Positions 1-64,000 of a DNA stretch of 64,000 nucleotides are shown here, piece by piece. This stretch comes from an uncultured Anaerolineales bacterium (GTDB lineage: Bacteria; Chloroflexota; Anaerolineae; B4-G1), in contig CAZHAX010000003.1 in assembly GCA_964530325.1 (NCBI GenBank), positions 11,409 to 75,408 of the forward strand, written 5' to 3'. Under the pieces are notes generated by a model. That model worked only from the letters and a program-made list of their open reading frames with translations, was not told the origin of the DNA and made no database searches. How positions within the stretch are numbered: position 1 is the stretch's first letter; every line of letters begins with the position of its first letter. The position numbers and the translations under genes were made by a program.

Positions 1-1274
1 AGCAAGTCGTCGAGGACGACGTTCTGGGCAGGGTCATCCGAGTGGTCGAAGAGCGCGCGGCAGCGGTCCCCGGCGGGAACGTGTTCCTGACCATCGATCT
101 GGACCTGCAGCGCTTCGCTGAGGAGGCGCTTCGCCGGGGACTGGAGCGGGTGGACTCGCCGCGTGGCGTCGTGATCGCCATGGACCCGCAGTCCGGAGAG
201 GTGCTGGCACTTGTCTCCCTGCCCAGCTACGACAACAACCTCTTCTCCCACGGCATATCGACGCAAGAGCTGCGTGAGCTCAACGAGAACATCCACCTGC
301 CGCAGGTCAACCACGCCATAGGAGACAGCCTGCAGCCTGGCTCACTGTTCAAGGTTGTGGTCGCTGCGGCCGGGCTGGAGGAAGGGGCTATCGACGCGGA
401 GACGGAGTACTCCTGCCCCGGCACCATCGTCGTGCCCAACAAGTACTTCCCGAACGACCCCGGGCAGGCCGAGAGCTTCTATTGCTGGAACCTCTCCGGC
501 CACGGTGCTAACAATGTCGTCGGCGCCATAGCCCACTCCTGCAACATCTTCTTCTACAAGCTGGGCGGGGGCTACGTCGGCTTCGATGAGGACGAGGAGG
601 AGATCGAGGGCATAGGCGCTCGAGTCATCGCCGAGTATGCCCAGCAGTTCGGTCTCGGCGCGACGACTGGCATCGAACTGACCGGCGAGATCAGCGGAAC
701 GGTGCCCACGCCGGACTGGAAGAGACGCACGATCGGTGAGACCTGGTCCACGGGTAACTCCTACCTGTTCTCGATCGGAGAGGAATACCTCTCCGTGACC
801 CCTCTGCAGATGCTGAACGTGTTCAACACTGTGGCCAACGGGGGCACGCTCTACCGCCCGACTGTAGTCCACCACGTAGCAGACGCGGGTGGCGACACCG
901 TGGAGCAGTACGAGCCGGAAGTGATCCGACCGCTCGGTTTCGACGTCGAGACTTGGTCGCTGATCCAGCAGGGGATGGAAGGCGCGGTCGTCTACGGGAC
1001 CGCGAAGCTGACGCAGATTGAGGGCCTGCGCGTCGCGGGCAAGACCGGCACTGCCCAATACTGCGACAATATCGCCTTGGAGCAGGGCATCTGCCTGCCC
1101 GGTTACGAGCAGCCCGAACACGCCTGGTTCGCCGGCTTTGCCCCCGTCGGTGACCCCGAGCTGTCCATCATCGTCTTTCTCTACGGCGGCGGTGAGGGTT
1201 CGGTGAACGCGGTCCCCATTGCGCACGAGATACTCCAGTACTACTTCGCCCGCGAAGGAGTCATACCCGAGTGA
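1..1274 (+). CDS. mrdA: Penicillin-binding protein 2 (transpeptidase domain), 5'-truncated by the window edge
   Basis: The frame is open back to position 3. It has the KTG box 'GKTGTAQ' and typical PBP transpeptidase sequence, and is immediately followed by a RodA/SEDS gene. Confidence 0.8.
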   Translation, partial: QVVEDDVLGRVIRVVEERAAAVPGGNVFLTIDLDLQRFAEEALRRGLERVDSPRGVVIAMDPQSGEVLALVSLPSYDNNLFSHGISTQELRELNENIHLPQVNHAIGDSLQPGSLFKVVVAAAGLEEGAIDAETEYSCPGTIVVPNKYFPNDPGQAESFYCWNLSGHGANNVVGAIAHSCNIFFYKLGGGYVGFDEDEEEIEGIGARVIAEYAQQFGLGATTGIELTGEISGTVPTPDWKRRTIGETWSTGNSYLFSIGEEYLSVTPLQMLNVFNTVANGGTLYRPTVVHHVADAGGDTVEQYEPEVIRPLGFDVETWSLIQQGMEGAVVYGTAKLTQIEGLRVAGKTGTAQYCDNIALEQGICLPGYEQPEHAWFAGFAPVGDPELSIIVFLYGGGEGSVNAVPIAHEILQYYFAREGVIPE

Positions 1275-1458
1275 CCTGGCCAGCCGGCGCTCCCCGCTGC
1301 GTAGAGCGCGCCTGTTTCCAGTATCCCAGCTGGCGTGCTATAATCGCCGCGAGATGGCCGCAGGACACCGCTGGCTCCGCGCGGCCATCCCCTGTCCGGC
1401 CTTCGGGGTGGATGGCTGCTGCCATCACCGGATGCCAATTCGGGTCTAGCACAAGGAC

Positions 1459-2640
1459 ATGAAGGGACGACGACTCTGGCGGCACTTCGATTATGTGCTG
1501 CTCGGCGCAGCCGTGGTCCTCACCATCTTCGGGGTGGTGATGATCCAGAGCGCGAACAGGGGGAGCCTTGATACGCAGCTCCAGGATGAATGGGGCCGCC
1601 AGGCGATTCTCGGCGTCGTGGGGGTAGGGCTCGTCTTCCTGCTGGCCGCCTTCCCCCGCGACTATCACTGGCTGGCTGACCTGTGGCCGTTGGCCTTTGT
1701 GGCGGCCTCGGTGCTGCTGGTGCTGGCACTCATATTCGGCAGCAGCGGCGTCGGCCAGGTGAGCGGCTGGCTCTACCTGGGCCCGCTTGGCCTGCAGCCC
1801 TCCTACATCGCCATGAACCTGCTGACGATATCGGTGGCAGCCATACTGGGGCAGGCCCGAAGGAAACGCACGGCGTCTCAGTCACTTCTCGCGGGAGCGC
1901 GCAAGAGCGGCCTGTCCGATGTGGCCGCGGAGCGTCCCGGGGTGCGCGGCTTCCTTTTCTCAGGCCTGCTGACGCTCGCGCTGGCCGCTCTCGTGTTCCT
2001 CGAGCCGGACATGGCTACGGCTGCGGTCCTGGTAGCAATGTGGGCGGCTATGCTTCTTGAGTCGAACGTGCCGGCCCGCTACCTGGCCATTACCGTGATC
2101 GTGGCGCTGGTGGCTATCTATCCACTCTGGGGCTTGATGGATCAGTACCCCTACATGCGTGAGCGTGTGCTCGGCTTTCTGAGCCCGGCGCCCGGCTCCA
2201 GCGCCGCCTACCAGGTGAGCCAGGCCCTGATCGCCGTAGGCTCGGGGGGCTTCTGGGGCAAAGGGCTGGGACAGGGTACGCAGAGCCAGCTTCGCTACCT
2301 GCCGGTCCGCCACACCGACTTCATCTTCTCGGTGCTGGCCGAGGAGCTGGGCTTCGCGGGTGTGATGCTACTGTTCGCGCTCTATCTGGTGCTCTTCCTA
2401 CGCCTGATCAGGATCATTCTCATCGCTCCCGATCTCTTCGGCAAGCTGCTCGTAACAGGCGTACTGGCGATGATCCTGTTCCAGATGGCTGTCAATGTCG
2501 GCATGAACCTGGGCATGCTGCCGGTGGCAGGCTTGCCGCTCCCGTTCATCAGCTACGGGCCGAACGCACTCCTGACCACAATGATTGGAATCGGCATCGC
2601 CGAGAACGTGGCCATGCGCCACCGCAGGCTCGAGTTCTAG
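1459..2640 (+). CDS. mrdB: Rod shape-determining protein RodA (SEDS family FtsW/RodA)
   Basis: 393-aa polytopic membrane protein with SEDS-family sequence. It is paired with the PBP2 gene. Confidence 0.85.
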
Positions 2641-2672
2641 CGCACCCCGCAACAGGGACACAGGAACGAAGC

Positions 2673-4367
<1,695 letters not shown>

Positions 4368-4369
4368 GC

Positions 4370-5881
4370 ATGCCCCCTCGCGTTCGCTTTGCCCCCAGCC
4401 CGACCGGCGAAGCTCACATCGGCAACGTGCGCACGGTAGTGTTCAACTGGCTCTATGCGCGAGGCCAGGGCGGCCGTTTCGTCCTCCGAATCGAAGATAC
4501 CGATAGGATGCGCTACCGGCCGGAGAGCATTGCAGCCATACTGGACGGGATTCGCTGGCTGGGGCTCGATTGGGACGAGGGGCCGGGCGAGGACGAGCTC
4601 AGAGAGGCGGGGGTCGAGCCTGCCGGCGAGTACGCCGTGGGAGGGCCGCACGAGCCATACATCCAGTCTCAGCGCCTGCACCTCTACAGGGAGACGGCCG
4701 CGCAGCTGATCCGGCTTGGCGCCGCGTACCGCTGCAACTGCACACCCGAGCGGCTCGAGCGCGTGCGCCAGGAGCAGCGGGAGCGCAAGCTGCCGGTGAT
4801 GTACGATCGCCACTGCCGGGACCTGCCCGCAGGCGCCGTCTCGCCGGACGAGCCTCACGTCGTCCGGCTCAAGGTGCCTCTCACTGGCCGGACCGTCGTG
4901 CCGGATATCATCAGGGGCGACGTCGCCTACGACAACGCCGGCATCGACGATCAAGTCTTGCTCAAGACAGACGGCTTCCCCACCTACCACCTGGCGGTCG
5001 TTGTGGACGACCACGACATGGAGATCACGCACATCATTCGCGGCGAGGACTGGATGTCCAGCACGCCCAAGCGCATCCTCATATACGACGCTCTGGGATG
5101 GCAGCGCCCGGCCTACTGCCACGTGCCCCTGGTCTTGGGGGCTGATGGAAAGCCGCTTTCGAAGCGGCATGGTGCCACTGGCATCAGCCAGTTCCGGCGT
5201 CAGGGGTACCTGCCGGAGGCGCTCCTCAACTTCCTGGCCCTGCTGGGCTGGGCGCCGGGGGAGGGAGAAGAACAGGAGATCTTCAGCCGGGACGAACTGA
5301 TCGAGCGCTTCGATCTGCGCCGCGTGAGCAAGGCAGCCGCGGTCCTTTCCTACGAAAAGCTAGACTGGATGAACGGTGTCTATATCCGCGCCCTGCCCCA
5401 GGATCAGCTGCTCGACCGCCTGCTCCCCTTCTGGCAGGAGGCGGGGCTCGTGCCTGACCCCTGCCCGGAGGATGTGCGGGCGTCCCTCGCCGATCTGGTG
5501 CCGCTGGTGCAGGAGCGCCTGGCCAGACTGGATCAGGTCGTCGACTGGACGCGCTTCCTGTTCCAGGAGATCGAGACGCCGCCGGCGGAGATGCTCGTGG
5601 GGAAGAAGATGACCGCCTCAGAGAGCCTGAAGGCGCTGAAGGCAGCCCGGGCCGTGCTCGCCGGCGCGCAGCCCTACGACGCGGAGACTCTGGAGAAGGA
5701 AATGCGCGCGCTGGCGGACGGGGAGGGCCTCAAGGCGAGCCAGCTGTTCGGCCTCGTCCGCTTCGCCACCACGGGGCAGAAGGTGGCCCCACCCTTATTC
5801 GGATCGCTCGCCTTCCTGGGGCGGGAACGGACCCTGTCCCGCATGGATGCAGCCGCCGAGGTCTTGGCCGCCGCGGTCTAG
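4370..5881 (+). CDS. gltX: Glutamyl-tRNA synthetase
   Basis: ATG at 4370, two nt after the glnS TGA. The longer ORF from 4052 would overlap glnS. 'RFAPSPTGEAHIGNVRT', 'FVLRIEDTD', 'KPLSKRHG'. Confidence 0.9.
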   Translation: MPPRVRFAPSPTGEAHIGNVRTVVFNWLYARGQGGRFVLRIEDTDRMRYRPESIAAILDGIRWLGLDWDEGPGEDELREAGVEPAGEYAVGGPHEPYIQSQRLHLYRETAAQLIRLGAAYRCNCTPERLERVRQEQRERKLPVMYDRHCRDLPAGAVSPDEPHVVRLKVPLTGRTVVPDIIRGDVAYDNAGIDDQVLLKTDGFPTYHLAVVVDDHDMEITHIIRGEDWMSSTPKRILIYDALGWQRPAYCHVPLVLGADGKPLSKRHGATGISQFRRQGYLPEALLNFLALLGWAPGEGEEQEIFSRDELIERFDLRRVSKAAAVLSYEKLDWMNGVYIRALPQDQLLDRLLPFWQEAGLVPDPCPEDVRASLADLVPLVQERLARLDQVVDWTRFLFQEIETPPAEMLVGKKMTASESLKALKAARAVLAGAQPYDAETLEKEMRALADGEGLKASQLFGLVRFATTGQKVAPPLFGSLAFLGRERTLSRMDAAAEVLAAAV

Positions 5882-5905
5882 CGGCGTCCCACCCGCCACC
5901 CCGCG

Positions 5906-6562
5906 CTAGCCCAGGCTCTTGCGCAGCGCGGCCACATTCTCGGCCACCGTCCCCCGTTCGTTGAAGATCGCAGAGCCGCACACCATCATCGATGCGCCGG
6001 CCTGTGCCGCCAAAGGCGCGGTGTCTGGGTAGATCCCCCCGTCGACGCCGATCGGGACATCCAGGCCCATGTCGGCCAGCATGCTGCGGAGCTGCCGCAC
6101 GACGTCGAGCTGCCCCGGAATCAGCCCCTGCCCGCCGGCACCGGGCGCAACGGTCATCACCTGCACCATGTCGACCAGGCCGAGGGCATCGACGAGCACG
6201 GCTGGCGCGGTGCCCGGCCGGATCGCCACGCCCGTCTCGACACCCAGCTCGCGCACAGCCTCCAGCACGGTCATCGGCTCTGCGGTCGACTCCCAGTGGA
6301 CGATGAGGCGGTCCGCCCCGGCCTCGGCGAACGCCTCGATGTGCCTCTCTGGCTCGACGATCATCAGGTCGACATCAAGCATCACCTTCACCAACGGCCG
6401 CAGCGACCGCACCACGCCCGGACCAAAGGTGATCGCCGGCACATAGCGCCCGTCCATGACGTCGATCTGGATACCGTCGACACCGGCGTCGGCGGCCTGG
6501 CGCGCCTGTTCTCCCAGACGGGCATAGTCGGCGGCGAGCATGGAGGCTTCGAGCAGCGCCAT
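5906..6562 (-). CDS. rpe: Ribulose-phosphate 3-epimerase
   Basis: 'IQIDVMDGRYVPAITFGP' and the overall Rpe TIM-barrel sequence; 218 aa. Confidence 0.85.
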   Translation of the reverse strand: MALLEASMLAADYARLGEQARQAADAGVDGIQIDVMDGRYVPAITFGPGVVRSLRPLVKVMLDVDLMIVEPERHIEAFAEAGADRLIVHWESTAEPMTVLEAVRELGVETGVAIRPGTAPAVLVDALGLVDMVQVMTVAPGAGGQGLIPGQLDVVRQLRSMLADMGLDVPIGVDGGIYPDTAPLAAQAGASMMVCGSAIFNERGTVAENVAALRKSLG

Positions 6563-6582
6563 TGTTCTCCTCTGGTGCGTGT

Positions 6583-7275
6583 TCAGGACCCGCCCTTGAG
6601 GTGCCGGACGCCTTCAGCGGTTCCCACCAGCACGTCAGTCGCCAGCCCGATGAACAGCCCGTGGGCCACGATGCCGGCACGCCCGTCGAGCAGGGCGGCC
6701 AGTTCCTCCGGCCTATCGATCGGCTCGAGCCGGCAATCGACGATCAGATTGCCCTCATCCGTGGTGAAGGGCGATCCATCACCCAGTCGGCGCACCTCAG
6801 GCCGGGCGCCGAGCGACTCAAGGTAGGGCAGCTCTGTGCCCAGGGCGAAGGGGATGACCGCAACCGGGAGCCGGAATCGGGTGCCCAGCGCAGGCGAGAG
6901 CTTCGTCTCGTCTACCACAATCACCAGGCGGCGGCTCGCCTGGGCCACCACTTTCTCCCGCAGAAGGGCCCCACCCCCACCCTTAATCAGATTCAGATGG
7001 GGGTCGACCTCATCCGCCCCGTCAATCGTCAGGTCGATGACCGGATGCTCCCCCAGCGTGGTGACTGGGATGCCCAACTGTCCCGCCTCCGCCTCAACGT
7101 GCAGCGAGCAGGGCACACCTAGCACACCGTCCAGCTTCCCTTCGCGGATCAGCGCGCCCAGGCGCCGCAGCGCCATCGTCGCCGTGCTTCCGTGGCCCAG
7201 GCCCACGACCATCCCCGGCCTGACGGACTCAACCGCCTGCTCCGCGGCCAGCCGCTTCAGCTGATCAATCTCCAT
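6583..7275 (-). CDS. rpiA: Ribose-5-phosphate isomerase A
   Basis: 'VVGLGHGSTA' and 'KGGGGALLREKVVA' motifs. The start is taken at the internal Met 'MEIDQLK'; the ORF extends to 7320. Confidence 0.8.
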   Translation of the reverse strand: MEIDQLKRLAAEQAVESVRPGMVVGLGHGSTATMALRRLGALIREGKLDGVLGVPCSLHVEAEAGQLGIPVTTLGEHPVIDLTIDGADEVDPHLNLIKGGGGALLREKVVAQASRRLVIVVDETKLSPALGTRFRLPVAVIPFALGTELPYLESLGARPEVRRLGDGSPFTTDEGNLIVDCRLEPIDRPEELAALLDGRAGIVAHGLFIGLATDVLVGTAEGVRHLKGGS

Positions 7276-7861
7276 TGCCCCAGCCCGGCTTCTCCCGATC
7301 GCCCTCGCGCGCCTGCGCATGCTCCTCTAGCTCCACCCCCAGCCCGCTGACGATCCGCGTGGCGAACGCGAAGTAGGCGGTGATCTGAGCTATGTCCAGT
7401 ATAGCCCGATCGCCAAACCCCTCCTCGCGCAGCGCGCCGACGTCCTCCCGGGTCACCGCCTGCTGGTCGCGCGTCAGTTTGGCGGCATAGTCCAGCATCG
7501 CCCGATCCGCACTGCTCAGCTGCGCCCGGCGGTGGTCCTGCTTCAGCTGACTCACCAGCGCGTCGTCGTCGACCAGTCTGCGGAGAGCCTCCCCGTGATG
7601 CGCTGCTCAGTAGTGGCAGCCGTTGAGTGCCGAGACGACCGTGCCGATCATCTCGCGCTGGTACCTCTTCAGCGGCGACCGGCCGAACATCAGAGTGCGA
7701 TACAGAGCGCGGTGGTCGATCATCGACCGTGGATTGAGGCTGTGCACCTTCATTATGTTCGCCACTCGCCCGGCCAGGCCGGCGCAACACTCGTAGGCGG
7801 CTGCCAACTCCGCTTCCGCCTCCCCCTCGTCTACAACCTCAATCCACGCTGCTTCAGGCAC
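7265..7861 (-). CDS. AhpD/carboxymuconolactone-decarboxylase family protein with an in-frame TGA at the CxxC motif (candidate selenoprotein, or nonsense allele)
   Basis: ORFs 7607..7861 and 7265..7555 are in the same frame. They are separated only by TGA at 7607-7609, which follows 'NGCHY'. Read through, the motif is NGCHY-U/C-AAHH, the AhpD-like CxxC position. Confidence 0.6.
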
Positions 7862-8507
7862 GACTCAGCTCCCCCATTTGCTCCAGGGCTTTCTCAGCTC
7901 CCCCAGCAGCGCGGCCCAGCATCCGCCAGCGGATGATAGTCGCCGCCAGCAGCAGGCCGGAGATCAGCAGTATCGCCGCCGAGAGTGCCCAGGCCGGCGC
8001 GCCGAGAGCCACAAGCGCGCTGTATGCCTCGGCGTACATCATACTCCGCCAACCCAGGAGCGCAAGCGACGTGTGCCAGAAGACGTCCAGCCACGAGAAG
8101 CAGAAGCCTACGACCAGCAGCTGCATCCACCTGCGCCGCGGCGGTCGGGCCCAAAGCGCAGCTTGGAAGATCAGAGCCAGGCCCAGCGTGCTTAGGCTGC
8201 CCGCAGACCGCATCCAGTGATCTGCGATTTCGGGAAGGCTCCTATCCAGCCAGACGCGCCCAAAGTATCCGGAAGCGTGCTCGAAGCGCAGGCTGGGATA
8301 GAGGTCGAGCCCCAAGACGTTGAGGCGTTCCACCCGGGCACCGAAGGCAATGCCCGCCAGTGCGTGGCCGCACTCGTGGATCAGAGTGCCCACCGCGAGG
8401 ACGACAAACGCGATAACGACCGCGCCTGCCACCCAGGCCAGCCGTCCTCCCCAAACCGCCAACCTCTTGCGCAAGGCCATACCCAGGCTAACCGAAATCG
8501 ATCGCAC
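7854..8507 (-). CDS. Membrane protein with an HExGH zinc-metalloprotease motif (M50-like)
   Basis: 'LIHECGHALAG' sits in a predicted TM helix, with several further hydrophobic segments. Confidence 0.45.
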   Translation of the reverse strand: MRSISVSLGMALRKRLAVWGGRLAWVAGAVVIAFVVLAVGTLIHECGHALAGIAFGARVERLNVLGLDLYPSLRFEHASGYFGRVWLDRSLPEIADHWMRSAGSLSTLGLALIFQAALWARPPRRRWMQLLVVGFCFSWLDVFWHTSLALLGWRSMMYAEAYSALVALGAPAWALSAAILLISGLLLAATIIRWRMLGRAAGGAEKALEQMGELSRA

Positions 8508-8620
8508 AGCGCCCTGTAAGCGCCGAAGCTAACCCGGACCCGGGCAAAGCCGAGCCTCCCTCGGTGCAGACCGCGGGAGGCGTTGAGGCTCGCATTGCCC
8601 GGGTCATCAGCCGGCAGGGG

Positions 8621-9349
8621 CTACGCTGCGCCCAGGTAGGCCCGCCGCACATCCGGGTTCTTGCGCAGCTCGTCCGCTGTTCCTTCCAGGACCACCCTGC
8701 CCGTCTCCAACACGTAGCCGCGGCTGGCGACGGAGAAGGCCATCAACGCGTTCTGCTCGACGAGCAGAATGGTCGTGCCCTCTTCGTTCAACTGCCTGAT
8801 CACGCGGAAGATATCCTCCACCAGCAGAGGGGCCAGCCCCATCGACGGCTCGTCTAGCAGCAGCAGCCTCGGGTGGGCCATCAGCGCCCGTCCGATGGCC
8901 AGCATCTGCTGCTCGCCGCCGCTCAGCGTGCCTCCCACCTGCTTGATCCGCTCCTTCAGCCTGGGGAACAGAGTGAAGACGCGCTCCATATCCGCACGAA
9001 TGCCGTCTTCATCGTCCCGACGGAAGGCTCCCATTTCCAGATTCTCCAGCACAGTCAGCCGGCCGAAGATACGCCGACCTTCAGGTGCCTGCGACACCCC
9101 CCGGGTCACTATCTCGTGCGCAGGCAGCTCGGAGATGTCGTTGCCAGACAGCGTGATCCTGCCCTGCCTCGGCCGCAGCAGGCCGCAGATGGTGTTCAGG
9201 ATCGTGCTCTTGCCAGCGCCGTTGGCGCCGATGAGCGTGACTATCTCGCTCTCCTCCACCGTCAACGAGACACCTTTCAGAGCGTGGATGTTGCCGTAGT
9301 AGGTGTGGACGTCGCTGACCTCGAGCATCGTCACCATTCCTAGTTCCAA
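8621..9349 (-). CDS. livF: Branched-chain amino acid ABC transporter ATP-binding protein (LivF-type)
   Basis: Walker A 'GANGAGKST', an ABC signature, and Walker B 'LLLLDEPS'. Confidence 0.85.
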   Translation of the reverse strand: MELGMVTMLEVSDVHTYYGNIHALKGVSLTVEESEIVTLIGANGAGKSTILNTICGLLRPRQGRITLSGNDISELPAHEIVTRGVSQAPEGRRIFGRLTVLENLEMGAFRRDDEDGIRADMERVFTLFPRLKERIKQVGGTLSGGEQQMLAIGRALMAHPRLLLLDEPSMGLAPLLVEDIFRVIRQLNEEGTTILLVEQNALMAFSVASRGYVLETGRVVLEGTADELRKNPDVRRAYLGAA

Positions 9350-10119
9350 CCCCTGCCAGCACCGCGCCCGAGGTACGCCTCTATCACCTCAGGGCTGCTC
9401 TGGATCTCGTCCGGCGTTCCCTCGGCAATCTTGACCCCGTAGTCCAGCACCGAGATGCGTTCCGAGATGTTCATCACCACTCGCATGTCGTGCTCGATGA
9501 GCAGGATCGTGATCCCCAGCTCGTCGCGCAGCCGGCGGATGAAGCCGATCATCTCTGTCGTCTCAGACGGGTTCATCCCTGCCGTCGGCTCGTCGAGGAG
9601 CAGCAACGTGGGCTTGCAGGCCAGGGCCCGGGCGATCTCGAGGCGACGCTGGTCTCCGTAGGGCAGGTTCTTGGCGAAGACCTCCTCCTTGCCTCCGAGC
9701 CCGACAAACTGCAGCAGGCGCCGCGCCTCTCGCTCGGCGGCCTCCTCTTCCCGTCGCGTGCGACCCAGCCCCAGCACTGCCCCGGGCAGGCCCGAATGCA
9801 GCAGGTGGTGCTGCCCGACCAACACGTTCTCCTGCGCCGTCAGGTTGTTGAACAGGCGGATGTTCTGGTAGGTGCGGCCGATACCCATCGACGCGATCTG
9901 ATCAGGTCGCTTTTCGTTGAGCAGCACACCGTCGAAGTAGAGCGAGCCCTCTTCAGGCCGGTAGGCGCCGGCCACGCAATTGAACAGGGTCGTCTTGCCC
10001 GCTCCGTTCGGGCCGATTATGCTGGAGATGCTCAACTCCGGCACGTCCAGATCGACTGAACTGACAGCCGTCAGTCCTCCGAAACGCTTTGTCACGCCGT
10101 CAGCTTGCAGGATGGTCAT
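9340..10119 (-). CDS. livG: Branched-chain amino acid ABC transporter ATP-binding protein (LivG-type)
   Basis: Walker A 'GPNGAGKTT', 'LLLLDEPTAGMNP', and a LivG-like C-terminus. Confidence 0.85.
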   Translation of the reverse strand: MTILQADGVTKRFGGLTAVSSVDLDVPELSISSIIGPNGAGKTTLFNCVAGAYRPEEGSLYFDGVLLNEKRPDQIASMGIGRTYQNIRLFNNLTAQENVLVGQHHLLHSGLPGAVLGLGRTRREEEAAEREARRLLQFVGLGGKEEVFAKNLPYGDQRRLEIARALACKPTLLLLDEPTAGMNPSETTEMIGFIRRLRDELGITILLIEHDMRVVMNISERISVLDYGVKIAEGTPDEIQSSPEVIEAYLGRGAGRGWN

Positions 10120-11702
10120 GGCCGACCCTCCGAGGCACTATCGGGGACCTCCGGCGGCTCGGAAGCGCCGGAGAGCTCCATACGTATTCGCTTCGAGGGC
10201 CACAGACCCTCCGGGCGCAGAATCATCATCACTATCAGGAGGGCGCCGAAGGCCAGCATGCGGTAGTCGTCCAGCTCGCGCAGCACTTCGGGCAAGCCTT
10301 TGAGCACGATCGCTCCCATTACCACGCCGGGGATACTGCCCATTCCGCCGATGATGACCAGGCAGAGAACATTGACAGAGACGAGCAGGTTGAAGTCCTC
10401 GGGTCCGGCGTACTTGTTGCGGGATGCGTAGATCACCCCACCCAGGCCGGCGAAGGCCGCGCCGACGGCGAAGGCAAGCAGCTTATACTTGAGCGTGTGG
10501 ATGCCCATGGCCTCGGCTACGTCCTCGTCCTCCCGCATGGCCATCCACGCCCGGCCGACCCGCGAACTACGAATGCGTGTCGTGATGAAGGCAACCAGAA
10601 TGATGCCCAGGATGATGAAGTACAGGAAGGACATCTGGCTGGTGAGGTCGTAGCCGAAGACGCTCGGACCTCCCACTGCCAGGACGCCCTGTGGGCCGCC
10701 GGTATAGGGAGTCAGGGCATCGCTCTTGAGAAGGAGGCGGATTATCTCTCCAAAGCCCAGCGTGACGATGGCCAGGTAGTCGCCGCGCATACGAAGCACG
10801 GGTATTCCCAACAGCACCCCTGCCGCAGCCGCGAGCACAATCCCGATAGGCAGCACGACCCAGAAATCGAGCTCTATACCATAGGGCTGCGGGGCCGTGA
10901 GCAGAGCCACCGTGTAGCCACCGATGGCGAAGAAGGCGGCATAGCCAAGATCGAGCAGCCCGGCCATGCCGACGACGACGTTGAGGCCCAGCCCCAGCAT
11001 CACGTAGATGCCAACCGTGCCCAGCGTGTTGCTCCAGTAGCGGCCCAGGAACGGCGGGGCGGCAAGCAGTATCACCAGACCGATGACCAGAAGGGCGCTG
11101 CGAGCCCACCGCGCTTTCCCAAGCAGTTGCGCCGGGGGCGATTCGGCCAGCCTGTCGCCCAAGCGCTGCAGCCAGCCGGAGATGTGCTCCCTCCATGTGT
11201 ACCGTCTTGAAGCATAGGAAAGCATTGTCCCGGCGAACGATGCACACAGCAGCGAGAGCCCCAAGACCAGCGCTGCCTGCCACGCCGCCCTGCCGAGCGT
11301 CAGCAGTCCGATAGCATCGGGCGTCAACTGCACCAGCCAATGGCGGATGTCGGCACCCGCTTCGATCAGCGAGCCGAGGCCCCAGGTGACGGCCGCCATC
11401 ACCAGGGCGTGCGCCAGACCAGCCAACAGGCCACTGCCCACCGCCCCGGCCCAAGAACGTCCTTCCACCTTCCTGGCGGCACCAGCGCCGCCCCAGATCG
11501 CCAAGGCTGCGATCAAGGCCCAAGCACCAAAGGCCCGAGAACCCAGATCGAACCAGTCCTGCGCAAGGCCGCCCGCGAGCCCCGGCAGCCCGAGCAGGAT
11601 GGCGAAGATAGCGATCGCAGCCGACAGCAGGCCCGGCGCCACGAAGGAGCGAACCCGCACAGTGCCCTCATTCTGGGAAGCAGGCCTTGTGGTCGCCATC
11701 AC
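10116..11702 (-). CDS. livM: Branched-chain amino acid ABC transporter permease (LivM-type) with a roughly 200-aa N-terminal membrane extension
   Basis: LivM-like core 'LGLNVVVGMAGLLDLGYAAFFAIGGY'. It is translationally coupled to the flanking liv genes. Confidence 0.8.
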   Translation of the reverse strand: MMATTRPASQNEGTVRVRSFVAPGLLSAAIAIFAILLGLPGLAGGLAQDWFDLGSRAFGAWALIAALAIWGGAGAARKVEGRSWAGAVGSGLLAGLAHALVMAAVTWGLGSLIEAGADIRHWLVQLTPDAIGLLTLGRAAWQAALVLGLSLLCASFAGTMLSYASRRYTWREHISGWLQRLGDRLAESPPAQLLGKARWARSALLVIGLVILLAAPPFLGRYWSNTLGTVGIYVMLGLGLNVVVGMAGLLDLGYAAFFAIGGYTVALLTAPQPYGIELDFWVVLPIGIVLAAAAGVLLGIPVLRMRGDYLAIVTLGFGEIIRLLLKSDALTPYTGGPQGVLAVGGPSVFGYDLTSQMSFLYFIILGIILVAFITTRIRSSRVGRAWMAMREDEDVAEAMGIHTLKYKLLAFAVGAAFAGLGGVIYASRNKYAGPEDFNLLVSVNVLCLVIIGGMGSIPGVVMGAIVLKGLPEVLRELDDYRMLAFGALLIVMMILRPEGLWPSKRIRMELSGASEPPEVPDSASEGRP

Positions 11703-12787
11703 ATCTTCTTCTCCGTGAGGACCTCACCGAGCAGCCCGGTGGGCCTGAAGATCAGAACCAGCACCAGGATGGAAAAGGCCACGACATCCTTCAGCTGATA
11801 GGGCAGACCAAGAGCCGCAGGGCCCAGGGCCTCGAGCATGCCCAGCGTAAGGCCGCCCAACATCGCACCGGGAACGTTCCCGATCCCACCCAGGACCGCG
11901 GCGGTGAAGGCCTTGATGCCGGGGATGAAGCCGACGTAGTGGTAGATGATCCCGATATGCAGCCCCCACATCACCCCCGCTGCGCCGGCTAGCGCCCCGC
12001 TGATGGCGAAGGCCCGGGCGATGACCTGGTTGACGTCGATGCCCATGAGAGCGGCCGTCTCCTTGTCCTCCGCGACGGCCCGCATCGCCTTGCCCATCTT
12101 GGTGCGCTTGACCAGCAGGTACAGCCCGCCCATCAGCACGATCGACAGAACGAAGGTCAAAGCACCGGTGTAAGTGAGAAGCACCTCCTGGCCACCGACC
12201 ATCAGCGTCCACCCGGCGCTTCTCTGCATGATATCGGGATTCGCGTAGGCGTGGCGGGCGGTGCCGAAGACGAGTTGCGCTGCGTTCTCCAGGAATAGCG
12301 AGGCACCTATCGCGCTGATCAGAGGCACCAGTCGAGGCGCATTCCGCAGCGGCCGATAGGCGAGGCGCTCAAGCAGGACCGCCGCCACCAGGCCGATGCC
12401 CATGCCAACCAGGAAGGCGATCACTATCGACGCGAGCGACCAGCCGACACTCCGATTGAGGAGTCCGCTGCCGTCCAGCGCCTCGAGTGTGAAGTAGCCG
12501 GCGAAGGCACCGAGCATCATCACGTCGCCGTGGGCGAAGTTGATCATGAAGAGGATGCCGTAGACAAGCGTATAGCCCAGGGCCACCACCGCATAGACGC
12601 CGCCCAGGATCAGCCCGGAGATGGCAAAGCGGGCCCACGTCTCGGGCCCGTAGGCGCCCTCCACGTACACCACACCCCACAGACGCCAGGCGACAAAGGC
12701 GACGACGACCACGCCGATGATGGGGCGAACCAGGCGGGCCGGGCTGAAGGAGCGCTTGGGTCGCGACTGCGTGGGATTGTCGGACAC
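11699..12787 (-). CDS. livH: Branched-chain amino acid ABC transporter permease (LivH-type)
   Basis: Polytopic permease with LivH-like sequence. Its stop overlaps the livM start. Confidence 0.85.
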   Translation of the reverse strand: MSDNPTQSRPKRSFSPARLVRPIIGVVVVAFVAWRLWGVVYVEGAYGPETWARFAISGLILGGVYAVVALGYTLVYGILFMINFAHGDVMMLGAFAGYFTLEALDGSGLLNRSVGWSLASIVIAFLVGMGIGLVAAVLLERLAYRPLRNAPRLVPLISAIGASLFLENAAQLVFGTARHAYANPDIMQRSAGWTLMVGGQEVLLTYTGALTFVLSIVLMGGLYLLVKRTKMGKAMRAVAEDKETAALMGIDVNQVIARAFAISGALAGAAGVMWGLHIGIIYHYVGFIPGIKAFTAAVLGGIGNVPGAMLGGLTLGMLEALGPAALGLPYQLKDVVAFSILVLVLIFRPTGLLGEVLTEKKM

Positions 12788-12927
12788 CAGATCACCTCAT
12801 TCAGACAGTAGAAAGCGGCTCCCGCCAGAGCCGCTCTCGACGTTGCGTGCGGCCTCTCGAGCAACCGGGCGATGGGGTGAGCCTGCAGGCCCACCCCATC
12901 GCTTGACTGCTACTTGTCAGCGTACGA

Positions 12928-14097
12928 CTACTGACCGGGTGCTACCACCCACTCGCCGTCTTCCACTACCATGAAGCGGATATCCGGCGGCCCGCACTCA
13001 CCGATGTCGTCGCAGCTCAACGTGCCGATGAGACCCGGGAAGTCCCTCGTAGCCCGGACCGCGTCAGCCAGCTCCCCGCGCGGGATGACCAGGTTGTCGC
13101 CGTCCATGTAGGCGACTTCCTGGATCGCCAGAAGAAGGATCCCCATAGCGTCGTGGCCGTGGGCGCTGTACGGGCTCAGCTTGCCCTGCTCCTCGCCGTA
13201 GGCGGCCAGGTAGTCGGCCTGGAACTGCGTGAAGGCGTCCGATTCGGGAATCGGCACGTTCGTCGAGTACGTGCCCTCGGCTGCATCTCCGGCCAGGTCG
13301 ATGTAGTTCGTGCCAAACGTGCCGTCGCAGCCGAAGAACGTGACTCCGTCCAGCCCGGCGGCCGCCATCTGTGATACCATCAGCGCAGCATCCGCGTCGT
13401 AGCCGCCCCAGTAGATCAGCTCAGGTCCCAGAGCGGCGATATTAGCCAGCGCGGCGCTGTAGTCCGCCTCGCCTGCCGTTGTGGCTTCGATGCCCAGCAC
13501 CTCTCCCCCGAGGTCCTCGAACGCCGCCGCCACGCCCTCGGCCAGACCCTGCCCGTAGGCGCCGCTGTCGTGCACGGTGACGATCCGCCTCACACCGAGC
13601 ACGTTGTACAGATAGGCAGCCGCCAGGACGGACTGATTCGCATCAGAGAAGGCGACGCGGTTGTAGACCCGCGTACCCATCTCGGTGAAGCTCGCCAGCG
13701 TCGTCGAAGGCGACATCATGGGGATGCCCGCCTCCTCGTAGATGGGCACGGCAGCCAGCGTCGACCCGGAGAAAGTATGGCCGGCCACTGCAACGACCTG
13801 AGGATCGGCCGCCAGCTTGTTCGCTACGGCAGCACCCTGTTCCTCCGAGCCCTGGGTATCCTCGATCAACAGCTCGAAATCGAAGCCGAGTACCGTTGGG
13901 TTCTCTGCTACCGCCAGCTCTGCGCCGCGCGATATGTCCGTACCGAACGCGGCATAGGGCCCCGTCATCGGCCCCACGTAGGCCACCTTGACGGTGTCGC
14001 CGGGCTTGAACACGGCGTCACTCCACGTGTCCGCGTCGCACCCCGGAGCAACCAGGAGCGTCACTACTGCCAGAAGCATCAACATCCGCCTGCGCAT
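12928..14097 (-). CDS. ABC transporter substrate-binding protein (Leu/Ile/Val-binding family), secreted
   Basis: Signal peptide 'MRRRMLMLLAVVTLLVAPGC', a periplasmic binding protein type-I fold, and first position in the liv operon. Confidence 0.8.
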   Translation of the reverse strand: MRRRMLMLLAVVTLLVAPGCDADTWSDAVFKPGDTVKVAYVGPMTGPYAAFGTDISRGAELAVAENPTVLGFDFELLIEDTQGSEEQGAAVANKLAADPQVVAVAGHTFSGSTLAAVPIYEEAGIPMMSPSTTLASFTEMGTRVYNRVAFSDANQSVLAAAYLYNVLGVRRIVTVHDSGAYGQGLAEGVAAAFEDLGGEVLGIEATTAGEADYSAALANIAALGPELIYWGGYDADAALMVSQMAAAGLDGVTFFGCDGTFGTNYIDLAGDAAEGTYSTNVPIPESDAFTQFQADYLAAYGEEQGKLSPYSAHGHDAMGILLLAIQEVAYMDGDNLVIPRGELADAVRATRDFPGLIGTLSCDDIGECGPPDIRFMVVEDGEWVVAPGQ

Positions 14098-14362
14098 CTG
14101 TCTCCTCCCTCGCTAACTTGTCTTGTAGGACACCATGATACGGTCAGCAAACCATTTCGTGCGCGAGATATCGTGGGATTGTGCATCAACACCTCCAGGC
14201 CAAGGATGGAATACGGGTCCAGGCGCCTCAGGGCGGCCCACAGCTATCACATTGGCGCTCACGTGCGGGGCTGGACACCCCCCGGATGTGCACCTCGGCC
14301 AGCCAGGCATGGCAAGCCGCTCAGGGCACATGATGAACATTATATCGGCTGTCCTGGTGCCT

Positions 14363-14397
14363 GTCAAATTTGACTTTGGCCCGCGCCAATGTATAAT
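14363..14397 (+). promoter_or_regulatory. Putative sigma70-type promoter (TTGACT-16-TATAAT) with a 12-bp palindrome GTCAAATTTGAC overlapping the -35
   Basis: TTGACT at 14370-14375 and TATAAT at 14392-14397, about 140 nt upstream of the ppdK GTG start. The palindrome at 14363-14374 may be an operator. Confidence 0.4.
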
Positions 14398-14539
14398 TGC
14401 GGTCTGGTAATCCGAACGCAAGCGGTGCGACTGAATCAACTGACCGGGCAGGCGGGTTCTCCCAGAGCCAACCCCTGCTCCGGTCTTTCTAGCGCCTGTC
14501 GATCACCACTTGGCAGCATCAAACAGGAGGAGATGAACA

Positions 14540-17296
14540 GTGGCCAAGAAATGGGTCTACCTCTCGAGCACGGCCGAGAAGGATCTGACCAAGACCCTGG
14601 GGCACAAGCCCGCACTGGACGAAGCCAAGGTCATTCTGGGCGGCAAGGGAGCAGGGCTAGCGACGATGACCGGCGCTGGCCTGCCTGTCCCGCCCGCCTT
14701 CACCATCACCACCGAGGCCTGCATCAAGTACATGAACTCGGGCGAGTTCCCAGAGGGCATGTGGGATCAGACCCTTGAGGCTCTCGGCGAGATCGAGAAG
14801 CAGACGGGCAAGAATTTCGGCGATCCCAAGAACCCCCTGCTCGTGTCCGTCCGCTCTGGCGCAAGGGTCTCGATGCCCGGCATGATGGACACCGTCCTGA
14901 ACCTGGGCCTCAACGACGAGACGCGTGTAGCGCTGGCCAAGCTATCCGGAGACGAGTGGTTCTCCTACGACGCCTACCGCCGCTTCATCACCATGTTCTC
15001 AGACATCGTGATGGACTACTCCCGCGAGCACTTCGAGGAGAAGCTGCAGGAGCTCAAGGACAAGGAGGGGGTCAAGCTAGATCCCGAGGTCAGCCTGGAG
15101 GGAATGAAGGGCCTGGTGGCCGAGTACAAGAGGATGTACAAGGACCACTTCGGCACTGGTTTTCCGACGGACCCGCTGGAACAGCTGCGCCTCTCCATCA
15201 AGGCCGTCTTCAATTCCTGGAGCGGCGCACGGGCCATAGCCTACCGTGAGCACGAGGGAATCCCGCACGATTGGGGCACGGCCGTCAACGTGCAGACGAT
15301 GGTCTTCGGCAATCTGGGAGAGAAGAGCGGCACCGGCGTCGCCTTCACCCGGGACCCCGCCACCGGCGAGACGGAGCTCTACGGCGAGTACCTGGAGAAC
15401 GCTCAAGGTGAGGACGTGGTCGCCGGCATCCGGACGCCGATGAAGATTGCCCAGCTGAACGAGGTGATGCCCGATATCTACAAGCAGTTCTCGGCGGTGG
15501 CGAAGCAGCTGGAGGACCACTACCGGGATATGCAGGATATGGAGTTCACCGTCGAGCAGGGCAAGCTGTGGATGCTTCAGACCCGCACCGGCAAGCGTAC
15601 CGCCGCAGCAGCCGTCAAGATCGCGGTCGACCTGGCCCAGGAGGGCACGATCTCCAAGGAGGAGGCGGTGCTGCGCGTCCGGCCCCACGAGGTCGATCAG
15701 CTCCTCCACCCCTTCTTCGATCCTCAGGAGAAGCAGAAGGCCGCTGAACGGGGCGATCTGATCGCCGAGGCCCTGAACGCCTCGCCTGGCGCCGCAACCG
15801 GCGGCGTCGTCTTCGACGCCGAGGAGGCAAGGAAGCTGGGCGGCGAGGGCAAGGCAGTTATCCTGGTCCGGCCGGAGACCGCACCAGACGACGTGCCCGG
15901 TATGCTCGCCTCCAAGGGTGTGCTCACGCAGCACGGCGGCATGACCTCCCACGCCGCCGTCGTAGCCAGAGGCAGCAACCTGCCGGGTGTCGTCGGCTGC
16001 GAATCGATCCGGGTCGACCTGCAGCGCAAGCAGTTCACGGTTCAGGCCACCGGCCGGGCCGTGAAGGAAGGCGATATCATCTCCATCGACGGGGGCGCTG
16101 GCGAGGTCTTCTGGGGCGCCATCCCCACCGTCGAGGTCGACTACGAGAAGCAGACAGATCTGGTGGAGCTCCTTGGCTGGGCGGACGAGTTCCGCACACT
16201 CGGCGTTCGCACAAATGCCGATCTGCCCCACGACGCCAGGCGTGCCCGTGAATTCGGCGCTGAAGGAATCGGCCTTTGCCGCACGGAGCACATGTTCTTC
16301 GACCCCCGCGCGCGCGACGCGGTCGTGCGCATGATCCTGGCGGAGACGGACGGGGAGCGCCAGGCGGCGCTGACAGAGATGCTGCCGATTCAGGAGAAGG
16401 ACTTCGAAGGCGTGTTCGAGGCGATGGACGGCCTTCCGGTTATCATGCGCCTCATCGACCCACCTATGCACGAGTTCCTGCCTCCACGCGAGGAGCTGAT
16501 CGAGGAGGTAGCTAAGCTCCGCTGCACCGATCCGAAGTCCAAGGAGCTCTCTGAAAAGGAGAAGATGCTCCAGGTCGTGAACTCCCTGTGGGAAGTCAAC
16601 CCCATGATGGGGCTCCGCGGCTGCAGAGCAGGCATCATGTACAAGGGTCTGACCGAGATGCAGACGCGGGCCTACTTCCAGGCCGCCTGCCGCTGTTCCA
16701 AGCGAGGCATCAAGGTCAAGGCCGAGGTGATGATCCCCCTCGTTTGTCACGTGAACGAATTGAGGCTCGAGCGCGAGAAGCTCGAGGCCGTAGCCAAGCA
16801 GGTCATGAAGGAAGAGGGCGTCGAGGTCGAGCACATGTTCGGCACGATGATCGAGGTCCCTCGCGCCGCCCTCACAGCGACTGAGATCGCCAAGCACGCC
16901 CAGTTCTTCTCGTTTGGCACGAACGACCTGACGCAGATGACCTTCGGCTTCAGCCGCGACGATGCCGAAGGCAAGTTCCTTCTGACCTACATCGAGGGCG
17001 TCGACACTGGCGAGACAGACCAGGAGGGTAACCCCATTCGCTTCCAGATCCTCGCCCAGAACCCGTTCCAGACCCTGGACCAGGAAGGCGTTGGCCGCTT
17101 GGTTCGGATGTGCACCCAGGAGGGTCGGGCCGCCAATCCGGACCTAGAGGTAGGCATCTGTGGCGAGCACGGAGGGGATCCCGCTTCGATCAAGTTCTGT
17201 CACGACGTGGGGTTGAACTACGTCAGTTGCTCGCCTTATCGCGTGCCGGTGGCCCGTATAGCAGCCGCCCAGGCCAAGCTACTCGAGAGCAAGTAG
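14540..17296 (+). CDS. ppdK: Pyruvate, phosphate dikinase
   Basis: GTG start preceded by an AGGAGGAG RBS. 'GGKGAGLATM', the catalytic His region 'GGMTSHAAVVARG', and the C-terminal PEP-utilising 'GICGEHGGDP'. Confidence 0.95.
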   Translation: MAKKWVYLSSTAEKDLTKTLGHKPALDEAKVILGGKGAGLATMTGAGLPVPPAFTITTEACIKYMNSGEFPEGMWDQTLEALGEIEKQTGKNFGDPKNPLLVSVRSGARVSMPGMMDTVLNLGLNDETRVALAKLSGDEWFSYDAYRRFITMFSDIVMDYSREHFEEKLQELKDKEGVKLDPEVSLEGMKGLVAEYKRMYKDHFGTGFPTDPLEQLRLSIKAVFNSWSGARAIAYREHEGIPHDWGTAVNVQTMVFGNLGEKSGTGVAFTRDPATGETELYGEYLENAQGEDVVAGIRTPMKIAQLNEVMPDIYKQFSAVAKQLEDHYRDMQDMEFTVEQGKLWMLQTRTGKRTAAAAVKIAVDLAQEGTISKEEAVLRVRPHEVDQLLHPFFDPQEKQKAAERGDLIAEALNASPGAATGGVVFDAEEARKLGGEGKAVILVRPETAPDDVPGMLASKGVLTQHGGMTSHAAVVARGSNLPGVVGCESIRVDLQRKQFTVQATGRAVKEGDIISIDGGAGEVFWGAIPTVEVDYEKQTDLVELLGWADEFRTLGVRTNADLPHDARRAREFGAEGIGLCRTEHMFFDPRARDAVVRMILAETDGERQAALTEMLPIQEKDFEGVFEAMDGLPVIMRLIDPPMHEFLPPREELIEEVAKLRCTDPKSKELSEKEKMLQVVNSLWEVNPMMGLRGCRAGIMYKGLTEMQTRAYFQAACRCSKRGIKVKAEVMIPLVCHVNELRLEREKLEAVAKQVMKEEGVEVEHMFGTMIEVPRAALTATEIAKHAQFFSFGTNDLTQMTFGFSRDDAEGKFLLTYIEGVDTGETDQEGNPIRFQILAQNPFQTLDQEGVGRLVRMCTQEGRAANPDLEVGICGEHGGDPASIKFCHDVGLNYVSCSPYRVPVARIAAAQAKLLESK

Positions 17297-17436
17297 CCAC
17301 AGACCGGCTAAACGAACCGCGGGGGGCGGCGTGATGCTGCCCCCCGCTTGTGCTTTATGCTCTATCTGGGGCGGCCTGGCTCTCCACCACTTGCCTGCCG
17401 TCCGCGGTCGAGTACAATACTCTGGGGTATTCTCGA

Positions 17437-19338
17437 ATGAGCGTTGTTGATGCGGTTAAGGACCGGCTGGACATCATCGAGGTGATTTCATCCTACGTCC
17501 CCCTACAGAAATCCGGCCGCAACTTCAAGGCCAATTGCCCCTTCCACTCCGAGAAGACGCCTTCCTTCGTGGTCTTCCCGGATAGCCAACGCTGGCACTG
17601 CTTCGGCGCGTGCAGCGAAGGTGGAGATGTGTTCACATTCGTGATGAAGCAGGAGGGCTGGGACTTCAGGACTGCGCTCGCGGAGCTCGCGGCGAGAGCC
17701 GGCGTTGAGCTGCAGCCGCGCACACCAGCCCGGGAGAGGGCGGAGCAGGAGGCCGATCGACTCCGCTCAGCCCTTCAGGCAGCCGCCGAGCTCTACCACA
17801 GCTTCCTGCTTACAGCAGCGGAGGCGCAGACAGCCCGGGAGTACGTGGCCAGGCGAGGCCTCAGCAGCGAGACCGTCGACCGGTTCATGCTCGGCTACAG
17901 CCCTCAGGGCTGGGATACGCTGCGCAATAGCCTGATCAGCAAAGGCTACACGGCAGACGAGCTGCTGCGCGCCGGCCTGCTCGTCGAGCGCGAGAGCCGC
18001 TCCGGTACGTATGACCGATTCCGAGACCGCCTGATGATTCCGATCCGGGATGGGCGGGGGCACGTCATAGCGTTCGGAGGTCGCACGCTCGACCCGGAAG
18101 GACTGCCCAAGTACATCAATTCGCCGCAGACAGCCCTCTTCGACAAGAGCACGGTGCTCTATGGCCTGGACGCGGCTCACCAGTCGATCCGCAGCGAGGA
18201 GCGGGCCATCATCGTCGAGGGCTACATGGATGTGATGCAGGCTCATCAGGCCGGCTTCACCAACGTAGTAGCCCAGATGGGCACGGCCCTCACCGAAGCC
18301 CAGCTGCGCCAGCTGCAACGGGGCGCTGACGTGCTGGTGCTGGCGCTGGATCCGGATGCAGCCGGCGTGCAGGCCACGCTGCGCGGGGTCGACTTGGCCC
18401 GAGAGACATTGAGTCAGGAGTGGGAACCGGTATTCGACCCCCAGGGTCTGCTGCGGCACGAAGCCCGCCTGGGAACGGAGATTCGCGTCCTGCAGTTGCC
18501 TCCTGGCCAGGACCCGGACGACCTGATCCGCGAGCAGCCGGAGCGCTGGGCAGAGCTCGTCGACCGGGCCCTGCCTGTAGTCGACTTCCACCTATCCATG
18601 CTTCTTGACGGCCTTGACCTGGAAGACACCAAGGCCAAGGCCCGGGCGGTCGATTCTCTACTCCCGTTGTTGCGGGCTGTGGCCAACCCTGTCGAGAGAG
18701 ATGACTACGTGCAGAAGACGGCCAGGGCCCTCAGATTGGACGTGCGCTCGCTGCAGCGCCAGGTGAGGCGCTCGCCTCAGGCTTCGCGACGCCGCGCAGA
18801 GGAGACTGCCACCGGTGATGCGGCTGTCGTCACACAGGGGCGTACGCAGTCGGACCTGGAGGAGTACTGCCTCTCCATCCTGCTTCGCAGGCCGGACGTT
18901 CTCGCCTCGGTGAACGATGCCCTGGCGGCGAGTCAGCTGGAGCGCCTGCGGGGGGAAGACTTCACCAGCCCAGGGCTGCGCGCCGTTTTCGAGATGTGGG
19001 AGGCACTCGTAGACTTCGGCCACGCCGGCCCAACCGAGGCCCTCCGGGCCCAGTTGCCGCCGGAGCTGCACGACTTGCTGGCAGAGCTATTGACCAAGGA
19101 CGTACCTGTACCTGCCGAAGAGCAGTTGGCACGTGATGTCACGCTCGCCCTGCTCCGTCTGAGAGAACGCAACCTGCGAAGGCTGGGCATGGAGCTGGGC
19201 TTCCTCACCGCAGAAGCCCAGGAACTCGGCGACCTGCGGGCGGACCAATACGTGGGCGCCCTGCGGGCCTATAGGAAGGCCCTGCTGAACACGCAGCAGG
19301 CGCTGGCAACAAGAAGAGCCTGGACAGGGCTCCGGTAG
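17437..19338 (+). CDS. dnaG: DNA primase
   Basis: CHC2 zinc finger 'CPFHSEKTPSFVV...WHCFGCS' and a TOPRIM region 'IIVEGYMDV'. Confidence 0.9.
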   Translation: MSVVDAVKDRLDIIEVISSYVPLQKSGRNFKANCPFHSEKTPSFVVFPDSQRWHCFGACSEGGDVFTFVMKQEGWDFRTALAELAARAGVELQPRTPARERAEQEADRLRSALQAAAELYHSFLLTAAEAQTAREYVARRGLSSETVDRFMLGYSPQGWDTLRNSLISKGYTADELLRAGLLVERESRSGTYDRFRDRLMIPIRDGRGHVIAFGGRTLDPEGLPKYINSPQTALFDKSTVLYGLDAAHQSIRSEERAIIVEGYMDVMQAHQAGFTNVVAQMGTALTEAQLRQLQRGADVLVLALDPDAAGVQATLRGVDLARETLSQEWEPVFDPQGLLRHEARLGTEIRVLQLPPGQDPDDLIREQPERWAELVDRALPVVDFHLSMLLDGLDLEDTKAKARAVDSLLPLLRAVANPVERDDYVQKTARALRLDVRSLQRQVRRSPQASRRRAEETATGDAAVVTQGRTQSDLEEYCLSILLRRPDVLASVNDALAASQLERLRGEDFTSPGLRAVFEMWEALVDFGHAGPTEALRAQLPPELHDLLAELLTKDVPVPAEEQLARDVTLALLRLRERNLRRLGMELGFLTAEAQELGDLRADQYVGALRAYRKALLNTQQALATRRAWTGLR

Positions 19339-19377
19339 CTGCAGAGCCAGAGCGGCCGCATCCTGAACGAAGGTAGT

Positions 19378-20997
19378 ATGAGCAAGCGCAAAGAAAGCCA
19401 GGTAGCGCCGGGCGAGGCTGAAGAGCCGGAGGCTGAAGACGTGGAGTTCGGCACCGGCGACGAGCCCCAGGAGCTGTTGGCTGACACGGAATCGCTGCTG
19501 AAGGCGGGCAAGCTCCCCGACAAGGAGCCACAGCGCGCCGCAGCCCTTGGCGAACTGGAGGAGCCATCCGCCGACGACCTGGAGGCGATCAAGGACCTGG
19601 CCGTCGCGGCCCGGCAGAGCCCTCCGAAGATCAGCGACGACCCCGTCCGCATGTACCTGCGGGAGATCGGGCGGGTCCCCTTGCTCGAACCGTACGAAGA
19701 GATATGGCTGGCCACGCAGCAGGAGGCAGCTGCGCACTTCCAGGCTGTGCGGACCCGCTTGAGAGAGGCGAGCAAGAAGAGACCGTCCAAGCAGGATCTG
19801 CTTGCGGCGCTCATTGATTCGTTCCGTGACACCTGGTCGAGTGCGATCAAGAGCAGCAAGACGCTCGGCCTGCCGAAGCCTGATCTCAGCGCGCTGGTAG
19901 ACGAAACACTGGCTATCCGAGACGTAACGCTTCCCAACAGGGAATCCTATCTCTACGGCTTCCTCGAGCAGCATGGTTGGTCCGAATCGGAGGACGGCGG
20001 GTGGGAGCAGCTCACCGGGCAGCTCTTCGACACCCTCATCCTGCTGTATCTATTGCCGGATCCTGCTCTGATCACGATCCGCCACGAATGGTCGGCGCGA
20101 CAGAGGCTGCCATCGAAGCAGAAGCTGGCAGCCAGCTCGTCGGCGCGAGGGGACACCGCGCTGTGGGCGTCGCTCGATGAGCAGGCAGCGGTGGCCAAAG
20201 CTACGCTGACACGAGCCAACCTCCGGCTAGTGGTGAACGTGGCCAAGCACTATCTGGGACGAGGCATCTCTTTCCTCGATCTGATCCAGGAGGGCAACAT
20301 AGGCCTCCTGCGGGCCACGCAGAAGTTCGATCATACCAAGGGATTCAAGTTCTCGACCTACGCCACGTGGTGGATTCGCCAGGCAATCAGCAGGGCCATC
20401 GCCGATCAGGCGCGCACGATACGTATCCCCGTGCACATGGTGGACACGATCAATCGGGTGGTCCGGGCACAGCGCCAGAAGGCCCAGGAGCTCGGGCGCG
20501 AGCCCAGGATGGAGGAACTGGTTCTGGAGCTGGATCTGCTAGAGCCTGAGCACAAGAACGCCATTCTGGCAGCGCGTGATGCCGGCGAGCCCCTGTCCCC
20601 CGGACTGGAACGCCGGCTGCGGCGCGCCGCGCTGAAGGTGCAGAGTATCATGCACGTCTCCCAGGAGCCGATGTCGCTGGAGATGCCCGTGGGCGCTGAG
20701 GAGAGCGGCATGCTCGGCGACCTGATCGAAGACGAGACGGTCCCCGGGCCAGCTGACGCTGCCTCCGACCAGCTGCTGAAGGAGCAGGTGCATGCCGTCC
20801 TGGATTCGCTCACCGAGCGCGAGCGGGCAGTTCTGGAGATGCGCTTCGGTCTCAAGGATGGGGAGAGCCACACGCTCGAGGAGGTCGGCAAGGCCTTCGG
20901 AGTGACGCGTGAGCGTGTGCGGCAGATCGAGTCGAAGGCTCTGCGCAAGCTGCGCCACCCCGGCCACCGGCGCAAACTGCGCGATTTCCTCGCTTAG
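19378..20997 (+). CDS. rpoD: RNA polymerase sigma factor RpoD (sigma-70)
   Basis: Region 1.2 '[11 protein letters not shown]', region 2 '[17 protein letters not shown]...[11 protein letters not shown]', and region 4 'LTEREREVL...[20 protein letters not shown]'. Confidence 0.9.
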
Positions 20998-21000
20998 CAG

Positions 21001-21030
21001 TCCCCCGCGGGGGGGGCAGGCCCTGCCCTG
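21001..21030. terminator. GC-rich palindromes between the convergent rpoD and HAD genes (possible bidirectional terminator)
   Basis: CCCCCGCGGGGGGG followed by GGCAGGCCCTGCC. No U-tract. Confidence 0.3.
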
Positions 21031-21049
21031 CAACACCTGAGCCGTCAGC

Positions 21050-22309
21050 TCAAGGGCTGAGGGCTATTGCGTGACCGAGGAGTGCTTCCAGTTCAGCGAG
21101 CGACGCCTGCGGATCGAAGAAGTGAACTGTGTGGATTCCCAGCTGGCGGGCGGAGTCGATGTTGCGCTGGAGGTCATCGACCAGGATCGCCTCTCCCGGC
21201 TCGACATCCAGCTCCGAGAGCGCCAGCTGGAATATGGCAGGGTCCGGCTTCCGCAGGCCCACCCAGGCGGAGTTGACGTAGACATCGAACTCGCCTTCCA
21301 CGTCTAGACCGAATCGCTCGCGTATCGAATCCGCCTGTCCCAGCCAGGCATTGGAGACGAGGGCAGCGCGGTACTGAGACCGCAGGGCCCTTACAGCGTC
21401 GATCAACTCCATGCGTAGTCGATGGGTGCCGTAGAGCTCCTCCTTGATCCTGGCCAGATCAGCCGTACCGGAGATTCCCGCCACCCGCGTCACCTGCTCG
21501 TCGTATTCCTGCTCGCTTATCGCTCCCACGGACAGCTGGCGCCACGGGCTGCCCCACAGAGCCTCCGCCAGCAGCCCGGACTGGAGCCCAAGTCGCTCCT
21601 CGACCTCAGCAATCAACTCTTCCTCCGGCAGACCCTCGATCACCCCACCCCAGTCGAACATCACCGCCCGAACCACCGGCACCGCCTGGACAATCCGCTC
21701 GGGCAGCCGCATGCCCATCTCTCGCAGCGACCTTCGAAGCGGCGCCAGGCCCCTGAAACGCACCGCGCCGATACCCAGATCCTGTGCGGCCCTGACGTTC
21801 TCCCGCAGGTCGTCGACGAAGACGGCTTGCTCCGGGCGGACTCCCAGCCTATTCAGGGTCAGCTCGTAGATCGCACGGTCCGGCTTCATCACCCCTTCGC
21901 AGGCGGAAACGACCACCACGTCGAAGAGGTCGCTGATGCCCGATTCATGGAAGAACTCGATGAGACTCGCAGGGCCGTTACTGAGGAGGGCTGTGCGCCG
22001 CTCGCCGTGGCGCAGGTACTTGATCAGCTCCACCAGCTCGCCATCCAGGCGGTCGCCCGACCAGAACTGGCGACTGAACTCGTCTGGATCCTGAAGCCCG
22101 AGCCGGCGACCGACGTCCGCCCAGAACTGGGCGCTGGTGATCCGACCCAGCTGAGCTTCGTCCCACAGCGGGTTCCCGAAGACGATCTCCTCGGCTCCCC
22201 CCTGTCCCAGCCCGAACCGCGCTTCCAGTTCGGCGCGCGGAATGGGATTCGCGGTGCGCATCAGCACGCCGCCGAAATCGAAGATCACCGCCTCCCAGTC
22301 GTTGGACAT
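21050..22309 (-). CDS. Tandem-fused HAD-superfamily hydrolase (two HAD-IA-like domains)
   Basis: Two copies of motif I ('VIFDFGGVL', 'VMFDWGGVI'), each followed by motifs II-IV ('VDD', 'D..G'). Confidence 0.7.
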   Translation of the reverse strand: MSNDWEAVIFDFGGVLMRTANPIPRAELEARFGLGQGGAEEIVFGNPLWDEAQLGRITSAQFWADVGRRLGLQDPDEFSRQFWSGDRLDGELVELIKYLRHGERRTALLSNGPASLIEFFHESGISDLFDVVVVSACEGVMKPDRAIYELTLNRLGVRPEQAVFVDDLRENVRAAQDLGIGAVRFRGLAPLRRSLREMGMRLPERIVQAVPVVRAVMFDWGGVIEGLPEEELIAEVEERLGLQSGLLAEALWGSPWRQLSVGAISEQEYDEQVTRVAGISGTADLARIKEELYGTHRLRMELIDAVRALRSQYRAALVSNAWLGQADSIRERFGLDVEGEFDVYVNSAWVGLRKPDPAIFQLALSELDVEPGEAILVDDLQRNIDSARQLGIHTVHFFDPQASLAELEALLGHAIALSP

Positions 22310-22452
22310 TCTTCTGCTCTACGATCGCTCCGCAGTGGAGGCTGGCCAGCGCATTCCGCGGGCCGACCGCAGGATTGTAGTCGACCGTGCTCGTTTGTCA
22401 ACCTGCACGGAATGCCTATAATGTCTACAACCGTGCAGCGCACAGGGACAGC

Positions 22453-23394
22453 ATGGTCCGTTTCGACACGCCGATCAACGCCGACGACACAAGCTTCAAG
22501 CGTGTAGTGCTTGAGGCTCCCTTCCCGGTGGTGGCGGTCTTCTGGTCCGCGCAGGATGCTTCCAGACGCCGACTCAACACCACCCTTGATGAAGTTGCGC
22601 GCCTGTACGCCGGTGAGGTACTGGTCGTCAAGCTGGATGTCGCAGACTCCAAGCGAGCTCAGCTCAAGTACTCCGTGCACGGTGTTCCCCAGTTCCTGCT
22701 CTTCCAAGACGGCGCTCCGATGGCACGAGTGCAGGGGGTACCGACGGTTGAGATGCTGCGGCCGTGGATCGAATACCTGCTCGGCCGAGCGGACAAGCCG
22801 GCGCAGAGGCGGTCTCGCGCCTCGCGCGATGAAAGGCCATCGCCGAAGGGCACGACCGGGCGCCGGCCGAAGCCGAAGCCAGAGCCCGAGCCGGAGCCAG
22901 AGCCGCAGCCAGAGCCGAAGCCAGAGCCCGAGCCGGAGCCAGAGCCGCAGCCAGAGCCGAAGCCAGAGGTTGAGCCTGAGCTGAAGCCCGAGCCAAGGCC
23001 ACAAGCGGCCAAGAAGATGATACGTCGAGAACAGCCTCCTGGTATGTCAGAGGAGCCGGCAATGGAGGGTGCTCCCGTCACCGTCACCGACGCCGACTTC
23101 CAGTCGATAGTCCTGGACGCGGACAAGCCTGCTCTGGTCTTCTTCTGGGCACCGAGTGCCCCCGCCTGCGAGCAGGTTCGCCCTATCGTGAAGGCGATCT
23201 GCTGGGAGTTCTCCGGCCGGCTCGTCGCCGCGCAGATGGACGTGGACGCAAACCCCCGCACACCCAGCCAGTTCGGGGCCCAAGTAGCCCCTATAGTGGT
23301 CGTCTTCGCTCAGGGCGCCCCCGTGGAGGTCGCTGCCGATCCCAAGTCAGTGCGGGCCCTGCGCGGCAGGATGAGAACGCTCGTAGGCGATTAG
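22453..23394 (+). CDS. Two thioredoxin-fold domains with degenerate active sites joined by a (PEPEPx)n linker
   Basis: Domain 1 has 'VFWSAQDAS' with no Cys. Domain 2 has 'FFWAPSAPAC', an SxxC. They are separated by KPEPEPEPEPQPEP repeats. The start is taken at 'MVRFDT'. Confidence 0.6.
   Translation: MVRFDTPINADDTSFKRVVLEAPFPVVAVFWSAQDASRRRLNTTLDEVARLYAGEVLVVKLDVADSKRAQLKYSVHGVPQFLLFQDGAPMARVQGVPTVEMLRPWIEYLLGRADKPAQRRSRASRDERPSPKGTTGRRPKPKPEPEPEPEPQPEPKPEPEPEPEPQPEPKPEVEPELKPEPRPQAAKKMIRREQPPGMSEEPAMEGAPVTVTDADFQSIVLDADKPALVFFWAPSAPACEQVRPIVKAICWEFSGRLVAAQMDVDANPRTPSQFGAQVAPIVVVFAQGAPVEVAADPKSVRALRGRMRTLVGD
22868..22995 (+). repeat. Near-perfect 42-nt tandem repeat (2.x copies) encoding the KPEPEPEPEPQPEP linker
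   Basis: Direct repeat of GCCGAAGCCAGAGCCCGAGCCGGAGCCAGAGCCGCAGCCAGAG, visible in the sequence. Confidence 0.8.
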
Positions 23395-23527
23395 CCGTTT
23401 GGACGGGACAGGCATCCGCCAGCAGACGGTACTATGGACATCTCCGCCGGCGTGTGATATCATAGGGTCGGGAGGGGCTTGTCCAGGCAGGCCACGCCAC
23501 TCTCATGCAGGGTTCCTCTGACACGCA

Positions 23528-24187
23528 ATGAACGGGCTTCCGCCGTACGCAATCGTTCTTTTGGCAGTGCTCGCCCTGGGGATGGCGGTGCTGCTCATCG
23601 TCTGGCTGTTCAGATACGTGACCGGAAGTCAACGCCAAGCGGCTGCCGAGGAAGGCTTCTCCTCATCCCCAGCCTCGACCCCCGATCTCGCCTCGCGGCT
23701 TGATCAAGAGCACGTGCTGTGCGTCTCCAGGAAGGCGGATGGCGGCGCGACCGTCACAGTGCAGGGAAAGCCATACGACCGTCTACGAGACATCAAGGAC
23801 CCCACCGTAGGCCGCTACGCGGTCGACGCGGTCAAGGGCGTGCTGATCTTCGCCGAGGACCTCTTGCCTTCGACTGTGAGGCGCTCTCTTCGCTCCTCGA
23901 AGTCGCCGATGGGAGACGCAGGTGAAGGCCCTGCACAGGCGGGGCTAGCCGGGGAGCAGGCCCAGGTCGCTCCCCGCCAGCTGGTGGACCAGATCGACCA
24001 GCTCGTTCAGGCCCGTCTTCGCGACCGCCCGAAGCTGGCTGAGCTCGGCATTCGCCTGAGGGAGGGTGGCGGCGGGGGGCTCGTGATCTTCGTTGGCCAG
24101 CAGAGCTACGACTCAGTGGACAAGGTGGCACACGAGGAAGTGCGAGACCTGATCAGGGAGGCCATTGCGGAGTGGGAGAGCCGCTAG
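23528..24187 (+). CDS. Hypothetical single-pass membrane protein
   Basis: N-terminal TM 'YAIVLLAVLALGMAVLLIVWLF' and a glycine run 'REGGGGGLVIF'. No recognisable domain. Confidence 0.4.
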   Translation: MNGLPPYAIVLLAVLALGMAVLLIVWLFRYVTGSQRQAAAEEGFSSSPASTPDLASRLDQEHVLCVSRKADGGATVTVQGKPYDRLRDIKDPTVGRYAVDAVKGVLIFAEDLLPSTVRRSLRSSKSPMGDAGEGPAQAGLAGEQAQVAPRQLVDQIDQLVQARLRDRPKLAELGIRLREGGGGGLVIFVGQQSYDSVDKVAHEEVRDLIREAIAEWESR

Positions 24188-24265
24188 TGTTGCGTCTCCA
24201 ACGGAAGGCGCAGCAAGAACAGCTGCTGCCCCGTCGGGCAGCAGCGTCATCGTCGCTCCGCTCTC

Positions 24266-24505
24266 CTAACGCGCGGACTTAGCGGCGCACGTCGCGCAGC
24301 TTGCCGAGGGCGTGCAGGAGCCGCACGAATCCCCAGCCCCGGCAATCACCCCTTCGTCACCCACAGCTGAGAAGAGCGAGATGAGACGGTGCGTCTCTGC
24401 TCCCCCACAGCCCGGGCACTCGATCGGATCATCCGCATCCGCCATCGCCCTGAGAGCGTCGAATCTGGTCTCACAGCGGATACACTTGTACTCGTACAGG
24501 GGCAT
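24266..24505 (-). CDS. FmdB-family zinc-ribbon protein
   Basis: 'YEYKCIRCETRF...CPGCGG', a CxxC...CxxC zinc ribbon characteristic of the FmdB family. Confidence 0.7.
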   Translation of the reverse strand: MPLYEYKCIRCETRFDALRAMADADDPIECPGCGGAETHRLISLFSAVGDEGVIAGAGDSCGSCTPSASCATCAAKSAR

Positions 24506-24553
24506 GTGGCAGATCTCCTGCCTGGGGCTGGCGGCGAAGGCGGCGCAGCCCTG

Positions 24554-25738
24554 CTACTCCAGGAAGCCAATACTGCGTCCCACCTCATCGAACGTCGACA
24601 GCACACGGTCTAGCTGTTCGTCCGTGTGGGTGGCCATGTAGCTAGTCCGGAGCAGCGATTCCGAAGGCTGTACCGCGGGCGAGACAACCGGATTCGTGTA
24701 CACCCCTGCGTCATAGAGCGCCTTCCATATCAGCATCGTCGGCAGATCAGCCCCGATTATCACCGGCACGATCGGCGTCTGGCTGTTGCCGACGTTGTAA
24801 CCCAGTTCACGGAACCCAGCTCGCATTCGATCACCGATCTCCAAGACGCGCTCGCAGCGCTCCGGCTCACTCTCCATCACGTCAAGCGCGGCCAGCACCG
24901 CAGCCGCCGCGGCGGGAGGCATGCTGGCGCTGAAGATCAGCGGCCGCGACGTGTGCTGGATGAAGTGAATCACCTCCTCCGCCCCGGCGATGAATCCGCC
25001 GAGGCTAGCGAAAGACTTGCTGAACGTGCCCATCGTCAGATCTACCTGGTCCGTGAGCCCGAAGTGGGCAGCAGTGCCTCGCCCTCCTGCCAGCACGCCA
25101 ACGGCGTGCGCGTCGTCCACCATCAGCCGCGCCCCGTGTTTCTTGCAGACGGCCACGATCTCGGGCAGAGGAGCAATGTCGCCGCCCATGCTGAACACCC
25201 CATCAACGACGACCAGCTTGCCGGCGTCGTCGGGCAGCTGATCCAGAACCCTGTCCAGATGCTCCATGTCGTTGTGGTTGAAGCGGCGCATCTCGCCCAA
25301 GCTCATCATGCAACCATCGACGATGCTGGCGTGATCTTCCTTGTCCGTGATGACGAAGTCCCCGCGACCTACGATCGAGGTGATCGTGCCCACGTTCGTC
25401 TGGTAGCCAGTCGAGAATACCAGCGCCTTCTCCGTGCCGACGAACTTGGCCAGCCTCCGTTCCAGCTCAAGGTGCAGCTCCAACGTGCCATTCAGGAAAC
25501 GCGAGCCTGTACAGCTGGTGCCGTATCGGTTCGTCGCATCGATGGCCGCCTGCCGCACTTTGGGATGCGTAGTCAGCCCCAGGTAGTTGTTGGAGCCGAT
25601 CATGATGAGCTTGTGATCGCCGACCGTGACCTCGGTGCCCTCGCTGTCCGTCAGTGGTATGAAGTAGGGGTACAGCCCGGCAGCTTGCGCTTCCTTGGCC
25701 CGCGTGTACTCGCGGCACTTGGTGAAGATGTCCATCAA
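24554..25738 (-). CDS. PLP-dependent alpha-oxoamine synthase family (2-amino-3-ketobutyrate CoA ligase / 8-amino-7-oxononanoate synthase-like)
   Basis: Fold-type I aminotransferase with the PLP-lysine context 'TFSKSFASLGGFIAG'; 394 aa. Confidence 0.8.
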   Translation of the reverse strand: MMDIFTKCREYTRAKEAQAAGLYPYFIPLTDSEGTEVTVGDHKLIMIGSNNYLGLTTHPKVRQAAIDATNRYGTSCTGSRFLNGTLELHLELERRLAKFVGTEKALVFSTGYQTNVGTITSIVGRGDFVITDKEDHASIVDGCMMSLGEMRRFNHNDMEHLDRVLDQLPDDAGKLVVVDGVFSMGGDIAPLPEIVAVCKKHGARLMVDDAHAVGVLAGGRGTAAHFGLTDQVDLTMGTFSKSFASLGGFIAGAEEVIHFIQHTSRPLIFSASMPPAAAAAVLAALDVMESEPERCERVLEIGDRMRAGFRELGYNVGNSQTPIVPVIIGADLPTMLIWKALYDAGVYTNPVVSPAVQPSESLLRTSYMATHTDEQLDRVLSTFDEVGRSIGFLE

Positions 25739-25859
25739 GACCTCCTTGGTGCTGCCGCCATCCCGCGGTACACCTGAAGAGAGATTGGCCTGCGGGGCGA
25801 AGCCTGTCGAGCCGCTCCCTTGGTCTCAGCCGAGGCCGCTGGGCTACTGGGCCAGGACT

Positions 25860-26249
25860 CTAGTTTTCGAGCGGCATGCTGGCTCTAACGAAGCGCGCCG
25901 TCAGGTCGCGCAGCTGCGTGAAGCTGACAGGCTTGATCAGGACCAGGTTGGCTCGCCGACGGAGCTCATCCGCCGCCAGCGGATGAGCCGTAGCTACGAT
26001 GACTCGTGTCTCCTCTAGCCGTGGGTCGGCCCGGATATACGCCAGCACTTCCTGCCCGGTAACGCCAGGCAGACGCAGGTCGAGCACTACCAGGAAGGGG
26101 ACTACAGCGTCCAGCCGCTCCAGCGCTTTGTTGCCCGATGATATGACCTCGGCCTCGCATCCGGCAGCCTGGACAGCCTCGGAGAAGATCGTCGCCAGGT
26201 CCGCGTCATCCTCGACAACGAGCGCCAGCGGTCTCGCCATTGTGCTCAC
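25860..26249 (-). CDS. Stand-alone response-regulator receiver domain (CheY-like)
   Basis: 'LVVEDD', the phospho-acceptor 'VVLDLRLPG', and 'LIKP'. There is no output domain. Confidence 0.8.
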   Translation of the reverse strand: MSTMARPLALVVEDDADLATIFSEAVQAAGCEAEVISSGNKALERLDAVVPFLVVLDLRLPGVTGQEVLAYIRADPRLEETRVIVATAHPLAADELRRRANLVLIKPVSFTQLRDLTARFVRASMPLEN

Positions 26250-26414
26250 CTTCTTGGCCTGGATGTCCTAAGCTCGCTCAACGCCGACCTGCTGCTGGCC
26301 GGAGCCGTCCGCAGCACGACCTGCGCCCCGACCGCCTGTCTGGCTACCATTATACCCTAGGGCTGTGGTCACGGCAAGACCCACTGTTCCGGCCAAGACC
26401 TCTCACTGCCCGCG

Positions 26415-28949
26415 CTAGAGCACGCTCACCGGATCGACATCGACGCACCAACCACTCATCTGCTCCACGGAGGCAAACAGATCGGCCGGATCTGGGTGCC
26501 GCAGTAGTATCTGCCACCGGTGACGCCCGCGGAGCCGTTGGAAGAATGCGGGAGCGGGGCCGATCACGTCATCCTCAGGCAGCCCCCTGCCAGCCAGCGC
26601 TTCCCGCAGGGCATCGGCAAGCGCCTTGGCCTCCCGCCGAGCCTCAGCAGCTGATTGACCCTCAAATGAGAGCTTGACCAACCGGCGGTAGGGCGGGTAT
26701 GCGTGTTCCTGCCGGAACGCCAGCTCTCGGGCAGCAAAGTTCGCAAAGTCGTGTTCAGCGGCGAACGTGATGGCGTATTCCTCGGGCCGATACGTCTGGA
26801 TGAAGGCCTTGCCGCCCTGGAGCCCTCGCCCGGCACGGCCAGCCACCTGAGCCAGCAGCTGGAAGGTTCGCTCTGCGGAGCGGAAGTCGGGCAGGTTGAA
26901 CTCCGTATCGGCCGAGACTACACCCACGACGGTCACAAGCGGCATGTCAAGCCCCTTCGCTATCATCTGTGTGCCGACCAGGATATCGGCCGCGCCCTGC
27001 CCAAAGCGCTGCAGGATAGCACTGTGTGCCTGAGGCGTGCGCGCCGTATCCCGGTCCCACCGGATAATCCGCGCCTCGGGCCACGCCTCTCGCGCCGCCT
27101 CTTCGACGCCCTGCGTACCCAGCCCGAAGAAGCGAATCCGGACACCCTGGCACTGAGGGCAGCGGCTGGGCTGGTCTTCTCGGTGATCGCAGTGGTGGCA
27201 GACGAGGCGGGACTGGGGGCTGTGGTAGGTCAGTGGCGTATGGCAGTTCGGACAGCGGAGAGTGTGACCGCAATCACGGCAGATCACGAAGGTAGATCTG
27301 CCGCGCCTGTTCAGAAACAGGATGATCTGCTGGCCTTGCAGCAGCGCTTCGTCCACCGCCTGCTTCAGGGCCCGGCTGAAGATGGAGCGATTCCCGGCCC
27401 GCAGTTCGGCCCGCAGGTCGACAATGTGCACTGGAGGGAGCGGCAGGTAGCGCGCCTCTTCAGGGCCGCCTGGCAGGCGCTGGAAGTGCGTGCCGGGCAC
27501 GCCGTGCAGGGTCTGCAGGTCGTGCAGCCGTCTGGCGTGCCCCATGATCCGGCGGGGCATTTCCAGAAGCACGATCTCCCCTCTCTTGGCCTCCAGATAC
27601 GACTCGAGGCTCGGCGTGGCCGAACCGAGCAGGAGCAGGGCGCCGCTCTGGCGTGCCAGTTCGCGGGCCGTCTCTCGCACGTGGTAGCGGGGACGAGGCG
27701 CCTCTTGCTTGTAGCTCTCCACGTGTTCCTCGTCGACCACGATCAGGCCGAGGGGAGAGAGCGGAGAGAAGAGCGCCGAGCGCGCTCCGACCACCACTTG
27801 CACCAGTCCCGCCCTGGCCCGTCTCCAGGTGTCGTAGCGCTCCCCGTCCGACAGGCCGCTGTGCATCACAGCAACAGAGCGGGGGAACCGCGCCCCAAAG
27901 CGGGCTATCGTTTGCGAGGTCAGCGAGATCTCTGGCACGAGCACAATGGCGCGCTTCCCCTGGGCCAGCACGGCCTCGACAGCGCGCAGGTAGATCTCCG
28001 TCTTTCCCGATCCGGTCACCCCGTGCAGCAGGAACGGACGAGCCTCGGATGGCGACAACCACAAAGCAGCCTCAATCCGCTCCCACACCGCCTGCTGGTC
28101 GGAGGTAAGCGCCGGCGGGGTGTCCGGCACGAACACCCGGCCAGCCAGAGCGTCTCGCCACACTTCTTCAGACTCGAGAACTACCACGCCTCGCTCAGCC
28201 AACTTGTCCAGGTGATAGCGCGTGCAGCCGGTCTCGGCGTAGACCCAGCTGACGTCGACGGCCTCCTCCTCACTGGCCAGAAACTCCATAATCTCAGGAT
28301 AGACCTCGCTACGAAGCCCTGTCAGCCCCTCGGCCAGCTCGCCTTCGGGACCCAGTCTCGCCGTCAGGACCCGCTTCGGTCTAGCACCCGGCGGAGCGAG
28401 AAACGGACGGCGATCCACGTGCCCGCGGCGGGCCAGCTGCAGCGACGCCGGTCTCCAGTCCACTCCCCGCAGAGCGCGATCGAGTTGCCTGCCCCGCAGG
28501 GGTCCTCGCCGATCGAGGACGCCCAGGAGTGAGGTCTGCGCCTCGGTCCGGGCAGCCTCGTCGGGGACGTCGGGCTTGGCCGCCACAACGACGTCGGCGA
28601 AGCCGACGATGCCAGGCGGAAGCATGGCTTGCAGGCAGTCGTACAGCGGAGCCACGTACTCGCGGCTCATCCAGGAGGCCAGCAAGAGCCGCGCCGGATC
28701 CAAGACCGGCTCACTATCTACAAGCGATTCGACGGGGCGGGTATCCTCGACCTGTGACCGTGAGGCCAGGCCCAGCACAACGCCGTATAGCCGCCTGGAC
28801 CCGAAAGGCACGATGACGAGCGAGCCCGGCCCCACCCGGCCCCGGAGTTCTTGTGGAACTTCGTAGGTGAAGCCCAAGCCGTCTGAGCCAGGAACGGACG
28901 GCCCGACCGTCGAAAGGGGCACAACCTGGGCGAAAGGCCCGTTCTCCAT
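26415..28949 (-). CDS. priA: Primosomal protein N' (PriA helicase)
   Basis: Walker A 'GVTGSGKTE', DEEH box 'IVVDEEH', and zinc-binding 'CRDCGHTLRCPNCHTPLTYH...CHHC'. The start is taken at 'MENGPF' so it does not overlap the upstream permease. Confidence 0.85.
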   Translation of the reverse strand: MENGPFAQVVPLSTVGPSVPGSDGLGFTYEVPQELRGRVGPGSLVIVPFGSRRLYGVVLGLASRSQVEDTRPVESLVDSEPVLDPARLLLASWMSREYVAPLYDCLQAMLPPGIVGFADVVVAAKPDVPDEAARTEAQTSLLGVLDRRGPLRGRQLDRALRGVDWRPASLQLARRGHVDRRPFLAPPGARPKRVLTARLGPEGELAEGLTGLRSEVYPEIMEFLASEEEAVDVSWVYAETGCTRYHLDKLAERGVVVLESEEVWRDALAGRVFVPDTPPALTSDQQAVWERIEAALWLSPSEARPFLLHGVTGSGKTEIYLRAVEAVLAQGKRAIVLVPEISLTSQTIARFGARFPRSVAVMHSGLSDGERYDTWRRARAGLVQVVVGARSALFSPLSPLGLIVVDEEHVESYKQEAPRPRYHVRETARELARQSGALLLLGSATPSLESYLEAKRGEIVLLEMPRRIMGHARRLHDLQTLHGVPGTHFQRLPGGPEEARYLPLPPVHIVDLRAELRAGNRSIFSRALKQAVDEALLQGQQIILFLNRRGRSTFVICRDCGHTLRCPNCHTPLTYHSPQSRLVCHHCDHREDQPSRCPQCQGVRIRFFGLGTQGVEEAAREAWPEARIIRWDRDTARTPQAHSAILQRFGQGAADILVGTQMIAKGLDMPLVTVVGVVSADTEFNLPDFRSAERTFQLLAQVAGRAGRGLQGGKAFIQTYRPEEYAITFAAEHDFANFAARELAFRQEHAYPPYRRLVKLSFEGQSAAEARREAKALADALREALAGRGLPEDDVIGPAPAFFQRLRGRHRWQILLRHPDPADLFASVEQMSGWCVDVDPVSVL

Positions 28950-28975
28950 TTCCGGATCGGCCTCTGCGGGAGAGC

Positions 28976-29821
28976 CTAGACCTCTTCTCCGAAGCGCGGG
29001 CACCAGCGAAGGAACAACAGATAGCCCAGTACAAGCACAATTAGCGCGGTTACCGCAGTGCGTGCGAAGAAATCGAACCCGGTTGGCATGCCCCAATAGA
29101 GCAGGTCGCGGTAAGAAGCGACGATCGAAGCCATGGGGTTGAGCCGCCGGAGCCACAGCTGAGCGTTGAGCGTGATGCCGAGAACGGTCAACTGCTGAGG
29201 GACTGTGCTGATGGGGTATATGACGGGCGTGAGGAAGAACCAGGCCTGCAATCCCACGCTCAGGATGATCTGTGTATCCCGATAGAAGACGTCGAGCGCC
29301 GACGTAGCGAGAGTCAGCCCGATGGTAAACGCCAGCTGGATGAGTATCGTGAGCGGCAGGAGCAGAGCCCACCACGAGAGTTCAGCGCCTGATGCGAGGG
29401 CCAGACCGAAGAAGACAGGGAGGGCAACTATGAAGTTGACCAGGTCTGCCAGGACGATAGAGATAGGCAGCACCTCCCGTGGGAAATACGTCTTCTTGAC
29501 CAGGTTGGCATTGTCTATGATGCTGGACGTGGCCCGGGTCACCGAAGAGGAGAAGAAGTTCCAGGGCAGCAAGGCGGACAGCACGAAGACATGGAAGTGG
29601 GGCAGGTCGGATCTGCCGGCCAAGAGGTTGAAGACCACCGTCAGTACCAGCATCATCAGCAGGGGGTTGGCCCACGACCAGGCGATTCCCAGTATCGAGT
29701 TGCGGTAGCGCACCTTGAGATCGCGCGACACCAGATTGCGGATCAGGTCGCGGTAGTCCCACAGCTCCCGCATACGGCCTATCAGCTTCATTCGGTTCTT
29801 GCCTTTCTGGCAGGTCGGCAC
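28976..29821 (-). CDS. ABC-2 type transporter permease (Wzm/TagG-like polysaccharide exporter component)
   Basis: Six-TM ABC-2 family sequence. No cognate ATPase gene is adjacent. Confidence 0.7.
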   Translation of the reverse strand: MPTCQKGKNRMKLIGRMRELWDYRDLIRNLVSRDLKVRYRNSILGIAWSWANPLLMMLVLTVVFNLLAGRSDLPHFHVFVLSALLPWNFFSSSVTRATSSIIDNANLVKKTYFPREVLPISIVLADLVNFIVALPVFFGLALASGAELSWWALLLPLTILIQLAFTIGLTLATSALDVFYRDTQIILSVGLQAWFFLTPVIYPISTVPQQLTVLGITLNAQLWLRRLNPMASIVASYRDLLYWGMPTGFDFFARTAVTALIVLVLGYLLFLRWCPRFGEEV

Positions 29822-31062
29822 CGGTCGACCAAGAGACTGCGATGCACGTCTACAAGAATCTGGCCTGTGCTATCCCACGAGAAGCGATGGCCGGCCAACT
29901 GCCGCAGTGCAGTTCCCAGCTTCTCACGCCGCCGGGGCGTACGAAGGAGGGACGCGATCGCATCGGCGAGCGCCACAGGCCCGCCCGACGGATCTGCGTA
30001 GACGCCCAGGTCGGCCAGGTACTCCCTGCTGACCGGGTTGTCTAAGGCCACCGTCGGAAGCTCCATCGCCATGTAGTTCAGGATCTTGCCCGCGCCCTCT
30101 GTCTCGGACAGCTTGGGCGCGATGGCGATGTCGCCCAGCGCCAGGTGGGCAGGCGCCTCCTCATACGGTATCTTGCCCGTGAAGACCATCCGATCGCCTA
30201 CGCCCAATTCGTCCGCCATCAGCTGGTAGTGGCCCTCGCCGGGGAAGCCCATCACGAGGAAGTGCACGTCGACGCCCCGGCCCAGCAGTTCCTTTGCGGT
30301 CTGCACCAGCAACGACGTCCCCTGGTAGTCAGCCAGCAGCCCCAGGTAGACGACGACTGGCCGGCCCTCAGGTATGCCCAGGGCGGCCTTCCGCGCAGCT
30401 ATCTCCTGCCTGTTCAGCACGTTGGGGCGGAAGCAGTCCAAATCGACGCTGTCCGGGAGAGTGAATACCCTGTCGGCTCGGCAGTCGAATTCGGACTCCA
30501 GAAGCTCCGCCCCCCGGCTGCTGCTCGTTACTACCGCGTCTGCCAGCAGGTCGATCCGACGCTCAAGCAGCCGCACCAAAGGGTACCACGGACCGTTCTC
30601 GCTCAGGAAGCTGTGGTCGACCATCTCGCCCGTCAGGCTGCCCTGGAAATCGAAGACGAGTGGAACGCGGAGAATGCGGCTGAGAAGATAGCCAACAAGC
30701 GCACCCTCGTGCATGTGGCCGTGCACGATGTCGAAGCGCCGCCTGAGGACAGTCTTCAGACCTGACCATCCCAGAAGCAGGTCGAAGGCCAGCTTGTGCA
30801 GCGACGAGCCGACCTCGTAGTCCGCCCTCCACGGCGTTGGCCGGGTGCGGATGATCTCCAGGCCGGGCATGTCGTGCCCCTTGTAGTAGGTGAGGACGGT
30901 AACGCGCTGGCCCAGCCTCTGCAGTACCCGGGCTTCCTCCAGGATGCGGATATGGCCACCGTAGTCGGAGAAGAACGAGGTAGGCGCAATCATCAGGACG
31001 TCGTAGCCTTCGTCCCACACCTGCCCCTCCACCGCCTCCTCTGCTACGCTAACCTTCGCCAT
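29788..31062 (-). CDS. Glycosyltransferase family 4 (GT-B, group 1)
   Basis: N-terminal GT4 domain and a C-terminal 'glycos_transf_1' region with E-x7-E-like motifs; 424 aa. Confidence 0.75.
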   Translation of the reverse strand: MAKVSVAEEAVEGQVWDEGYDVLMIAPTSFFSDYGGHIRILEEARVLQRLGQRVTVLTYYKGHDMPGLEIIRTRPTPWRADYEVGSSLHKLAFDLLLGWSGLKTVLRRRFDIVHGHMHEGALVGYLLSRILRVPLVFDFQGSLTGEMVDHSFLSENGPWYPLVRLLERRIDLLADAVVTSSSRGAELLESEFDCRADRVFTLPDSVDLDCFRPNVLNRQEIAARKAALGIPEGRPVVVYLGLLADYQGTSLLVQTAKELLGRGVDVHFLVMGFPGEGHYQLMADELGVGDRMVFTGKIPYEEAPAHLALGDIAIAPKLSETEGAGKILNYMAMELPTVALDNPVSREYLADLGVYADPSGGPVALADAIASLLRTPRRREKLGTALRQLAGHRFSWDSTGQILVDVHRSLLVDRCRPARKARTE

Positions 31063-31064
31063 GA

Positions 31065-31616
31065 TCAGCTCTTCGCGTCGGCGTCCTGCAGTGCGGCGAG
31101 CAGCCTATCCTCATAATTCTGCACGCGCGCCATCGTCTCTTCGTGCCGCCGGATGAGAGACGCTGCAAGTGGCGGGCAGCCCGCCTCGGCGGCCAGCCGG
31201 GCTCCCTCATCGGGATGAGCCGCGAGCACGACGAAGGGACGGCACCATCCCTGTGGCTGGCCTTGGCCCAGCCTGAAGGCCACCTGCGGCGCCAGACGCC
31301 TGAGCATGACGATAAGACCCCGGGCCAGCAGCGGCACGCCGCCGGCAGTCTTTCCCACATCATGCAGAAGCGCTGCCTGCAGAAGCTCCGCTGCCGTGTG
31401 CCCTTCGGCCACGAGTGAATCGTACACCGCCAGTGCGTGCCGCTGATCATGCCGCGCCTGCCGCAGGAACAAGTCCCGTGCCTGCGGGGGAAGAACTGGC
31501 AGGGCCCGCTCGAGCGCCCCCTGCGGCACTCCACCGGAAAGGGCGCGCCTGAACTGCCCAAGCCGGTAACGAGCAGACAGAAACGTGCGCAGAACCGGCC
31601 TCAATACAGAACCCAC
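31065..31616 (-). CDS. HD-domain phosphohydrolase
   Basis: 'LLHDVGK' plus the downstream 'RRHEE' His/Asp residues. Confidence 0.6.
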   Translation of the reverse strand: MGSVLRPVLRTFLSARYRLGQFRRALSGGVPQGALERALPVLPPQARDLFLRQARHDQRHALAVYDSLVAEGHTAAELLQAALLHDVGKTAGGVPLLARGLIVMLRRLAPQVAFRLGQGQPQGWCRPFVVLAAHPDEGARLAAEAGCPPLAASLIRRHEETMARVQNYEDRLLAALQDADAKS

Positions 31617-32272
31617 CGCAGGAGCATCACGATCGGGCCGTAGATCAATGCGAGCACCCCGGTCATAGACAGGCCAAGGAGTATCAGCATCTGAAGGCTC
31701 GAATCAAGGCCTTCGAGCTGCTCGATGGGCCGCGCCCATTTGTCCGGCAAGATGGCGATCAGAACGCGCGATCCGTCCAGAGGCGGGAAGGGGATCAGAT
31801 TGAAGACGGCTAGCGCAAGGTTGATCCCGATGAACTGCTCCAGGACGGCCCCGATCGTCGCCGACACGGAAGCAGGAACGAGATCCAGCCAGCCCATTCG
31901 GAAGGGTATGGCCGCCAGCATGGCCAGCACGAAATTGGACAAGGGGCCGGCAACACTGACCAACGCCCAACTCGTCCGCAGCTTGCCCCGCAGACGATGG
32001 GGACTCACAGGAACGGGCTTCGCCCAGCCGAAGCCGGCGAAGATCAGCATGAGCAAACCAAGCAGATCGATGTGGGCCAGCGGGTTGAGCGTCAGCCTGC
32101 CGTGCATGGCCGCAGTATCGTCGCCCAGATCGTACGCCGCCCAGGCGTGAGCCCACTCGTGGACCGACAGGCTGGTCAGCATGTACAGGGCCAGCGCGAT
32201 CAGTCGCGTTGGTTCAAGCAATCCCTCTAGCAGCAGCAATCCTCTCCCCCAGTGCCAGTTGCTGGGCGACAT
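31601..32272 (-). CDS. Site-2 protease family (peptidase M50) zinc metalloprotease
   Basis: 'SVHEWAHAWAAYDLGDDTA...GRLTLNPLAHID'. The ORF extends to 32374; the start is taken at the internal Met to avoid head-on overlap with the divergent radical-SAM gene. Confidence 0.7.
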   Translation of the reverse strand: MSPSNWHWGRGLLLLEGLLEPTRLIALALYMLTSLSVHEWAHAWAAYDLGDDTAAMHGRLTLNPLAHIDLLGLLMLIFAGFGWAKPVPVSPHRLRGKLRTSWALVSVAGPLSNFVLAMLAAIPFRMGWLDLVPASVSATIGAVLEQFIGINLALAVFNLIPFPPLDGSRVLIAILPDKWARPIEQLEGLDSSLQMLILLGLSMTGVLALIYGPIVMLLRWVLY

Positions 32273-32367
32273 TATAGCATGGTTGACCCCCCGCTGCGAG
32301 GGAGTGCTTGCAGCGCCGCCTCTTGTCTGATATAGTAGCCGCGCGGAGACATCGCGAGGCATTGAGC

Positions 32368-33360
32368 ATGGCAATCCTCCATCCCCTGGACCTGGGCATC
32401 ATTCTCACCTACCGCTGCCACAGCAGCTGCCGGCACTGCCTCTACAACTGCGGTCCGGGTTGGGAGAAGACCCCCATGACGCTGGAGGACCTGCGGGCAG
32501 CATTCGAGGCAGCCGCTACGTGGGACCCGCCACCCCAGGTCCACCTCACAGGAGGGGAGCCCTTCCTGCACTTCGAACTGCTGCTCGAGGGAGCACGAAT
32601 CGGAGCGCAGATCGGACTCTCCTGCTACGTGGAGACGAACGCAGCCTGGTGTACGGATGGGGACGAAGCGCTCCAGCGCTTCGCTGCGCTCAGGAGCGCC
32701 GGCCTGGACGCCGTGCTGATCAGCTGCTCGCCGTTCCACGCTGAGCGCATTCCGCCCTTGCGGACGCTGACGGCGGCTCACGCGGCGCTGGAGGTCTTCG
32801 GGCCAGAGCGGGTCACAGTCTATCAGCCGGACTACCTGCAGATCCTGCAGCAGTTCGACCCGCAGCGCCCGATACCGATATCAAGCTACGAAGAGCAGTT
32901 CGGGGCCGATGCAGCACGCCGCATCCTGTGGGAGGGATACGGCATAATCTCGGGCGGCCGCTCCGGCTACGCTCTCGATGGCGCGGCGCCGCAATACCCC
33001 GTGGAGACCTTCGCCGGCGGCAGCTGTGCCGGGGAGGTGCTCCATGCCCATCATTCCCACTTCGACCTGTATGGGAACTACATCAGCGGCTTCTGCGGAG
33101 GGCTCACTGTGGGCAGCTGGCGGCGGCTGATCGATGTGGTGGAACGCTTCAGGTCCGGTCGCTACCCTCCGCTGGTGGAGATGCTGGTCCACGGCGGCCC
33201 GCACGCCCTCTACGAGTACGCCCGGGAGGAGCACGGCTACGCCGCGTTGCCGGACGGATACGCGGGCAAGTGCCACCTCTGCGTGGATGTGCGACGGCAT
33301 CTCGTGGGTGAGCGCGACTACGCAGAGCTGGAGCCGCGACAGTTCTATGAACACTTCTAG
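32368..33360 (+). CDS. Radical SAM domain protein
   Basis: CxxxCxxC cluster 'CHSSCRHC' and 'LTGGEPFL'. No SPASM or other accessory domain was recognised. Confidence 0.65.
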   Translation: MAILHPLDLGIILTYRCHSSCRHCLYNCGPGWEKTPMTLEDLRAAFEAAATWDPPPQVHLTGGEPFLHFELLLEGARIGAQIGLSCYVETNAAWCTDGDEALQRFAALRSAGLDAVLISCSPFHAERIPPLRTLTAAHAALEVFGPERVTVYQPDYLQILQQFDPQRPIPISSYEEQFGADAARRILWEGYGIISGGRSGYALDGAAPQYPVETFAGGSCAGEVLHAHHSHFDLYGNYISGFCGGLTVGSWRRLIDVVERFRSGRYPPLVEMLVHGGPHALYEYAREEHGYAALPDGYAGKCHLCVDVRRHLVGERDYAELEPRQFYEHF

Positions 33361-33375
33361 GTGAGGCAAGCGAGC

Positions 33376-34140
33376 ATGACCCGAAGGCCAATGGCACTGG
33401 CCAACTGGAAAATGGCCATGAAGGTGGCAGAAAGCCTGTCCTTCGTAGAGGAGCTGGAGCGCGAACTGGGCGGGCTGCCGGCGGAGCTCGACGTGGTGAT
33501 CTGCCCCGCATTCACCGCCCTGGCGCCGCTCGCGCAGAAGATGGGTGGATCAAGCATCCAGCTCGGAGGGCAGAACATGGCCCCGTCAGCGGACCTGGCC
33601 CGCACGGGAGAGATCTCCGCACCACTGCTGGCGGACGCTGGATGCACCTGGGTGATGCTTGGCCATTGGGAGGTGCGCAGACATCTCGGCGATGACGACG
33701 CGGTGGTCAACCGCAAGCTCCACCTGGCGCTGGAGGCAGGGCTCCGCCCTATCCTGTTCATTGGCGAGGCGAGGGAGGAGAGCACGCTGCGCAGACAGGG
33801 ACTCCAATCCCGGCTCGAGACCATGTTGGGCGCCGCCGCGGCCGAGCAGGCAGCCCAGATGGCCTTCGTCTACGAGCCGGAGAGCGCCATAGGCACGGCC
33901 GCACCCAGCACACTGGAGCAGGTGGCCGCCGGGACTGCGACGATACGAGGCTGGCTGCGACATCGGTGGGGTGATGCGGCAGAGAGGGCACGGATCGTAT
34001 ACGGCGGCAGCGTCGCGCCCGAGCACGCCGCCAGCTTGCTGGCCTGCCCTGAACTGGACGGGCTGGGGGCCACAAGGCGCGGAAGGGATGCCGCCGTCTT
34101 TGCCGAGATCGTCCGCCACATCGCGCGGGCCAAACTGTGA
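33376..34140 (+). CDS. tpiA: Triosephosphate isomerase family protein
   Basis: 'ANWKM' (catalytic Lys), 'GHWEVRR' in place of GHSERR, and 'YEPESAIGT' (catalytic Glu). This is a divergent TIM. Confidence 0.7.
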   Translation: MTRRPMALANWKMAMKVAESLSFVEELERELGGLPAELDVVICPAFTALAPLAQKMGGSSIQLGGQNMAPSADLARTGEISAPLLADAGCTWVMLGHWEVRRHLGDDDAVVNRKLHLALEAGLRPILFIGEAREESTLRRQGLQSRLETMLGAAAAEQAAQMAFVYEPESAIGTAAPSTLEQVAAGTATIRGWLRHRWGDAAERARIVYGGSVAPEHAASLLACPELDGLGATRRGRDAAVFAEIVRHIARAKL

Positions 34141-34326
34141 CCGTCTGGTGCAGGAAACGCTGCGGCGCCTGCGACAGGGTGCCTCGGAATTGTACTTGAA
34201 GGAGCCAGCTGTGTCGCAGGGTCGGCTTGCCCGGGGCCTAGAGCAGGCCGCCGAGGGCGGACGGCTTTCCAGGCCGGCGGTAGAAGGCCGGGCTGGAGGG
34301 AGGGATGTGACGACCTAACCCCCTCG

Positions 34327-34551
34327 CCCCTTTCCCACCGGGGAAGGGGCAGCAATCCCCTCCGCACGCCGCGGAGGGGCCGGGGGCGGGCCTGCTATCC
34401 AGGGCGCATGTCGGCGAGGGGCCATGGGAGGCCACAAACCCCCTCCCGGTGTCGGCGACGGGTCGTGAAAGGCGACAAACCCCCTCCCCGTGTCGGCGAC
34501 GGGTCGTGAAAGGCGTCAGACTCCCCTCCCCGTGTCGGGGAGGGGTCTCAC
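34327..34551. repeat. Cluster of GC-rich hairpin repeats (CCCCTyCC...GGrAGGGG family), including a 41-nt unit tandemly duplicated plus a third variant
   Basis: Hairpins at 34327-34349 and 34357-34379. Direct repeats 34434-34474 and 34475-34515 differ by one nt. A palindromic variant at 34516-34551 abuts the DUF559 ATG. Confidence 0.75.
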
Positions 34552-35193
34552 ATGCCAAAAGACAACATCGTCATCGGCCAGAACATCAGCCGTGCCAAGC
34601 TGGACCAGGCCAGGCAGCTTCGTCGCAGCTTGACGCCCGCGGAGAGGCGCCTATGGGCAGAGCTGAGACGGAATCGTCTGGCCGGGCTGCACTTCCGCCG
34701 CCAGCAGATCATCGACCGCTTCATCGTCGATTTCTACTGCCACGCAGCCGGTCTCGTAGTGGAGATGGACGGCCCCGTGCACGAGCTACAGGCCGAATAC
34801 GACGCCGGGCGTGACTGCGCCCTGGCCAGCTGCGGGCTGCAAGTGTTGCGCGTCTCGAACGACGCCGTCATTCACAACACCCAACGAGTTCTCGCCCGGA
34901 TCCGCGATGCCTGTCGCACCGCGCTGGACCCCCTCTCCGACTGTCGGTCCGTGCAACCGACAGGTCACCGCTCCACCTCCGCCCCGCGGGTTCGGGAACG
35001 AAGTCAAACTCCCCTCCTCGCCGCCCCGGCCCTTCTGCGGTACAATGGGTGCCCAGGGAGCTCAGTCAGCCACCACGAGACGTACCTTAGGGAGGGAAAG
35101 ATATGCTCGTCGTCCATGTGCACGTGCACGTCAAGCCGGACTCGGTGGATGAGTTCAAGGAGGCCTCGATCGAGAATGCCCGGAACAGCATAG
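34552..35193 (+). CDS. DUF559 (Vsr-like endonuclease fold) domain protein
   Basis: '[51 protein letters not shown]...[20 protein letters not shown]'. The 3' end is uncertain; the ORF overlaps the ABM gene by 90 nt. Confidence 0.6.
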
Positions 35194-35411
35194 AAGAGCC
35201 GGGCGTTGCCCGCTTCGACGTCATCCAGCAGCTGGACGACCCCACCAGATTCGTCCTCGTCGAGGTCTATCGCACGCCGGACGATCCGGCCAGGCACAAG
35301 GAGACCGTCCACTACCTGAGGTGGCGCAGCGCAGTCACGGAGATGATGGCCGAGCCACGCTCAAGTGTCAAGTACTGCAACGTCTATCCGGACGAGGCGG
35401 GATGGGGATAG
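35103..35411 (+). CDS. Antibiotic biosynthesis monooxygenase (ABM) domain protein
   Basis: '[21 protein letters not shown]...[32 protein letters not shown]', a ferredoxin-like ABM fold. Confidence 0.7.
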
Positions 35412-36568
35412 TCAGCCGTTTCGAGTTCGCCACGGCGGCGCGGATCATTTTCGGCGCCGGGACGCTCGCCGAGGTGCCCGGGCTCGCCGCCCAGCTGGGC
35501 AAGCGGGCGCTCGTCGTGACCGGCCACTCTACTGACCGGGCCCAGGCCCTGCTCGATGGTCTCGCCGCCGAGGGCATGGTGATCTCCACCTACCCGGCCG
35601 GCCAGGAACCGACGATCGAGATGATCGAGCAAGGCACGAGACTGGCTCAGGAAGCAGGCTGCGACGTTGTCCTGGGATTCGGCGGCGGCAGCGCGATCGA
35701 TACGGGAAAGGCGGCAGCTGCCCTGGCTGTCAACCCCGGCCAGCCGCTCGACTACCTTGAAGTGATCGGCGGGGGCCAGTCCCTGGCTAACCCTCCCTTG
35801 CCTTACGTCGCCATTCCCACCACCGCAGGCACAGGAGCGGAGGTGACCCGCAACGCTGTGCTGCGCTCGCCGGAGCACCGCGTGAAGGTAAGCCTGCGCG
35901 GTCCTTTGATGCTGCCCCGCCTGGCCGTCGTCGATCCCGAACTCACCTATGACCTGCCGCCCGATATTACGGCGGCCACCGGACTCGACGCCCTCGCCCA
36001 GGTGATCGAGCCGTTCGTCTCCAGCCAGGCCAATCCGATCTCGGACAGTGTCTGCCGCGAAGGCATGCGGCGCGCTGGGAGATCGCTGCGCCAAGCATTC
36101 GAGCGCGGCGACGACCCCGAGGCGCGCCAGGACATGGCCCTGGCCAGCCTCTGCGGCGGCCTGGCGCTGGCGAACGCCAAGCTGGGCGCAGTGCACGGCC
36201 TGGCCGGCCCTCTAGGCGGGATGGTCGACGCGCCCCACGGTGCCGTGTGCGGCAGGCTGCTGCCGTACGTGATGGAGGCCAACGTTCGCGCCCTCCGAGA
36301 GCGCATGCCGCAGAGCGAGGGTGTGTGTCGCTACAGCGAGGTGGCCCGGCTCCTGACAGGCGATGGAGAGGCCAGCGCGGAGGATGGAGTGGCCTGGGTC
36401 AGGGCTCTGTGCGCCGAGCTGGCAGTGCCCCCACTGGGTTCGTACGGTGTGACCGAAGAGGACCTCCCGCTGCTGATCGAGAAGGCGAGCGCGTCCAGCA
36501 GCATGAAGGGCAATCCGCTCGCGCTTGAACGGGAGGAACTCCAGCACGTACTGGCCGCGGCTCTGTAG
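35402..36568 (+). CDS. Iron-containing alcohol dehydrogenase family
   Basis: '[15 protein letters not shown]', the His-rich metal site region, and Fe-ADH-wide similarity. The start overlaps the ABM stop. Confidence 0.85.
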
Positions 36569-36602
36569 CCGCGCGTCACTGTCGAAGTTAGGAGACAAAC
36601 CA

Positions 36603-37487
36603 ATGGATTCCACCCGCTTTCTCCAGCTCGCCCCGCCACCGCGGCCGGTGCCCATTCCGCTCATCTGTAGGACCCTGCTGGGCATCGGAGGCCGAATGGG
36701 CTCCCTGTTCCTCGGCTTTGGAATGGTCTTTGTGCTCGTCTTCGGCCCCCGGCCAGCGGAGGAGCTGCAGCTCGCACTGTCCGGAGCCACGGCCCGCGGG
36801 ACAGTCTCTACGGCGAGCCCCACCAACACGTCTGTGAACGACGTGACCGTCTGGCGCTACGACTTCACGTTTCGGGCAGCGGACGGCCAGCAGTACGCCG
36901 CTCACAGCTATTCCACCGGCCAGTCGTTTGGGGCCGGCGACCGGGTGCTGATCGAATACGCCACAGCACGCCCGGAGTCGGCGCGCATCGAGAGCACGAG
37001 GCTGTCCGCAGCGCCATACTGGGCCATGGCTCTCATGCTCGGCTTTCCCATCTTCGGCGCGGTTCTCGTCGTTGGCGGAGCGATCCGCGGCGTCAGGCAG
37101 GCAAGCCTGCTGCAGTATGGGAATCTCACAACTGGCCGAGTGCTTTCCACCCAATCGGAAACGGTTGCTATAGAGGGTGTTCCGGTCCTCAGGCACGACT
37201 ACGAATTCCTGGCCTCCGACGGGCAGACCTACTACGGATCGGCCAGGACGCTCTATTCGGGGCTGATCGGCGACGAGCCGCAGGAACCCATCCTCTACGA
37301 CGCCGCCAACCCCAGCCGATCGATGCTCATCGATTCGCTGCCGCTCGGCTACAACCTCGAAGTGGACGGCTACGGGCAGTGGGCCACCCATGAGGGCTGG
37401 CGGTCTATAGCCTGGTGCGCTTTCGCGGCGGTAGGGCTGGCGGTTCTCGCAGGCTACGTCGCGGTCAACCTGGCTGTACTGCTCTAG
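36603..37487 (+). CDS. Membrane protein with two DUF3592-like repeats
   Basis: A TM helix followed by a beta-rich segment, occurring twice; weak family assignment. Confidence 0.45.
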   Translation: MDSTRFLQLAPPPRPVPIPLICRTLLGIGGRMGSLFLGFGMVFVLVFGPRPAEELQLALSGATARGTVSTASPTNTSVNDVTVWRYDFTFRAADGQQYAAHSYSTGQSFGAGDRVLIEYATARPESARIESTRLSAAPYWAMALMLGFPIFGAVLVVGGAIRGVRQASLLQYGNLTTGRVLSTQSETVAIEGVPVLRHDYEFLASDGQTYYGSARTLYSGLIGDEPQEPILYDAANPSRSMLIDSLPLGYNLEVDGYGQWATHEGWRSIAWCAFAAVGLAVLAGYVAVNLAVLL

Positions 37488-37519
37488 CAGGTTGCCTTCT
37501 CCGGCGCAGCCGATCGGGG

Positions 37520-37873
37520 ATGCCTGTGCCACCGACCATCGAGCACTACGAGTTCGGATCGATCACCGTTGACGGCGAGGCGCACGCGGCCGACCTGATC
37601 ATCCTGCCGCAGCGGGTGATTGGCGGCTGGTGGCGGCGCGAAGGGCACGCTCTCCACAGGGAGGATCTAGGGCCCGTGTTCGATGCCCAGCCGGACCTCC
37701 TCGTCGTCGGCACCGGCGCCAGCGGCGCTATGCGTATCCCGGAGGAGACGCGGCGGGCGCTAAAGGAGGCCGGGATTCGCCTCATCGCAGCCCCAACCGC
37801 TGAGGCGGTGGAGACCTACAACGATCTGCGCGGAGGCGAGCGCGTCGCCGCCGCGCTCCACCTCACCTGCTAG
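37520..37873 (+). CDS. Mth938-like (DUF498) domain protein
   Basis: 'DLLVVGTGASG...RLIAAPTAEAVETYN'. Confidence 0.6.
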   Translation: MPVPPTIEHYEFGSITVDGEAHAADLIILPQRVIGGWWRREGHALHREDLGPVFDAQPDLLVVGTGASGAMRIPEETRRALKEAGIRLIAAPTAEAVETYNDLRGGERVAAALHLTC

Positions 37874-37896
37874 CCGTCTGCTACCCACTTGCACAG

Positions 37897-37921
37897 CCAG
37901 GGCAGCTGTGAGCCGCCCTGG
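37897..37921. terminator. Hairpin between the convergent Mth938-like and FW-paralog genes
   Basis: CCAGGGC-N11-GCCCTGG. Confidence 0.35.
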
Positions 37922-37964
37922 CGATTGGCCGGACAGTGCAAGCCAGATCAAGTCCGCAGCCTGG

Positions 37965-39329
37965 CTAGAACGTCACGCAGGTGACGTAGCAGGCGACGTT
38001 CTTCTCCGTCGACTCCAGGTTGAATGCCCAGACCGACCAGGTGTTGGCCGTGGTGATCTGGCTGCTGTAGAACCGGGTGACGCCCGCCTGGCCGACGAAC
38101 CCACCGCCGGTCGCCAGTCCGGTCGGGCAGGTGCAGGTGGCGTTGCCGGAGCCGTGTGGGCCCACGGAGCCCCACACCTTCTCCTCGTACGTCGTGCCGC
38201 TGGTGCCGGAAAGGCAGATCGCGTGTGCTGTCAGCGCGTTTACCGAGCTCTCCGTGTTGTTCGCGTACACCCGCCAGCCGTTCCCGGAGGCCCGCGAGCT
38301 GGCGTAGACGTGCTGGCTGCCGTCGTAGTCGATGCCCCATCCGCCGCCGGTGATGATGCTTCCGGCAGGACACCAGGCCACAGCGCTGGCCCAGCCGCCG
38401 GGCTGCACCTCCACGGTTCGGGCCACCGTCGTGACCGAGCCGGAGACGTTCGTGAGGCAGGCTGCCCGGACGATCAGGACCTGATCTGTGGTCGAGTGAT
38501 TCATGGCCGAGACCTTCCAGCCATCTGCGGTCTTCAAGTTGGCGTGGACCACCATGGACCAGTGGGTCAGGTAGCCGCCGCCGACCACCAGGCTGCCCTC
38601 GGGGCAGACGGCAGTTATCGATCCTGAGTAGCCAGGCGCGATCTGAATCCGCCTCTCATCCCAGACGATGCTGGGGAAGAGAGCGGGCACAACCGTCATC
38701 ACTGGCGGCGCCAGCGTCATCAGAGGTAGGGTGGTAGCCGCAGGCGTGGCTGTTGCGGCCGCCGGCGTAGCCGGCGGTGGCTCCGGGCTGGGCACCACGA
38801 TCTGCACCCAGAACGTGGACCCAAACATCTGCGCCTCGGCCGACCTCATCCGCCAGTCGCCCCGATGCGTCCCGTACGTCGTCGGCGCAGCAAGATCAGC
38901 GGTGACGTCCACCGTGGCCCCCGCCGCCGTCTCCGGCACCGGCACGGACGCCGGCCCGCCCATCTGCTCCCCAGACACGAAGACGAGCTCGAAGCCAGGA
39001 CCCCAGTCGCACGTACCCGTGTTCTGGATTCGCCAACCCTTCACGAAAGCCGCCCCGGGCGCCATCTCCGTGTCGTCCGGTATGGTGATGTCGGCCACGT
39101 AGGACGCGTTCAGCGTGCAGTCCCCCGCCTCCACGTCCTCCTCGGCAGTGGGGGTTGCCGCAGCTTCACCCGCCTCTTCGGCAGTCCCGTCCGGCGTGCG
39201 TGTGGCGTTCTCATCCGCCCCGGCGCCGCCTAAGAGCTCCTGGAGAGGCGCGCAAGCCGGCGCTCCCAGGAGCACGACTGCGAGGACGAGCACTACCACC
39301 ACCCGCGGCCCTCTCCTTCCACTCAACAT
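37965..39329 (-). CDS. Secreted NBR1-type FW domain protein with three C-terminal Cys-bracketed GGG/NGW repeats (paralog A; lacks the Ig-like domain)
   Basis: Signal peptide ending 'LLGAPAC'; FW domain 'CTLNASYVADITIPDDTEMAPGAAFVKGWRIQNTGTCDWGPGFELVFVSG...FGSTFWVQIVV'; a PT linker; repeats 'CPEGSLVVGGGY', 'CPAGSIITGGGW...NGWRVYANN', 'CPTGLATGGGF'. Confidence 0.75.
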   Translation of the reverse strand: MLSGRRGPRVVVVLVLAVVLLGAPACAPLQELLGGAGADENATRTPDGTAEEAGEAAATPTAEEDVEAGDCTLNASYVADITIPDDTEMAPGAAFVKGWRIQNTGTCDWGPGFELVFVSGEQMGGPASVPVPETAAGATVDVTADLAAPTTYGTHRGDWRMRSAEAQMFGSTFWVQIVVPSPEPPPATPAAATATPAATTLPLMTLAPPVMTVVPALFPSIVWDERRIQIAPGYSGSITAVCPEGSLVVGGGYLTHWSMVVHANLKTADGWKVSAMNHSTTDQVLIVRAACLTNVSGSVTTVARTVEVQPGGWASAVAWCPAGSIITGGGWGIDYDGSQHVYASSRASGNGWRVYANNTESSVNALTAHAICLSGTSGTTYEEKVWGSVGPHGSGNATCTCPTGLATGGGFVGQAGVTRFYSSQITTANTWSVWAFNLESTEKNVACYVTCVTF

Positions 39330-39368
39330 CCCGCACCTCCATCAGTCGGTGTAGCTCTCATCCCCATG

Positions 39369-39394
39369 AACGGAGCGTCCGCCCACTTTGTTAC
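39369..39394 (-). promoter_or_regulatory. ECF-sigma-type promoter GTAAC-N17-CGTT upstream of paralog A
   Basis: Conserved in sequence and spacing with the paralog C and D promoters. It lies about 40 nt upstream of the ATG, and a GGAGGTG RBS follows. Confidence 0.5.
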
Positions 39395-39496
39395 GCCAGG
39401 TCGCCTGACATCCTGGGGACAGCACGGCAACAAGCGGGCTCCGGGTTGGCTGAGCCGCCCCGGGTCCCAAGCACTCCGCGCCGGCCCGCTCAGCTC

Positions 39497-41091
39497 CTAC
39501 GGGAACGACAGGCAGATGGCGTAGGCGTTGGGCGGCTTGTCAGTTCCACTGCTGTTCTGGGCAAACACGTTCCACTCGTTGCCCGTGAACAGCTTGGTAG
39601 AGGTGTTGTAGACGTATGCTAGGGTCCCTCCCGCAAACCCGCCCCCGACGGCCAGGCTGCCCTCCGGGCATGTGGCGATCACGCCCCCGTCTCGTGGCCG
39701 CCGACGCTGCCACCGTTGCCGACCTCCGTGGTGCTACCGCTCGTGCCGGACAGACAAGCCGCGTAGACGGCAAACGTCTTGTCCTCGCCGCCCCCGTTCC
39801 TGGCGCGCGCCCCCCAGCCGTTGCCTGACACACGGCTGCCGTAGACCTGCAGGCTGCCATCGTGGTCGGACGCCCATCCGCCGCCGGTGACGACGCTGCC
39901 GGGCGGGCAGGTGACCTCCGGGGTCCCGTGCCATCCCGCCTCCACCGTCACCGAGTAGTGCGCCTCGGTCACGGATCCGCCTGTGTTCGACAGGCAGACA
40001 GCATAGACGTTCAGCAACTTGCTCACGCCAGCGTTGTTCTTGGCCCAGGCTTGCCAGCCATCGCCGTGCTGGGAGTGGCTGTAGACCAGTACGTCGGGAT
40101 GGGCGGCATACCCACCGCTAACGGGCAGGCTGCTGCCGGGGCATTCCACCGTCGCTTGGCCGATGTCGCCCGAGCCGATCGAGATCTGGGAGTAGATCTG
40201 TTCCACCTGCACCGGGAGGAAGGGCGGTATCATAGGCGTGGTCTGCGGCGGCAGCATGGTCATGATCGGCACGTCCAACGTCGGCGTAGCCTCCGGCGCG
40301 GCCGTCGCCGGGCTGGGCACCACGATCTGCACCCAGAACGTGCTGCCGAAAGGCCGCCCCTCGTCGGATCGCATCTGCCAGTCACCGCGGTGCGTGCCAT
40401 ACGCCGTCGGTGCTTGCAGATCGATCGCTAGATCCACCGTCCCGCCGGCGACCGTCTCGGGCAGCGGGATCGAACAGACGCTGCCCATCTGGACCCCCAG
40501 CACGAAGACGAGCTCGAAGCCCGGGCCCCAGTCACACGTGCCGCTGTTCTGGATCCTCCAACTCTTGGTGAACGATGCCCCAGGCGCCATCTCCGTGTCG
40601 TCCGGGATCATGATGTCGGCCACGAACGAGGCGTTCAGAGTGCAGCCTTCCGCCTCCACATCCTCCACCGGCGTCGGGCTGGGCTGGGCCACGCCCTTCC
40701 TCACCCTCAGCGTGATCGTCGCCTATTCCGATGCCTGCCCCTCCGCATCGTAGGCAATCACCGAAACCCGCACCTCGCCCTCTTCCTCGGGCACCCACGA
40801 CTGAACCAGGCGAAAGGTCGTCAGATTCTCTTCCGGAGGCTCCGCCTCCCGCACCACCTCCCCATCGATCAACAACTCCACCCGCGCGATCCCCACGTCC
40901 GACGTCGATACCGACGCGATCTCCACCGTTCGTCCCACTCCCACACGGGCCCCGGTGGCCGGCCTGCTGATCTCCACGCTCGGCCCGCCGTTGGCCAGCA
41001 TGTCCTCCAACGGGGCACAGGCCAACACAGTCAGGAGGAGAAGGAGCACCAGCGATGAGACAGCTCGCACCCCGCTCTTGTGGCGCAGCAT
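39497..41091 (-). pseudogene. Disrupted paralog B of the Big_7-FW-repeat family (in-frame TAG plus C-terminal frameshift)
   Basis: Three ORF pieces (40723..41091, 39679..40704, 39497..39682) are colinear with paralogs C and D. TAG at 40723-40725 replaces a residue in 'ASE-A-ATIT'; there is a frame change near 39680; the upstream -35 GTAAC is lost. Confidence 0.7.
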
Positions 41092-41347
41092 AGCACACCT
41101 CCTTCAGTCAATCGAATGAACGGCCTGTCGGCCCGCTTTCCCAGGGCCTCGCACCGCACGGTCGCTGCTCGTGGGGCTCAAGCCGAGACGAGTGGGGAGT
41201 CCGGATTGTCGCCGTCGTCGGAGTGGAGATGGGCGCGCGGGTCTGGGGGTTGGAAGGTGTGGAACGAGGGGCAGTATCAGCACGAAGGTCGTCGATCACA
41301 CCATCATCAGCTTACGCCGGTATGGACCGTATCGCAAACGAGAACCC

Positions 41348-41377
41348 AGCCGGGGCGGCCCCCGGGCCGCCCCGGCT
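41348..41377 (-). terminator. Perfect GC hairpin downstream of paralog C
   Basis: AGCCGGGGCGGCCC / GGGCCGCCCCGGCT, 14-bp stem. Confidence 0.5.
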
Positions 41378-41424
41378 CCTCACCTCTCCACAGTCCTCTC
41401 GCCCATCATTCCCACCGAGCGCTT

Positions 41425-43053
41425 CTACGGGAACGACAGGCAGACCGCATAGGCGTTGAGACCCTTGCTGGATCCAGAGGAATTCCTGGCATATACGATC
41501 CATTGGTTATCCGAACCCGGCTTGGGCGACGTGTTGTAGACACGCAGGTCGGGCCCTCCCGCGAAACCGCCACCGGCCGCCAGGCCGTCCCCGCTGCAGG
41601 TGGCGACCACATAACCCGTGCCACTGCCGGCAATCGAGCCGCCGCTGCCCTCCTGGGTGGTCGTGCCGGTCGTGCCGGAGAGACAGAGGGCATAGGCCTT
41701 GACATACTTGGTGGACCCTGTGTTGTTCTTCGCATACACCTGCCAGCCGTTGCTGGACTTGGAGCTGTTGTAGACGTGCAGGCTCCCGTCCGCGTACGAG
41801 GCCCATCCTCCGCCGGTGACGACGCTGCCCGCCGGGCAGGCTGCGATCGGGTGGCCGACGCCTCCCGCTGCCACCGCCACCTGCTCGGATACCTGGGTCA
41901 CGCTGCCCGCCGTATTCGAGAGGCACACGGCGTACACGCTCAGAGTCTTGCTCGCGCCGGCGTTGTTCTGGCCGTATACCCGCCAGCCGTTGCCCACCTT
42001 GAAGTGAGTGTACACCAGGACGTCAGGATGGACGGCGTACCCACCACTGACGACCACACTGCCCGAGGGACAGCTCGCGGTCTCCCAGCCGATATCGCCG
42101 GGGTCGATGGAGACCTGCTCTAGCACAGTCGCGACGGACGGTTGGAACAAAGGAAGCGCAGTGATGATGATCGGACCCAGCGTGAAGATCGGCATGAACC
42201 AGGTTGGTGTCGGCCAGGGCGTGTCGGTCGGCAGCGGCGTCGGCGTCACCGTCGGCGTCGCCGTCGGCGGCGCAGGGACGATGATCTGCACTGAGAGAAC
42301 GGCACCGAAGATCTGCCCCTGGTCCGAGCGCAGCCTCCACTCGGCGGAGTGCGTGCCGTAGGTCATCGGCGCCTCCAGCTGCACGCTCAAGTCGACAGTA
42401 TCGCCCGCTGCCGTGGGCGGCACAGGAACGGACGCCGGCCCGCCCATCTGATCGCCGCTGGCGAACACCAGGGTGAACCCGGCACCCCAGTCACAGGTTC
42501 CGCTGTTCTGCACTCGCCAGCCCTTGATGAACGGTGCGCCCGGAGCCACCTCCGTGTCCGCCGGTATCGAGACGTCGGTCACGAAAGCCGCGTTCACCGT
42601 GCAGGCGGCGGGGGCCTCCGTCGGGGTTGGGGTCGGCGTGGCCGCCTCAGCGGCACCGGCTCCGACATTCAGGATCACGGTCGCCTCATCCGACGCCCGC
42701 CCCTCGCTGTCGTAGGCCACCACCGAGATCTCCACTTCACCCTCCGCGTCCGGGAGCCAGGTCTGCACCAGGCGGAACGTGCTCGGATTCCCGGAGGGTG
42801 GTGTGCTCTCCTGCACCACATCGCCGTCCACGAGCAGCTCCACACGTGCTATGCCGGCGTCGGCGGTTGAAGTAGAGGCGATCTCCACCGCTTCCCCGAT
42901 CTCGGCTGTCGCCCCGCTGGTCGGGCTCGTTATCTCTACGCTCGGCCCCAGGTCGACGACCAGCCCCTCCAGGGGCGAGCAGGCGAGTGCCGTGACGAGC
43001 AGCACCAGCACCAGTAGCGAGAAAGCTCTTGTCCTACTCTTGCTGCGCAACAT
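41425..43053 (-). CDS. Secreted Big_7 Ig-like + NBR1-type FW domain protein with three C-terminal GGG/NGW repeats (paralog C)
   Basis: Start at the Met preceded by an AGGAGGTG RBS. Signal peptide 'LLVLVLLVTALAC'; Big_7-like 'VEITSPTSGA...VELLVDGDVV...VVAYDSEG'; FW domain; a PT linker; three repeats ending '...AYAVCLSFP'. Confidence 0.8.
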   Translation of the reverse strand: MLRSKSRTRAFSLLVLVLLVTALACSPLEGLVVDLGPSVEITSPTSGATAEIGEAVEIASTSTADAGIARVELLVDGDVVQESTPPSGNPSTFRLVQTWLPDAEGEVEISVVAYDSEGRASDEATVILNVGAGAAEAATPTPTPTEAPAACTVNAAFVTDVSIPADTEVAPGAPFIKGWRVQNSGTCDWGAGFTLVFASGDQMGGPASVPVPPTAAGDTVDLSVQLEAPMTYGTHSAEWRLRSDQGQIFGAVLSVQIIVPAPPTATPTVTPTPLPTDTPWPTPTWFMPIFTLGPIIITALPLFQPSVATVLEQVSIDPGDIGWETASCPSGSVVVSGGYAVHPDVLVYTHFKVGNGWRVYGQNNAGASKTLSVYAVCLSNTAGSVTQVSEQVAVAAGGVGHPIAACPAGSVVTGGGWASYADGSLHVYNSSKSSNGWQVYAKNNTGSTKYVKAYALCLSGTTGTTTQEGSGGSIAGSGTGYVVATCSGDGLAAGGGFAGGPDLRVYNTSPKPGSDNQWIVYARNSSGSSKGLNAYAVCLSFP

Positions 43054-43094
43054 ACCACACCTCCTGTTGTGACCAAGGTTCACTCATGCTCATG

Positions 43095-43120
43095 AACGGA
43101 ACCTCGGTCCCGGTTGTTAC
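43095..43120 (-). promoter_or_regulatory. ECF-sigma-type promoter GTAAC-N17-CGTT upstream of paralog C
   Basis: TGTAAC...CGTT with the same spacing as paralogs A and D. Confidence 0.5.
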
Positions 43121-43236
43121 ATTGCCCGGCGGAGCCGCCCGGCATCGACGCTGCCGCCGTTATGTCCACACGGTATCCTACGGTTCCAGTATACGACCTG
43201 CGCGCCTCGCTGGCAAGCGAGACCTGGCCGTGGACG

Positions 43237-43274
43237 CAGTGAGCCGGGGTGGCTAGTGCCGCCCCGGCTCACTG
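43237..43274 (-). terminator. Perfect 13-bp-stem hairpin downstream of paralog D
   Basis: CAGTGAGCCGGGG-N12-CCCCGGCTCACTG. Confidence 0.5.
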
Positions 43275-43308
43275 CTCTTGGGCAGGCTTGTGCGTCCCTA
43301 CCTGACGA

Positions 43309-44898
43309 TCAGAAGGTCAGGCAGTCCGCGTAGCAGTAGAAGTTCCTGGAAGAGGTGTCCGTATTCCGACCCCAGTTGCTCCATTGGCCGGAGACGGACA
43401 GGTCCGGGGACGTGATGTAGAGCTTGGCGTACTGGAACGGCCCGGCGAAGCCCCCGCTCACGTTCAGCCCGCTGGAGCAGGAGCACTCGACCTCACCCAC
43501 ACTGCCGGCTCCCAGGCTGATCGAGTTCGTCACCTCGGAAACGGAGCCGGTCGTGCCCTCCAGACAGATCGCCCGCGCTACCACGCCCGAGTTGCCGCTG
43601 CCGGTGTTGAAGGCATAGACCTCCCAGCCGTTGCCGAACTTGGAGCTGTTGTACACGTGCATGTCGCCGGTGGGCAAGACCGCCCAGCCGCCGCCCGTGA
43701 CGACGCTCCCGGCGGGGCACTCGGCCACCGCCTTGCCCCAGTTGCCCGGCGTCACTGAGACGCTGGAGCTCGTGACCATCGATGTAGTACCTGAGACATT
43801 CCTCAGGCAGACCGCGTGCACGGTCATCGCCAGATCGGACCCGCCGTGATTCCAGCCCGCGCCGCGCCAGCCATCGCCGGACTTGTAGTGGCTGTAGACC
43901 TCGACGTTCCAGTGCACGTCGTAGCCGCCGCCGACGACGAGCCCTCCGCCGGGGCATGCGGCGGTGGTCGCCGCCCAGGTGCCGGCCGGCACCGTCACCG
44001 TCGCGCTCACGTGCTGAGTGTACGGCAGGAAGACCATGAATGTGGGGGCGATCATTGTTATGAGCGGCATAGACCAGGTCGGGGTCGGCGTCGGCGTATC
44101 AGCCGGCGTCGGCGTCACCGTAGGCGGCGCGGGAACCACTATCTGGACCCAGAACGTGGAGCCGAACATCTGCGCCTCATCAGACCGGGCTCGCCAGTTG
44201 CCCCGATGCGTGCCGTAGGTCGTAGGAGCTTCCAGCTCAACGCTGACGTCCACGGTGTTTCCGGCGGGGGTTGGTGAAATCGCGACCGAAGCCGGCCCGC
44301 CCATCTGATCCCCGCTGACGAAGACCAGCTCGAAGCCGGGACCCCAATCGCAGGTCCCGCTGTTCTGTATCCTCCATCCCTTCACGAAGGAGGCTCCGGG
44401 CGCAATCTCGGTGTCGTCCGGGATCGTGATATCGGCCACGTAAGAGGCATTCAGCGTGCAGCCCCCGATCTCGACATCCTCCGCCGGCGTCGGCGTCACG
44501 CCGGCCGCGGCTTCGCCGACGAAGATCGTGATCGTTGCCGCCTCGGACGCCCGCCCTTCGACGTCGTAGGCCACCACAGACACCGTCACCTCGCCTTCCG
44601 CCAAGGGGACCCACGCCTGCAGCAGGCGGAAGGTCGGCGGGTTGCCCGCCGGCGGTTCGTCCCGGCGGACCACAGCGCCGTCGACCAGGAGCTCGACCCG
44701 GGCCAGGCCGGCATCTGCGCTGGAGGTGGAAGCGATCTCCAGCGTTTCCCCAACCTGCACCGTGAGCCCACTCGCGGGCCCGGTGATCTCTGTGCTGACC
44801 GTATCCTCTCCCAGAAGCGGCCCGCAGGCCAGAGACGCCAGTAGAACAACCAGCGACGCGCCCCTCGACGCCCGCAACCTTCTCGTCTCACTCGGCAT
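43309..44898 (-). CDS. Secreted Big_7 Ig-like + NBR1-type FW domain protein with three C-terminal GGG/NGW repeats (paralog D)
   Basis: Signal peptide 'LVVLLASLAC'; Big_7-like domain; an FW domain nearly identical to paralog A; a PT linker; repeats 'CPGGGLVVGGGY', 'CPAGSVVTGGGW...NGWEVYAFN', 'CSCSSGLNVSGGF'; 'GAGEVGRY' RBS GAGGAGG. Confidence 0.8.
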   Translation of the reverse strand: MPSETRRLRASRGASLVVLLASLACGPLLGEDTVSTEITGPASGLTVQVGETLEIASTSSADAGLARVELLVDGAVVRRDEPPAGNPPTFRLLQAWVPLAEGEVTVSVVAYDVEGRASEAATITIFVGEAAAGVTPTPAEDVEIGGCTLNASYVADITIPDDTEIAPGASFVKGWRIQNSGTCDWGPGFELVFVSGDQMGGPASVAISPTPAGNTVDVSVELEAPTTYGTHRGNWRARSDEAQMFGSTFWVQIVVPAPPTVTPTPADTPTPTPTWSMPLITMIAPTFMVFLPYTQHVSATVTVPAGTWAATTAACPGGGLVVGGGYDVHWNVEVYSHYKSGDGWRGAGWNHGGSDLAMTVHAVCLRNVSGTTSMVTSSSVSVTPGNWGKAVAECPAGSVVTGGGWAVLPTGDMHVYNSSKFGNGWEVYAFNTGSGNSGVVARAICLEGTTGSVSEVTNSISLGAGSVGEVECSCSSGLNVSGGFAGPFQYAKLYITSPDLSVSGQWSNWGRNTDTSSRNFYCYADCLTF

Positions 44899-44940
44899 TG
44901 TTAGCCTCCTCTATCGATGGGGTTCTCCACCGTCACTCAC

Positions 44941-44976
44941 AACGATTCGCTCGCCGGTCTTGTTACTCGGCCCGGC
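44941..44976 (-). promoter_or_regulatory. ECF-sigma-type promoter GTAAC-N17-CGTT upstream of paralog D
   Basis: GAGTAACAAG...AATCGTT, about 43 nt upstream of the ATG. Confidence 0.5.
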
Positions 44977-45025
44977 GCCGCAGCGCCCTGCTCCGACCAG
45001 CGCACCAGAATTCGCCGTGGCTCTG

Positions 45026-45553
45026 CTAGGTGCCGGGCGACTGCACGCCAACGATCAAGCTACTCCACTCGAGTGCTCTCCACGCCCCGCTCTCATCCCT
45101 CCGCACGCTGACCGGCCTGGCACTCGCCGCCCCTGAGCATGAGGCGAAGACCTTGTACGTGCCAGAGCCCGCGTCCCCGCTGTACTTGTTCGCCGAGAAC
45201 TCCAGCTCGTACGGCAGATCGGGCAGCTCATAGCCATTCTCCGGAGCGGTGCACTTGAAATACGACCTGGGTATGTGCCCTTTGCCCACGATCTGCGATA
45301 GCGCCAGGCGCAGATCGGAGCTGCGTAGCTGCAGCCCATCGTATCCCTGTGCGCCCTCCTCCAGGCGGCTGGAGTCGACGGCCGCGGCCATACATTGCCG
45401 GCCCAGCTCCTCATTCTCCGCCAGCAGCAGCAGGGCAACAACCATGGCCGCCGCGCCGCCCTGCGGCTCTCCGGCAATCCCGTCCCGCATCTTGACGAAT
45501 TCCTCGATCGAACCGGGCATACTGCCGATCCGCACAGGTTTCAGCGTCGTCAT
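45026..45553 (-). CDS. Hypothetical protein
   Basis: 175-aa ORF with an AGGAGGTG RBS. No recognisable motif. Confidence 0.45.
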   Translation of the reverse strand: MTTLKPVRIGSMPGSIEEFVKMRDGIAGEPQGGAAAMVVALLLLAENEELGRQCMAAAVDSSRLEEGAQGYDGLQLRSSDLRLALSQIVGKGHIPRSYFKCTAPENGYELPDLPYELEFSANKYSGDAGSGTYKVFASCSGAASARPVSVRRDESGAWRALEWSSLIVGVQSPGT

Positions 45554-45647
45554 CGCCTGGCACCTCCTGCCTGTTCTGAGCTATTGCCGCGCTGCTCCGC
45601 CACTCCCTGTGCCGAAGGGACACGCCGCAGAGAGACTTTGACGGAGG

Positions 45648-46403
45648 CTAGAAGTCGTATTCCGTGAGGTCCTGGGCTAGCTCCACCGGGCCACCGAACG
45701 CCTCCCCGGCCTCGGTCAGCCAGCGGTCGTACTGCTCTTCGTCCGGCTGATAGTGGATCAGCACCAGCCTACCAACCCCAGCTCGGCGTGCGAGCTCGCC
45801 CGCCTGCGCCGCGCTCGTGTGGCCTGCGGTGCTACTCGCCGCCTCGTGGATTAGGATGTCGGATCCCTCAGCCAGAGCAACGACGGCATCGCACGGTGCC
45901 GTGTCGCTGGAATAGGCTATCGAGCCGCCGCTGCGCTTGTTCTCGAAGCGTAGCCCGACTGTTGGCACGAGGTGCTCCACCGGGCCGGAGGTGATTCGCA
46001 GCCCCTCCGTCTCCACAGCCAGCGCACCTATGTCTTCAGTCAGAGTCTTGTACTCAATCGGAAAGAGCCCCGGCCAGTCCTGCCAGCGGAAGAGGTCCAT
46101 CATGGAATTGAACCTCTCGATTGCGTCAGCAAGGCCGTAGACCTCGAGGGGCTTCTTCCTACCCAGGAGCCAGGCATCCATCAGCAGAATTGGGGCGCCG
46201 CAGACGTGGTCCGGGTGGAAGTGCGTGATGAAGAGCCCTCGCAGATTGCCGAGAGCCAATCCCGCACCGTTGAACCTTACTATCGGATTGTCGGCGCAGT
46301 CGATGAGGAATAGGTCTTGACCCTCCTCCACTGCCAGGTAGGTGTTGGCATGGGCCTCGTCCGGCACCGCCGCCGCGCTTCCCAGAACAATCAGCCTTGT
46401 CAC
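45648..46403 (-). CDS. MBL-fold metallo-hydrolase
   Basis: 'HFHPDH' (HxHxDH) zinc-binding motif. Confidence 0.75.
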   Translation of the reverse strand: MTRLIVLGSAAAVPDEAHANTYLAVEEGQDLFLIDCADNPIVRFNGAGLALGNLRGLFITHFHPDHVCGAPILLMDAWLLGRKKPLEVYGLADAIERFNSMMDLFRWQDWPGLFPIEYKTLTEDIGALAVETEGLRITSGPVEHLVPTVGLRFENKRSGGSIAYSSDTAPCDAVVALAEGSDILIHEAASSTAGHTSAAQAGELARRAGVGRLVLIHYQPDEEQYDRWLTEAGEAFGGPVELAQDLTEYDF

Positions 46404-46410
46404 GCCCGCC

Positions 46411-47916
46411 CTACCCCCCGAAGGCCCGAATCACCAGGGCCGGTGTCAGATGCGCCTCGACTGCAGCGGCGGCCGCCAGCATAGGCAGCACCAGGAACAC
46501 GAAAACCTTCAAGAAGTCGGCCAGCGCCCGCAGCCACGCCTCGCCGACAGCCATGCCCCGAGGAGGTGACATGAAGACAGCTCCCAAGCGGACTGCCATG
46601 GCGGTCGATAGGACCACGGCCGGTATCTCCAGGGCGCCGTGCGGTAGCACACCGGCGGCGAAGAACAGCCACGGGTCGTACCCCATGTTGGCGGACTGGG
46701 CCACAAGGAAGGCCACGACGGCGAGAGGAGCCATCGTCAGCGCTATGGCCAGAGAGCCGAACGAGAACACTGCCAACAGAGCCGCCCCCACCAACACCCG
46801 CAGGTTGTGAGAGAGAATGCCTCCGGTGGTTAACGACAGGACTCCCAGGACACGACTGTCCGAGAAGGAGTCGGCGGAGACGACCTCGTCTCCCAGGAGC
46901 TCGGCCGGCAGGGGGTAGTCGGCGGCGAAGCTCAAGCCAACTAGCACAGCCAGAAGGATTGCCACTACCACGGTGGCCACGGCCAGCCGGGATTCGCGAA
47001 GGACCGCTGGCAGGTGGCGCCGGTAGAGACCGCCCAAGGCCCCCATCCAACGCAGGGCAGCGGGCAGCCGATCCGGGTCTCTGCCGAAGAACCAGGGCTC
47101 CCACTGTAGGTGACGCCAGAACGTGCGCCAGATGTAGCCCAGGTTCAGCTCATCGATCTCGCGACCCAACAGCTCCTCGCGATTGAAGATGTAGATGCCC
47201 ATGCGGACAAGTATCACGTCCGCGACGACAAGGAAGGCCACGATCCACCACAGCGCGTCGTAGTTGCCCCAGAACATCACCAGGGCCTCGCCCTGCGCCA
47301 GGAGCGCCATGGGGATGATGATGAAGCTGGCCAGCAGGTTAGCGGCGCGCACGCTGGTCGTCTGGCTGGACACCACCACCGCACCGCTGACCATAACCAC
47401 GCACTCGGCCGTGGTCAGGACGATGATGAGAACGAACAGCTCCAGCGGGGGCGACCAACCCTCGAAGTAGTATAGGCCAGTCAGGTAGACCCCCACGCCG
47501 AGGTAGGCGGCCAGCAGCGGCGGCACCATCGCTCCCACTGTCTTGCCCACGTAGAGCTCGGCGTCGGACAGAATCGTAGCCAGAAGAGGTTCGAGGCTCT
47601 TTCGCTCCCGCTCGCCGGCGAACGTCTCCAGTGCGATGACCAGCGAGAAGGAGATGGGGAAGAAGCCGACGATCATGAGCAGGAATGGCAGCATCCTCTC
47701 GCTGATGATCGGGGCTCCTCCGTAGCTGGCTACCCATTCAATGGCGCTGTTGGCCACGAACGTCATTATCAACGGGAAGAGTAGAGTGAGCAGCACGATC
47801 GGGATGGCGATGCGCCAATCACGAAGTGAGTCGCGCACCTCGCGGCCGACGAGAGCAAGCACCAGACGCAGCGACTCTGCGATCCCCCCTTCTCGTTGCA
47901 GGGCCTTGGTCGTCAT
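46411..47916 (-). CDS. ABC-2 family permease fused to a SpoIIM/DUF95-like membrane domain
   Basis: N-terminal six-TM ABC-2 permease. The C-terminal half carries 'VLPHGALEIPA', typical of stage II sporulation protein M family domains. Confidence 0.6.
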   Translation of the reverse strand: MTTKALQREGGIAESLRLVLALVGREVRDSLRDWRIAIPIVLLTLLFPLIMTFVANSAIEWVASYGGAPIISERMLPFLLMIVGFFPISFSLVIALETFAGERERKSLEPLLATILSDAELYVGKTVGAMVPPLLAAYLGVGVYLTGLYYFEGWSPPLELFVLIIVLTTAECVVMVSGAVVVSSQTTSVRAANLLASFIIIPMALLAQGEALVMFWGNYDALWWIVAFLVVADVILVRMGIYIFNREELLGREIDELNLGYIWRTFWRHLQWEPWFFGRDPDRLPAALRWMGALGGLYRRHLPAVLRESRLAVATVVVAILLAVLVGLSFAADYPLPAELLGDEVVSADSFSDSRVLGVLSLTTGGILSHNLRVLVGAALLAVFSFGSLAIALTMAPLAVVAFLVAQSANMGYDPWLFFAAGVLPHGALEIPAVVLSTAMAVRLGAVFMSPPRGMAVGEAWLRALADFLKVFVFLVLPMLAAAAAVEAHLTPALVIRAFGG

Positions 47917-47919
47917 CGG

Positions 47920-48831
47920 TTAGGCCTCCACCACACGCAGAAAGACATCTTCCAGGCTGCGTTCTACCTCGCTCAGGGTGACGACCCCTACTCCTTCTCT
48001 CGAGAGCGTCTGAAGCACAGCTGGGTTCGTGTGCGAGGGATTGGGGGTCGAATAAAGTAGCCAATCCGCACCCCGGCCCTCGATCGTCACCAGGTCGGAT
48101 ACCAGATCCACCGCACCGTCTACCGGGCCGGCGAGTCTCAGCTCCATCAGGGGTGGCCCTAGCAGCTGGTCCTTCAGCTCGCCAGAGGTGCCCAGAGCGA
48201 TGATCTCGCCCCTCCGTATGATGGCGATCCGATCCGCGATCGCCTCAGCCTCCGCCAGGTTGTGAGTGCAGATGACCGTCGCCCGGCTCTGGCTGCGCAG
48301 GCTGACGATGGCATCGCGCACGAGCTTGGCGCTGTGGGGATCCATTGCCGAGGTCGGCTCGTCGAGCAGGAGGACCGGCGGATCGTGCAGCATAGCGCGC
48401 ACCAGGGCGATCTTCTGTCTCGCGCCTTTGGAGTACGTGGACAGCCGCCGGTCATAGAGATCAGACATGCCGAAGTAGTCGACGAGCTCCCTGGCCCGCC
48501 GCACTCTCTCGTCGGGATCGATCTGCATCATGCGGCCGAAGAAGTCCAGGTACTCGGCGCCTCGCATGCGCAGATAGAGGCCGGGGTGCTCGGTGAGGAG
48601 CCCGATCCTTCGCCTCACCTCCCGAGGACTCTTGGTCACCCAGTGGCCAGCTACGAGAGCGTCACCGGCCGTGGGGCGGAGGATAGCCCCGAGCATACGA
48701 ACGGTCGTCGTCTTGCCCGCACCGTTCGGACCTAGCAACGCCAGGATCTCGCCCGCGCGTACCGAAAACGTCACCCGGTTGACCGCGGTGAACTCGCCAA
48801 ACCGCTTCGTCAGTCCCTGCAGTTCAATCAT
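47920..48831 (-). CDS. ABC transporter ATP-binding protein
   Basis: Walker A 'GPNGAGKTT', signature 'YSKGARQK', Walker B 'LLLDEPTSAMD', plus a C-terminal extension of about 70 aa. Confidence 0.85.
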   Translation of the reverse strand: MIELQGLTKRFGEFTAVNRVTFSVRAGEILALLGPNGAGKTTTVRMLGAILRPTAGDALVAGHWVTKSPREVRRRIGLLTEHPGLYLRMRGAEYLDFFGRMMQIDPDERVRRARELVDYFGMSDLYDRRLSTYSKGARQKIALVRAMLHDPPVLLLDEPTSAMDPHSAKLVRDAIVSLRSQSRATVICTHNLAEAEAIADRIAIIRRGEIIALGTSGELKDQLLGPPLMELRLAGPVDGAVDLVSDLVTIEGRGADWLLYSTPNPSHTNPAVLQTLSREGVGVVTLSEVERSLEDVFLRVVEA

Positions 48832-49043
48832 CTTCGACGTCCTGCCCGCCGCTGACTCGGGTCCGGCCGGCCCACTTCTTCGCCAGACACCGTAGACGGT
48901 CGCGGGCCGCCCATAGGCCGCCCGCCCCTAGATAAGGATTATACCAATCTTGGCGCCTCATGGCAATGGGTAAAGGGCACCATTGACCGCCTGGCGCGCG
49001 ATATCGTTGGGGATCAGCCGCGAAAGAGGGCGTCTAGCGCCTC

Positions 49044-49703
49044 TCAGGCCGCTTCGCCCTGCCGCCTGAGGACCGTGTATACGTACAACATGCGCTGTAC
49101 GGCGGTGAAGACGGAAAGAACTGCGAGCAGCCAGGCCAGCACAGTCGGTTGGTTCAGGACCGTAAGCACGACGATCAGACCGACGCGCTCCATCCGTGTC
49201 AGCAGCCCAACCTTGCACGTCAGGCCAAGCGACTCAGCGCGGGCCCTGATGTAGCTGACCCACATGGCCGCGATGAGAGCGATCAGCAGCAGCACGACCT
49301 CAGTCAGAGCCCCCTGTCGCACGAACCAGACGGTGAGACCCGCGATCAGCGAGGCGTCGGACAGCCGGTCCATTGTCGAATCGAGGAAGGCACCGAACTG
49401 GCTCTTGCGGCCGAGCACGCGGGCCAGCGTCCCGTCCAGTGCATCAAGCGGGCCCACTATGGCCAGCAGCCAGCCGCCCAGCGCAATCCGGCCTGTGGCG
49501 TAGATCGCTCCCACGCCAGCCTGCAGGAGCATGCCGGCAATGGTCAGTGTGTTGGGATGTATGCCCAGTTTGGCCAGGCCGCGCGCGATAGGTGTCAGCA
49601 TGACGCCGAACCTGGCCCGCGCCCAGTCGGTGAGCGACTCCCAGCGGCCCCGATCGGCCTGCACCTGCGCCCGCTTACTCTCAGCTGGCCGCAGATGGCT
49701 CAT
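49044..49703 (-). CDS. CDP-alcohol phosphatidyltransferase (phosphatidylinositol-phosphate synthase-like)
   Basis: 'DALDGTLAR...[13 protein letters not shown]' (D-G-x2-A-R...G-x3-D-x3-D). It overlaps ino1. Confidence 0.8.
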
Positions 49704-50784
49704 CCCCGGTGCCCCCCTTGATGAACTCCTCGACCTTGCGGCGAGCCTCGTCGTCTGTGAACTGGACCGGGGGTGTCTTCATGAAGTAGGCGGATGGTTC
49801 GATGATCGCTCCACCCAACCCCCGATCAAGCGCCAGCTTGCAGCAGCGAACAGCGTCTATCACCACACCCGCCGAGTTGGGGCTGTCCCACACCTCGAGC
49901 TTTAGCTCCAGGTTGAGCGGGATCTCACCGAACGTGGTTCCCTCCATGCGAATATGGCACCACTTCCGGTCCGTGAGCCAGGGCACGTAGTCGGACGGCC
50001 CGACGTGAACATCCTCCGCTGGCAGCTTGTACTCCAGCTGGCTCGTGACGGAACTCGTCTTGGAGATCTTCTTCGATTCCAGCCGCTCCCGCTCGAGCAT
50101 GTTGTAGAAGTCCATGTTGCCGCCGAAGTTGAGCTGGTACGTCCGATCGAGCCGCACCCCCCTGTCACGGAACAGGCGTGTAAGGACGCGGTGAACGATC
50201 GTGGCGCCGACCTGGCTCTTGATGTCGTCTCCGATGATCGGCAGGCCACGCTCCTTGAAACGACTGGTCCAGTACTCCTGACTGGCAATGAACACAGGGA
50301 TGCAGTTCACGAAGCCACAGCCGGCGTCCAGCACCTGCTCCACGTACCACTTGGTGGCCATCTCGCTGCCTACTGGGAGGAAGCTCACCACTACGTCTGT
50401 GCGGGTGTCCTTCAGTATGTGCACGATATCTGCAGTGGGGCCGGGCGCCTTGGTGATCACCTGCGAGAGGTACTTCCCCAGGCCGTCGTGGGTCATGCCC
50501 CGCTCCACCTTGACGTCAAGATGGGGCACATCTGTGAAGCGGATCGTGTTGTTCGGCGGCTGCCAGATCGCCTCGGAAAGGGGGAGCCCCACCTTGTTCT
50601 TGTCGATGTCGAACGCCGCGACGAACTCGATATCGCTCACGTGGTATCCGCCCAGCTTGACGTGCATCAGCCCGGGCACGCTGCTGCTGGAGGCGGCGCT
50701 CCTGTAGAAATGCACCCCCTGAACGAGCGCAGATGCGCAGTTGCCAACGCCGATGATCGCAACACGAACCTTCTTCTTTCCCAT
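49681..50784 (-). CDS. ino1: myo-Inositol-1-phosphate synthase (archaeal/bacterial short type)
   Basis: '[19 protein letters not shown]' NAD-binding N-terminus and MIPS-wide sequence. The start is taken at 'MGKKK'. Confidence 0.85.
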
Positions 50785-50810
50785 CGTCCTAGGACCTCCC
50801 GACTGAATCA

Positions 50811-51131
50811 CTATCCAGAGGCAACTGCCCGCTTCAGTTTCTCCACGAACTGGACTTGGCGCCGCTCGATCTCCTCCACGTCTGCGGAGTAGTACACGGC
50901 CCGACCTGCGCGCCGGACGCCAACCAGCCCCAGCAGCCGCAACGGGCGCAGGTGAAAAGATACCAGAGGCTGGCTAACACGAAGGGAACGGGCCAGCTCT
51001 GTAACCGTCATCTCGCCATTCTCGGCCAGCGTGAAGAGCACGCGCAGCCGCAGCGTATCCCTGAGGGCCTGGAAGAAGCGCGCCGTGTCCCGGAGCTCGC
51101 TCGGTGCTTCTCCCCCCTGATCTTCTTCCAT
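50811..51131 (-). CDS. ArsR/SmtB family transcriptional regulator
   Basis: Winged HTH '[42 protein letters not shown]'. Confidence 0.75.
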
Positions 51132-51376
51132 TGCGCGTCCCCCGGATCAAGACCTATAAACGAGACTTTCATAAACAGGCGTTTATAATACCGCAGAATG
51201 CCGATCTGTCAAGTACGCGCCCGAGCCGACGGTCGCCGCACATTCGGCGGACGGCCCTTGGCGAGAGCTGCAGCTTGCGCAGCGGCGTTCCGCTATCAGG
51301 GGAGCGGTTCGACCGGCGGAGCCGCCGCATATCGACGCCGGAGACTGCCACTGATCTCCTGACTCAGCGCACACCT

Positions 51377-51404
51377 TGCTAAGCCTACCGAATAGGGTAT
51401 AATC
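51377..51404 (+). promoter_or_regulatory. Sigma70-type promoter TTGCTA-16-TATAAT for tRNA-Pro
   Basis: TTGCTA at 51377-51382 and TATAAT at 51399-51404, about 10 nt before the tRNA 5' end. Confidence 0.55.
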
Positions 51405-51414
51405 AGCCGCGTCC

Positions 51415-51488
51415 GGGGCGTAGCGCAGTCAGGTAGCGCGCAGCAATCGGGATGCTGAGGCCCGGGGTTCAAGTCCCCGCGCCCCGAC
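51415..51488 (+). tRNA. tRNA-Pro (anticodon CGG)
   Basis: Manual cloverleaf: acceptor CGGGGCG/CGCCCCG, D-arm GCGC-AGTCAGGTA-GCGC, anticodon stem CAGCA/TGCTG with loop AUCGGGA, and T-arm CGGGG-TTCAAGT-CCCCG. No CCA is encoded. Confidence 0.85.
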
Positions 51489-51501
51489 TGAGGCACAGTT
51501 G

Positions 51502-51530
51502 GCCCCCCACTCTGCTCGGGTGGGGGGCCT
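51502..51530 (+). terminator. Terminator hairpin after tRNA-Pro
   Basis: GGCCCCCCAC-N9-GTGGGGGGCC followed by TTCATT. Confidence 0.5.
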
Positions 51531-51550
51531 TCATTGTGCCTGAAGCGGGC

Positions 51551-52993
51551 TCACTCACCGGCCGATTTCGCCTCTTGCCACAGCGCTTCCAGCTCGTCGA
51601 TTGACAGCGCCGTCATGTCCAGCCCACGTTGGCGGGCCGTCATCTCCACGTGCCGAAAGCGACCGCCGAACCGAGAGTTAGCCCGCCTGAGCGCGCTCTC
51701 AGCGTCAACCTTCAGCCAGCGACCCCAGTTGACGACTGCCAAGAGCAGATCGCCCAGCTCCTCCTCGCGCTCCTCGGCTGTGCCGGCCGCCTCAAGCTCC
51801 GCCATCTCCTCCCGCACCTTATCCGCTACGCCCCGCGGATCGCTCCAATCTAACCCCACGCGAGCAGCGCGCCGGCTGTAGGCATCCGCCTGCTGCAGCG
51901 CCGGGAGGGCCGCAGGCACCCCGTCGAGCACAGATGCCTCCTCTCCCTTCTCCTCTCGCTTCAACTGCTCCCAGTGCTGGAGGACCTCCTCGCTGCCGCT
52001 TACCACCAGGTCGCCGAAGACGTGGGGATGGCGATGCTTGAGCTTGGCGTCGATACCGGAGACGACAGCCGGGGCCCGGAACTCGCCTTCCTCAGTGGCG
52101 ATCTGGGCGTGAATCAGCACCTGCAGCAGCAGGTCTCCCAGCTCCTCCTGCAGCGAGGCCGTATCCCCGGCATCGATGGCTGCGGCGACTTCGTAGGCCT
52201 CTTCCAGCAGCGAAGAGCGCAGACTCTCGTGCGTCTGCTCTCGATCCCAGGGACAGCCTTCCGGTGCCCTCAGGCGGGCCACCGTGTCCTGCAGTCCCTC
52301 GAAGCTCGTCACGCCGTCGAGCGGCGGCACGTACAGCGTGGTCAGGTGAGCGATATCGCCGCGCCGATCGAGTTCGAAAAGGCTGAGCGATTCGACCTGC
52401 TGGCTGGACATCCCCGCGGCGTGAACCAGGGCCACGGGGTGATCATCAGGATACTGGTTCATCAGCACCAGCTTGACGTCGCCGGCTACGGCCTTGCTGT
52501 GCAGCTGGCCCACGAGGGCGGGAAGATCGGGATTCAGCGGGGGATGGTAGCGGCCAGCCAGCTCCATGGCGTCCACCACCTGCAGGCCATCGAGCGCGTC
52601 GATGCCCAGCGCCGCGAGCGTCGGCTCGATGAAGCTCAACCCGCCGACCAGCCGCACCGGCACCCCCTCCGCCTCGGCCCGCGCAAGGATCTCCTTCACC
52701 GTAGCTTCTCCCACGAGCGGATGGCCGGGGACGGCGTAGATGACGCCCTCATCCCGCTTCGCCAGGCGCAGTATCTCGCCCGCGATCGCGCCGTACACAG
52801 AGGCGAAGTCCTCCGCGTCTTCGTAGCAGGAGTCGAATGAATGGATAGCGGCCTTCTGTGGAATGCCTTCCACAGCCGGGTGCTCCTTGGTGCGCAGCCA
52901 GAGCTCTTCTGCCCTCTCCAGCACTTCCCAGGCTTCCCTCGTCATCTGCCGAGGATCGCCAGGGCCCAGCCCGATGATCGTCAATGCTGCCAT
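51551..52993 (-). CDS. mazG: YabN-like bifunctional protein: tetrapyrrole-methylase-fold domain fused to MazG nucleoside triphosphate pyrophosphohydrolase
   Basis: N-terminal 'LTIIGLGPGD'. MazG core 'LRAPEGCPWDREQTHESL...EEAYEV...ELGDLLLQV', with a second EExxE/ELGD copy. The start is at the internal Met. Confidence 0.8.
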   Translation of the reverse strand: MAALTIIGLGPGDPRQMTREAWEVLERAEELWLRTKEHPAVEGIPQKAAIHSFDSCYEDAEDFASVYGAIAGEILRLAKRDEGVIYAVPGHPLVGEATVKEILARAEAEGVPVRLVGGLSFIEPTLAALGIDALDGLQVVDAMELAGRYHPPLNPDLPALVGQLHSKAVAGDVKLVLMNQYPDDHPVALVHAAGMSSQQVESLSLFELDRRGDIAHLTTLYVPPLDGVTSFEGLQDTVARLRAPEGCPWDREQTHESLRSSLLEEAYEVAAAIDAGDTASLQEELGDLLLQVLIHAQIATEEGEFRAPAVVSGIDAKLKHRHPHVFGDLVVSGSEEVLQHWEQLKREEKGEEASVLDGVPAALPALQQADAYSRRAARVGLDWSDPRGVADKVREEMAELEAAGTAEEREEELGDLLLAVVNWGRWLKVDAESALRRANSRFGGRFRHVEMTARQRGLDMTALSIDELEALWQEAKSAGE

Positions 52994-53082
52994 GCTCGAC
53001 CTCCACTGCCTTGCAGCCGCCGGAAAAGGAGAGAGGGCAGGGCAACACTGCCCTGCCCTCTCTCTGCACAAGCCCTCGCAGC

Positions 53083-53481
53083 CTAGCGCTTCGTGTACTG
53101 AGGCGCTTTGCGAGCCCGTTTCAGTCCAGGCTTCTTCCGCTCCTTGACACGCGCATCGCGCGTCAGGAAGCCGCCCTTCCGCAGAATCGGCTGCAGATCG
53201 GGCTCGGCCTTCACCAGTGCCCGGGCGATCCCCAGCCGCACCGCGCCTGCCTGGCCGCGCACACCGCCGCCTCTGACGCGAACGCTGACGTCGAAACGAC
53301 CCTCCGTAGCCGTCACCGCCAGAGGCTCCTTGAGATGGCGCTGGTCAAGGCTGCGCGCGAAGTACTGCTCGAGCGGCCGGTCATTGACGACGATGTCGCC
53401 TTTGCCTCCGGAGTAGAGGCGCACGCGGGCCGTTGACTCCTTGCGCCGACCGACCCCCTCGTGATATGCTGCTTCAGCCAT
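53083..53481 (-). CDS. rpsI: 30S ribosomal protein S9
   Basis: 'GGGVRGQAGAVRLGIARAL...RKKPGLKRARKAPQYTKR'. Confidence 0.95.
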   Translation of the reverse strand: MAEAAYHEGVGRRKESTARVRLYSGGKGDIVVNDRPLEQYFARSLDQRHLKEPLAVTATEGRFDVSVRVRGGGVRGQAGAVRLGIARALVKAEPDLQPILRKGGFLTRDARVKERKKPGLKRARKAPQYTKR

Positions 53482-53520
53482 CTTCCCTCCTACGGGTCAC
53501 AGAAGCACCCTCGTGGGTGC

Positions 53521-53958
53521 CTACTTGCCCAACTCCAGTGCCCTCGGGTTCTGGGCCAGGTGTGGATGATCGGGGCCCGCGTAGACCTTGAGCTTCTTGA
53601 ACTGCCGCCGCCCCAGCCGATTCCGCGGCAGCATGCCCCGAACCGCATGCTCGATCGCGCTTGTGGGATGGCGCTGCATGAGGTTCCTAAGCTTGATCGC
53701 CTTGAACCCACCCGGGTACTCGGAGTGGCGATAGTACGTCTTCTGGTCCATCTTGCGCCCTGTGACCTGCACCTTCTCGGCGTTGACGACGATGACATAG
53801 TCACCGGTGTCCACCGACGGCGAGTAAGTCGGCTTGTGCTTGCCGCGCAACACGCGCGCGATCTCAGTCGCCAGGCGGCCCAGCGTCTGCCCTGCGGCAT
53901 CCACTACGAACCACTCGCGCTGGATATCTTCATCCTTCGTCACGTGAGTCTTCTGCAC
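53521..53958 (-). CDS. rplM: 50S ribosomal protein L13
   Basis: GTG start after a GAAGGGGAG RBS; '[21 protein letters not shown]...'. Confidence 0.9.
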
Positions 53959-54023
53959 GTTCCCAATACTCCCCTTCAATCTGCCCGCACCAGGCCGTCC
54001 GGCCTGTGCAGTCGTGCCCCGCG

Positions 54024-54782
54024 CTAGTACTTGACCTCGGTCAGGCACAGCCCGCGGGCCGGTGCAAGCGTTCCGGCCTGGTCGCGGTCAAGCGATGCCA
54101 GGATCTCTGCCACGGCATCGGCAGTCAGACGCCCGCCGCCTACCTCCAGCAGCGTGCCCACTATGCTGCGGACCATACGGTATAGGAAGGCGTTCGCCTC
54201 GATGTCAAACTGCAGCCTGGGCGGCTCCCCACCCCATTCGGCGGCCAGCACGCAGCGAACGGTGCTATCACCTTGCGTAGGCCTGCCGAAGGCGGCAAAG
54301 TCGTGCTCGCCGACAAGCAGCGATGCACCTTGCTGCATCGCCTCCACATCTATCGCGCCCTTCACGTGCAGGCTGTACCGCCCGCTGAGCGGATCCCGCG
54401 CCGGCGCGTTGTAAACGTTGTACCTGTATCTACGACTGCGGGCGTCGAAGCGCGGGTGAAAACCCGGCACGGCTAGCCGCAGCTCCCACAGGGCGATGTC
54501 CGCCGGCAGCACAGCGTTCAGTGCTCTCTGCAGGTCACCGGCCGACCGCCCCGACTGCTCTGATCCAAGAGAGGCCTGATCCTCTATCCAGGAGGTATCG
54601 AAAGCGATCACCTGCCCGGAAGCGTGAACACCGGCGTCCGTCCGTCCCGCGCCGATGACCCCTGACTCCTCCCTGGTAACGTCCCGAATCGCCTCCTCGA
54701 GCGCAGCCTGTACAGTGGGGGCGTTGGCCTGTCGCTGGAACCCACTGTAGTCGGTCCCGTCGTAGGCCAGAGTGGCCCGCAC
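54024..54782 (-). CDS. truA: tRNA pseudouridine(38-40) synthase TruA
   Basis: '[14 protein letters not shown]' and catalytic 'GRTDAGVHA'. The start is approximate, set to avoid overlap with rplQ. Confidence 0.8.
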
Positions 54783-54807
54783 ACGCCTGGCGGCGCGTTC
54801 CTGCTTC

Positions 54808-55221
54808 CTAGTCCTCAACAAGCACCAGCAGGGCCATCGGCGCCGCATCGCCCTTGCGCGGCCCCAGCTTGTAGATCCTCGTGTAGCCGCCCGGCCTCTT
54901 GGCGTACCGCGGCGCGATATCCTCGAACAGCTTCTTCACCACGTCCAGCCGATTGCCGTCCGGCTCGATCACCCAACGGTCCATTCGGCCCGCAGCGAGA
55001 CGGCGGGCGTGCACGCCGCGACTGGGATCGTCGCCCTCGGCGGCGATGCCCCGCTTCGCCAGCGTGATCAACCTCTCGGCCTGGGAGCGGATTGCCTTCG
55101 CCTTCGCCTGGGTCGTCTCGATACGCCCGTGCTGGAATAGCGCGGTGAGCAAGTTCGCCCGCAATGCCCGGCGCTGCCCGCTGGAGCGGCCTAGCTTCTT
55201 GCCTGCCTTACGATGCCGCAT
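54808..55221 (-). CDS. rplQ: 50S ribosomal protein L17
   Basis: '[12 protein letters not shown]...RALRANL'. Confidence 0.95.
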
Positions 55222-56181
55222 CTACTCGTCTCCGGCCTGGTGGGCCGCCTCCAGTTCAGCCAGGAAGCCGTGCTCGTCCAGCGCGCCCTTAAGCTCGGTC
55301 AGCGAGGTCTGCCCGAAGTTGCGAATGGTCAGCAGAGCGTCGTCCCCCGAATCGAGCAACTCCAGCACCTCACCAACGTTGGTGATGCCGGCACGCCTGA
55401 GAGCATTGAACACACGCACGCTCAGATCCAGCTGCTCGAGCGGAGTATCGTAGACCCTGCTGGGCAGCCCTGCTTCCTCCTCGGCCTCCTCCTCTTCTTC
55501 CTCCAGAGTGAGCCCGGCGATCAGACGCAGGTGGGTGATCAGAATGCGCGAGCCTTCCTTGAGGGCGTCGAGCGGGGCTATGCGGCCGTCGCTCCATATC
55601 TCCAGCGCCAGGCGGTCGTAGTTGGTCATCTGCCCCACGCGGGCCCGGTCAACGTTGAATGCCACGCGTCTTATAGGGCTGAATAGAGCGTCGACCGGCA
55701 GCTCGCCGATCGGCGTCCTCTCTCGCCCTTCCGCGGGAAGGTAGCCCTGCCCCTGCTCGACGGTGAACTCGATATCGAGATCGACGTCGTCCGAGTCCGC
55801 AGTGAACAGATAGAGATCGGTATTGAGAACCTCGATCTCCGGTGGAGCCTGGATGTCGCCCGCTGTGGCCGTGCCTTCACCCCGTACCCGTAGCTGCATA
55901 CGAATGGGCTCCTCGCCCTCCATGCTCAGGCGCAGCTGCTTGACCTGCAGCAGGAACTGCATCACGTCTTCCCTGATGCCTGGTATGGCGGCGAACTCGT
56001 GCGGCACGTCCGATATCCTGACCGACGTCACCGCCGCTCCTCGCAGCGAGGACAGCAGCACGCGACGGAGCCCGTTCCCCAGCGTTATGCCGAAGCCGCT
56101 CTCCAGCGGCCCGATCAGGAACCGCCCATACGTCTGCGAGACTGCGTCTGTTTCTATCTTTGGCAGCACTGGAACTGACAA
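55222..56181 (-). CDS. rpoA: DNA-directed RNA polymerase subunit alpha
   Basis: 'GFGITLGNGLRRVLLSS' and a C-terminal alpha-CTD. Confidence 0.95.
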   Translation of the reverse strand: MSVPVLPKIETDAVSQTYGRFLIGPLESGFGITLGNGLRRVLLSSLRGAAVTSVRISDVPHEFAAIPGIREDVMQFLLQVKQLRLSMEGEEPIRMQLRVRGEGTATAGDIQAPPEIEVLNTDLYLFTADSDDVDLDIEFTVEQGQGYLPAEGRERTPIGELPVDALFSPIRRVAFNVDRARVGQMTNYDRLALEIWSDGRIAPLDALKEGSRILITHLRLIAGLTLEEEEEEAEEEAGLPSRVYDTPLEQLDLSVRVFNALRRAGITNVGEVLELLDSGDDALLTIRNFGQTSLTELKGALDEHGFLAELEAAHQAGDE

Positions 56182-56294
56182 CCTCTGCCTCCTACTCGTA
56201 TCTCGGCCATCCTAAAGCCAGTTAGAGAGACCCTTTTGAACCAACACAGCGCCCCGACTGGCGGCCGGCCACGCCGGCCGCGCCGGAGCCAGCC

Positions 56295-56936
56295 CTACCT
56301 GGAGTAGTACTCCACAATCAGCTGCTCGTTCAGGACGGTGTCGATGTCCTCCCGGGCGGGCATTCGAACCAGGTGGCCTGCCATAGCCTTCGCGTCCAGG
56401 CTCAACCAGTCCTGGACCGCACTCTCATCCAGAACCTTCGACCGCTCCTTGAAGTAGGTGCTGTTTCGGCTGCCCTCGCGGACCGCGATCGCGTCGTCCG
56501 GCCGCAGGTTGTAGGACGGAGCATAGGCGCGCCGCCCATTGACCAGGAAATGACCGTGCTGGACCAGCTGGCGGGCTTGGGCCCTCGAGTCGGCAAAGCC
56601 GAGCCGGAAGACCACGTTGTCCAACCTGGTTTCGAGCAGCGTCAGCAAGTTCTCGCCGGTCAGGCCAGACCCTCGCTCTGCGTTGCGGAAATAGCGGCGG
56701 AACTGCCTCTCCAACAGACCGTAGATGCGCCGTGCCTTCTGCTTCTCACGCAGCTGCACCGCGTACACGGACTGCCTTCTCCGGCGGAACTGCGCCAGCC
56801 TGCCCCGGTCGCCCGGCGGATAGGCGCGGCCTCTCTCGAAGGGGCACTTCGGAGAAGTGCAGCGTTCACCCTTCAGGAATAGTTTCTCGCCCTCCCGGCG
56901 ACACAGCTTGCAGACCGGGCCGGTGTATCTGGCCAT
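56295..56936 (-). CDS. rpsD: 30S ribosomal protein S4
   Basis: '[16 protein letters not shown]' zinc ribbon N-terminus. Confidence 0.95.
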
Positions 56937-56991
56937 ACTTCGCTCCTACCTCCCCACTCCTACAGACAGAGAACTGGTTATGCCGGACCTT

Positions 56992-57390
56992 CTACACCCG
57001 GCGCTTCTTCGGCGGACGGCAGCCGTTGTGCGGGATGGGCGTGACGTCGGTGATCGACTGCACTCGCAGGCCCGCTGCCTGAAGGGCGCGGATAGCGGCC
57101 TCGCGCCCAGGGCCGGGGCCCTTCACATACACGTCTACCTCGGCCATCCCGTTGTCCATAGCCACTCGGGCTGCTCTCTGAGCCGCCTGCCGCGCAGCAA
57201 ACGGGGTGCTCTTGCGCGACCCCCTGAAGCCGACAGTACCCCCGCTGGCCCAGTTGACGACGTTGCCCTGTGGATCCGTGATGGTTACTATCGTGTTGTT
57301 GAACGTAGCGTGGACGTGAGCCTGCCCGCGCGGAACGCTCCTCTTGGTGCGGCGTCCACCGCTCCGTCTAGTTGACTGCTTGCGCGCCAT
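56992..57390 (-). CDS. rpsK: 30S ribosomal protein S11
   Basis: Canonical S11 sequence. Confidence 0.95.
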
Positions 57391-57422
57391 TCGGCCTCCC
57401 TATGACCCAACCTGTCCCGCTA

Positions 57423-57812
57423 CTACTTCTTCTTCATTCCGCGACGGCGGCCGCGACCGGGCACCGTCTTACGGGCGCCTCGCTTGGTGCGGGCATTGGT
57501 GCGCGTCCGCTGACCGCGAACGGGAAGACCTCGGCGGTGCCGCAGCCCCCGGTAGCATCCAATATCCATCAGGCGCCTGACGTTGGTCTGCACCTCTCGC
57601 CTCAGGTCGCCTTCGACCACGCACTGGCGGTCGATCACCTCCCTGAGCGCGGTGACCTCAGACTCGGTCAGATCCTTGACCCGCGTATCCGGGTTTACGC
57701 CGGCCTTGCCCAGTATGTCCTTGCTCGAGTTCCTGCCGATGCCGTAGATGTAGGTCAGGCTGACCTCTACTCTCTTATCTCGCGGCAGGTCCACTCCTGC
57801 GATACGTGCCAT
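57423..57812 (-). CDS. rpsM: 30S ribosomal protein S13
   Basis: '[26 protein letters not shown]'. Confidence 0.95.
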
Positions 57813-57840
57813 GTTCTCCTCCGCCGAAAGCCGCCGGCGC

Positions 57841-57954
57841 CTAACCCTGGCGCTGCTTGTGCTTCGGGTTATCGCAAATCACCCGAACCACGCCGCGCCG
57901 CTTGATGATCTTGCACTTCGGACAGCGCCTCTTCACCGAAGATGATACTCTCAT
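57841..57954 (-). CDS. rpmJ: 50S ribosomal protein L36
   Basis: Hand-translated 37 aa '[37 protein letters not shown]'. It is too short for the 60-aa ORF track. Confidence 0.85.
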
Positions 57955-57987
57955 GATTGCTTGCCTCTCCGATCCACACCGCCGCAG

Positions 57988-58749
57988 CTACAATCGCGTC
58001 AGCACGTCCGCACTACCATCCGTCACCGCGATCGTATGCTCCCAGTGGGCGGTCAGCTGCCCATCTGCGGAGACCACGGTCCAGTGGTCATCCAGAACGC
58101 GCACTCTGCTATCGCCTGCCAGCAGCATCGGCTCCAGGGCGACCGTCATACCGCCGTGCAGTTCTACTCCCTTGCCCCTCTCGCCGTAGTTCGGCACCTG
58201 CGGGTCCTCGTGCATCTGGCGGCCGATGCCATGCCCGGTATACTCCCGAACGACGTTGTATCCCCGGGTCTCGGCATACGACTGGATAGCGGCGGAGATA
58301 TCCCCGGATCGTCCCCCGGCTCTAGCGGCGTCGATCCCTGCTGCCAGGGCCCCTTCCGCCGCTGCCACGATGCGCCTCGCCTCCACGTCGATCTCGCCAA
58401 CCGGCAGGGTAACCGCAGCGTCACCGTGGTAGCCATCGAGAATCGCACCCACGTCTATGCTGACGATGTCCCCATCGCGCAGGACGCGCTCGCCGGGGAC
58501 GCCGTGCACCAGCTCCTCGTTGACGGAGCTGCACACGGCCGCCGGGAACGGATGAGCGCTGCCGGGCGGGTATCCCAGGAACGAAGGCGTGGCGCCGCGC
58601 CGCGCGATGATCTCCCGAGCCATCTCGTCCAGCTCAGCGGTCGTCACTCCCGGCGCCACCTTATCCCGCATCGCTTCCAGCACCTCGGCCACAACACGGC
58701 CGGCTTTCCTCATCTTCTCTATCTCAGCCGGAGACTTGAGCGTGATCAC
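57988..58749 (-). CDS. map: Methionine aminopeptidase type I
   Basis: GTG start overlapping the adk TGA (GTGA). 'IKSPAEIEKMRKAGR', metal ligands 'DIVSIDVG...GHGIG...'. Confidence 0.85.
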   Translation of the reverse strand: MITLKSPAEIEKMRKAGRVVAEVLEAMRDKVAPGVTTAELDEMAREIIARRGATPSFLGYPPGSAHPFPAAVCSSVNEELVHGVPGERVLRDGDIVSIDVGAILDGYHGDAAVTLPVGEIDVEARRIVAAAEGALAAGIDAARAGGRSGDISAAIQSYAETRGYNVVREYTGHGIGRQMHEDPQVPNYGERGKGVELHGGMTVALEPMLLAGDSRVRVLDDHWTVVSADGQLTAHWEHTIAVTDGSADVLTRL

Positions 58750-59414
58750 GCCGCTGCTCCGGTCGCCTTCTCCACAGCCGCTCGCATGTCGGCCTGCACT
58801 TCCTCGATACTGCGCTGGCCGTCGATCTCGACCAGCTTCCCCTGGGCGAAGTAGTAGCCGACGAGCGGCGCCGTCTCCTTGTAGTACGTGTACAGCCGGT
58901 TTCGCGCGGTCTCCGAGTTGTCGTCGTCCCGTTGGCGGAGCTCGCCGCCGCACTCCTCACAAACCCCCTCGATGCGCGGCGGATCGGAGACCAGGTTGCA
59001 CACCCAGCCGCATTCACGGCATGTCCGCCGAGATGTCAGTCTCCTGGTTGACTCTTCGTCCTCCACCTGAAGGAGGAGCGTTGCCGCGACGCTCTCGCCG
59101 CGCTCCGCCAGAGCCTCATCCAGGGCCACTGCCTGGCCAAGTGTGCGCGGAAAGGCGTCCAGTATCACTCCGTCGCTGCAATCTGGAGCGCTGATGCGTT
59201 CCATGACCATCCCGACCGTCACGTCGTCCGGGACCAGGTCTCCCCGGTCCATGTACTGCTTGGCCAGCTTGCCCAAGTCGGTGCCCCGGGCCACGTGATC
59301 GCGGAACAGGTCCCCGCTCGAAACGTGAGGGGTCCCCAATTCCTGGGCCAGGGCCTTGGCCTGTGTTCCCTTGCCAGCACCTGGCGGGCCGAGCACCACC
59401 ACGTATCCTCCCAC
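58746..59414 (-). CDS. adk: Adenylate kinase (zinc-binding lid)
   Basis: P-loop 'GPPGAGKGTQA' and lid 'CRECGWVCN...CEECGGEL'. Confidence 0.9.
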   Translation of the reverse strand: MGGYVVVLGPPGAGKGTQAKALAQELGTPHVSSGDLFRDHVARGTDLGKLAKQYMDRGDLVPDDVTVGMVMERISAPDCSDGVILDAFPRTLGQAVALDEALAERGESVAATLLLQVEDEESTRRLTSRRTCRECGWVCNLVSDPPRIEGVCEECGGELRQRDDDNSETARNRLYTYYKETAPLVGYYFAQGKLVEIDGQRSIEEVQADMRAAVEKATGAAA

Positions 59415-59421
59415 GATCCCT

Positions 59422-60747
59422 CTACTTGATGAACCCGTCGTAGTGGCGCATCGTCAGCTGCGCCTCCAATTGGCGCACCGTATCCACGACGACGCCGACG
59501 ACGATCAGCAGGCCGGAGGCCGTTATCAGCATGTTCGCGTTGAGGATCTGATCGACGATCCAGGGCAGGACGGCGACGGTCCCCAGGAAGAGCGCCCCCA
59601 CCAGTGTGATCCGCCTGTAGATCGAGTTGATGTGTTCGGCAGTCCTGGGGCCGGGTCGCACTCCGGGGATGAAGCCTCCCTGCTTCTGCAGGTTGCCGGG
59701 CAGGTCCTGCTGCTGGACCATCATGTCGGTGTAGAAGTAGGTGAAGCCCACCACGGCGAGGAAGTAGATGGGTCCATACCATACTGTACCCTGGCTGAAG
59801 AAGTCGATCACGCCCTGAGAGAATCGGGCCACACCCTCGCTCGAGCTGCCCACGAAGAAGCTGGCTATGATGCCCGGGAACTGCAGGAAGGCCTGGGCGA
59901 AGATGAGCGGGATCATGCCGGCCATGTTGATCCGCAGCGGTATGAACTGGCTGCCACCGGTGTACATCTTGATCCCCCGCACTCGCTTCCCATACTGCAC
60001 CGGGATGCGCCGCTCGCCCTCCTGCACGACGACGATGACGAACATCATGAGAGCCGTCATCAGGAGGAACAAAGCCACGAACAGCGCGCTCATGCCGTAG
60101 CCTCCCTGCTCCGCGCCTCTGCCAATCAGGCGGTAGAGACCCTCCGGCGTACTGGCCACGATGCCGCTGAAGATGATGAGAGACAGGCCGTTGCCGATGC
60201 CCTGCTCGGTGATCAGCTCGCCCAGCCAGACGGCCAGCATCGACCCGGCCGTCATGGCCACTAGTATCGTCATGGTGGGCAGCAGGTTCTCGCCCGAGAA
60301 GCCAAAGTTCGGCACTACGGTAACGCCGGACATGTTGTTCAGCAGCTGCACCTGGCCGAATGCCTGCAGCAGGGCCAGCGGCACCGTAATCCAGTACTGG
60401 TACTGATTCAGCTTGCGCCGGCCGGCCTCGCCCTCCTCGCTCAGCCTCTGCAGAGCGGGGATGATGGGCGTCAGCAGCTGGAAGACGATCGTCGACGTGA
60501 TGTACGCCTGCACGCCGACCGCCATAACGGAAAGCCTTTCCACCGCGCCACCTGACAGCATGTTAAGGATGCTGACGAAGCCCGCGGCCCCCCCTCCTCC
60601 TTGCAGAAAAGTAGCGAGCGCCGCCTGATCCACTCCAGGCACGGGGATGTGTGCCGCCAGCCGGAAGACGACGAGGATCGCAAGCGTATACAGCAGCTTG
60701 CGCCGCAGATCTGGAATGGTTATCGCGTTCCGCAGTCCCTGTAGCAT
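59422..60747 (-). CDS. secY: Preprotein translocase subunit SecY
   Basis: 10-TM SecY sequence; 441 aa. Confidence 0.95.
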   Translation of the reverse strand: MLQGLRNAITIPDLRRKLLYTLAILVVFRLAAHIPVPGVDQAALATFLQGGGGAAGFVSILNMLSGGAVERLSVMAVGVQAYITSTIVFQLLTPIIPALQRLSEEGEAGRRKLNQYQYWITVPLALLQAFGQVQLLNNMSGVTVVPNFGFSGENLLPTMTILVAMTAGSMLAVWLGELITEQGIGNGLSLIIFSGIVASTPEGLYRLIGRGAEQGGYGMSALFVALFLLMTALMMFVIVVVQEGERRIPVQYGKRVRGIKMYTGGSQFIPLRINMAGMIPLIFAQAFLQFPGIIASFFVGSSSEGVARFSQGVIDFFSQGTVWYGPIYFLAVVGFTYFYTDMMVQQQDLPGNLQKQGGFIPGVRPGPRTAEHINSIYRRITLVGALFLGTVAVLPWIVDQILNANMLITASGLLIVVGVVVDTVRQLEAQLTMRHYDGFIK

Positions 60748-60791
60748 CTTCCCGCTCCTGTCAGCCGCTCACCGTACGGGCGCCGGCGCCG

Positions 60792-61271
60792 CTAGCGCGT
60801 CCGCTCGCCGCCTCGCTTCCAGGGCAATTCCTCCACCTCTCCACCTGCCGCTTCGATCTTGGCCCGCGCACTCGCCGAGAAGCGATGGGCCTTGACCTTC
60901 AGGTCCTTCTTCAGCTCGCCCCGACCGAGAATGGCGACCATCTCGTCCTCCCGCTTGATGATCCCAGCCTTGGCCAGCGTCTCAGGCGAAACGATGCTCC
61001 CCTTCCTGAAGGAGCTCAATCGCGACAGGTTGACCGGCGTGAAACTGATCTTCCATGGATCGCGGAATCCCACGCCGCGGGCGAACGGCAGCTTGCGTAC
61101 CAGAGGCAGCTGGCCGCCCTCGAAATAGGGGGCCACTCCTCCACCGCTGCGCGCTCCCTGTCCCTTCGTGCCGCGACCCGCGGTCTTGCCCTGGCCGGCG
61201 GCGATGCCGCGCCCTGGTCGCTTACGCTTCTTGGTGGACCCGTCGGCGGGTCGTAGATCGTGCAACTTCAC
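60792..61271 (-). CDS. rplO: 50S ribosomal protein L15
   Basis: 'GRGIAAGQGKTAGRGTKGQ'. Confidence 0.9.
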   Translation of the reverse strand: MKLHDLRPADGSTKKRKRPGRGIAAGQGKTAGRGTKGQGARSGGGVAPYFEGGQLPLVRKLPFARGVGFRDPWKISFTPVNLSRLSSFRKGSIVSPETLAKAGIIKREDEMVAILGRGELKKDLKVKAHRFSASARAKIEAAGGEVEELPWKRGGERTR

Positions 61272-61292
61272 AGCAAATCCCCCACAGATCAG

Positions 61293-61529
61293 CTACTTGG
61301 ACTCTTCCACTGCCACCAGGTGCGAGACCTTGGCCAGCATCCCCCGGATGACAGGGGTGTCGTTCTGCTCCACCACCTCGTCGATCCGCCGCAAGCCCAA
61401 GGCTTGTACAGTACGCTTCTGACGCTCCGCGTATCCGATCGGGCTTCGCACCAGCTTGATGCGCAGCTTGTTCTCGGCAGAACCGGTGCCCTGGCCGGAC
61501 TTGGCGGACCCCTTCGTCGTAGCGGTCAT
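61293..61529 (-). CDS. rpmD: 50S ribosomal protein L30
   Basis: '[11 protein letters not shown]...[11 protein letters not shown]'. The start overlaps the rpsE stop (ATGA). Confidence 0.8.
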
Positions 61530-62065
61530 CGGCTACGGCTCCAGAAGGGCATCACGTCCGCCTCGGCTACGCCACGCTCACGTGCCACCTCTCCGGCGCT
61601 TCGCAGCTGCCTGAGCCCGTCCAGAGTGGCATAGACCACGTTCAAGGCGTTGGAGCTGCCGAGCGACTTGGTGAGCACGTCTCGTACACCGACCGCCTCC
61701 AGAACGGCGCGGGCTCCGCCGCCGGCGATCACGCCGGTTCCGGGCGAGGCTGGCTTGAGCAGCACATTCGCTCCCCCGCAGCGTCCCTCGACCTCGTGCG
61801 GTATGGTTGTGCCGGACAGCGTCAGCGTCTCCATGTTCTGCCTGGCCCGCTCAGCCGCCTTGCGGATGGCCGCCGGAACGCCGCGGGCCTTGCCCACGCC
61901 AACACCAACCTTTCCGCGATTGTCGCCAACAACGGCCACGACGCGGAAGCCGAACCGACGGCCACCCTTGACCACTGTGGCCACGCGATTGATGTCGACC
62001 ACGCGCTCGTCAAGCTCATCTCGATCCGCGAATCGCTCGCGGTTGCCGCCTCTGCCTCTGGCCAC
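61526..62065 (-). CDS. rpsE: 30S ribosomal protein S5
   Basis: Canonical S5 dsRBD plus C-terminal domain. Confidence 0.9.
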
Positions 62066-62081
62066 TCTGCCTCCTTACGCC

Positions 62082-62447
62082 TCAGAACTTGAGGCCGCCC
62101 TCCCGGGCCGCCTCCGCCAAGGCCTTCACGCGGCCGTGGTACTTGTAACCGCCGCGGTCGAACACCACTTCGGTGATGCCCTTGCTCACCGCACGCTCGG
62201 CAAGGACCTTGCCCACCACTCCGGCTCGCTCCGTCTTGTTCAGCCCTTTCAGCTTTGGCCCCACCTCGCGATCGATAGTCGACGCCGAGACCAGCGTCTG
62301 GCCCTTGCTGTCGTCGATAACCTGGGCGTAGATGTGAGTCAGGCTCCGGAAGACGTTCAAGCGCGGCTTCTCCTTCGTACCAGCCACGCGCTTCCGGACG
62401 CGCCTGTGCCGGCGCAGTCGGGCCTCACGACGGTCGATCTCTCCCAT
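62082..62447 (-). CDS. rplR: 50S ribosomal protein L18
   Basis: The start is at the internal Met (121 aa). '[13 protein letters not shown]...RLNVFRS'. Confidence 0.85.
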
Positions 62448-62478
62448 TCTCCTCAGCCTCGATTCACCAATCGGCGTG

Positions 62479-63027
62479 CTAGGCGACCTTGCCCGCCTTG
62501 CCGGCCTTCCGCCGGACGCGCTCATCCACGTACCGTATTCCCTTGCCCCGGTACGGCTCGGGCGGCCGCCAGGCACGAACCTCGGCTGCAACCTGTCCGA
62601 CCAGTTCCTTGTCGATGCCACTGATCGTGATCACCTTCGTGCGGGGCTCCACAGCGAATTGGATCCCCTCCGGTGGCCGGACCCGCACCGGGTGTGAGAA
62701 CCCCAGCTGCATCAGCAAGCTACCATCGCCCTCCAGCTCGACGCGGTAGGCCACCCCCTGCACCTCGAGCTGCTTCTGGAAACCCTCGGTGACCCCCACG
62801 ACCATGTTGTTGAGCAGCGCCCGCGTCAGCCCGTGGAGCGCTCTGTGACGGCGCTCGTCGCTGGGACGGCGCACCAGCAGGTTGCGATCCTCGAGGGCGA
62901 TCTCCATCTCCGGATGCAGGTCACGGCTCAGGTTGCCCTTCGGCCCCGTCACCGTAACACTGTTCTTCTTGATATCCACGCCTACCCCTTCGGGCAGAGC
63001 GATGGGCATACTACCGATTCGTGACAC
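62479..63027 (-). CDS. rplF: 50S ribosomal protein L6
   Basis: '[15 protein letters not shown]'. Confidence 0.9.
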
Positions 63028-63045
63028 TACATGCCTCCGCCAAGC

Positions 63046-63453
63046 CTACCACACGTAGCAGAGCACTTCGCCGCCTACGCCGAGGCGACGGGCCTGCTGC
63101 CCAGTGAGGACGCCCTTGGGCGTGGAGAGGATGGTCACTCCCATCCCGCTGCGCACCCAGGGGATCTCCGCCGCGCGAGTGTAGACGCGGCACCCCGGCT
63201 TGCTTACCCGCGTGAGGCCGGAAATCACCGAGTGGCGGTCTCTCCTCTCGCCGACGTACTTCATCGAGACCGTGATCGACCCCTGAGGCTTCGCCTCGAC
63301 CAACTTGTAGTCCTCGATGAAGCCCTGGGCTTTGAGGATCTTCGCTATCTCCTCCTTGATCTTGGAGGCCGGAATGCTGACGCTGGAATGCCCCGCCGTG
63401 CCGGCGTTGCGTATCCTGGTCAGCATATCGGAGATCGGATCAGTCACTGGCAT
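63046..63453 (-). CDS. rpsH: 30S ribosomal protein S8
   Basis: '[13 protein letters not shown]'. Confidence 0.95.
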
Positions 63454-63469
63454 AGCACATCCTCACTGG

Positions 63470-63652
63470 CTACCAACTGGACTTGACCACGCCCGGGATC
63501 TCACCCCTGAGCGCGCGTTCACGAAAGCAGATGCGGCACAGCTGGAAACGCCGCATGTATCCTCGCGGCCTCCCGCAGACGCGGCACCTGTTGCGCACCT
63601 GCACCTCATGCTTGCGTCGCTGCTCCCGATGCGGAAGGCACGTTCTACTCAT
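63470..63652 (-). CDS. rpsZ: 30S ribosomal protein S14 type Z (zinc-binding)
   Basis: 60 aa with a 'CRVCGRPRG...CRICFRE' zinc ribbon. Confidence 0.9.
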
Positions 63653-64000
63653 GCGGCTTTCTCCTGCTCCCCGCCCCTGGACGGGCGGCTGAAAGGCATC
63701 CCCAGGGCTTGCAGCAGATGGCGGCCTTCTTCGTCCGTATTGGCCGTCGTCACAATGCTGATCTCCATGCCTCGAACCTTGTCTATCTTGTCGTAGCTAA
63801 TCTCGGGGAACACCAGTTGCTCCCTAAGCCCCAACGTCAGGTTGCCCCGGCCGTCCAGCTTGGCGGCGACGCCCCGGAAGTCTCGCTGCCTGGGCAGTGC
63901 TACGTTGAACAGCCGGTCCAGGAACGCCCACATACGCTCGCCGCGAAGCACCACCTTGACCCCAATCGAGCGCCCCTCACGGAGCTTGAACGTGGCAATT
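63649..64000 (-). CDS. rplE: 50S ribosomal protein L5, C-terminal part (gene continues beyond the window end)
   Basis: The ORF is open to 64000 with L5 C-terminal sequence. Its stop overlaps the rpsZ start. Confidence 0.85.

Follow-up and report, generated by a model that had tools for sequence, protein, structure and literature searches.

Results

Gene Organization and Reading Frame

On the minus strand of the 64-kb stretch of DNA that was analyzed (herein the window), positions 7861..7265 can be read in one frame throughout, as 198 codons and a stop. That frame is interrupted once, by a TGA at 7609..7607 (VVSALNGCHY-[TGA]-AAHHGEALRRL); the two pieces of the ORF track, 7607-7861 (84 aa) and 7265-7555 (96 aa), both lie in this frame. 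Translation of 7861..7265 bears out the original prediction that the two pieces share one frame and are split solely by the TGA at 7607-7609, and its estimate of a joined length of about 198 aa agrees with the codon count. The coding sequence of this AhpD-like, "peroxidase-related enzyme" gene (7265..7861, minus strand; 198 residues including a predicted selenocysteine, Sec85) starts at a GTG (7861..7859, minus strand) and ends at a TGA (7267..7265, minus strand). A Shine-Dalgarno-like GGGGGAG (7869..7875, minus strand) lies 7 nt 5' of the GTG, within the 3' end of an upstream membrane-protein ORF. The read-through product runs from MPEAAW at its N terminus to GNGD at its C terminus; the N-terminal MPEAAWI agrees with that of the homolog P0001, and the C-terminal tail of 20 residues is not conserved.

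In-frame TGA codons flanked on either side by 50 or more open codons were collected throughout the window (n = 150). The TGA at 7609..7607 has the strongest two-sided coding signal among them (GC3-GC2 of 0.38 and 0.42), so that 7861..7265 is not two ORFs that happen to adjoin. None of the other in-frame TGAs scanned made a convincing candidate, the next best belonging to antisense frames of real genes.

Genomic Neighborhood

The 3' end of the gene overlaps by 11 nt the likely ATG (at 7275) of rpiA, encoding ribose-5-phosphate isomerase (6583..7275, minus strand), which is followed by rpe (5906-6562); both genes were named from Pfam assignments to the genes called on a Logan contig (L004) that covers this part of the window. 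In tblastn searches rpiA lies 0.3-4 kb 3' of the Sec codon in seven related loci (L006, L008, L010, L013, L014, L015, and L016), and in five of the seven (L008, L010, L013, L014, and L015) rpe comes after it. Since this downstream order is shared, the Anaerolineales-type loci are orthologous.

On the 5' side, the stop of a 217-aa ORF (7854-8507, minus strand) overlaps the GTG by 8 nt. This ORF, predicted to encode a membrane protein, contains an HECGH (HExxH) motif and matches nothing in Pfam; tblastn did not find it beside the gene in related loci. Elsewhere in the window, four paralogous genes (454, 341, 552, and 529 aa; 37965-44898, minus strand) each carry an N_BRCA1_IG Ig-like domain, with signal- or lipoprotein-like N termini in the 454-, 552-, and 529-aa genes and Big_7 in two of the four. 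A thioredoxin-domain protein with a proline-rich linker is encoded at 22387-23394 (plus strand), and a ribosomal-protein/secY/adk/rpoA operon occupies about 53-64 kb (minus strand). Stop codon usage among the 58 genes called in the window is TAG 38, TGA 19, and TAA 1, which is unusually TAG-rich for a genome of 65% GC.

Protein Family and Active Site

With Cys placed at the UGA, the read-through product scores 145.1 bits against the NCBIfam model TIGR01926 ("peroxidase-related enzyme"; cut-off 81.8), residues 5-177 aligning with profile positions 1-174 of 178, and 30.6 bits against the Pfam CMD model (PF02627; cut-off 23). The closest solved homologs are PDB 2PFX (E = 1.8e-32; residues 20-176, spanning the UGA), 3C1L (E = 1.1e-30), and DR1765 of D. 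radiodurans (6K40; E = 1.2e-22, the alignment again running across the UGA); 2PFX and 3C1L together cover residues 13-184. These proteins match the window protein in length and in the motif C-x-Y-C-x-x-x-H but, unlike its predicted Sec form, are all Cys forms. A DR1765 mutant is sensitive to H2O2, and its complementation needs the CxxC motif (PMC8945050). HMMER further aligns residues 60-176 with 2ijc_A 26-142, and the protein is predicted, on sequence grounds, to adopt the all-helical AhpD/CMD fold.

In an alignment of 22 sequences E70, C82, Y84, H88, and H89 are invariant and U85 occupies the column of the second Cys. The active-site segment is encoded at 7595..7654 (minus strand), with E70 at 7654..7652, C82 at 7618..7616, Y84 at 7612..7610, U85 at 7609..7607, and H88 and H89 at 7600..7595; the in-frame UGA (7607..7609, minus strand) thus takes the second position of a C82-H-Y-U85 redox motif. 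Counted from position 85, the spacing of these residues (-15/-3/-1/0/+4) is identical to that of the AhpD proton-relay residues, which are Glu118/Cys130/His132/Cys133/His137 in M. tuberculosis AhpD (MtbAhpD) and Glu36/Cys48/Tyr50/Cys51/His55 in PA0269 (PMC3141380). The window protein has in common with MtbAhpD (Rv2429; PDB 1KNC family) and PA0269 (2IJC/2O4D) the CMD/AhpD helical fold family, the constellation Glu(-15), Cys(-3), Tyr/His(-1), Cys/Sec(0), His(+4), and presumably thiol(selenol)-disulfide exchange chemistry; it differs from them in its low sequence similarity, in having no adjacent ahpC, and in its presumed attacking residue, Sec instead of Cys.

The canonical ahpD model, TIGR00777, gives only 20.9 bits (cut-off 191.95), and no ahpC was found beside the gene, whose neighbors are the membrane-protein ORF, rpiA, and rpe. 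The window protein is therefore not an ortholog of canonical AhpD, though it probably works like one. Two further models describe CxxU selenoproteins of the AhpD superfamily, NF041238 (AhpD_rel_CFYUT; 61 bits against a cut-off of 175) and NF053654 (YciW-related; 21 against 310); as the scores lie far under both cut-offs, the window protein is a member of neither.

Conservation of the UGA Codon

Related loci were sought at the DNA level with one genome per species, and the 80 most similar were taken. At the Sec column they carry TGA in 61 cases, TGC or TGT in 17, and TTA in one, with one unresolved; the alignment of homologs suggested in the original prediction thus places Cys or an in-frame TGA in exactly the same column. 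All 23 of the closest loci have TGA, and all are from Chloroflexota (Anaerolineae, Anaerolineales, and Ardenticatenales; 56-70% identity). TGA forms also occur in Marinimicrobia, KSB1, Caldithrix, Planctomycetota, Acidobacteriota, Gemmatimonadota, Acidimicrobiales, SAR324, and Halanaerobiaceae, while the Cys forms include archaeal, Fraserbacteria, and gammaproteobacterial copies. The 95 codons 3' of the UGA are free of stops in every relative and share 44-70% identity with the window, much as the N-terminal part does (39-77%). Homology past the TGA had been put forward as an argument against a frameshift pseudogene, and the open, conserved downstream frame upholds it.

Matches from a protein-database search are mostly full-length Cys forms, so that the family looks Cys-dominated by protein search, whereas in the DNA search the nearest relatives are mostly Sec forms. 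In protein databases Sec forms appear as "W" variants or truncated ORFs because of calls that read UGA as Trp. Two homologs, P0001 (67% identity) and P0019 (48%), are deposited with W at the column and a third, P0005, with R; the underlying codons are TGA, TGA, and CGA, respectively. P0001 and P0019 are encoded by metagenome loci with TGA at the Sec column (L001:542-1090 and L002:55-645), and the W in their JGI/ENA calls is probably a gene-calling artifact of code 4 on short contigs.

In four loci the codon at the Sec column differs from TGA by one base: L003:10253 (CGA), L075:484 (TTA), L056:3673 (TGC), and L064:9305 (TGT). All four retain a strong hairpin of the type found in the window (-9.6 to -12.5 kcal/mol) and resemble copies that have recently given up Sec, unless the bases were miscalled; the Arg or Leu of L003 and L075 would take away the catalytic residue. 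Another locus, L060, has a tandem pair of genes (at 9656 and 10241) with TGA at the Sec column in both. Its upstream copy diverges right after the HH motif and is without the hairpin, and it may be a decaying duplicate.

A SECIS-Like Hairpin 3' of the UGA

The small hairpin that had been noticed about 12 nt after the UGA is real; in its best register (7595..7581) an 11-nt spacer separates it from the codon. The sequence CGGGGA-GGC-UCUCCG (7581..7595, minus strand) forms a 6-bp stem with a GGC loop at 7589..7587, running from C15 to G29 as counted from the U of UGA, with 17 nt from UGA to loop, and it is made up of the codons for H89-G-E-A-L-R94. A published model of bacterial SECIS elements (bSECIS; PMC13188914) sets rules on stem, loop, UGA-to-loop spacing, and energy; the hairpin agrees with the first three (6-bp stem, GGC loop, 17-nt spacing), and its local energy of -6.9 kcal/mol narrowly misses the fourth (-7.5 kcal/mol). 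Folds of the wider region are unremarkable: shuffled sequences fold about as stably as the 73 nt that follow the UGA (z = -0.21), and the fold of 63 nt (-21.7) is no better than its shuffles. Rfam gave neither SECIS nor any other RNA family, whether over the whole window at gathering thresholds or over 7400-7750 at E ≤ 10. A lower stem pairing p5-10 with p49-54, seen in the minimum free energy fold of the window sequence, was dropped; its position is not conserved in relatives.

Since the 73-nt fold is unremarkable, energy alone cannot support a SECIS element, and comparative analysis was used. Across 42 Sec forms of the window type, 81.6% of stem cells are paired in a 7-pair register, against 37-54% in slid registers, although the hairpin overlaps the conserved codons for HHGEALR and its conservation is in part protein-driven. 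Compensatory double changes occur in these forms (three CG->UA and nine AU->CG). In the 17 Cys forms pairing in the same register comes to 50.4%, a level that slid controls also reach. Protein conservation cannot explain a synonymous-site constraint at the third position of the Leu codon, whose partner in the stem is a G: C or U stands there in 41 of 44 Sec forms but in only 5 of 17 Cys forms encoding the same Leu (Fisher p = 1.2e-6; as in all these hairpin statistics, independence is overstated, since the loci compared are related by descent). The check proposed at the outset therefore finds a hairpin at the right distance that is kept in the UGA forms and, overall, not in the Cys forms; by this comparison it may be described as SECIS-like.

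A sub-clade of Chloroflexota with the motif U-L-K/R-H-H-A-R-N-L-R-Q-L-T (herein type B; loci L016-L019, L021-L025, L027, L033, L036, L040, L041, L044, L045, L051, L053, and L061) is without the window-type (type A) hairpin. It has instead an 8-bp stem with an AGUU loop at about +24..+43 after the Sec codon, ~10 nt further downstream. This stem is 85.3% paired, against 26-61% in slid registers, and includes a CG<->UA swap (8 vs. 7 sequences). When both types are counted, 38 of 65 Sec copies form either six or more of the 7 type-A pairs or seven or more of the 8 type-B pairs, as does 1 of 17 Cys copies.

Taken as one family, the two nonhomologous SECIS placements (type A, +15..+29; type B, +24..+43) and the hairpin-bearing Cys, Arg, and Leu copies could be snapshots of SECIS turnover and of Sec-to-Cys conversion, a tentative reading to which we give slightly less than an even chance. 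If it is true, the RNA structure and the codons of the catalytic helix co-evolve.

Alternative Readings of the UGA

The original prediction had remarked that no sel genes lie in the window, and this stands: ARAGORN found no tRNA-Sec in the 64-kb window or in 60 related loci, 20 mid-sized and large window ORFs gave no Pfam match to the SelA, SelB, or SelD families, and tblastn of the window and all loci with approximate E. coli SelD and SelB queries returned one weak GTPase match, which is LepA. Such a result would fit a UGA that is read through without selenium, either by near-cognate insertion of Cys or Trp in a host whose Sec machinery is absent or lost, or in a recent relic nearing loss or conversion; the Arg (L003), Leu (L075), and Cys (L056 and L064) copies that keep a hairpin likewise show that the site is evolutionarily labile. 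We nevertheless regard selenium-free read-through as very unlikely. The hairpin and its synonymous constraint are intact in the window and its close relatives, a pattern expected only under selection for SelB-dependent decoding; TGA is kept in all of the closest Chloroflexota relatives; and Sec-rich Chloroflexota genomes are on record (BSepDB, PMC13326102).

A still smaller probability attaches to an ordinary Cys-type AhpD-like gene in which TGC or TGT became TGA by nonsense mutation or through an error of sequencing or assembly. The lack of sel genes and tRNA-Sec in the window and the ordinary stability of the 73-nt fold would suit such an origin, but the conserved TGA effectively refutes it, being present in 61 of 80 related genomes, which span many phyla, and in all 23 of the closest relatives. 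The 95 downstream codons are open and as conserved as the upstream part, and the coding signal is equally strong on either side of the TGA. The codon itself, whose verification had been called for, recurs in a separate assembly of the same organism: Logan contig L004 (run SRR8556428) matches window positions 2797-8921 at 100% identity, TGA included.

Least credible of all is a reassigned code with UGA read as Trp or Gly, for which only the W of the deposited P0001 and P0019 speaks and which is already refuted by the normal use of TGA as a terminator in the window, where it closes 19 of the 58 heuristically called genes, the selenoprotein gene among them. The DNA of both homologs reads TGA, so that their W is a gene-calling artifact, probably of code 4, and homologs carry Cys at the column but never a genuine TGG or GGN.

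Discussion

The conserved TGA, the open downstream frame, the second assembly, and the use of UGA as a stop together exclude nonsense mutation, sequencing error, and reassignment. We conclude that 7861..7265 (minus strand) very probably encodes a Sec-containing, AhpD-like member of TIGR01926 (CMD/AhpD fold) in which UGA85 is the predicted Sec codon. The initial assignment as a candidate selenoprotein of the AhpD/CMD family is thus sustained, both by the TIGR01926 score and by the TGA of the related loci.

By the established bacterial Sec pathway, SelB-GTP-Sec-tRNA(Sec) would bind the hairpin as the ribosome arrives, and UGA85 would be decoded as Sec rather than as a stop. Homology to MtbAhpD and PA0269 suggests that the product would be an all-helical oligomeric oxidoreductase with an exposed Sec85 selenolate, activated by a His89/Glu70 relay as in AhpD homologs. 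Sec85 may then attack an oxidized partner (a peroxiredoxin-type sulfenate or disulfide) or peroxide directly, Cys82 would resolve the adduct to give a selenenylsulfide, and a reductant of the lipoyl-protein or thioredoxin type would recycle it. These roles of Sec85 and Cys82 are borrowed from distant homologs and are to be read as provisional. The original prediction had UGA in place of the "resolving" Cys, which by analogy is probably the reverse of the actual order: in MtbAhpD it is the second, exposed Cys133 that attacks, cross-linking to AhpC Cys61 in a mixed disulfide, with Cys130 partly buried (PMC6626918). In B. thailandensis AhpD the first Cys is reported to be the more important, and this AhpD may differ (PMC6626918).

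Selenoproteins of this kind are already known, as the original prediction had correctly stated. AhpD-like CxxU proteins (COG2128) were described in 2005 as a new selenoprotein family, with 27 sequences from the Sargasso Sea, by Zhang, Fomenko, and Gladyshev (PMC1088965); the GOS survey ranked "AhpD-like 1" fourth among families by abundance, with 299 sequences (PMC2398784); and a 2026 AEM review lists an "AhpD-like protein, TIGR01926, CxxU" (PMC13188914). The window gene resembles this family in its TIGR01926 membership, in a CxxU motif with Sec in second place, in its widespread Cys homologs, and in a SECIS-type hairpin inside the coding region just 3' of the UGA. It is set apart by its uncultured Chloroflexota (Anaerolineae-like) host, its 20-residue tail, and a hairpin near the lower size limit of published bSECIS elements; nothing essential differs. 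The gene is therefore an ordinary member of a family whose CxxU motif and coding-region SECIS have been described since 2005.

The main value of the finding lies in annotation. Standard gene callers split the gene into two ORFs or read its UGA as Trp; the proper annotation is a single selenoprotein of 198 residues, with a transl_except for Sec at codon 85. For the organism, the gene predicts the Sec trait (selABCD) and a need for selenium in the host Chloroflexota.

What the first reader, a model, noticed from the sequence alone, without database searches (positions are those of the whole stretch)
37965..44976. Tandem array of four paralogous secreted Big_7 / NBR1-FW / Cys-bracketed-repeat proteins
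Four adjacent minus-strand genes (A 37965-39329, B disrupted 39497-41091, C 41425-43053, D 43309-44898) share one architecture. Each has a signal peptide followed by the conserved 'LAC[GSA]PL' (possible lipoprotein Cys), a bacterial Ig-like Big_7 domain in B, C and D, an NBR1-type FW domain ('GWRIQNSGTCDWGPGF...FGSTFWVQIVV'), a Pro/Thr linker and three repeats of an unassigned module of about 75 aa. The FW domains of A and D are nearly identical in protein sequence, suggesting recent duplication or gene conversion. Each copy has its own promoter and hairpin terminator, like an independently expressed multigene family of cell-surface or secreted binding proteins. FW domains are rare and functionally uncharacterised in bacteria, so this combination looks like an undescribed surface-protein family.
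Basis: partly seen in the sequence, partly recalled or inferred. Interest (0 to 1): 0.8.

Follow-up and report, generated by a model that had tools for sequence, protein, structure and literature searches.

The report
Bacterial lipoproteins with PCSK9-like β-prism head
Four neighbouring genes (one of them dead) encode uncharacterised Chloroflexota surface lipoproteins, and their "unassigned" C-terminal repeats are predicted to fold into the rare three-module β-prism so far solved only in human PCSK9 and in parasite perforin-like proteins, which points to a large, unstudied prokaryotic family of this binding domain.

Summary
Four minus-strand paralogs lie at 37965-44898. A, C and D are intact. 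B is a pseudogene with an in-frame TAG and a frameshift, both also present in a separately assembled sequencing run. All four carry an NBR1-type FW domain (Pfam E 1e-24 to 8e-27). B, C and D also carry Big_7. A lipobox-type cysteine is conserved in at least 90% of 70 homologues.

Recent duplication or gene conversion is rejected: A and D FW domains are 85% identical in protein but dS is about 1.1. FW is under strong purifying selection and the prism diverges. A, C and D each carry a conserved GTAAC-N17-CGTT upstream motif.

Most likely these are non-enzymatic, lipid-anchored ligand-binding proteins. The ligand is unknown.

The parts
43309..44898 (-). Gene D, intact, 529 aa. Signal peptide with lipobox Cys25; Big_7 (44509-44802); FW (44131-44460); Pro/Thr linker (44023-44130); three-repeat β-prism (43312-44022).
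   Evidence: ORF; Pfam; AF2 full-length model pLDDT 88; C-terminal model pLDDT 94.9, pTM 0.91; domain coordinates by tblastn.
41425..43053 (-). Gene C, intact, 542 aa. Lipobox ALAC; Big_7 (42661-42942); FW (42280-42603); β-prism (about 41428-42129).
   Evidence: The ATG at 43053 is preceded by GGAGG. The identical protein is P0004, which carries a precomputed faint PF27479 hit.
39497..41091 (-). Gene B, pseudogene. In-frame TAG at 40723-40725 and a frameshift at about 39682-39700. It still encodes recognisable Big_7 (40702-40980), FW (40315-40644) and prism (39500-40203) segments.
   Evidence: The same stop and frameshift occur in a Logan assembly of another run (L048, 99.92% over 2508 nt). 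JGI assemblies hold a 337-aa protein of the same 90% cluster.
37965..39329 (-). Gene A, intact, 454 aa. Signal peptide with atypical APAC; no Big_7, with an acidic low-complexity stretch in its place; FW (38790-39119); β-prism (about 37968-38672).
44941..44966 (-). GTAAC-N17-CGTT promoter-like motif upstream of D.
   Evidence: 3 hits in the window against 0.06 expected; alignment; the same motif lies at -61/-62 of related genes in L004, L008 and L009.
43095..43120 (-). GTAAC-N17-CGTT promoter-like motif upstream of C. A sigma-70-like hit at 43216-43188 lies further upstream.
39369..39394 (-). GTAAC-N17-CGTT promoter-like motif upstream of A.
41119..41144 (-). Degenerate copy of the motif upstream of pseudogene B. 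The -35 part reads TGGGAAA instead of GTAACAA, and the leader is 14 nt shorter.
43236..43275 (-). GC-rich hairpin (18-nt arms) downstream of D, with no U-tract.
41348..41377 (-). Perfect 14-nt-arm GC-rich hairpin downstream of C, with no U-tract.
37896..37922 (.). 12-nt-arm GC-rich hairpin between the convergent genes A (-) and the DUF498 gene (+).

Best explanation
The array is a clade-specific multigene family of Chloroflexota (Anaerolineae-type) cell-surface lipoproteins that have no catalytic domain.

Each protein is built like beads on a string:
- an N-terminal lipid anchor (lipobox Cys);
- an Ig-like Big_7 spacer, lost in A;
- an NBR1-type FW domain with a conserved, family-specific Cys pair that may form a disulfide (not tested);
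- a flexible Pro/Thr linker;
- a C-terminal head in which three resistin-like six-stranded modules, each with one conserved Cys pair, pack around a pseudo-threefold axis. This gives the double-layered β-prism known from the PCSK9 V-domain.

Inferred mechanism: the prism is the distal ligand-binding head. It diverges between paralogs, so the copies probably have different specificities. The FW domain is kept nearly constant, so it probably binds a common partner or envelope component. The family would therefore act as surface binding or receptor proteins for adhesion, substrate capture or sensing.

Each intact copy appears to be transcribed separately from a conserved promoter-like element, GTAAC-N17-CGTT. 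This resembles promoters used by ECF-type sigma factors. B is a decaying copy.

Shown: gene structure, domain identities, predicted fold, distribution, selection pattern and the cis-motif. Inferred: lipidation, surface exposure, binding function, ligand class and the sigma factor.
For: Domains:
- Pfam and PDB sequence hits identify FW and Big_7.
- The Cys at the end of the signal peptide is conserved in at least 90% of 70 homologues.

Fold:
- The AF2 model of residues 287-529 has pLDDT 94.9 and pTM 0.91, with 3 x 6 strands.
- In Foldseek the top 27 PDB hits are all PCSK9 (E 2.5e-8, TM 0.62/0.67), followed by P. vivax APCβ and nothing else.
- There is a weak sequence echo. The one-repeat profile hits APCβ at E 9.6e-4 with three stretches on the CPxGxxVxGG motif, the resistin 'ASCPEGTAV' motif at P 0.0066, and Pfam Resistin at E 0.077 in 3 of 24 members.

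The trimer is the functional unit:
- The top 150 of 10,261 profile hits almost all have 3 stretches, and a few have 6.
- Single repeats follow collagen triple-helix repeats (L045, L047) or a helical segment (L044).

The module appears in binding or sensor contexts:
- outside a Ser/Thr kinase, after its transmembrane segment (L042);
- C-terminal to M14 carboxypeptidases, a glutaminase-like enzyme and a proteinase-K-type S8 protease;
- in proteins that also carry PASTA, cadherin, SdrD_B or FG-GAP domains.

Selection:
- FW dN/dS is 0.09-0.26 and protein identity 61-85%.
- Prism repeats have dN/dS 0.3-1.2 and identity 32-58%.
- dS is about 0.6-1.8 throughout.

Expression signals: GGAGG lies before each ATG. 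The GTAAC-N17-CGTT motif occurs only upstream of A, C and D and is conserved in related genomes.

Pairing: FW plus prism is conserved in nearly all 45 Chloroflexota loci, and arrays of 2-4 copies recur in L004, L018, L022 and L030.
Against: - No ligand, partner or phenotype is known.
- There is no conserved gene neighbourhood to lean on.
- The structure is a prediction only.
- Sequence-level homology to PCSK9 or resistin is not statistically significant (hhalign E 0.11 and 0.051).
- Each module has one conserved Cys pair, whereas PCSK9 modules have three disulfides.
- A lacks a canonical lipobox.
- No signal-peptide or lipoprotein predictor was available.
- The ECF-type reading of the motif rests on resemblance to the general AAC/CGT consensus. 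No ECF sigma gene was found in the window by tblastn with RpoE and SigW.
- The dN/dS values are crude because dS is saturated.
Confidence: 0.6

Rival explanations
1. Membrane-targeting antagonistic or lytic factors. The prism binds lipids of other cells, as RELMβ/resistin and the apicomplexan APCβ domain do, and the paralog array is a diversified arsenal.
Confidence: 0.12
2. Extracytoplasmic sensor or co-receptor modules of an envelope signalling pathway, for example an ECF sigma regulon. The prism senses a ligand and the FW domain contacts a membrane signalling partner.
For: The same three-repeat prism forms the extracellular part of a Ser/Thr kinase in a Ktedonobacterales MAG (L042). One prism protein also carries PASTA. 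An ECF-like GTAAC-N17-CGTT motif is conserved upstream of the intact copies.
Against: There is no signalling domain in A to D. No sigma/anti-sigma pair, kinase or two-component genes lie in the neighbourhood, and no conserved neighbour exists. Multi-copy arrays are unusual for dedicated sensors.
Confidence: 0.13
3. Structural envelope components (sheath, S-layer-associated or cell-cell junction proteins of filamentous Anaerolineae) with no specific ligand.
For: The proteins are all-β, multi-domain and lipid-anchored with Pro/Thr linkers. Full-length relatives were found only in Chloroflexota in the scans run here.
Against: Most genomes carry a single copy, and the copies diverge fast in the head domain. 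No SLH or S-layer domains are present. In other phyla the same head domain decorates enzymes and kinases, which fits a binding module better.
Confidence: 0.1
4. Recently duplicated or gene-converted copies of one gene, possibly inflated by assembly artefacts.
For: The genes are in tandem with the same architecture. The A and D FW domains are 85% identical. Independent short-read contigs end just after gene C (L001).
Against: Overall nucleotide identity is 57-64%, with a maximum of about 82% in any 90-nt window. dS is about 0.6-1.8 in every domain, including the A-D FW domain at 1.10. D and C have closer relatives in other organisms (68% and 77%) than their own paralogs. The B region is reproduced at 99.92% in another run.
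Confidence: 0.03

Closest known systems
PCSK9 C-terminal V-domain (Cys/His-rich domain, modules M1-M3; PDB 7anq, 2qtw)
   Different: Sequence identity is 12% and sequence statistics are not significant. Each module has one conserved Cys pair, not three disulfides. I saw no His-rich M2 module. Here the prism is attached to Big_7 and FW domains in a lipoprotein, not to a subtilase. The organisms are prokaryotic.
Resistin / RELMβ head domain (PDB 1rgx, 1rh7)
   Different: In A to D the trimer is made by three covalently linked repeats rather than by homotrimerisation. There are far fewer disulfides. The Pfam Resistin hit is only E 0.077 in 3 of 24 members.
Apicomplexan perforin-like protein APCβ domain (PDB 5ouo, 6d7a, 7pln)
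   Different: The structural fit is much poorer than to PCSK9. APCβ is fused to a MACPF pore-forming domain and has a Trp-tipped membrane-insertion loop, which was not examined here.
NBR1 / ILRUN FW (four-tryptophan) domain, Pfam PF16158
   Same: HMM scores are 87-94 bits against a cut-off of 28. ILRUN scores 9e-18 and NBR1 1.5e-14. W175, W185 and W235 are invariant in the family.
   Different: The domain is extracytoplasmic here and has an invariant Cys pair (C147, C183). The fourth Trp is missing in C. It sits in the middle of the protein, whereas bacterial FW domains were described as mostly C-terminal (PMC3357945). No bacterial function is known.
Pfam PF27479 'YjdH'
   Same: Precomputed hits of this new family lie on C and on many homologues. 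It also hits the actinomycete S8-prism protein P0291. It is therefore likely to be the database family for the repeat.
   Different: Hits are marked faint and are absent for D and many members. The model is not in the local Pfam copy, so its definition and description could not be read. No paper in the library mentions it.
Surface glycan-binding lipoproteins of Bacteroidota (SusE/SusF type). This is a functional analogy recalled from my own knowledge, not tested here.
   Same: Lipid anchor, Ig-like spacer, then non-catalytic β-sandwich binding domains displayed on the cell surface.
   Different: The phylum is unrelated and there is no polysaccharide-utilisation locus. The binding folds differ and the ligand class is unknown here.

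Membership tests
NBR1-type FW domain (PF16158 N_BRCA1_IG) | Profile HMM score above the Pfam gathering threshold | tested here: met
   94.4, 87.6, 86.6 and 92.6 bits against a cut-off of 28, covering model positions 1-108.
NBR1-type FW domain (PF16158 N_BRCA1_IG) | Four conserved tryptophans | tested here: inconclusive
   W175, W185 and W235 are invariant in 70 homologues. The fourth (W250, 'FWVQIVV') is present in A, B and D but is Ser in C.
NBR1-type FW domain (PF16158 N_BRCA1_IG) | Sequence similarity to solved FW domains | tested here: met
   ILRUN 6vhi at 9e-18, NBR1 4ole at 1.5e-14 and the Nbr1 fusion 7vqo at 2.6e-5.
Big_7 bacterial Ig-like domain (PF17957) | Profile HMM score above the gathering threshold | tested here: met
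   B 34.3, C 33.3 and D 27.3 bits against a cut-off of 24.1. Absent in A.
Bacterial lipoprotein | Signal peptide ending in a lipobox ([LVI..][ASTVI..][GAS]-C) | tested here: inconclusive
   B (VLAC), C (ALAC) and D (SLAC) appear to fit the PROSITE PS51257-type pattern, which I applied by eye from memory. A (APAC) does not. The Cys is conserved in at least 90% of 70 homologues, and 54 of 70 fit a loose regular expression. No SignalP or LipoP was available.
Bacterial lipoprotein | Lgt/Lsp-dependent lipidation | not testable with these tools
   Needs biochemistry (globomycin sensitivity, lipid labelling).
PCSK9 V-domain / double-layered β-prism | Three six-stranded modules around a pseudo-threefold axis | tested here: met
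PCSK9 V-domain / double-layered β-prism | Three disulfides per module (Cys1-6, 2-5, 3-4; PMC9113161) | tested here: not met
   There is one invariant Cys pair per repeat (C315/C364, C394/C445, C474/C526). A and D have one extra pair in repeat 3.
PCSK9 V-domain / double-layered β-prism | Significant sequence or profile similarity to PCSK9 C-terminal modules or to Resistin | tested here: not met
   hhalign E 0.11 and 0.051 against human PCSK9 residues 450-692. Pfam Resistin E 0.077 in 3 of 24 members, and no PCSK9_C family among the 25 Pfam families listed.
PCSK9 V-domain / double-layered β-prism | Attachment to an I9 prodomain and a proteinase-K-type S8 domain | tested here: not met
   Absent in A to D. 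Present only in rare actinomycete relatives of the repeat: P0240, P0291 and P0292.
Apicomplexan APCβ domain | Profile match to the three APCβ repeats, and association with a MACPF domain | tested here: inconclusive
Pfam PF27479 (YjdH) | Profile HMM score above the family threshold | not testable with these tools
   The model is not in the local Pfam copy. Only precomputed hits are visible: listed for C and many homologues, marked '(faint)' for C, and none for D.
Recently duplicated or gene-converted tandem paralogs | Tracts of near-identical DNA, or low synonymous divergence | tested here: not met
   The maximum is about 82% in any 90-nt window. dS is 0.6-1.8 in all domains.

The most novel reading that the evidence does not exclude
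The three-module β-prism of these lipoproteins is the prokaryotic homologue, and possibly the evolutionary source, of the resistin, PCSK9 V-domain and apicomplexan APCβ fold. It would belong to a very large, essentially unstudied family of prokaryotic extracellular binding heads. These heads exist as trimerising single modules on collagen or helical stalks and as fused triplets. In Chloroflexota the FW-prism lipoproteins would form a diversifying surface-receptor family controlled by an alternative sigma factor.
Probability: 0.35. Interest if true: 0.75.

Novelty: new variant of a known kind. Interest (0 to 1): 0.6.

Why it matters
Among solved structures, the double-layered β-prism has been reported only for the PCSK9 V-domain and for apicomplexan APCβ (PMC6294395). 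Resistin supplies the single module. No paper found in the searches here gives a prokaryotic origin for the PCSK9 domain.

That offers three things:
- tractable bacterial models for how this fold binds ligands;
- a testable hypothesis for the ancestry of resistin and the PCSK9 domain;
- a first defined context, an extracytoplasmic lipoprotein paired with a prism head, in which to ask what bacterial FW domains do.

For Chloroflexota biology it flags a conserved, sometimes expanded, surface-protein family with its own conserved promoter motif.

Tried and rejected
- NCBIfam gave nothing useful for any of the four products.
- The AlphaFold-database fold libraries were not available. The spread of the fold could therefore only be judged from PDB, BFVD and HMM searches.
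- The viral structure library gave only weak matches (TM 0.41 or less), and tblastn against 50,697 phage records gave nothing. A phage receptor-binding origin was not pursued.
- Conserved neighbours were sought in two ways. Window neighbours were run against 46 loci, and ORFs of all loci were clustered all-against-all. Only generic ABC ATPases and synteny within one subclade appeared.
- An ECF sigma gene was sought in the window by tblastn with RpoE and SigW. None was found.
- hhalign of the repeat profiles against single PCSK9 and resistin sequences was not significant.
- Literature searches for PF27479, YjdH, bacterial PCSK9 or resistin homologues and related terms found nothing relevant.
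- I considered whether the hydrophobic Pro-rich stretch before the prism (D 'SMPLITMIAPTFMVFLPY') is a transmembrane segment and rejected it. It holds several prolines, is not conserved in homologues, and its last residues pack on the prism in the model.
- I considered whether B's disruptions are assembly errors and rejected it after finding them in L048. One caveat remains: the window might derive from the same sample.
- I considered programmed readthrough or frameshifting in B and judged it unlikely, because the -35 part of its upstream motif is also degenerate.


Full report
**1. What is in the sequence**

Region 37965-44898 holds four same-strand (minus) genes with a common plan. D (43309-44898, 529 aa), C (41425-43053, 542 aa) and A (37965-39329, 454 aa) are intact.

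B (39497-41091) is broken twice. There is an in-frame TAG at 40723-40725, at the end of the Big_7 domain. There is also a frameshift at about 39682-39700, just before the third C-terminal repeat.

Both lesions are also present in a Logan assembly of a different sequencing run (L048, SRR35817720; 99.92% identity over 2508 nt with no gaps). A JGI protein of the same length falls in the same 90% cluster as the middle B fragment. B is therefore a real pseudogene, unless the window comes from that same run.

Each ATG is preceded by GGAGG at 7-9 nt.

**2. N-terminal half**

PF16158 (N_BRCA1_IG, the FW domain) scores 87-94 bits in all four genes against a cut-off of 28. Big_7 is above its cut-off in B, C and D and absent from A. 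In A an acidic low-complexity stretch replaces it.

The FW domain also hits solved ILRUN (9e-18) and NBR1 (1.5e-14) directly.

In an alignment of 70 full-length homologues, the Cys that ends the signal-peptide h-region is at least 90% conserved (consensus LACGP). A second Cys pair inside the FW domain (C147, C183) is invariant. Both fit an extracytoplasmic, lipid-anchored protein.

A has a poor lipobox (APAC), and no lipoprotein predictor could be run.

Bacterial FW domains are known but uncharacterised. They are reported in Chloroflexi, Actinobacteria and γ-Proteobacteria and are absent from most genomes (PMC3357945, PMC9582228).

**3. The 'unassigned' repeats**

The full-length AlphaFold model of D (70-sequence alignment, mean pLDDT 88) shows four well-defined β-domains joined by disordered linkers at residues 132-145 and 265-286.

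Residues 287-529 modelled alone (24-sequence alignment) give pLDDT 94.9 and pTM 0.91, with three copies of a six-strand unit. The three repeats therefore form one compact body.

Foldseek agrees. The top 27 PDB hits are all PCSK9 chains (best E 2.5e-8, TM 0.62/0.67), followed by P. vivax APCβ.

The literature calls this fold an unusual double-layered β-prism, known only from APCβ and the PCSK9 V-domain (PMC6294395). It describes the PCSK9 modules M1-M3 as structural homologues of the resistin homotrimer (PMC9113161).

**4. Is it homology?**

Sequence statistics alone do not prove it. hhalign of the profiles against human PCSK9 450-692 gives E 0.11 and 0.051. I checked that PCSK9 sequence against the PDB.

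The supporting signals are consistent, though:
- The one-repeat profile hits TgPLP1 APCβ at E 9.6e-4, with one stretch in each APCβ repeat on 'CPxxxVVxGG'.
- It aligns with resistin 'ASCPEGTAV' at P 0.0066.
- Pfam Resistin appears at E 0.077 in 3 of 24 members. The nematode 'CC domain', a short Cys motif, appears in 21 of 24.
- The hhalign register puts the two bacterial cysteines on PCSK9 'C-EEGWTLTGC' and 'AVAIC-C'. From the published disulfide pattern I infer these are Cys2 and Cys5.

One defining PCSK9 feature is not met. PCSK9 modules have three disulfides each, while the bacterial modules have one conserved Cys pair. I therefore file the domain as 'same fold, probably homologous', not as a member of the PCSK9_C families.

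**5. Distribution of the module**

A profile of single repeats searched against 1.84 billion cluster representatives finds 10,261 proteins at E 1e-3 or better and 2,294 at 1e-10 or better. Of the best 150, nearly all contain exactly three stretches, and a few contain six.

Among 97 of the top hits, 48 also carry FW and 20 carry Big_7. Others carry Peptidase_M14, a glutaminase-like domain, PASTA, SdrD_B, cadherin, FG-GAP or CARDB.

Loci from the species-representative genomes add further architectures:
- a Ktedonobacterales Ser/Thr kinase whose extracellular part is a three-repeat prism (L042);
- a plain lipoprotein with three repeats (L043);
- single repeats at the C-terminus of long collagen triple-helix proteins (L045 Actinomycetota, L047 Chloroflexia);
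- a single repeat behind a helical segment in a Nitrososphaeraceae archaeon (L044);
- a small secreted Streptomyces protein with one repeat (L046).

Single modules on trimerising stalks, and fused triplets elsewhere, are what one expects if the functional unit is a threefold prism, as in resistin and PCSK9.

**6. A PCSK9-like architecture in actinomycetes**

One hit, P0240, is WP_052478940.1, an 'S8 family peptidase' of Kibdelosporangium sp. MJ126-NF4. It has an I9 prodomain (49-108), a proteinase-K-type S8 domain (145-382) and three repeats (405-641).

Its prodomain plus catalytic region matches PCSK9 residues 73-436 at E 4.7e-44.

Only two further full-length relatives were found: a metagenomic protein with a precomputed PF27479 hit, and one from Phytohabitans houttuyneae. 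The architecture is rare. It may be an independent fusion, since proteinase-K-type proteases carry many different C-terminal domains in that list.

**7. The family itself**

D has more than 300 relatives. The named ones are all from Anaerolineae, Anaerolineales or other Chloroflexota metagenome-assembled genomes. They are labelled 'hypothetical protein', or in one N-terminal-only relative 'NBR1-Ig-like domain-containing protein'.

The Big_7-FW half also occurs with other C-termini: PD40/TolB-type propellers, CARDB, FN3 and M23 peptidase.

In 45 genome loci, FW is found directly upstream of the prism in almost every case, and Big_7 is optional. Tandem arrays recur: four copies in L018 and L022, three in L030, two in L004.

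No neighbouring gene is conserved. In the window the neighbours look unrelated in function. They are DUF6935, a metallo-β-lactamase-fold protein and an ABC-2/SpoIIM transporter pair on one side, and DUF498, DUF3592 and an iron alcohol dehydrogenase on the other.

**8. Age and selection**

The paralogs are 57-64% identical in DNA. The best 90-nt window is about 82% identical, in the FW region.

Protein identity by domain is 61-85% for FW (A-D 85%), 61-64% for Big_7 and 32-58% for the prism repeats.

Nei-Gojobori estimates give dS of about 0.6-1.8 in every domain, including 1.10 for the A-D FW domain. dN/dS is 0.09-0.26 in FW and 0.3-1.2 in the repeats. These values are crude because dS is saturated.

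D and C have closer relatives elsewhere (68% and 77%) than inside the array. A and D share an extra Cys pair in repeat 3, while B and C share the 'CLSFP' ending.

The array is therefore old. The FW similarity reflects purifying selection, not recent duplication or conversion. The head domain is the fast-evolving part.

**9. Expression signals**

The upstream regions of all four genes align. The motif GTAAC-N17-CGTT occurs three times in the 64-kb window, at 39369-39394, 43095-43120 and 44941-44966. Each copy lies about 40 nt before the ATG of A, C or D, against 0.06 hits expected by chance.

The same motif lies 61-62 nt before the start of related genes in L004, L008 and L009. More distant homologues instead show TACAAT-like elements.

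In pseudogene B the first half reads TGGGAAA (41119-41144).

An AAC-containing -35 element and a CGT-containing -10 element about 17 nt apart are the general hallmark of ECF-type sigma promoters. That is established knowledge, and assigning it here is an inference. No ECF sigma gene was detected in the window.

GC-rich hairpins without U-tracts follow D, C and A.

**10. Interpretation**

The best-supported reading is a family of lipid-anchored, non-catalytic surface proteins. Their distal, diversifying β-prism head binds ligands, and their conserved FW domain engages a common partner.

The contexts in which the head occurs elsewhere are typical of a binding module: kinase ectodomains, tips of collagen stalks and C-termini of secreted hydrolases.

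What it binds (glycan, lipid or protein) is open. Rivals are membrane-targeting antagonism by analogy with RELMβ and APCβ, envelope sensing, and a structural role. None is excluded, and each has less support.

**11. Verdict**

The main added value is the identification of the repeat region as a PCSK9-V-domain/resistin-type β-prism, together with evidence that this fold has a large prokaryotic family. I found no paper describing that.

A recent Pfam family (PF27479 'YjdH') appears to cover the repeat. Some of this may therefore already be catalogued.

Noticed in passing
P0240 (= WP_052478940.1, Kibdelosporangium sp. MJ126-NF4), P0291, P0292 (Phytohabitans houttuyneae): Actinomycete proteins with an I9 prodomain, a proteinase-K-type S8 protease and three resistin-like repeats. 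This is the domain architecture of PCSK9. It is rare: three proteins were found, and it may be an independent fusion.
   Followed up: partly
L045:7820-10186 (Actinomycetota MAG), L047:9134-10192 (Chloroflexia MAG), L044:1400-1978 (Nitrososphaeraceae archaeon MAG): Single copies of the repeat at the C-terminus of long collagen triple-helix proteins, and behind a helical segment in an archaeon. This resembles resistin's stalk-plus-trimeric-head layout. The helical or coiled-coil character of L044 was judged by eye only.
   Followed up: partly
L042:8237-10765 (Ktedonobacterales MAG): A Ser/Thr protein kinase with a long Pro/Gly-rich spacer, a transmembrane segment and an extracellular three-repeat prism. 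Here the prism sits where a sensor domain would be expected.
   Followed up: partly
L039:8840-10723 and L040:2738-4747: Three-repeat prisms behind an unassigned duplicated N-terminal module ('FPQTGHT(I/V)TQPFL.YWNTHGALAQQG(L/Y)PITDDYQEVN..DG..YRTQYFERARFE(F/Y)HPE') that has no Pfam hit.
   Followed up: no
window 39369-39394, 43095-43120, 44941-44966 (and the degenerate copy at 41119-41144): A conserved GTAAC-N17-CGTT motif with ECF-sigma-like spacing lies upstream of the three intact paralogs and of related genes in other genomes. The cognate sigma factor was not identified.
   Followed up: partly
window 45026-45553 (-): A DUF6935 protein (E 1.5e-35) lies directly upstream of D. A 55%-identical copy sits in the same position in the closely related locus L004, but not in the other loci.
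   Followed up: partly
window 45648-46403 (-): A metallo-β-lactamase-fold protein whose identical copy in L001 carries a precomputed hit to PF23023 (Anti-Pycsar_Apyc1). The local Pfam scan shows only Lactamase_B and Lactamase_B_2.
   Followed up: no
L001 (Logan SRR8556428 contig, 8725 nt): This independent short-read assembly carries D and C but ends 19 nt after the stop of C, that is, at the start of the C-B spacer. The assembly appears to break at the paralog array.
   Followed up: partly
window 46411-47916 and 47920-48831 (-): A fused ABC-2 permease / SpoIIM-like membrane protein lies next to an ABC ATPase. There is no evident link to the array.
   Followed up: no
window 51414-51488 (+): tRNA-Pro (CGG) is the only RNA gene detected in the window.
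   Followed up: yes
P0067, P0118, P0068, P0083: The Big_7-FW half of the family is also fused to PD40/TolB-type β-propellers, M23 peptidase, CARDB and FN3 domains. FW may therefore serve as a general targeting or anchoring module for Chloroflexota envelope proteins.
   Followed up: no

Follow-up and report, generated by a model that had tools for sequence, protein, structure and literature searches.

The window analyzed here, a stretch of 64,000 nucleotides from an uncultured bacterium of the Anaerolineae (Chloroflexota), contains a tandem array of related genes in which A, C, and D are intact and B is a pseudogene. The locus raises the question of whether two short blocks that stand in front of the intact paralogs, GTAAC and CGTT, form a promoter of the type recognized by ECF sigma factors. 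The original prediction had answered that they do, had added that the promoter was lost in the pseudogene, and had placed the family in the regulon of an ECF or envelope-stress sigma factor. According to our analysis, the regulatory signal is almost certainly real but fairly ordinary, and each intact paralog (D, C, and A) is likely to be its own transcription unit, driven by an ECF (group 4) sigma-type promoter. The intact genes and their upstream elements are as follows.

43309-44898, minus strand: paralog D, 529 aa, with a lipoprotein signal peptide, a Big_7 Ig domain, an NBR1-like domain (N_BRCA1_IG), and three C-terminal Cys-containing repeats (Pfam)
44905-44909, minus strand: RBS of D, GGAGG
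44941-44966, minus strand: putative promoter of D, an exact match with GTAACAA at 44960-44966, CGTT at 44941-44944, and a 17-nt spacer
41425-43053, minus strand: paralog C, 542 aa, with its ATG at 43051-43053
43058-43064, minus strand: RBS of C, GGAGGTG
43095-43120, minus strand: putative promoter of C, with GTAACAA at 43114-43120 and CGTT at 43095-43098
37965-39329, minus strand: paralog A, 454 aa, without the Big_7 domain
39334-39340, minus strand: RBS of A, GGAGGTG
39369-39394, minus strand: putative promoter of A, with GTAACAA at 39388-39394 and CGTT at 39369-39372

The three upstream sequences on which the prediction was built are present exactly on the minus strand at these positions, and the predicted spacer of exactly 17 nt between GTAAC and CGTT holds for A, C, and D. 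All three sites are intergenic and lie on the coding strand about 40 nt from the start codon, as had been proposed, with distances from CGTT to the ATG of 39 nt (A), 41 nt (C), and 42 nt (D). For C, this distance is counted from the ATG at 43053, which is its start codon; the ORF tool had listed a GTG further upstream, at 43083. A GGAGGTG RBS had been ascribed to all three genes; this is accurate for A and C, but the sequence of D is GGAGGCT, a small error in the prediction.

In the 64 kb window, GTAAC-N17-CGTT occurs three times compared to 0.05 expected matches, and none of 100 shuffles reached three. All three matches are on the minus strand upstream of A, C, and D, and these sites are paralogous and hence not independent of one another. 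No additional GTAAC/CGTT site appeared in the window when the spacer was relaxed to N15-19, and allowing two mismatches added just four sites, compared to 3.05 by chance, none of which was promoter-like in position. In a gapless alignment of the three upstream regions, all 11 motif bases are invariant, as opposed to 13 of 95 columns elsewhere. Beyond the motif, in flanks, spacer, and leader, gapless identity is 26-42%.

Some upstream similarity is to be expected among paralogs, and the shared blocks could thus be a functionless residue of recent duplication, or a product of chance, with the real promoter located elsewhere. A sigma-70-like sequence, TTGCCA-17-TATACT, about 95 nt upstream of the motif of C would be a candidate for the latter. 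This sequence is found before C only and at chance frequency, however, and no sigma-70-type promoter, or any other promoter, is visible before A or D. The surroundings of the blocks have diverged to near-random identity, whereas the blocks themselves are retained by orthologues that share 44-68% protein identity and also by the Thermoflexia homologue L009. We consider a residue or a chance occurrence very improbable, and on comparison of the sequences the motif appears to be more than a remnant of duplication.

Homologues from other genomes were gathered by protein similarity alone. GTAACAA-N15/16-CGTT was observed at the same place, 58-68 nt before the ATG, in L136, L140, L141, L002 (twice), L003, L019 (twice), and L024. 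Among these, L136 is the syntenic single-copy orthologue of D and carries GTAACAA-N15-CGTT. Across the 12 sites located via protein similarity only, GTAACAA and CGTT are invariant (12/12), including the AA after GTAAC, which the search did not require. Of 20 unique sites, all of which have CGTT, 18 separate it from GTAAC by 17 nt, and the two in L140 and L141 do so by 18 nt. The length of the leader varies by about 10 nt while the spacing of the blocks stays at 17-18 nt, and conservation has a sharp 5' boundary, beginning at GTAAC. In 280 kb of DNA from the window's clade, 33 of 34 GTAAC-N16-18-CGTT sites are directly upstream of family genes. In a sister clade, the entire leader is fairly conserved as well, and conservation within that clade therefore constitutes weak evidence. 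The motif is absent from many other family members, namely L004-L008 and the Brevefilum group. In 15 distant Anaerolineaceae homologues (24-33% amino acid identity), GGAAC-N16/17-CGT(C/T) occupies positions -61 to -66 instead. Overall, 23 of 72 family genes have an ECF-like two-block site whose start falls within an 11-nt interval, compared to about 0.03 expected from the background rate at the same loci, and these 23 sites share ancestry and are thus not independent. The shift between clades from GGAAC/CGTC to GTAAC/CGTT offers a naturally occurring example of diverging promoter specificity.

Two blocks at a fixed distance could also be the half-sites of an operator bound by a dimeric repressor or activator. 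In the sister clade, 12 of 14 unique sequences indeed contain (T)GTAAC-N18-GTTAC(A), an inverted repeat of 5-6 bp. This symmetry is missing in the window's clade, in which GTAACAA is invariant and the right block reads CGTTCATG or CGTTGTG, placing GTTCA or GTTGT where the sister clade alone has the GTTAC arm. Neither the invariant C of CGTT nor the AA following GTAAC has a symmetric partner, the centre-to-centre distance of 23 bp would be unusual for a dimer, and the sequence that the distant homologues have in this place, GGAAC...CGTC, is not palindromic. Given the lack of half-site symmetry, we rejected a palindromic operator for the window's clade, and an operator of any kind is quite unlikely, also in view of A and D having no other visible promoter. 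The partial conservation of the leader in the sister clade might also suggest a cis-acting RNA element in a longer 5' leader, for example a riboswitch, a thermometer, or a target of an sRNA. RNAalifold placed zero base pairs over 18 leaders from both clades, Rfam detected nothing in the region and a single tRNA in the window, and the complementarity between GTAAC and GTTAC is gone in the window's clade. This explanation was rejected for want of a conserved fold and of an Rfam family in the region, and its probability is close to nil.

The architecture thus matches the predicted ECF type in the conserved position among homologues, the fixed spacing, the sharp 5' boundary, the absence of a conserved RNA fold, and the resemblance to experimentally defined ECF promoters. 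We also considered the motif as the general housekeeping promoter type of this organism, which was rejected because TTGCTA-16-TATAAT stands before the tRNA gene; in the window, this and other genes have canonical promoters of the TTGACA/TATAAT type. Promoters of the Bacillus subtilis SigX type have the consensus tGtAAC-N17-CGaC, and those of the SigW type have TGAAAC-N16-CGTA. The sites described here share with them a (T)GTAAC -35 element, a 17-nt spacer, a -10 element starting with CG, and envelope-related regulated genes. They differ in the -10 element, where CGTT takes the place of CGAC or CGTA, and the lineages are unrelated. ECF40 sigma factors, comprising SigD of Mycobacterium tuberculosis and Corynebacterium glutamicum and ShbA of Streptomyces, recognize GTAAC-N16-18-CGAT upstream of genes encoding cell-envelope or secreted proteins (PMC6338062, PMC12019637). 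Common to both are the -35 pentamer GTAAC, often followed by A, the spacer length, a -10 element that begins with CG and ends with T, and the kind of target. By contrast, the -10 element here is CGTT, of which GTT forms the core of SigH-type promoters, the host belongs to the Chloroflexota and not to the Actinomycetota, neither an ECF40 sigma nor an RsdA-like anti-sigma was linked to the promoters, and an autoregulated sigma promoter was not seen. Because all 20 unique sites have CGTT and not CGAT, the promoters are to be described as ECF40-like only and should not be filed as ECF40. SigE promoters of Streptomyces coelicolor (GGAAC-N17/18-CGTC) have the same two-block geometry, and the GGAAC...CGTC of the distant Anaerolineaceae is essentially identical to this consensus (PMC6767563). 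Judging by their bases, the closest counterparts of the A, C, and D promoters seem to be the ECF40 (SigD/ShbA) and Bacillus SigX-type sites.

The resemblance to ECF consensus sequences might be coincidental if the cognate factor were a non-ECF alternative sigma of the Anaerolineae, belonging to group 3 or specific to the lineage. To our knowledge, the sigma repertoires of Chloroflexota are essentially uncharacterized, which leaves room for such a factor, and no ECF sigma gene is located nearby. Known group 3 consensus sequences, GTTT-N-GGGTAT for SigB/F and TAAA-N15-GCCGATAA for FliA, do not fit the motif, however. The sites combine AAC in the -35 element and CGT in the -10 element with a spacing of 16-18 nt, which is the hallmark of ECF promoters, and spacers of 16-18 bp are standard for this group (PMC7776599). 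They moreover match the ECF40, SigX, and SigE consensus nearly base for base (PMC6338062, PMC12019637, PMC6767563). A non-ECF sigma factor is accordingly improbable, and we favor recognition by an ECF sigma.

The upstream region of B bears on the proposed loss of the promoter in the pseudogene.

39497-41091, minus strand: pseudogene B, disrupted by a TAG stop in frame at 40720-40722 and by a frameshift around 39680
41119-41144, minus strand: decayed promoter of B, with CTGGGAA at 41138-41144 in place of GTAACAA and CGTT at 41119-41122 (gapless alignment with A and MAFFT alignment)

B is a genuine pseudogene. Its frameshift precedes the last repeat, so that the ORFs at 39679-40704 and 39497-39682 are in different frames, and it retains CGTT, the RBS, and the ATG. 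The loss of the -35 block in B is thus accurate as a description, but it is a single anecdote: the relative L002 has a deleted pseudogene copy with an intact promoter at 9625.

The products of this family are secreted or lipid-anchored multi-domain proteins, composed of a Big_7 Ig domain, an NBR1-like domain, and three repeats resembling the PCSK9 C-terminal domain. The latter likeness was observed for the C-terminal part of D in an AlphaFold model with a mean pLDDT of 83. Since the products are secreted or lipid-anchored, we propose that their synthesis would be switched on once the cognate ECF sigma factor, encoded elsewhere in the genome, leaves its inhibitor. Domain 4 of this sigma factor would read GTAACAA as the -35 element and domain 2 would read CGTT as the -10 element. 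Transcription may then start a few bases past CGTT, giving a leader of about 30-35 nt with a strong Shine-Dalgarno sequence. Envelope stress, named as the inducing condition in the original prediction, is a guess from the secreted nature of the products. The transcription units may end at hairpins that follow the stop codons of the intact genes.

43236-43275, minus strand: GC-rich hairpin 34-73 nt past the D stop codon, its stem 18 bp long, a putative terminator separating the D and C units
41348-41377, minus strand: GC-rich hairpin past the C stop codon with a perfect 14 bp stem, a putative terminator
37896-37922, minus strand: GC-rich hairpin past the A stop codon with a 12 bp stem, a putative terminator

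These hairpins are without U-tracts, and a scan identified no canonical intrinsic terminator downstream of the paralogs. Promoter, leader, coding sequence, and hairpin may have been copied as a unit during tandem expansion from an ancestral D orthologue. Selection would since have kept just the two sigma-contact blocks, the RBS, and the coding sequence, with B losing its -35 block. In concept, such a promoter would be of an ordinary ECF kind. Very little is known about gene regulation in Anaerolineae or in the uncultured Chloroflexota as a whole, and a well-supported alternative-sigma promoter motif is now available for this class. A widespread, tandemly expanding, and uncharacterized family of surface lipoproteins is thereby tied to ECF-type signaling. 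The pattern GTAACAA-N15/16-CGTT is concrete enough to seek the cognate sigma factor and the remaining regulon in a complete genome.

The predicted ECF sigma regulon stands as far as the presence of the motif before each intact paralog is concerned, but neither an ECF sigma gene in the window or at homologue loci nor members beyond the family came to light. RpoE, SigW, and SigR served as queries for phmmer and hmmsearch against all ORFs of the window and of 141 loci, a method by which known ECF sigma factors were detected reciprocally at E-values of 1e-24 or better. No ECF sigma gene was detected in the 64 kb window, at 79 reference-genome homologue loci (±6 kb), or at the other fetched loci, with the exception of L107. 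The latter is an unrelated low-GC, Firmicutes-like contig, in which GTAACAA-N15-CGTT directly follows a gene pair encoding an ECF sigma and a DUF4367 anti-sigma. The window's sole sigma gene (19339-20997) encodes a sigma-70 of the primary type, which has regions 1.2 to 4. An autoregulated sigma operon bearing the motif was not seen in the window or at the homologue loci.

In a metagenome-wide scan with the pattern GTAACAA-N15-CGTT-N18-40-GGAGGTG-N3-7-ATG, 55 DNA stretches were recovered. Sixteen matches in 15 of these precede proteins that fit the family profile, some with a partial domain set, and the other matches are mostly due to chance, the ORFs behind them being too short for genes. The scan yielded no regulon member that is clearly unrelated to the family: the motif precedes only family proteins or proteins sharing their domains or leader. 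A possible exception is L108, a similar-looking contig in which the motif stands before a secreted protein of 234 aa with no Pfam match and a family-like signal peptide. It is conceivable, though we regard it as doubtful, that one ECF sigma encoded apart from its targets is dedicated to the Big_7/NBR1-like/PCSK9-CTD-like lipoprotein family across Anaerolineae. Sigma and promoter would then have co-evolved from GGAAC/CGTC to GTAAC/CGTT, and the module of promoter, leader, and signal peptide would have been reused before other architectures (L106, L135, and possibly L108). If true, this would provide a natural series on ECF specificity drifting together with its targets. At L102, the scan match lies before a family-like leader that is cut by the end of the contig.

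The GTAAC-N17-CGTT motif stands as an exact match in front of each of the three intact tandem lipoprotein paralogs, A, C and D, with the CGTT ending 39, 41 and 42 nt, respectively, before the ATG, and the three upstream sequences quoted in the original prediction are exact. The GGAGGTG ribosome-binding site attributed to all three is present in A and C, but D has GGAGGCT. The features concerned are:

44941-44966, minus strand, GTAAC-N17-CGTT site of paralog D, exact match
43309-44898, minus strand, paralog D
43236-43275, GC-rich hairpin 3' of D
43095-43120, minus strand, GTAAC-N17-CGTT site of paralog C, exact match
41425-43053, minus strand, paralog C (ATG at 43053)
41348-41377, GC-rich hairpin 3' of C
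39497-41091, minus strand, pseudogene B
39369-39394, minus strand, GTAAC-N17-CGTT site of paralog A, exact match
37965-39329, minus strand, paralog A
37896-37922, GC-rich hairpin 3' of A
19339-20997, plus strand, primary-type sigma-70 (552 aa; regions 1.2, 2, 3 and 4), the only sigma gene of the window

The three matches in 64 kb compare with 0.05 expected, and 0 of 100 shuffles reached three. No further GTAAC...CGTT site was found in the window even with the spacer widened to 15-19 nt, and extra matches in a two-mismatch search of the window were at chance expectation only.

The paralog proteins combine a lipoprotein-type signal peptide, an N_BRCA1_IG (NBR1-like) domain and three C-terminal Cys-containing repeats; all except A also have a Big_7 Ig domain. 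The C-terminal part of D resembles the three-module PCSK9 C-terminal domain (AlphaFold model, mean pLDDT 83; 7anq_A, TM-score 0.68 normalised to target); its three Cys-containing repeats (residues ~290-529) are predicted to adopt the resistin-like fold of that domain and give a faint Pfam match to PF27479 YjdH. The middle domain of D is modelled as an NBR1/ILRUN FW-type domain (6vhi, TM-score 0.93). The family has many homologues, and every source name given for them is from Anaerolineae or Chloroflexota. A close relative, L136, has the same neighbouring genes and a single family gene, 68% identical to D at the protein level; the four copies of the window are thus a recent, lineage-specific tandem expansion, in which D is ancestral and the other three are derived. 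The order common to L136 and window positions 37400-49000 is CDP-alcohol phosphatidyltransferase, ABC ATPase, ABC2/SpoIIM fusion, metallo-beta-lactamase fold, DUF6935 and family gene, with DUF498 downstream. The hairpins after D, C and A fit a picture in which the transcription units are separate and were copied as complete modules. Those after C and D have a common core (GAGCCGGGGCGGC / GCCGCCCCGGCTC) and may be duplicated terminators without U-tracts or a small repeat element.

A shared motif among paralogs could be a neutral residue of duplication. When the upstream regions of A, C and D were anchored on GTAAC, identity outside the motif was 26-42%, with 13 of 95 columns invariant, which is near random for 65% GC, versus 11 of 11 columns in GTAACAA and CGTT; the blocks are thus conserved islands in freely diverged sequence. 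They also recur in relatives, and on both counts we reject the neutral explanation. The comparative set comprised 79 reference-genome loci found by protein only, with upstream DNA examined for 72 family genes having an N-terminus. In the nearest clade (L002, L003, L019 twice, L024), GTAACAA-N15-CGTTACAG begins 58-62 nt upstream of the ATG. Exact protein look-up gave closer relatives: L136 has tGTAACAA-N15-CGTTCATG, and L140 and L141 have GTAACAA-N16-CGTTCATG, with a spacer of 18 rather than 17 nt. A Thermoflexia homologue (L009) has GTAAC-N17-CGTT farther upstream, at -92, and in 15 distant Anaerolineaceae homologues (24-33% identity) GGAAC(T/C)T-N-CGT(C/T) begins 61-66 nt before the ATG. Overall, an ECF-like two-block site starts inside an 11 nt window in 23 of the 72 genes; these sites are related by descent and do not count as independent events. 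In 914 kb, the loose pattern G[TG]AAC-N16-18-CGT[TC] has 105 occurrences; leaving aside those in front of family genes and those within RNase P RNA, about 67 are left, and the background rate from these predicts ~0.03 sites in such 11 nt windows. Retention of the motif across such protein divergence indicates selection. GTAACAA and CGTT do not vary among 20 unique promoters, and 5' of GTAAC the information content does not exceed 0.9 bit, a sharp 5' boundary. In still more distant members of the family, the upstream DNA shows promoters of TTGACA/TATAAT-like type or none that can be recognised.

The blocks might instead form a palindromic operator rather than sigma contacts, as GTAAC...GTTAC symmetry in the sister clade would suggest; the window's clade, however, has GTTCA or GTTGT without symmetry, neither the invariant C of CGTT nor the AA that follows GTAAC has a symmetric counterpart, and GGAAC...CGTC of the distant clade is likewise not palindromic. 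A leader RNA element was rejected, RNAalifold giving no base pairs in 18 leaders and Rfam no match there. A housekeeping promoter type was also rejected: TTGCTA-16-TATAAT precedes a tRNA gene (51414-51487), so the housekeeping promoters of this organism are canonical, and the window has other canonical sites. This promoter is of textbook form, and the region around the tRNA gene (51376-51529, plus strand) also includes a terminator hairpin whose stem is 12 bp long. The paralog region has only one sigma-70-like site, at chance level, before C: TTGCCA-17-TATACT (10/12 matches; 43188-43216, minus strand), ~95 nt upstream of the ECF-like promoter of C, which could be a second promoter or a chance match.

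The original prediction had compared the motif with Bacillus ECF promoters, and the SigX consensus agrees with that comparison. Spacers of 16-18 bp are standard for ECF promoters (PMC7776599). Geometry and GTAAC match the experimentally defined GTAAC-N16-18-CGAT sites of ECF40 sigmas (PMC6338062, PMC12019637), but the -10 block is CGTT rather than CGAT, and the sites are therefore ECF40-like, not ECF40 sites. Geometry and sequence also match the promoters of Streptomyces coelicolor SigE, GGAAC-N17/18-CGTC (PMC6767563). Given conservation, geometry and these matches, we consider it likely that GTAACAA...CGTT is an ECF-type promoter, as originally proposed. An ECF-type sigma would read GTAACAA as the -35 block and CGTT as the -10 block across 17-18 nt; the transcript would begin a few bases past CGTT and have a leader of ~30-35 nt. 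The proposed 'envelope stress' role is suggested by the secreted nature of the products. An ECF-type promoter of lipoprotein paralogs is not conceptually surprising; its use lies in giving this family in Anaerolineae its first concrete alternative-sigma motif.

No ECF sigma gene was found in the 64 kb window or next to the locus of any homologue, in a search that recovered known ECF sigmas reciprocally with E values no higher than 1e-24, and the cognate sigma is thus probably encoded elsewhere. On an unrelated low-GC metagenome contig (L107), an ECF sigma (6585-7166) and a DUF4367 anti-sigma (7159-7908) are followed directly by GTAACAA-N15-CGTT from 7931 and then a 142 aa secreted protein; this site is likely a genuine ECF promoter of the same sequence. 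The whole feature spans 6585-8423, and L093 is a homologous fragment.

Pseudogene B has an in-frame TAG (40720-40722) and a frameshift before the last repeat. Gapless alignment with A bears out the predicted loss of its promoter as far as the -35 block goes (CTGGGAA for GTAACAA), with CGTT, ribosome-binding site and ATG kept; the link to pseudogenisation is one case only. In L002, the coding sequence of a third family copy (9625-10203; same sequence in L105) is largely deleted, leaving a 52-codon N-terminal stub and 90 aa from the C-terminus, yet the GTAACAAAGTGG...CGTTACAG promoter of this copy is perfect; in the neighbouring copy (start at 7797) GTATAATAAGG replaces GTAACAAGG. Promoter decay and coding-sequence decay are thus not tightly coupled.

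In 280 kb of this clade's DNA there are 34 GTAAC-N16-18-CGTT sites, of which 33 stand immediately before family genes. A metagenome scan with GTAACAA-N15-CGTT-N18-40-GGAGGTG-N3-7-ATG returned 55 DNA stretches; 16 matches in 15 of these precede family-profile proteins, all on ~60% GC contigs. For most other matches the next ORF is too short for a gene, and their number is about what a rough calculation gives for chance, a few tens of hits. Some promoters precede proteins with partial family domain sets: three repeats only in L106, Big_7 with other domains in L135. On L108 (1680-2457, minus strand), GTAACAAAGGGGGCGATCCCCACGTTATAG stands before a secreted protein of 234 aa that has a family-like signal peptide and no Pfam or family-profile match; this protein may belong to the regulon without belonging to the family, or be a case of promoter, leader and signal peptide shuffled as a module.

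Homologues of the Brevefilum group (L011, L012, L013, L018, L025, L055 and others) have a different motif, ~AAC(A/C)AACCTTnnCTTTTCT(A/G)A, about 85-100 nt upstream of the family gene, which fits neither ECF nor sigma-70 spacing. No rnpB lies beside the paralogs of the window. In many genomes of Anaerolineaceae and Brevefilum, rnpB, the gene for RNase P RNA, is closely followed by the family gene (for example L052 5547-5886, L074 5575-5905 and L011 4897-5275), and in L052 and L074 the GGAAC -35 block starts 1-2 nt past the 3' end of the RNase P RNA match.

What the first reader, a model, noticed from the sequence alone, without database searches (positions are those of the whole stretch)
41425..42250. 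Unassigned 75-aa Cys-bracketed repeat module (C-x-G-S-x-V-x-GGG-[WYF] ... NGW-x-V-[YA]-A-x-N ... AYA-x-CL) in three tandem copies per protein
In all four paralogs the C-terminal half has three repeats. Each opens with 'CP[AS]GS[VL]V.GGG[WYF]' and closes with '[AV]YA[VL]CL'; in between sit a conserved 'VY.S' and an 'NGW.VYA.N' core. The two conserved Cys per repeat could form an intrarepeat disulfide. I cannot place this module in a known family from sequence. It could be a new beta-rich carbohydrate- or protein-binding module. The terminal repeat is conserved down to the last residues ('YAVCLSFP' in B and C, 'YADCLTF' in D, 'CYVTCVTF' in A).
Basis: seen in the sequence. Interest (0 to 1): 0.55.

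Follow-up and report, generated by a model that had tools for sequence, protein, structure and literature searches.

The report
Bacterial PCSK9-like triple-repeat beta-prism head

Summary
Observation confirmed. There are twelve repeat copies, three in each of four tandem minus-strand paralogs. Per-repeat E-values against a family profile are 1e-13 to 1e-31, and there are no other copies in the window.

The structural unit is a contiguous six-strand module of about 78-80 aa that starts about 21 residues before the first Cys. Paralog B carries an in-frame TAG and a frameshift.

Pfam, NCBIfam and PDB sequence searches give nothing significant. The only Pfam trace is a faint precomputed PF27479 (YjdH) hit.

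AlphaFold2 folds the three repeats into one domain (pLDDT 98, pTM 0.92). Foldseek matches the PCSK9 C-terminal domain (E 1e-8, TM 0.68/0.72) and the APCbeta domain. Two profiles put TgPLP1 APCbeta as the top PDB sequence hit (E about 0.01).

The family is large: 11,265 clusters at 50% identity. Proteins carry three or six repeats, or a single repeat behind a collagen-like stalk. One actinomycete subtilase has PCSK9's domain order.

Best reading: a disulfide-stapled, pseudo-threefold extracellular binding head. The fold is well supported; the ligand is unknown.

Verdict: a new bacterial variant of a known fold, of moderate interest.

The parts
42979..43053 (-). Gene C signal peptide with a lipobox (…LVTALA-C; the Cys is residue 35 counted from the GTG at 43083)
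   Evidence: Read from the translation. An 'AC' near the N-terminus is conserved in the consensus of 93 family members. The public gene call starts at the ATG at 43053. Lipidation itself is inferred.
42775..42945 (-). Gene C Big_7 bacterial Ig-like domain
   Evidence: Pfam PF17957, E 7.7e-8, residues 47-103.
42277..42567 (-). Gene C FW / N_BRCA1_IG (Nbr1-like) Ig-like domain
   Evidence: Pfam PF16158, E 2.2e-24, residues 173-269. Found in 47 of 93 family members scanned.
42136..42276 (-). Gene C Pro/Thr-rich linker, ending in a hydrophobic Pro-rich stretch (WFMPIFTLGPIIITALPLFQPS)
   Evidence: Read from the translation. No family match. Its role is unexplained.
41905..42135 (-). Gene C repeat 1 (residues 317-393), a six-strand subdomain
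   Evidence: HMM E 9e-29. AF2 strands E2-10, 15-21, 26-35, 39-47, 50-57, 63-73. Coordinates.
41665..41904 (-). Gene C repeat 2 (residues 394-473)
   Evidence: HMM E 2.7e-31. AF2 strands 78-153. Coordinates.
41428..41664 (-). Gene C repeat 3 (residues 474-552). The stop codon is at 41425-41427.
   Evidence: HMM E 1.7e-23. AF2 strands 158-234. Coordinates.
43312..44010 (-). Paralog D three-repeat domain (R1 43789-44010, R2 43546-43788, R3 43312-43545). R3 has four Cys.
   Evidence: The same gene is called on public contig SRR8556428_8400.
39500..40206 (-). Paralog B three-repeat domain (R1 39976-40206, R2 39736-39975, R3 39500-39735), with a frameshift near 39682-39690. B also has an in-frame TAG at 40723-40725, upstream of the FW domain.
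37968..38660 (-). Paralog A three-repeat domain (R1 38439-38660, R2 38196-38438, R3 37968-38195). A lacks Big_7, and R3 has four Cys.

Best explanation
**What it is.** The region encodes the C-terminal domain of a secreted protein that is probably lipid-anchored. Its three repeats are three six-stranded beta-sandwich subdomains, not independent modules. They pack around a pseudo-threefold axis into one compact 'double-layered beta-prism'. This is the fold of the PCSK9 C-terminal V/CHRD domain and of the APCbeta domain of apicomplexan perforin-like proteins, and the fold built by the resistin homotrimer.

**How each repeat is built.** The conserved strands b3 (x-V-V-T-G-G-G-W), b5 (G-W-x-V-x-A-x-N) and b6 (x-A-Y-A-x-C-L) would form the inner sheet facing the core. 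The variable b1-b2 hairpin would form the outer layer. The one conserved Cys pair (end of b2 to b6) would staple the outer layer to the inner one.

**How it most likely works.** The domain sits at the far end of a chain: lipid anchor, Big_7 Ig domain, FW/Nbr1-like Ig domain, Pro/Thr linker, prism. I infer that it is the distal binding head of a cell-surface protein. It would recognise a macromolecular ligand (protein or glycan) through the variable polar loops b3-b4, b4-b5 and b5-b6. The tandem paralogs would supply different specificities.

**Shown versus inferred.**
- Shown: the repeats, their conservation, the predicted fold and its structural matches, and the requirement for three copies.
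- Inferred: the assignment of strands to layers, the disulfides, lipidation, surface display and the binding function.
- Unknown: the ligand.

**Confidence.** About 0.85 for the fold assignment and about 0.5 for the binding-head function. The overall figure of 0.6 combines the two.
For: **Fold.**
- AF2 on a 62-sequence alignment gives pLDDT 98.0 and pTM 0.92, with 18 strands, six per repeat, in one domain.
- In Foldseek against the PDB, 31 of the 33 hits with E <= 0.001 are PCSK9 chains. Their E-values start at 1e-8, all with probability 1.00, and TM is 0.68/0.72 against the isolated C-terminal domain 7anq_A.
- The other two hits are the TgPLP1 and PvPLP1 APCbeta domains, 5ouo and 7pln, at E 5.5e-7 to 5e-6.

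**Sequence links.**
- Two independent profiles, one of the three-repeat domain and one of the single repeat, rank TgPLP1 APCbeta as the best repeat-region match among 177,635 PDB sequences (E 0.011 and 0.013; outright top hit for the single-repeat profile).
- Those alignments fall in register on the C-P-x-G-x-x-V motif of each APCbeta repeat.

**Layer assignment.** The conservation pattern (b3, b5 and b6 conserved; b1 and b2 variable) matches what is published for APCbeta. There the inner four strands are more conserved than the outer two, and disulfides link the layers (PMC5943054, PMC6294395).

**Three copies are the functional unit.**
- 175 of 212 family proteins have three repeats and 3 have six.
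- Relatives with a single repeat carry it directly behind a collagen triple-helix stalk, which is an obligate trimer. Pfam Collagen scores are E 5e-59 for L066, 5e-16 for L073 and 2e-7 for L074.

**Modular extracellular head.** The domain is C-terminal to the following:
- FW: 47 of 93 proteins.
- Big_7: 29 of 93 proteins.
- Also CARDB, M14 carboxypeptidase, glutaminase, and one or more of TIG, PASTA and cadherin.
- A proteinase-K-type S8 peptidase with an I9 prodomain, P0177. This is PCSK9's domain order, and the P0177 model's top PDB hits are full-length PCSK9 at E 1e-30.

**Paralog arrays recur.** Tandem arrays of 3-6 paralogs occur in other Anaerolineales genomes.
Against: **Weak sequence support.**
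- Profile-profile comparison with PCSK9 C-terminal domains is not significant (hhalign E 0.17).
- At the single-module level there is only a 19-column in-register match (P 0.003, probability 11%).
- Pfam PCSK9_C1-3 and Resistin models do not hit.
- The APCbeta sequence link is marginal (E about 0.01).

**Limits of the model.**
- The fold rests on prediction. I had no access to model coordinates.
- Disulfide geometry, loop exposure and the assignment of strands to inner or outer layers are therefore inferred from strand order and conservation.

**No handle on function.**
- There are no functional data.
- There is no conserved gene neighbourhood.
- No ligand-binding motif was identified.
- Paralog A's signal peptide lacks a canonical lipobox.
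Confidence: 0.6

Rival explanations
1. The prism is a carbohydrate-binding (lectin-like) module. It would bind polysaccharide or cell-wall glycan through its Ser/Thr/Asn/Gly-rich loops.
For: - The loops are polar and rich in N, S, T and G.
- The domain is appended to secreted enzymes such as an M14 carboxypeptidase and an S8 peptidase, as binding modules often are.
- Many beta-prisms in other families are lectins (general knowledge).
Against: - No lectin or CBM appears among the significant Foldseek or sequence matches.
- One weak Beta-prism_lec Pfam hit in 64 repeats (E 0.096) is at noise level.
- The characterised relatives of this fold bind proteins (PCSK9 CHRD and resistin, PMC9113161) or lipids (APCbeta, PMC6294395).
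- The 93 scanned members were not seen fused to glycoside hydrolases.
Confidence: 0.25
2. The prism is a membrane-binding domain that works like APCbeta, docking onto a target lipid bilayer through an inserted loop.
For: - APCbeta is the best PDB sequence match for the repeat region and a Foldseek hit.
- APCbeta binds membranes through a Trp-tipped hydrophobic loop (PMC6294395, PMC5943054).
Against: - No long hydrophobic or aromatic loop is present. The longest loops are KPGSDN, SYADGS and NAGAS.
- There is no MACPF or other pore-forming partner domain in the window proteins or in the 93 relatives scanned.
- The proteins already carry a lipoprotein-type anchor.
- Global structural similarity to APCbeta is low (TM 0.38) compared with PCSK9.
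Confidence: 0.1
3. The prism has no ligand of its own. It would be a stable, protease-resistant C-terminal cap or cell-envelope retention domain that positions or protects the N-terminal domains.
For: - It is always C-terminal and is attached to unrelated N-terminal modules.
- Its core is highly conserved and disulfide-stapled.
Against: - Proteins made of little more than a signal peptide plus the prism are common, for example P0073-P0079.
- Collagen-stalk forms place the domain at the tip of a stalk.
- Tandem paralogs differ mainly in the loops and the outer hairpin. This fits diversifying recognition better than a passive cap.
Confidence: 0.12
4. The similarity to PCSK9 and APCbeta is convergent or a prediction artefact, and the repeat is an unrelated new fold family.
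For: - HH-type comparisons with PCSK9 are not significant.
- No curated family matches.
- AF2 was trained on PCSK9 structures.
Against: - pLDDT is 98 in all five models.
- A second, independent prediction gives the same 18-strand domain. It used a distant actinomycete member with only three sequences covering that region.
- The requirement for three copies is shown independently by copy-number statistics and by the collagen-stalk single-repeat forms.
- APCbeta is recovered by sequence alone.
Confidence: 0.08

Closest known systems
PCSK9 C-terminal V-domain / Cys-His-rich domain (modules M1-M3; Pfam PCSK9_C1, C2, C3)
   Same: - Three tandem six-stranded beta-sandwich modules of about 80 aa are arranged with pseudo-threefold symmetry into one domain.
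- It is the best global structural match: TM 0.68/0.72 and E about 1e-8.
- Disulfides link the two sheets of each module.
- The motif C-x2-G-x3-[TV]-G-[GC] is shared: ACEEGWTLTGC in PCSK9 versus ACPAGSVVTGG here.
- A relative, P0177 from Kibdelosporangium, has the same I9 prodomain, proteinase-K-type S8 and prism order as PCSK9.
   Different: - There is one disulfide per repeat here, against three in PCSK9 (PMC9113161).
- The domain is not His-rich.
- There is no significant sequence or profile similarity.
- The window proteins have no protease domain.
- The proteins are bacterial lipoproteins rather than a vertebrate secreted protein.
APCbeta domain of apicomplexan perforin-like proteins (TgPLP1 5OUO/6D7A; PvPLP1 7PLN)
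   Same: - Three direct repeats of about 80 aa form a double-layered beta-prism.
- The inner strands are more conserved than the outer hairpin, and disulfides link the layers (PMC5943054, PMC6294395).
- It is the only PDB family whose match to the repeats themselves stands out by sequence profile (E 0.011-0.02), and the match is in register on all three repeats.
   Different: - APCbeta has four conserved Cys per repeat. Here there are two, except in repeat 3 of paralogs A and D.
- APCbeta follows a MACPF pore-forming domain and inserts a Trp-tipped hydrophobic loop into membranes. No such loop or partner domain is present here.
- The global superposition is poor (TM 0.38).
- APCbeta was described as apicomplexan-specific.
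Resistin / RELM head domain (1RFX, 1RH7)
   Same: - A small disulfide-rich beta-sandwich forms a threefold head as a homotrimer held by an N-terminal coiled coil. It is the recognised structural relative of the PCSK9 modules (PMC9113161).
- The single-repeat relatives found here, on collagen-like or coiled-coil-like stalks, repeat that design.
- The motif SCPEGTAVLSC is in the same place.
   Different: - Resistin has five disulfides and a shorter head.
- It has no Foldseek hit in the top 50 and no Pfam Resistin match.
- The window proteins fuse three copies in one chain.
Pfam PF27479 'YjdH' (named after an uncharacterised Bacillus subtilis protein listed among spore-coat proteins)
   Same: It is the only Pfam family with any precomputed hit on the repeat region of this family: 25 of the 79 homologues, and protein C itself.
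   Different: - The hit on protein C and on P0028 is flagged 'faint', meaning no single hit reaches E 0.001.
- The model is newer than the local Pfam copy and could not be run here.
- The function of YjdH is unknown (PMC8005191, PMC12029333).

Membership tests
Double-layered beta-prism fold class (PCSK9 V-domain plus APCbeta, as defined in PMC6294395) | Three tandem subdomains of about 80 aa, six strands each, packed with internal pseudo-threefold symmetry into one globular domain | tested here: met
   - The AF2 model has pLDDT 98 and pTM 0.92, with 18 strands, six per repeat.
- Foldseek gives probability 1.00 to PCSK9 C-terminal domains (TM 0.68/0.72) and to APCbeta.
- An independent model of P0177 gives the same 18-strand domain.
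Double-layered beta-prism fold class (PCSK9 V-domain plus APCbeta) | [quoted passage not shown] | tested here: inconclusive
   - Two invariant Cys per repeat lie at the end of b2 (variable, inferred outer hairpin) and in b6 (conserved, inferred inner strand).
PCSK9 CHRD (Pfam PCSK9_C1/C2/C3) | Sequence match to the Pfam PCSK9_C models or to a PCSK9 C-terminal-domain profile | tested here: not met
   - There is no PCSK9_C hit at E <= 1 to 10.
- hhalign of the family profile against a PCSK9 C-terminal-domain alignment gives E 0.17.
- Module-level hhalign gives only 19 columns, P 0.003, probability 11%.
PCSK9 CHRD | Six Cys forming three disulfides per module, with a Cys/His-rich composition (PMC9113161) | tested here: not met
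   There are two Cys per repeat, or four in A-R3 and D-R3. No His enrichment is evident in the repeat sequences.
PCSK9 CHRD | Location C-terminal to an I9 prodomain and a proteinase-K-type S8 catalytic domain | tested here: not met
   - The window proteins have Big_7 and FW domains instead.
- The feature is met only by distant relatives P0177, P0225 and P0226.
APCbeta (apicomplexan perforin-like proteins) | Detectable sequence similarity of the repeats | tested here: inconclusive
   TgPLP1 is the best repeat-region PDB match with two different profiles, and the alignments are in register on each repeat, but E is only 0.011-0.02.
APCbeta | Four conserved Cys (two disulfides) per repeat | tested here: not met
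   There are two conserved Cys per repeat. Only A-R3 and D-R3 have four.
APCbeta | Attachment to a MACPF domain, and a protruding hydrophobic Trp-tipped membrane-insertion loop | tested here: not met
   - No MACPF domain is present in the window proteins or in the 93 relatives scanned.
- The loops are short and polar.
- Loop exposure could not be checked on coordinates.
Resistin/RELM | Pfam Resistin match, and an N-terminal coiled coil with a single head that trimerises | tested here: not met
   - The only trace is an E 6.2 Resistin hit on one homologue. None was found in 64 repeats.
- The window proteins have three fused repeats.
- A stalk-plus-single-head design does occur in distant relatives.
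Pfam PF27479 (YjdH) | Score above the family's gathering threshold | not testable with these tools
   - The model is absent from the local Pfam copy.
- Precomputed hits exist on the repeat region of 25 of the 79 homologues.
- Those hits are marked 'faint' on protein C and on P0028.
   None appears among the Foldseek hits with E <= 0.001. Pfam gives only noise-level hits.

The most novel reading that the evidence does not exclude
This large bacterial family would be the prokaryotic stock from which three eukaryotic modules descend: resistin, the PCSK9 CHRD and the apicomplexan APCbeta domain. All three designs seen in eukaryotes already exist in bacteria:
- a homotrimer on a stalk, like resistin;
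- three fused modules behind an I9-S8 protease, like PCSK9;
- three fused repeats used as a targeting head, like APCbeta.

On this reading, PCSK9's three-domain architecture could have been inherited from, or exchanged with, an actinomycete-type proteinase-K-like peptidase rather than assembled in animals.
Probability: 0.2. Interest if true: 0.7.

Novelty: new variant of a known kind. Interest (0 to 1): 0.45.

Why it matters
**Current view.** The double-layered beta-prism has been treated as a rarity. [quoted passage not shown]

**What this changes, if the assignment holds.**
- The fold is common in bacteria: at least 11,265 clusters at 50% identity, mainly in Chloroflexota and Actinomycetota.
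- It needs only one disulfide per subdomain.
- It occurs in both fused and homotrimeric forms.

**What follows.**
- It gives an evolutionary context for the PCSK9 C-terminal domain, which is medically important but poorly understood, and for resistin.
- It gives a simple bacterial scaffold for studying how this prism binds partners.
- It assigns a fold to a large block of 'hypothetical' surface proteins of Anaerolineae.

It does not reveal a new mechanism, and the ligand remains unknown.

Tried and rejected
- **Direct family searches were negative.** Pfam-A and NCBIfam scans of the four proteins and of 64 single repeats gave no significant family on the repeats. There were only noise-level hits to CC, PBCV1_P7 and Resistin.
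- **Plain sequence search of the PDB** gave only chance hits to 3-keto-disaccharide hydrolases (E about 0.1-0.2).
- **Foldseek against viral structures (BFVD)** gave nothing interpretable.
- **hhalign against PCSK9 was not significant.**
  - The family profile against a single PCSK9 sequence: E 0.14.
  - Against a 9-sequence PCSK9 C-terminal-domain alignment: E 0.17.
  - Against a 20-module PCSK9 profile: a marginal motif match only.
  - I therefore do not claim sequence-level membership in the PCSK9 family.
- **Gene-neighbourhood comparison found no conserved partner genes.** I compared the window, L001, L077, L078, L079 and L080, so no operon-based functional inference was possible.
- **One alignment was discarded.** A mixed alignment (A6), meant to model the S8-prism protein, smeared the prism-only sequences across the protease. 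I replaced it with A7.
- **The promoter and terminator scan** of the paralog array was at chance level, apart from one 10/12 promoter-like site upstream of gene C.
- **Literature searches** for PF27479, for bacterial relatives of PCSK9, resistin or APCbeta, and for YjdH found no description of this family. The library is limited to open-access papers and preprints.
- **Rejected readings:** propeller blade, beta-trefoil, lectin beta-prism and independently folding Cys-knot-like repeats.
Full report
**1. Observation**

Region 41425-42250 is the 3' end of a minus-strand gene, C. It runs 41425..43053 from the ATG used in a public gene call on Logan contig SRR8556428_8400, or to 43083 from an upstream GTG. 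It is one of four tandem minus-strand paralogs:
- A: 37965..39329
- B: 39497..41091
- C
- D: 43309..44898

A single-repeat HMM, seeded on C and rebuilt on family members, finds exactly 12 copies in the six-frame translation of the window. There are three per paralog and none elsewhere, with per-repeat E-values of 1e-13 to 1e-31.

In a 62-sequence alignment the two Cys, the GG and the Trp of each repeat are invariant or nearly so.

- The closing peptide of B is YAICLSFP.
- B has an in-frame TAG (40723-40725) and a 1-nt frameshift in a G-run just before repeat 3.
- Repeat 3 of A and of D has four Cys.
- The repeats are contiguous structural units of 74-81 aa (about 78-80 in most copies) with no linkers between them.

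**2. Protein anatomy**

Protein C is built as follows:
- a signal peptide with a lipobox-like …TALA-C;
- a Big_7 Ig domain (E 8e-8);
- an FW/N_BRCA1_IG domain (E 2e-24);
- a Pro/Thr-rich linker ending in a hydrophobic Pro-rich stretch;
- the three repeats, which run to the last residue.

D and B have the same architecture. A lacks Big_7. The paralogs are 39-58% identical over the repeat domain.

**3. Sequence placement**

The local Pfam-A copy, NCBIfam and a phmmer search of all PDB sequences give nothing significant on the repeats.

The protein database's precomputed annotation, made with a newer Pfam, lists PF27479 on 25 of the 79 homologues. The tool names this family 'YjdH' and marks the hit on protein C and on P0028 as 'faint'. 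B. subtilis YjdH is uncharacterised and appears only in spore-coat and spore-proteome lists (PMC8005191, PMC12029333).

**4. Fold**

AlphaFold2 was run on residues 317-552 of C with 62 homologues.
- Mean pLDDT is 98.0 and pTM is 0.92.
- The model is one domain of 18 strands, six per repeat.

Foldseek was then run against the PDB.
- 31 of the 33 hits with E <= 0.001 are PCSK9 chains. Their E-values start at 1e-8, all with probability 1.00.
- TM is 0.68/0.72 against the isolated PCSK9 C-terminal domain 7anq_A.
- The other two are the APCbeta domains of T. gondii and P. vivax perforin-like protein 1 (5ouo, 7pln; E 5.5e-7 to 5e-6).

These two domains are the members of the 'double-layered beta-prism' subgroup defined by Guerra et al. 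Its features are three direct repeats, pseudo-threefold symmetry, and disulfides tying the inner and outer layers together (PMC6294395; also PMC5943054). PCSK9's three modules are in turn the recognised structural counterpart of the resistin homotrimer (PMC9113161).

**5. Sequence-level links**

- A profile of the three-repeat domain ranks TgPLP1 APCbeta second overall among 177,635 PDB sequences and first for the repeat region (E 0.011; the one stronger hit falls on the FW-domain flank of some alignment members). A separate single-repeat profile of 64 diverse repeats ranks it first (E 0.013). The alignments fall on the C-P-x-G-x-x-V motif of each of the three APCbeta repeats.
- Against PCSK9 the evidence is weak:
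  - hhalign of the family against a PCSK9 C-terminal-domain alignment gives E 0.17.
  - A 612-repeat profile against a 20-module PCSK9 profile gives only a 19-column in-register match (P 0.003, probability 11%).
- A shared motif is visible in verified sequences:
  - ACPAGSVVTGG (here)
  - ACEEGWTLTGC and HCHQQGHVLTGC (PCSK9)
  - KCPGGQVVILG and SCPDETVVVGG (APCbeta)
  - SCPEGTAVLSC (mouse resistin)

I take common ancestry as likely but not proven. Membership in the PCSK9_C or Resistin sequence families is not met.

**6. Internal logic of the repeat**

Family-wide column entropy shows b3, b5 and b6 to be the conserved strands. b1, b2 and b4, and the loops b3-b4, b4-b5 (in repeat 3) and b5-b6, are variable. 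This matches the published APCbeta pattern of a conserved inner sheet and a variable outer hairpin.

The pattern places the conserved Cys pair (end of b2, middle of b6) as an outer-to-inner staple. I could not measure S-S geometry because model coordinates are not exposed.

**7. Three copies are the functional unit**

- Among 212 family proteins in hand, 175 have three repeats and 3 have six. Most of the rest are fragments.
- In genome loci from Streptomyces and a Chloroflexi MAG, single-repeat proteins carry the repeat immediately after long collagen G-X-Y runs. Pfam Collagen scores are E 5e-59, 5e-16 and 2e-7.
- A Sulfuricurvum protein has a segment that looks coiled-coil-like by eye before its single repeat (not tested).
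- Micromonospora has secreted single-repeat proteins of about 120 aa.

An obligate-trimer stalk bearing one repeat is the homotrimeric equivalent of the fused prism. It mirrors the relation between resistin and PCSK9.

**8. Distribution and partners**

- An exhaustive profile search finds 11,265 clusters at 50% identity with E <= 1e-3, and 3,283 with E <= 1e-10.
- In species-representative genomes the close relatives are almost all Anaerolineales or Chloroflexota. More distant ones are in Micromonospora, Streptomyces, Kitasatospora, Ktedonobacterales, Acidobacteriota, Myxococcales and Burkholderiales.
- Tandem arrays of 3-6 paralogs recur in other Anaerolineales.
- The prism is C-terminal to many secreted modules:
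  - FW in 47 of 93 proteins;
  - Big_7 in 29 of 93;
  - CARDB, M14 carboxypeptidase and glutaminase;
  - single cases of TIG, PASTA and cadherin.
- P0177 (Kibdelosporangium sp., annotated as an S8 family peptidase) is I9 prodomain + proteinase-K-type S8 + prism. P0225 and P0226 (Phytohabitans) share this architecture.
  - Its prodomain and catalytic part match PCSK9 residues 73-436 at E 5e-44.
  - Its AF2 model (pLDDT 74; the prism part about 80-90) has full-length PCSK9 as its top PDB hits (E 1e-30 over about 650 columns).
  - TM is only 0.42-0.46, because the predicted domain orientations differ.
- This architecture is rare: three cases among the best matches. An independent fusion is therefore as plausible as ancestry.

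**9. Function**

No conserved gene neighbourhood exists, so the inference rests on anatomy:
- the domain sits at the distal end of an anchor-stalk-linker chain, or at the tip of a collagen stalk;
- it is a free-standing secreted protein in many species;
- it is attached to diverse secreted enzymes;
- the paralogs have diversified outside the conserved core.

The characterised relatives use this prism to bind partners. The PCSK9 CHRD binds MHC-I, CAP1 and annexin A2, and resistin binds CAP1 (PMC9113161). APCbeta binds membranes (PMC6294395).

I therefore commit to an extracellular binding head. Because the loops are short and polar, with no hydrophobic protrusion, I rank a protein or glycan ligand above membrane insertion. 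The ligand is unknown.

**10. Verdict**

- The 'unassignable new module' interpretation is only partly right. The module is a bacterial, single-disulfide variant of a known but rare fold, and it belongs to a very large uncharacterised family.
- In the literature I could search, I found no description of bacterial relatives of the PCSK9, APCbeta or resistin prism. That search is limited to open-access text, and current Pfam, ECOD or TED may already group them.
- Interest is moderate.

Noticed in passing
window 39497-41091 (paralog B): TAG at 40723-40725; frameshift near 39682-39690: Paralog B carries two lesions. One is an in-frame stop between Big_7 and the FW domain. The other is a 1-nt deletion in the run ACGGGGGCG, just before repeat 3. 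B is either a pseudogene or the product of assembly errors; two independent lesions favour a pseudogene.
   Followed up: partly
window 37968-38195 (A repeat 3) and 43312-43545 (D repeat 3): The third repeats of A and D have an extra Cys pair (C-x-C at the start and C-x-x-x-C at the end). This suggests a second disulfide, as in APCbeta repeats. B and C lack it.
   Followed up: no
window about 42136-42200 (C residues about 296-316), and the equivalent positions in A, B and D: A hydrophobic, Pro-rich stretch (WFMPIFTLGPIIITALPLFQPS in C) lies between the Pro/Thr linker and the prism. It is similar in character in the paralogs and homologues. It was not included in the model, and its role is unexplained.
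   Followed up: no
loci L066, L068, L074 (Streptomyces), L073 (Chloroflexi MAG), L075 (Sulfuricurvum), L060/L061/L070 (Micromonospora): Some relatives have a single repeat. It follows collagen G-X-Y repeats (Pfam Collagen up to E 5e-59) or a segment that looks coiled-coil-like by eye, or makes up a secreted protein of about 120 aa. These are homotrimeric, resistin-like versions of the prism.
   Followed up: partly
P0177 (Kibdelosporangium sp. MJ126-NF4, CEL21411.1), P0225, P0226 (Phytohabitans houttuyneae): These actinomycete proteinase-K-type subtilases have an I9 prodomain and a C-terminal three-repeat prism, the same domain order as human PCSK9. The top PDB Foldseek hits of the P0177 model are full-length PCSK9 (E 1e-30).
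   Followed up: partly
loci L036, L042, L037, L038, L051, L011 (Anaerolineales/Chloroflexia MAGs): Tandem arrays of 3 to 6 three-repeat paralogs recur in other genomes, so the four-gene array in the window is typical of the family.
   Followed up: partly
three-repeat domain of the family (positions N57, N123, N137, N201 of the 236-aa construct): N-x-S/T sequons are enriched (mean 5.3 per domain against 3.4 in shuffles) and sit at conserved columns. This could be a structural motif or glycosylation sites. It was not resolved.
   Followed up: no
window 45026-48831, minus strand: Upstream of paralog D lie four genes: a DUF6935 protein (45026..45553); an MBL-fold protein that also hits the Anti-Pycsar Apyc1 family (45648..46403); an ABC-2/SpoIIM-type permease (46411..47916); and an ABC ATPase (47920..48831). 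The order is the same on public contig SRR8556428_8400. No link to the paralog array was found.
   Followed up: no
window 43188-43216, minus strand: A sigma-70-like promoter match (TTGCCA-17-TATACT, 10 of 12) lies about 135 nt upstream of the gene C ATG. The scan as a whole was at chance level.
   Followed up: no
window 51414-51487, plus strand: A single tRNA gene is the only Rfam match at gathering threshold in the window.
   Followed up: no
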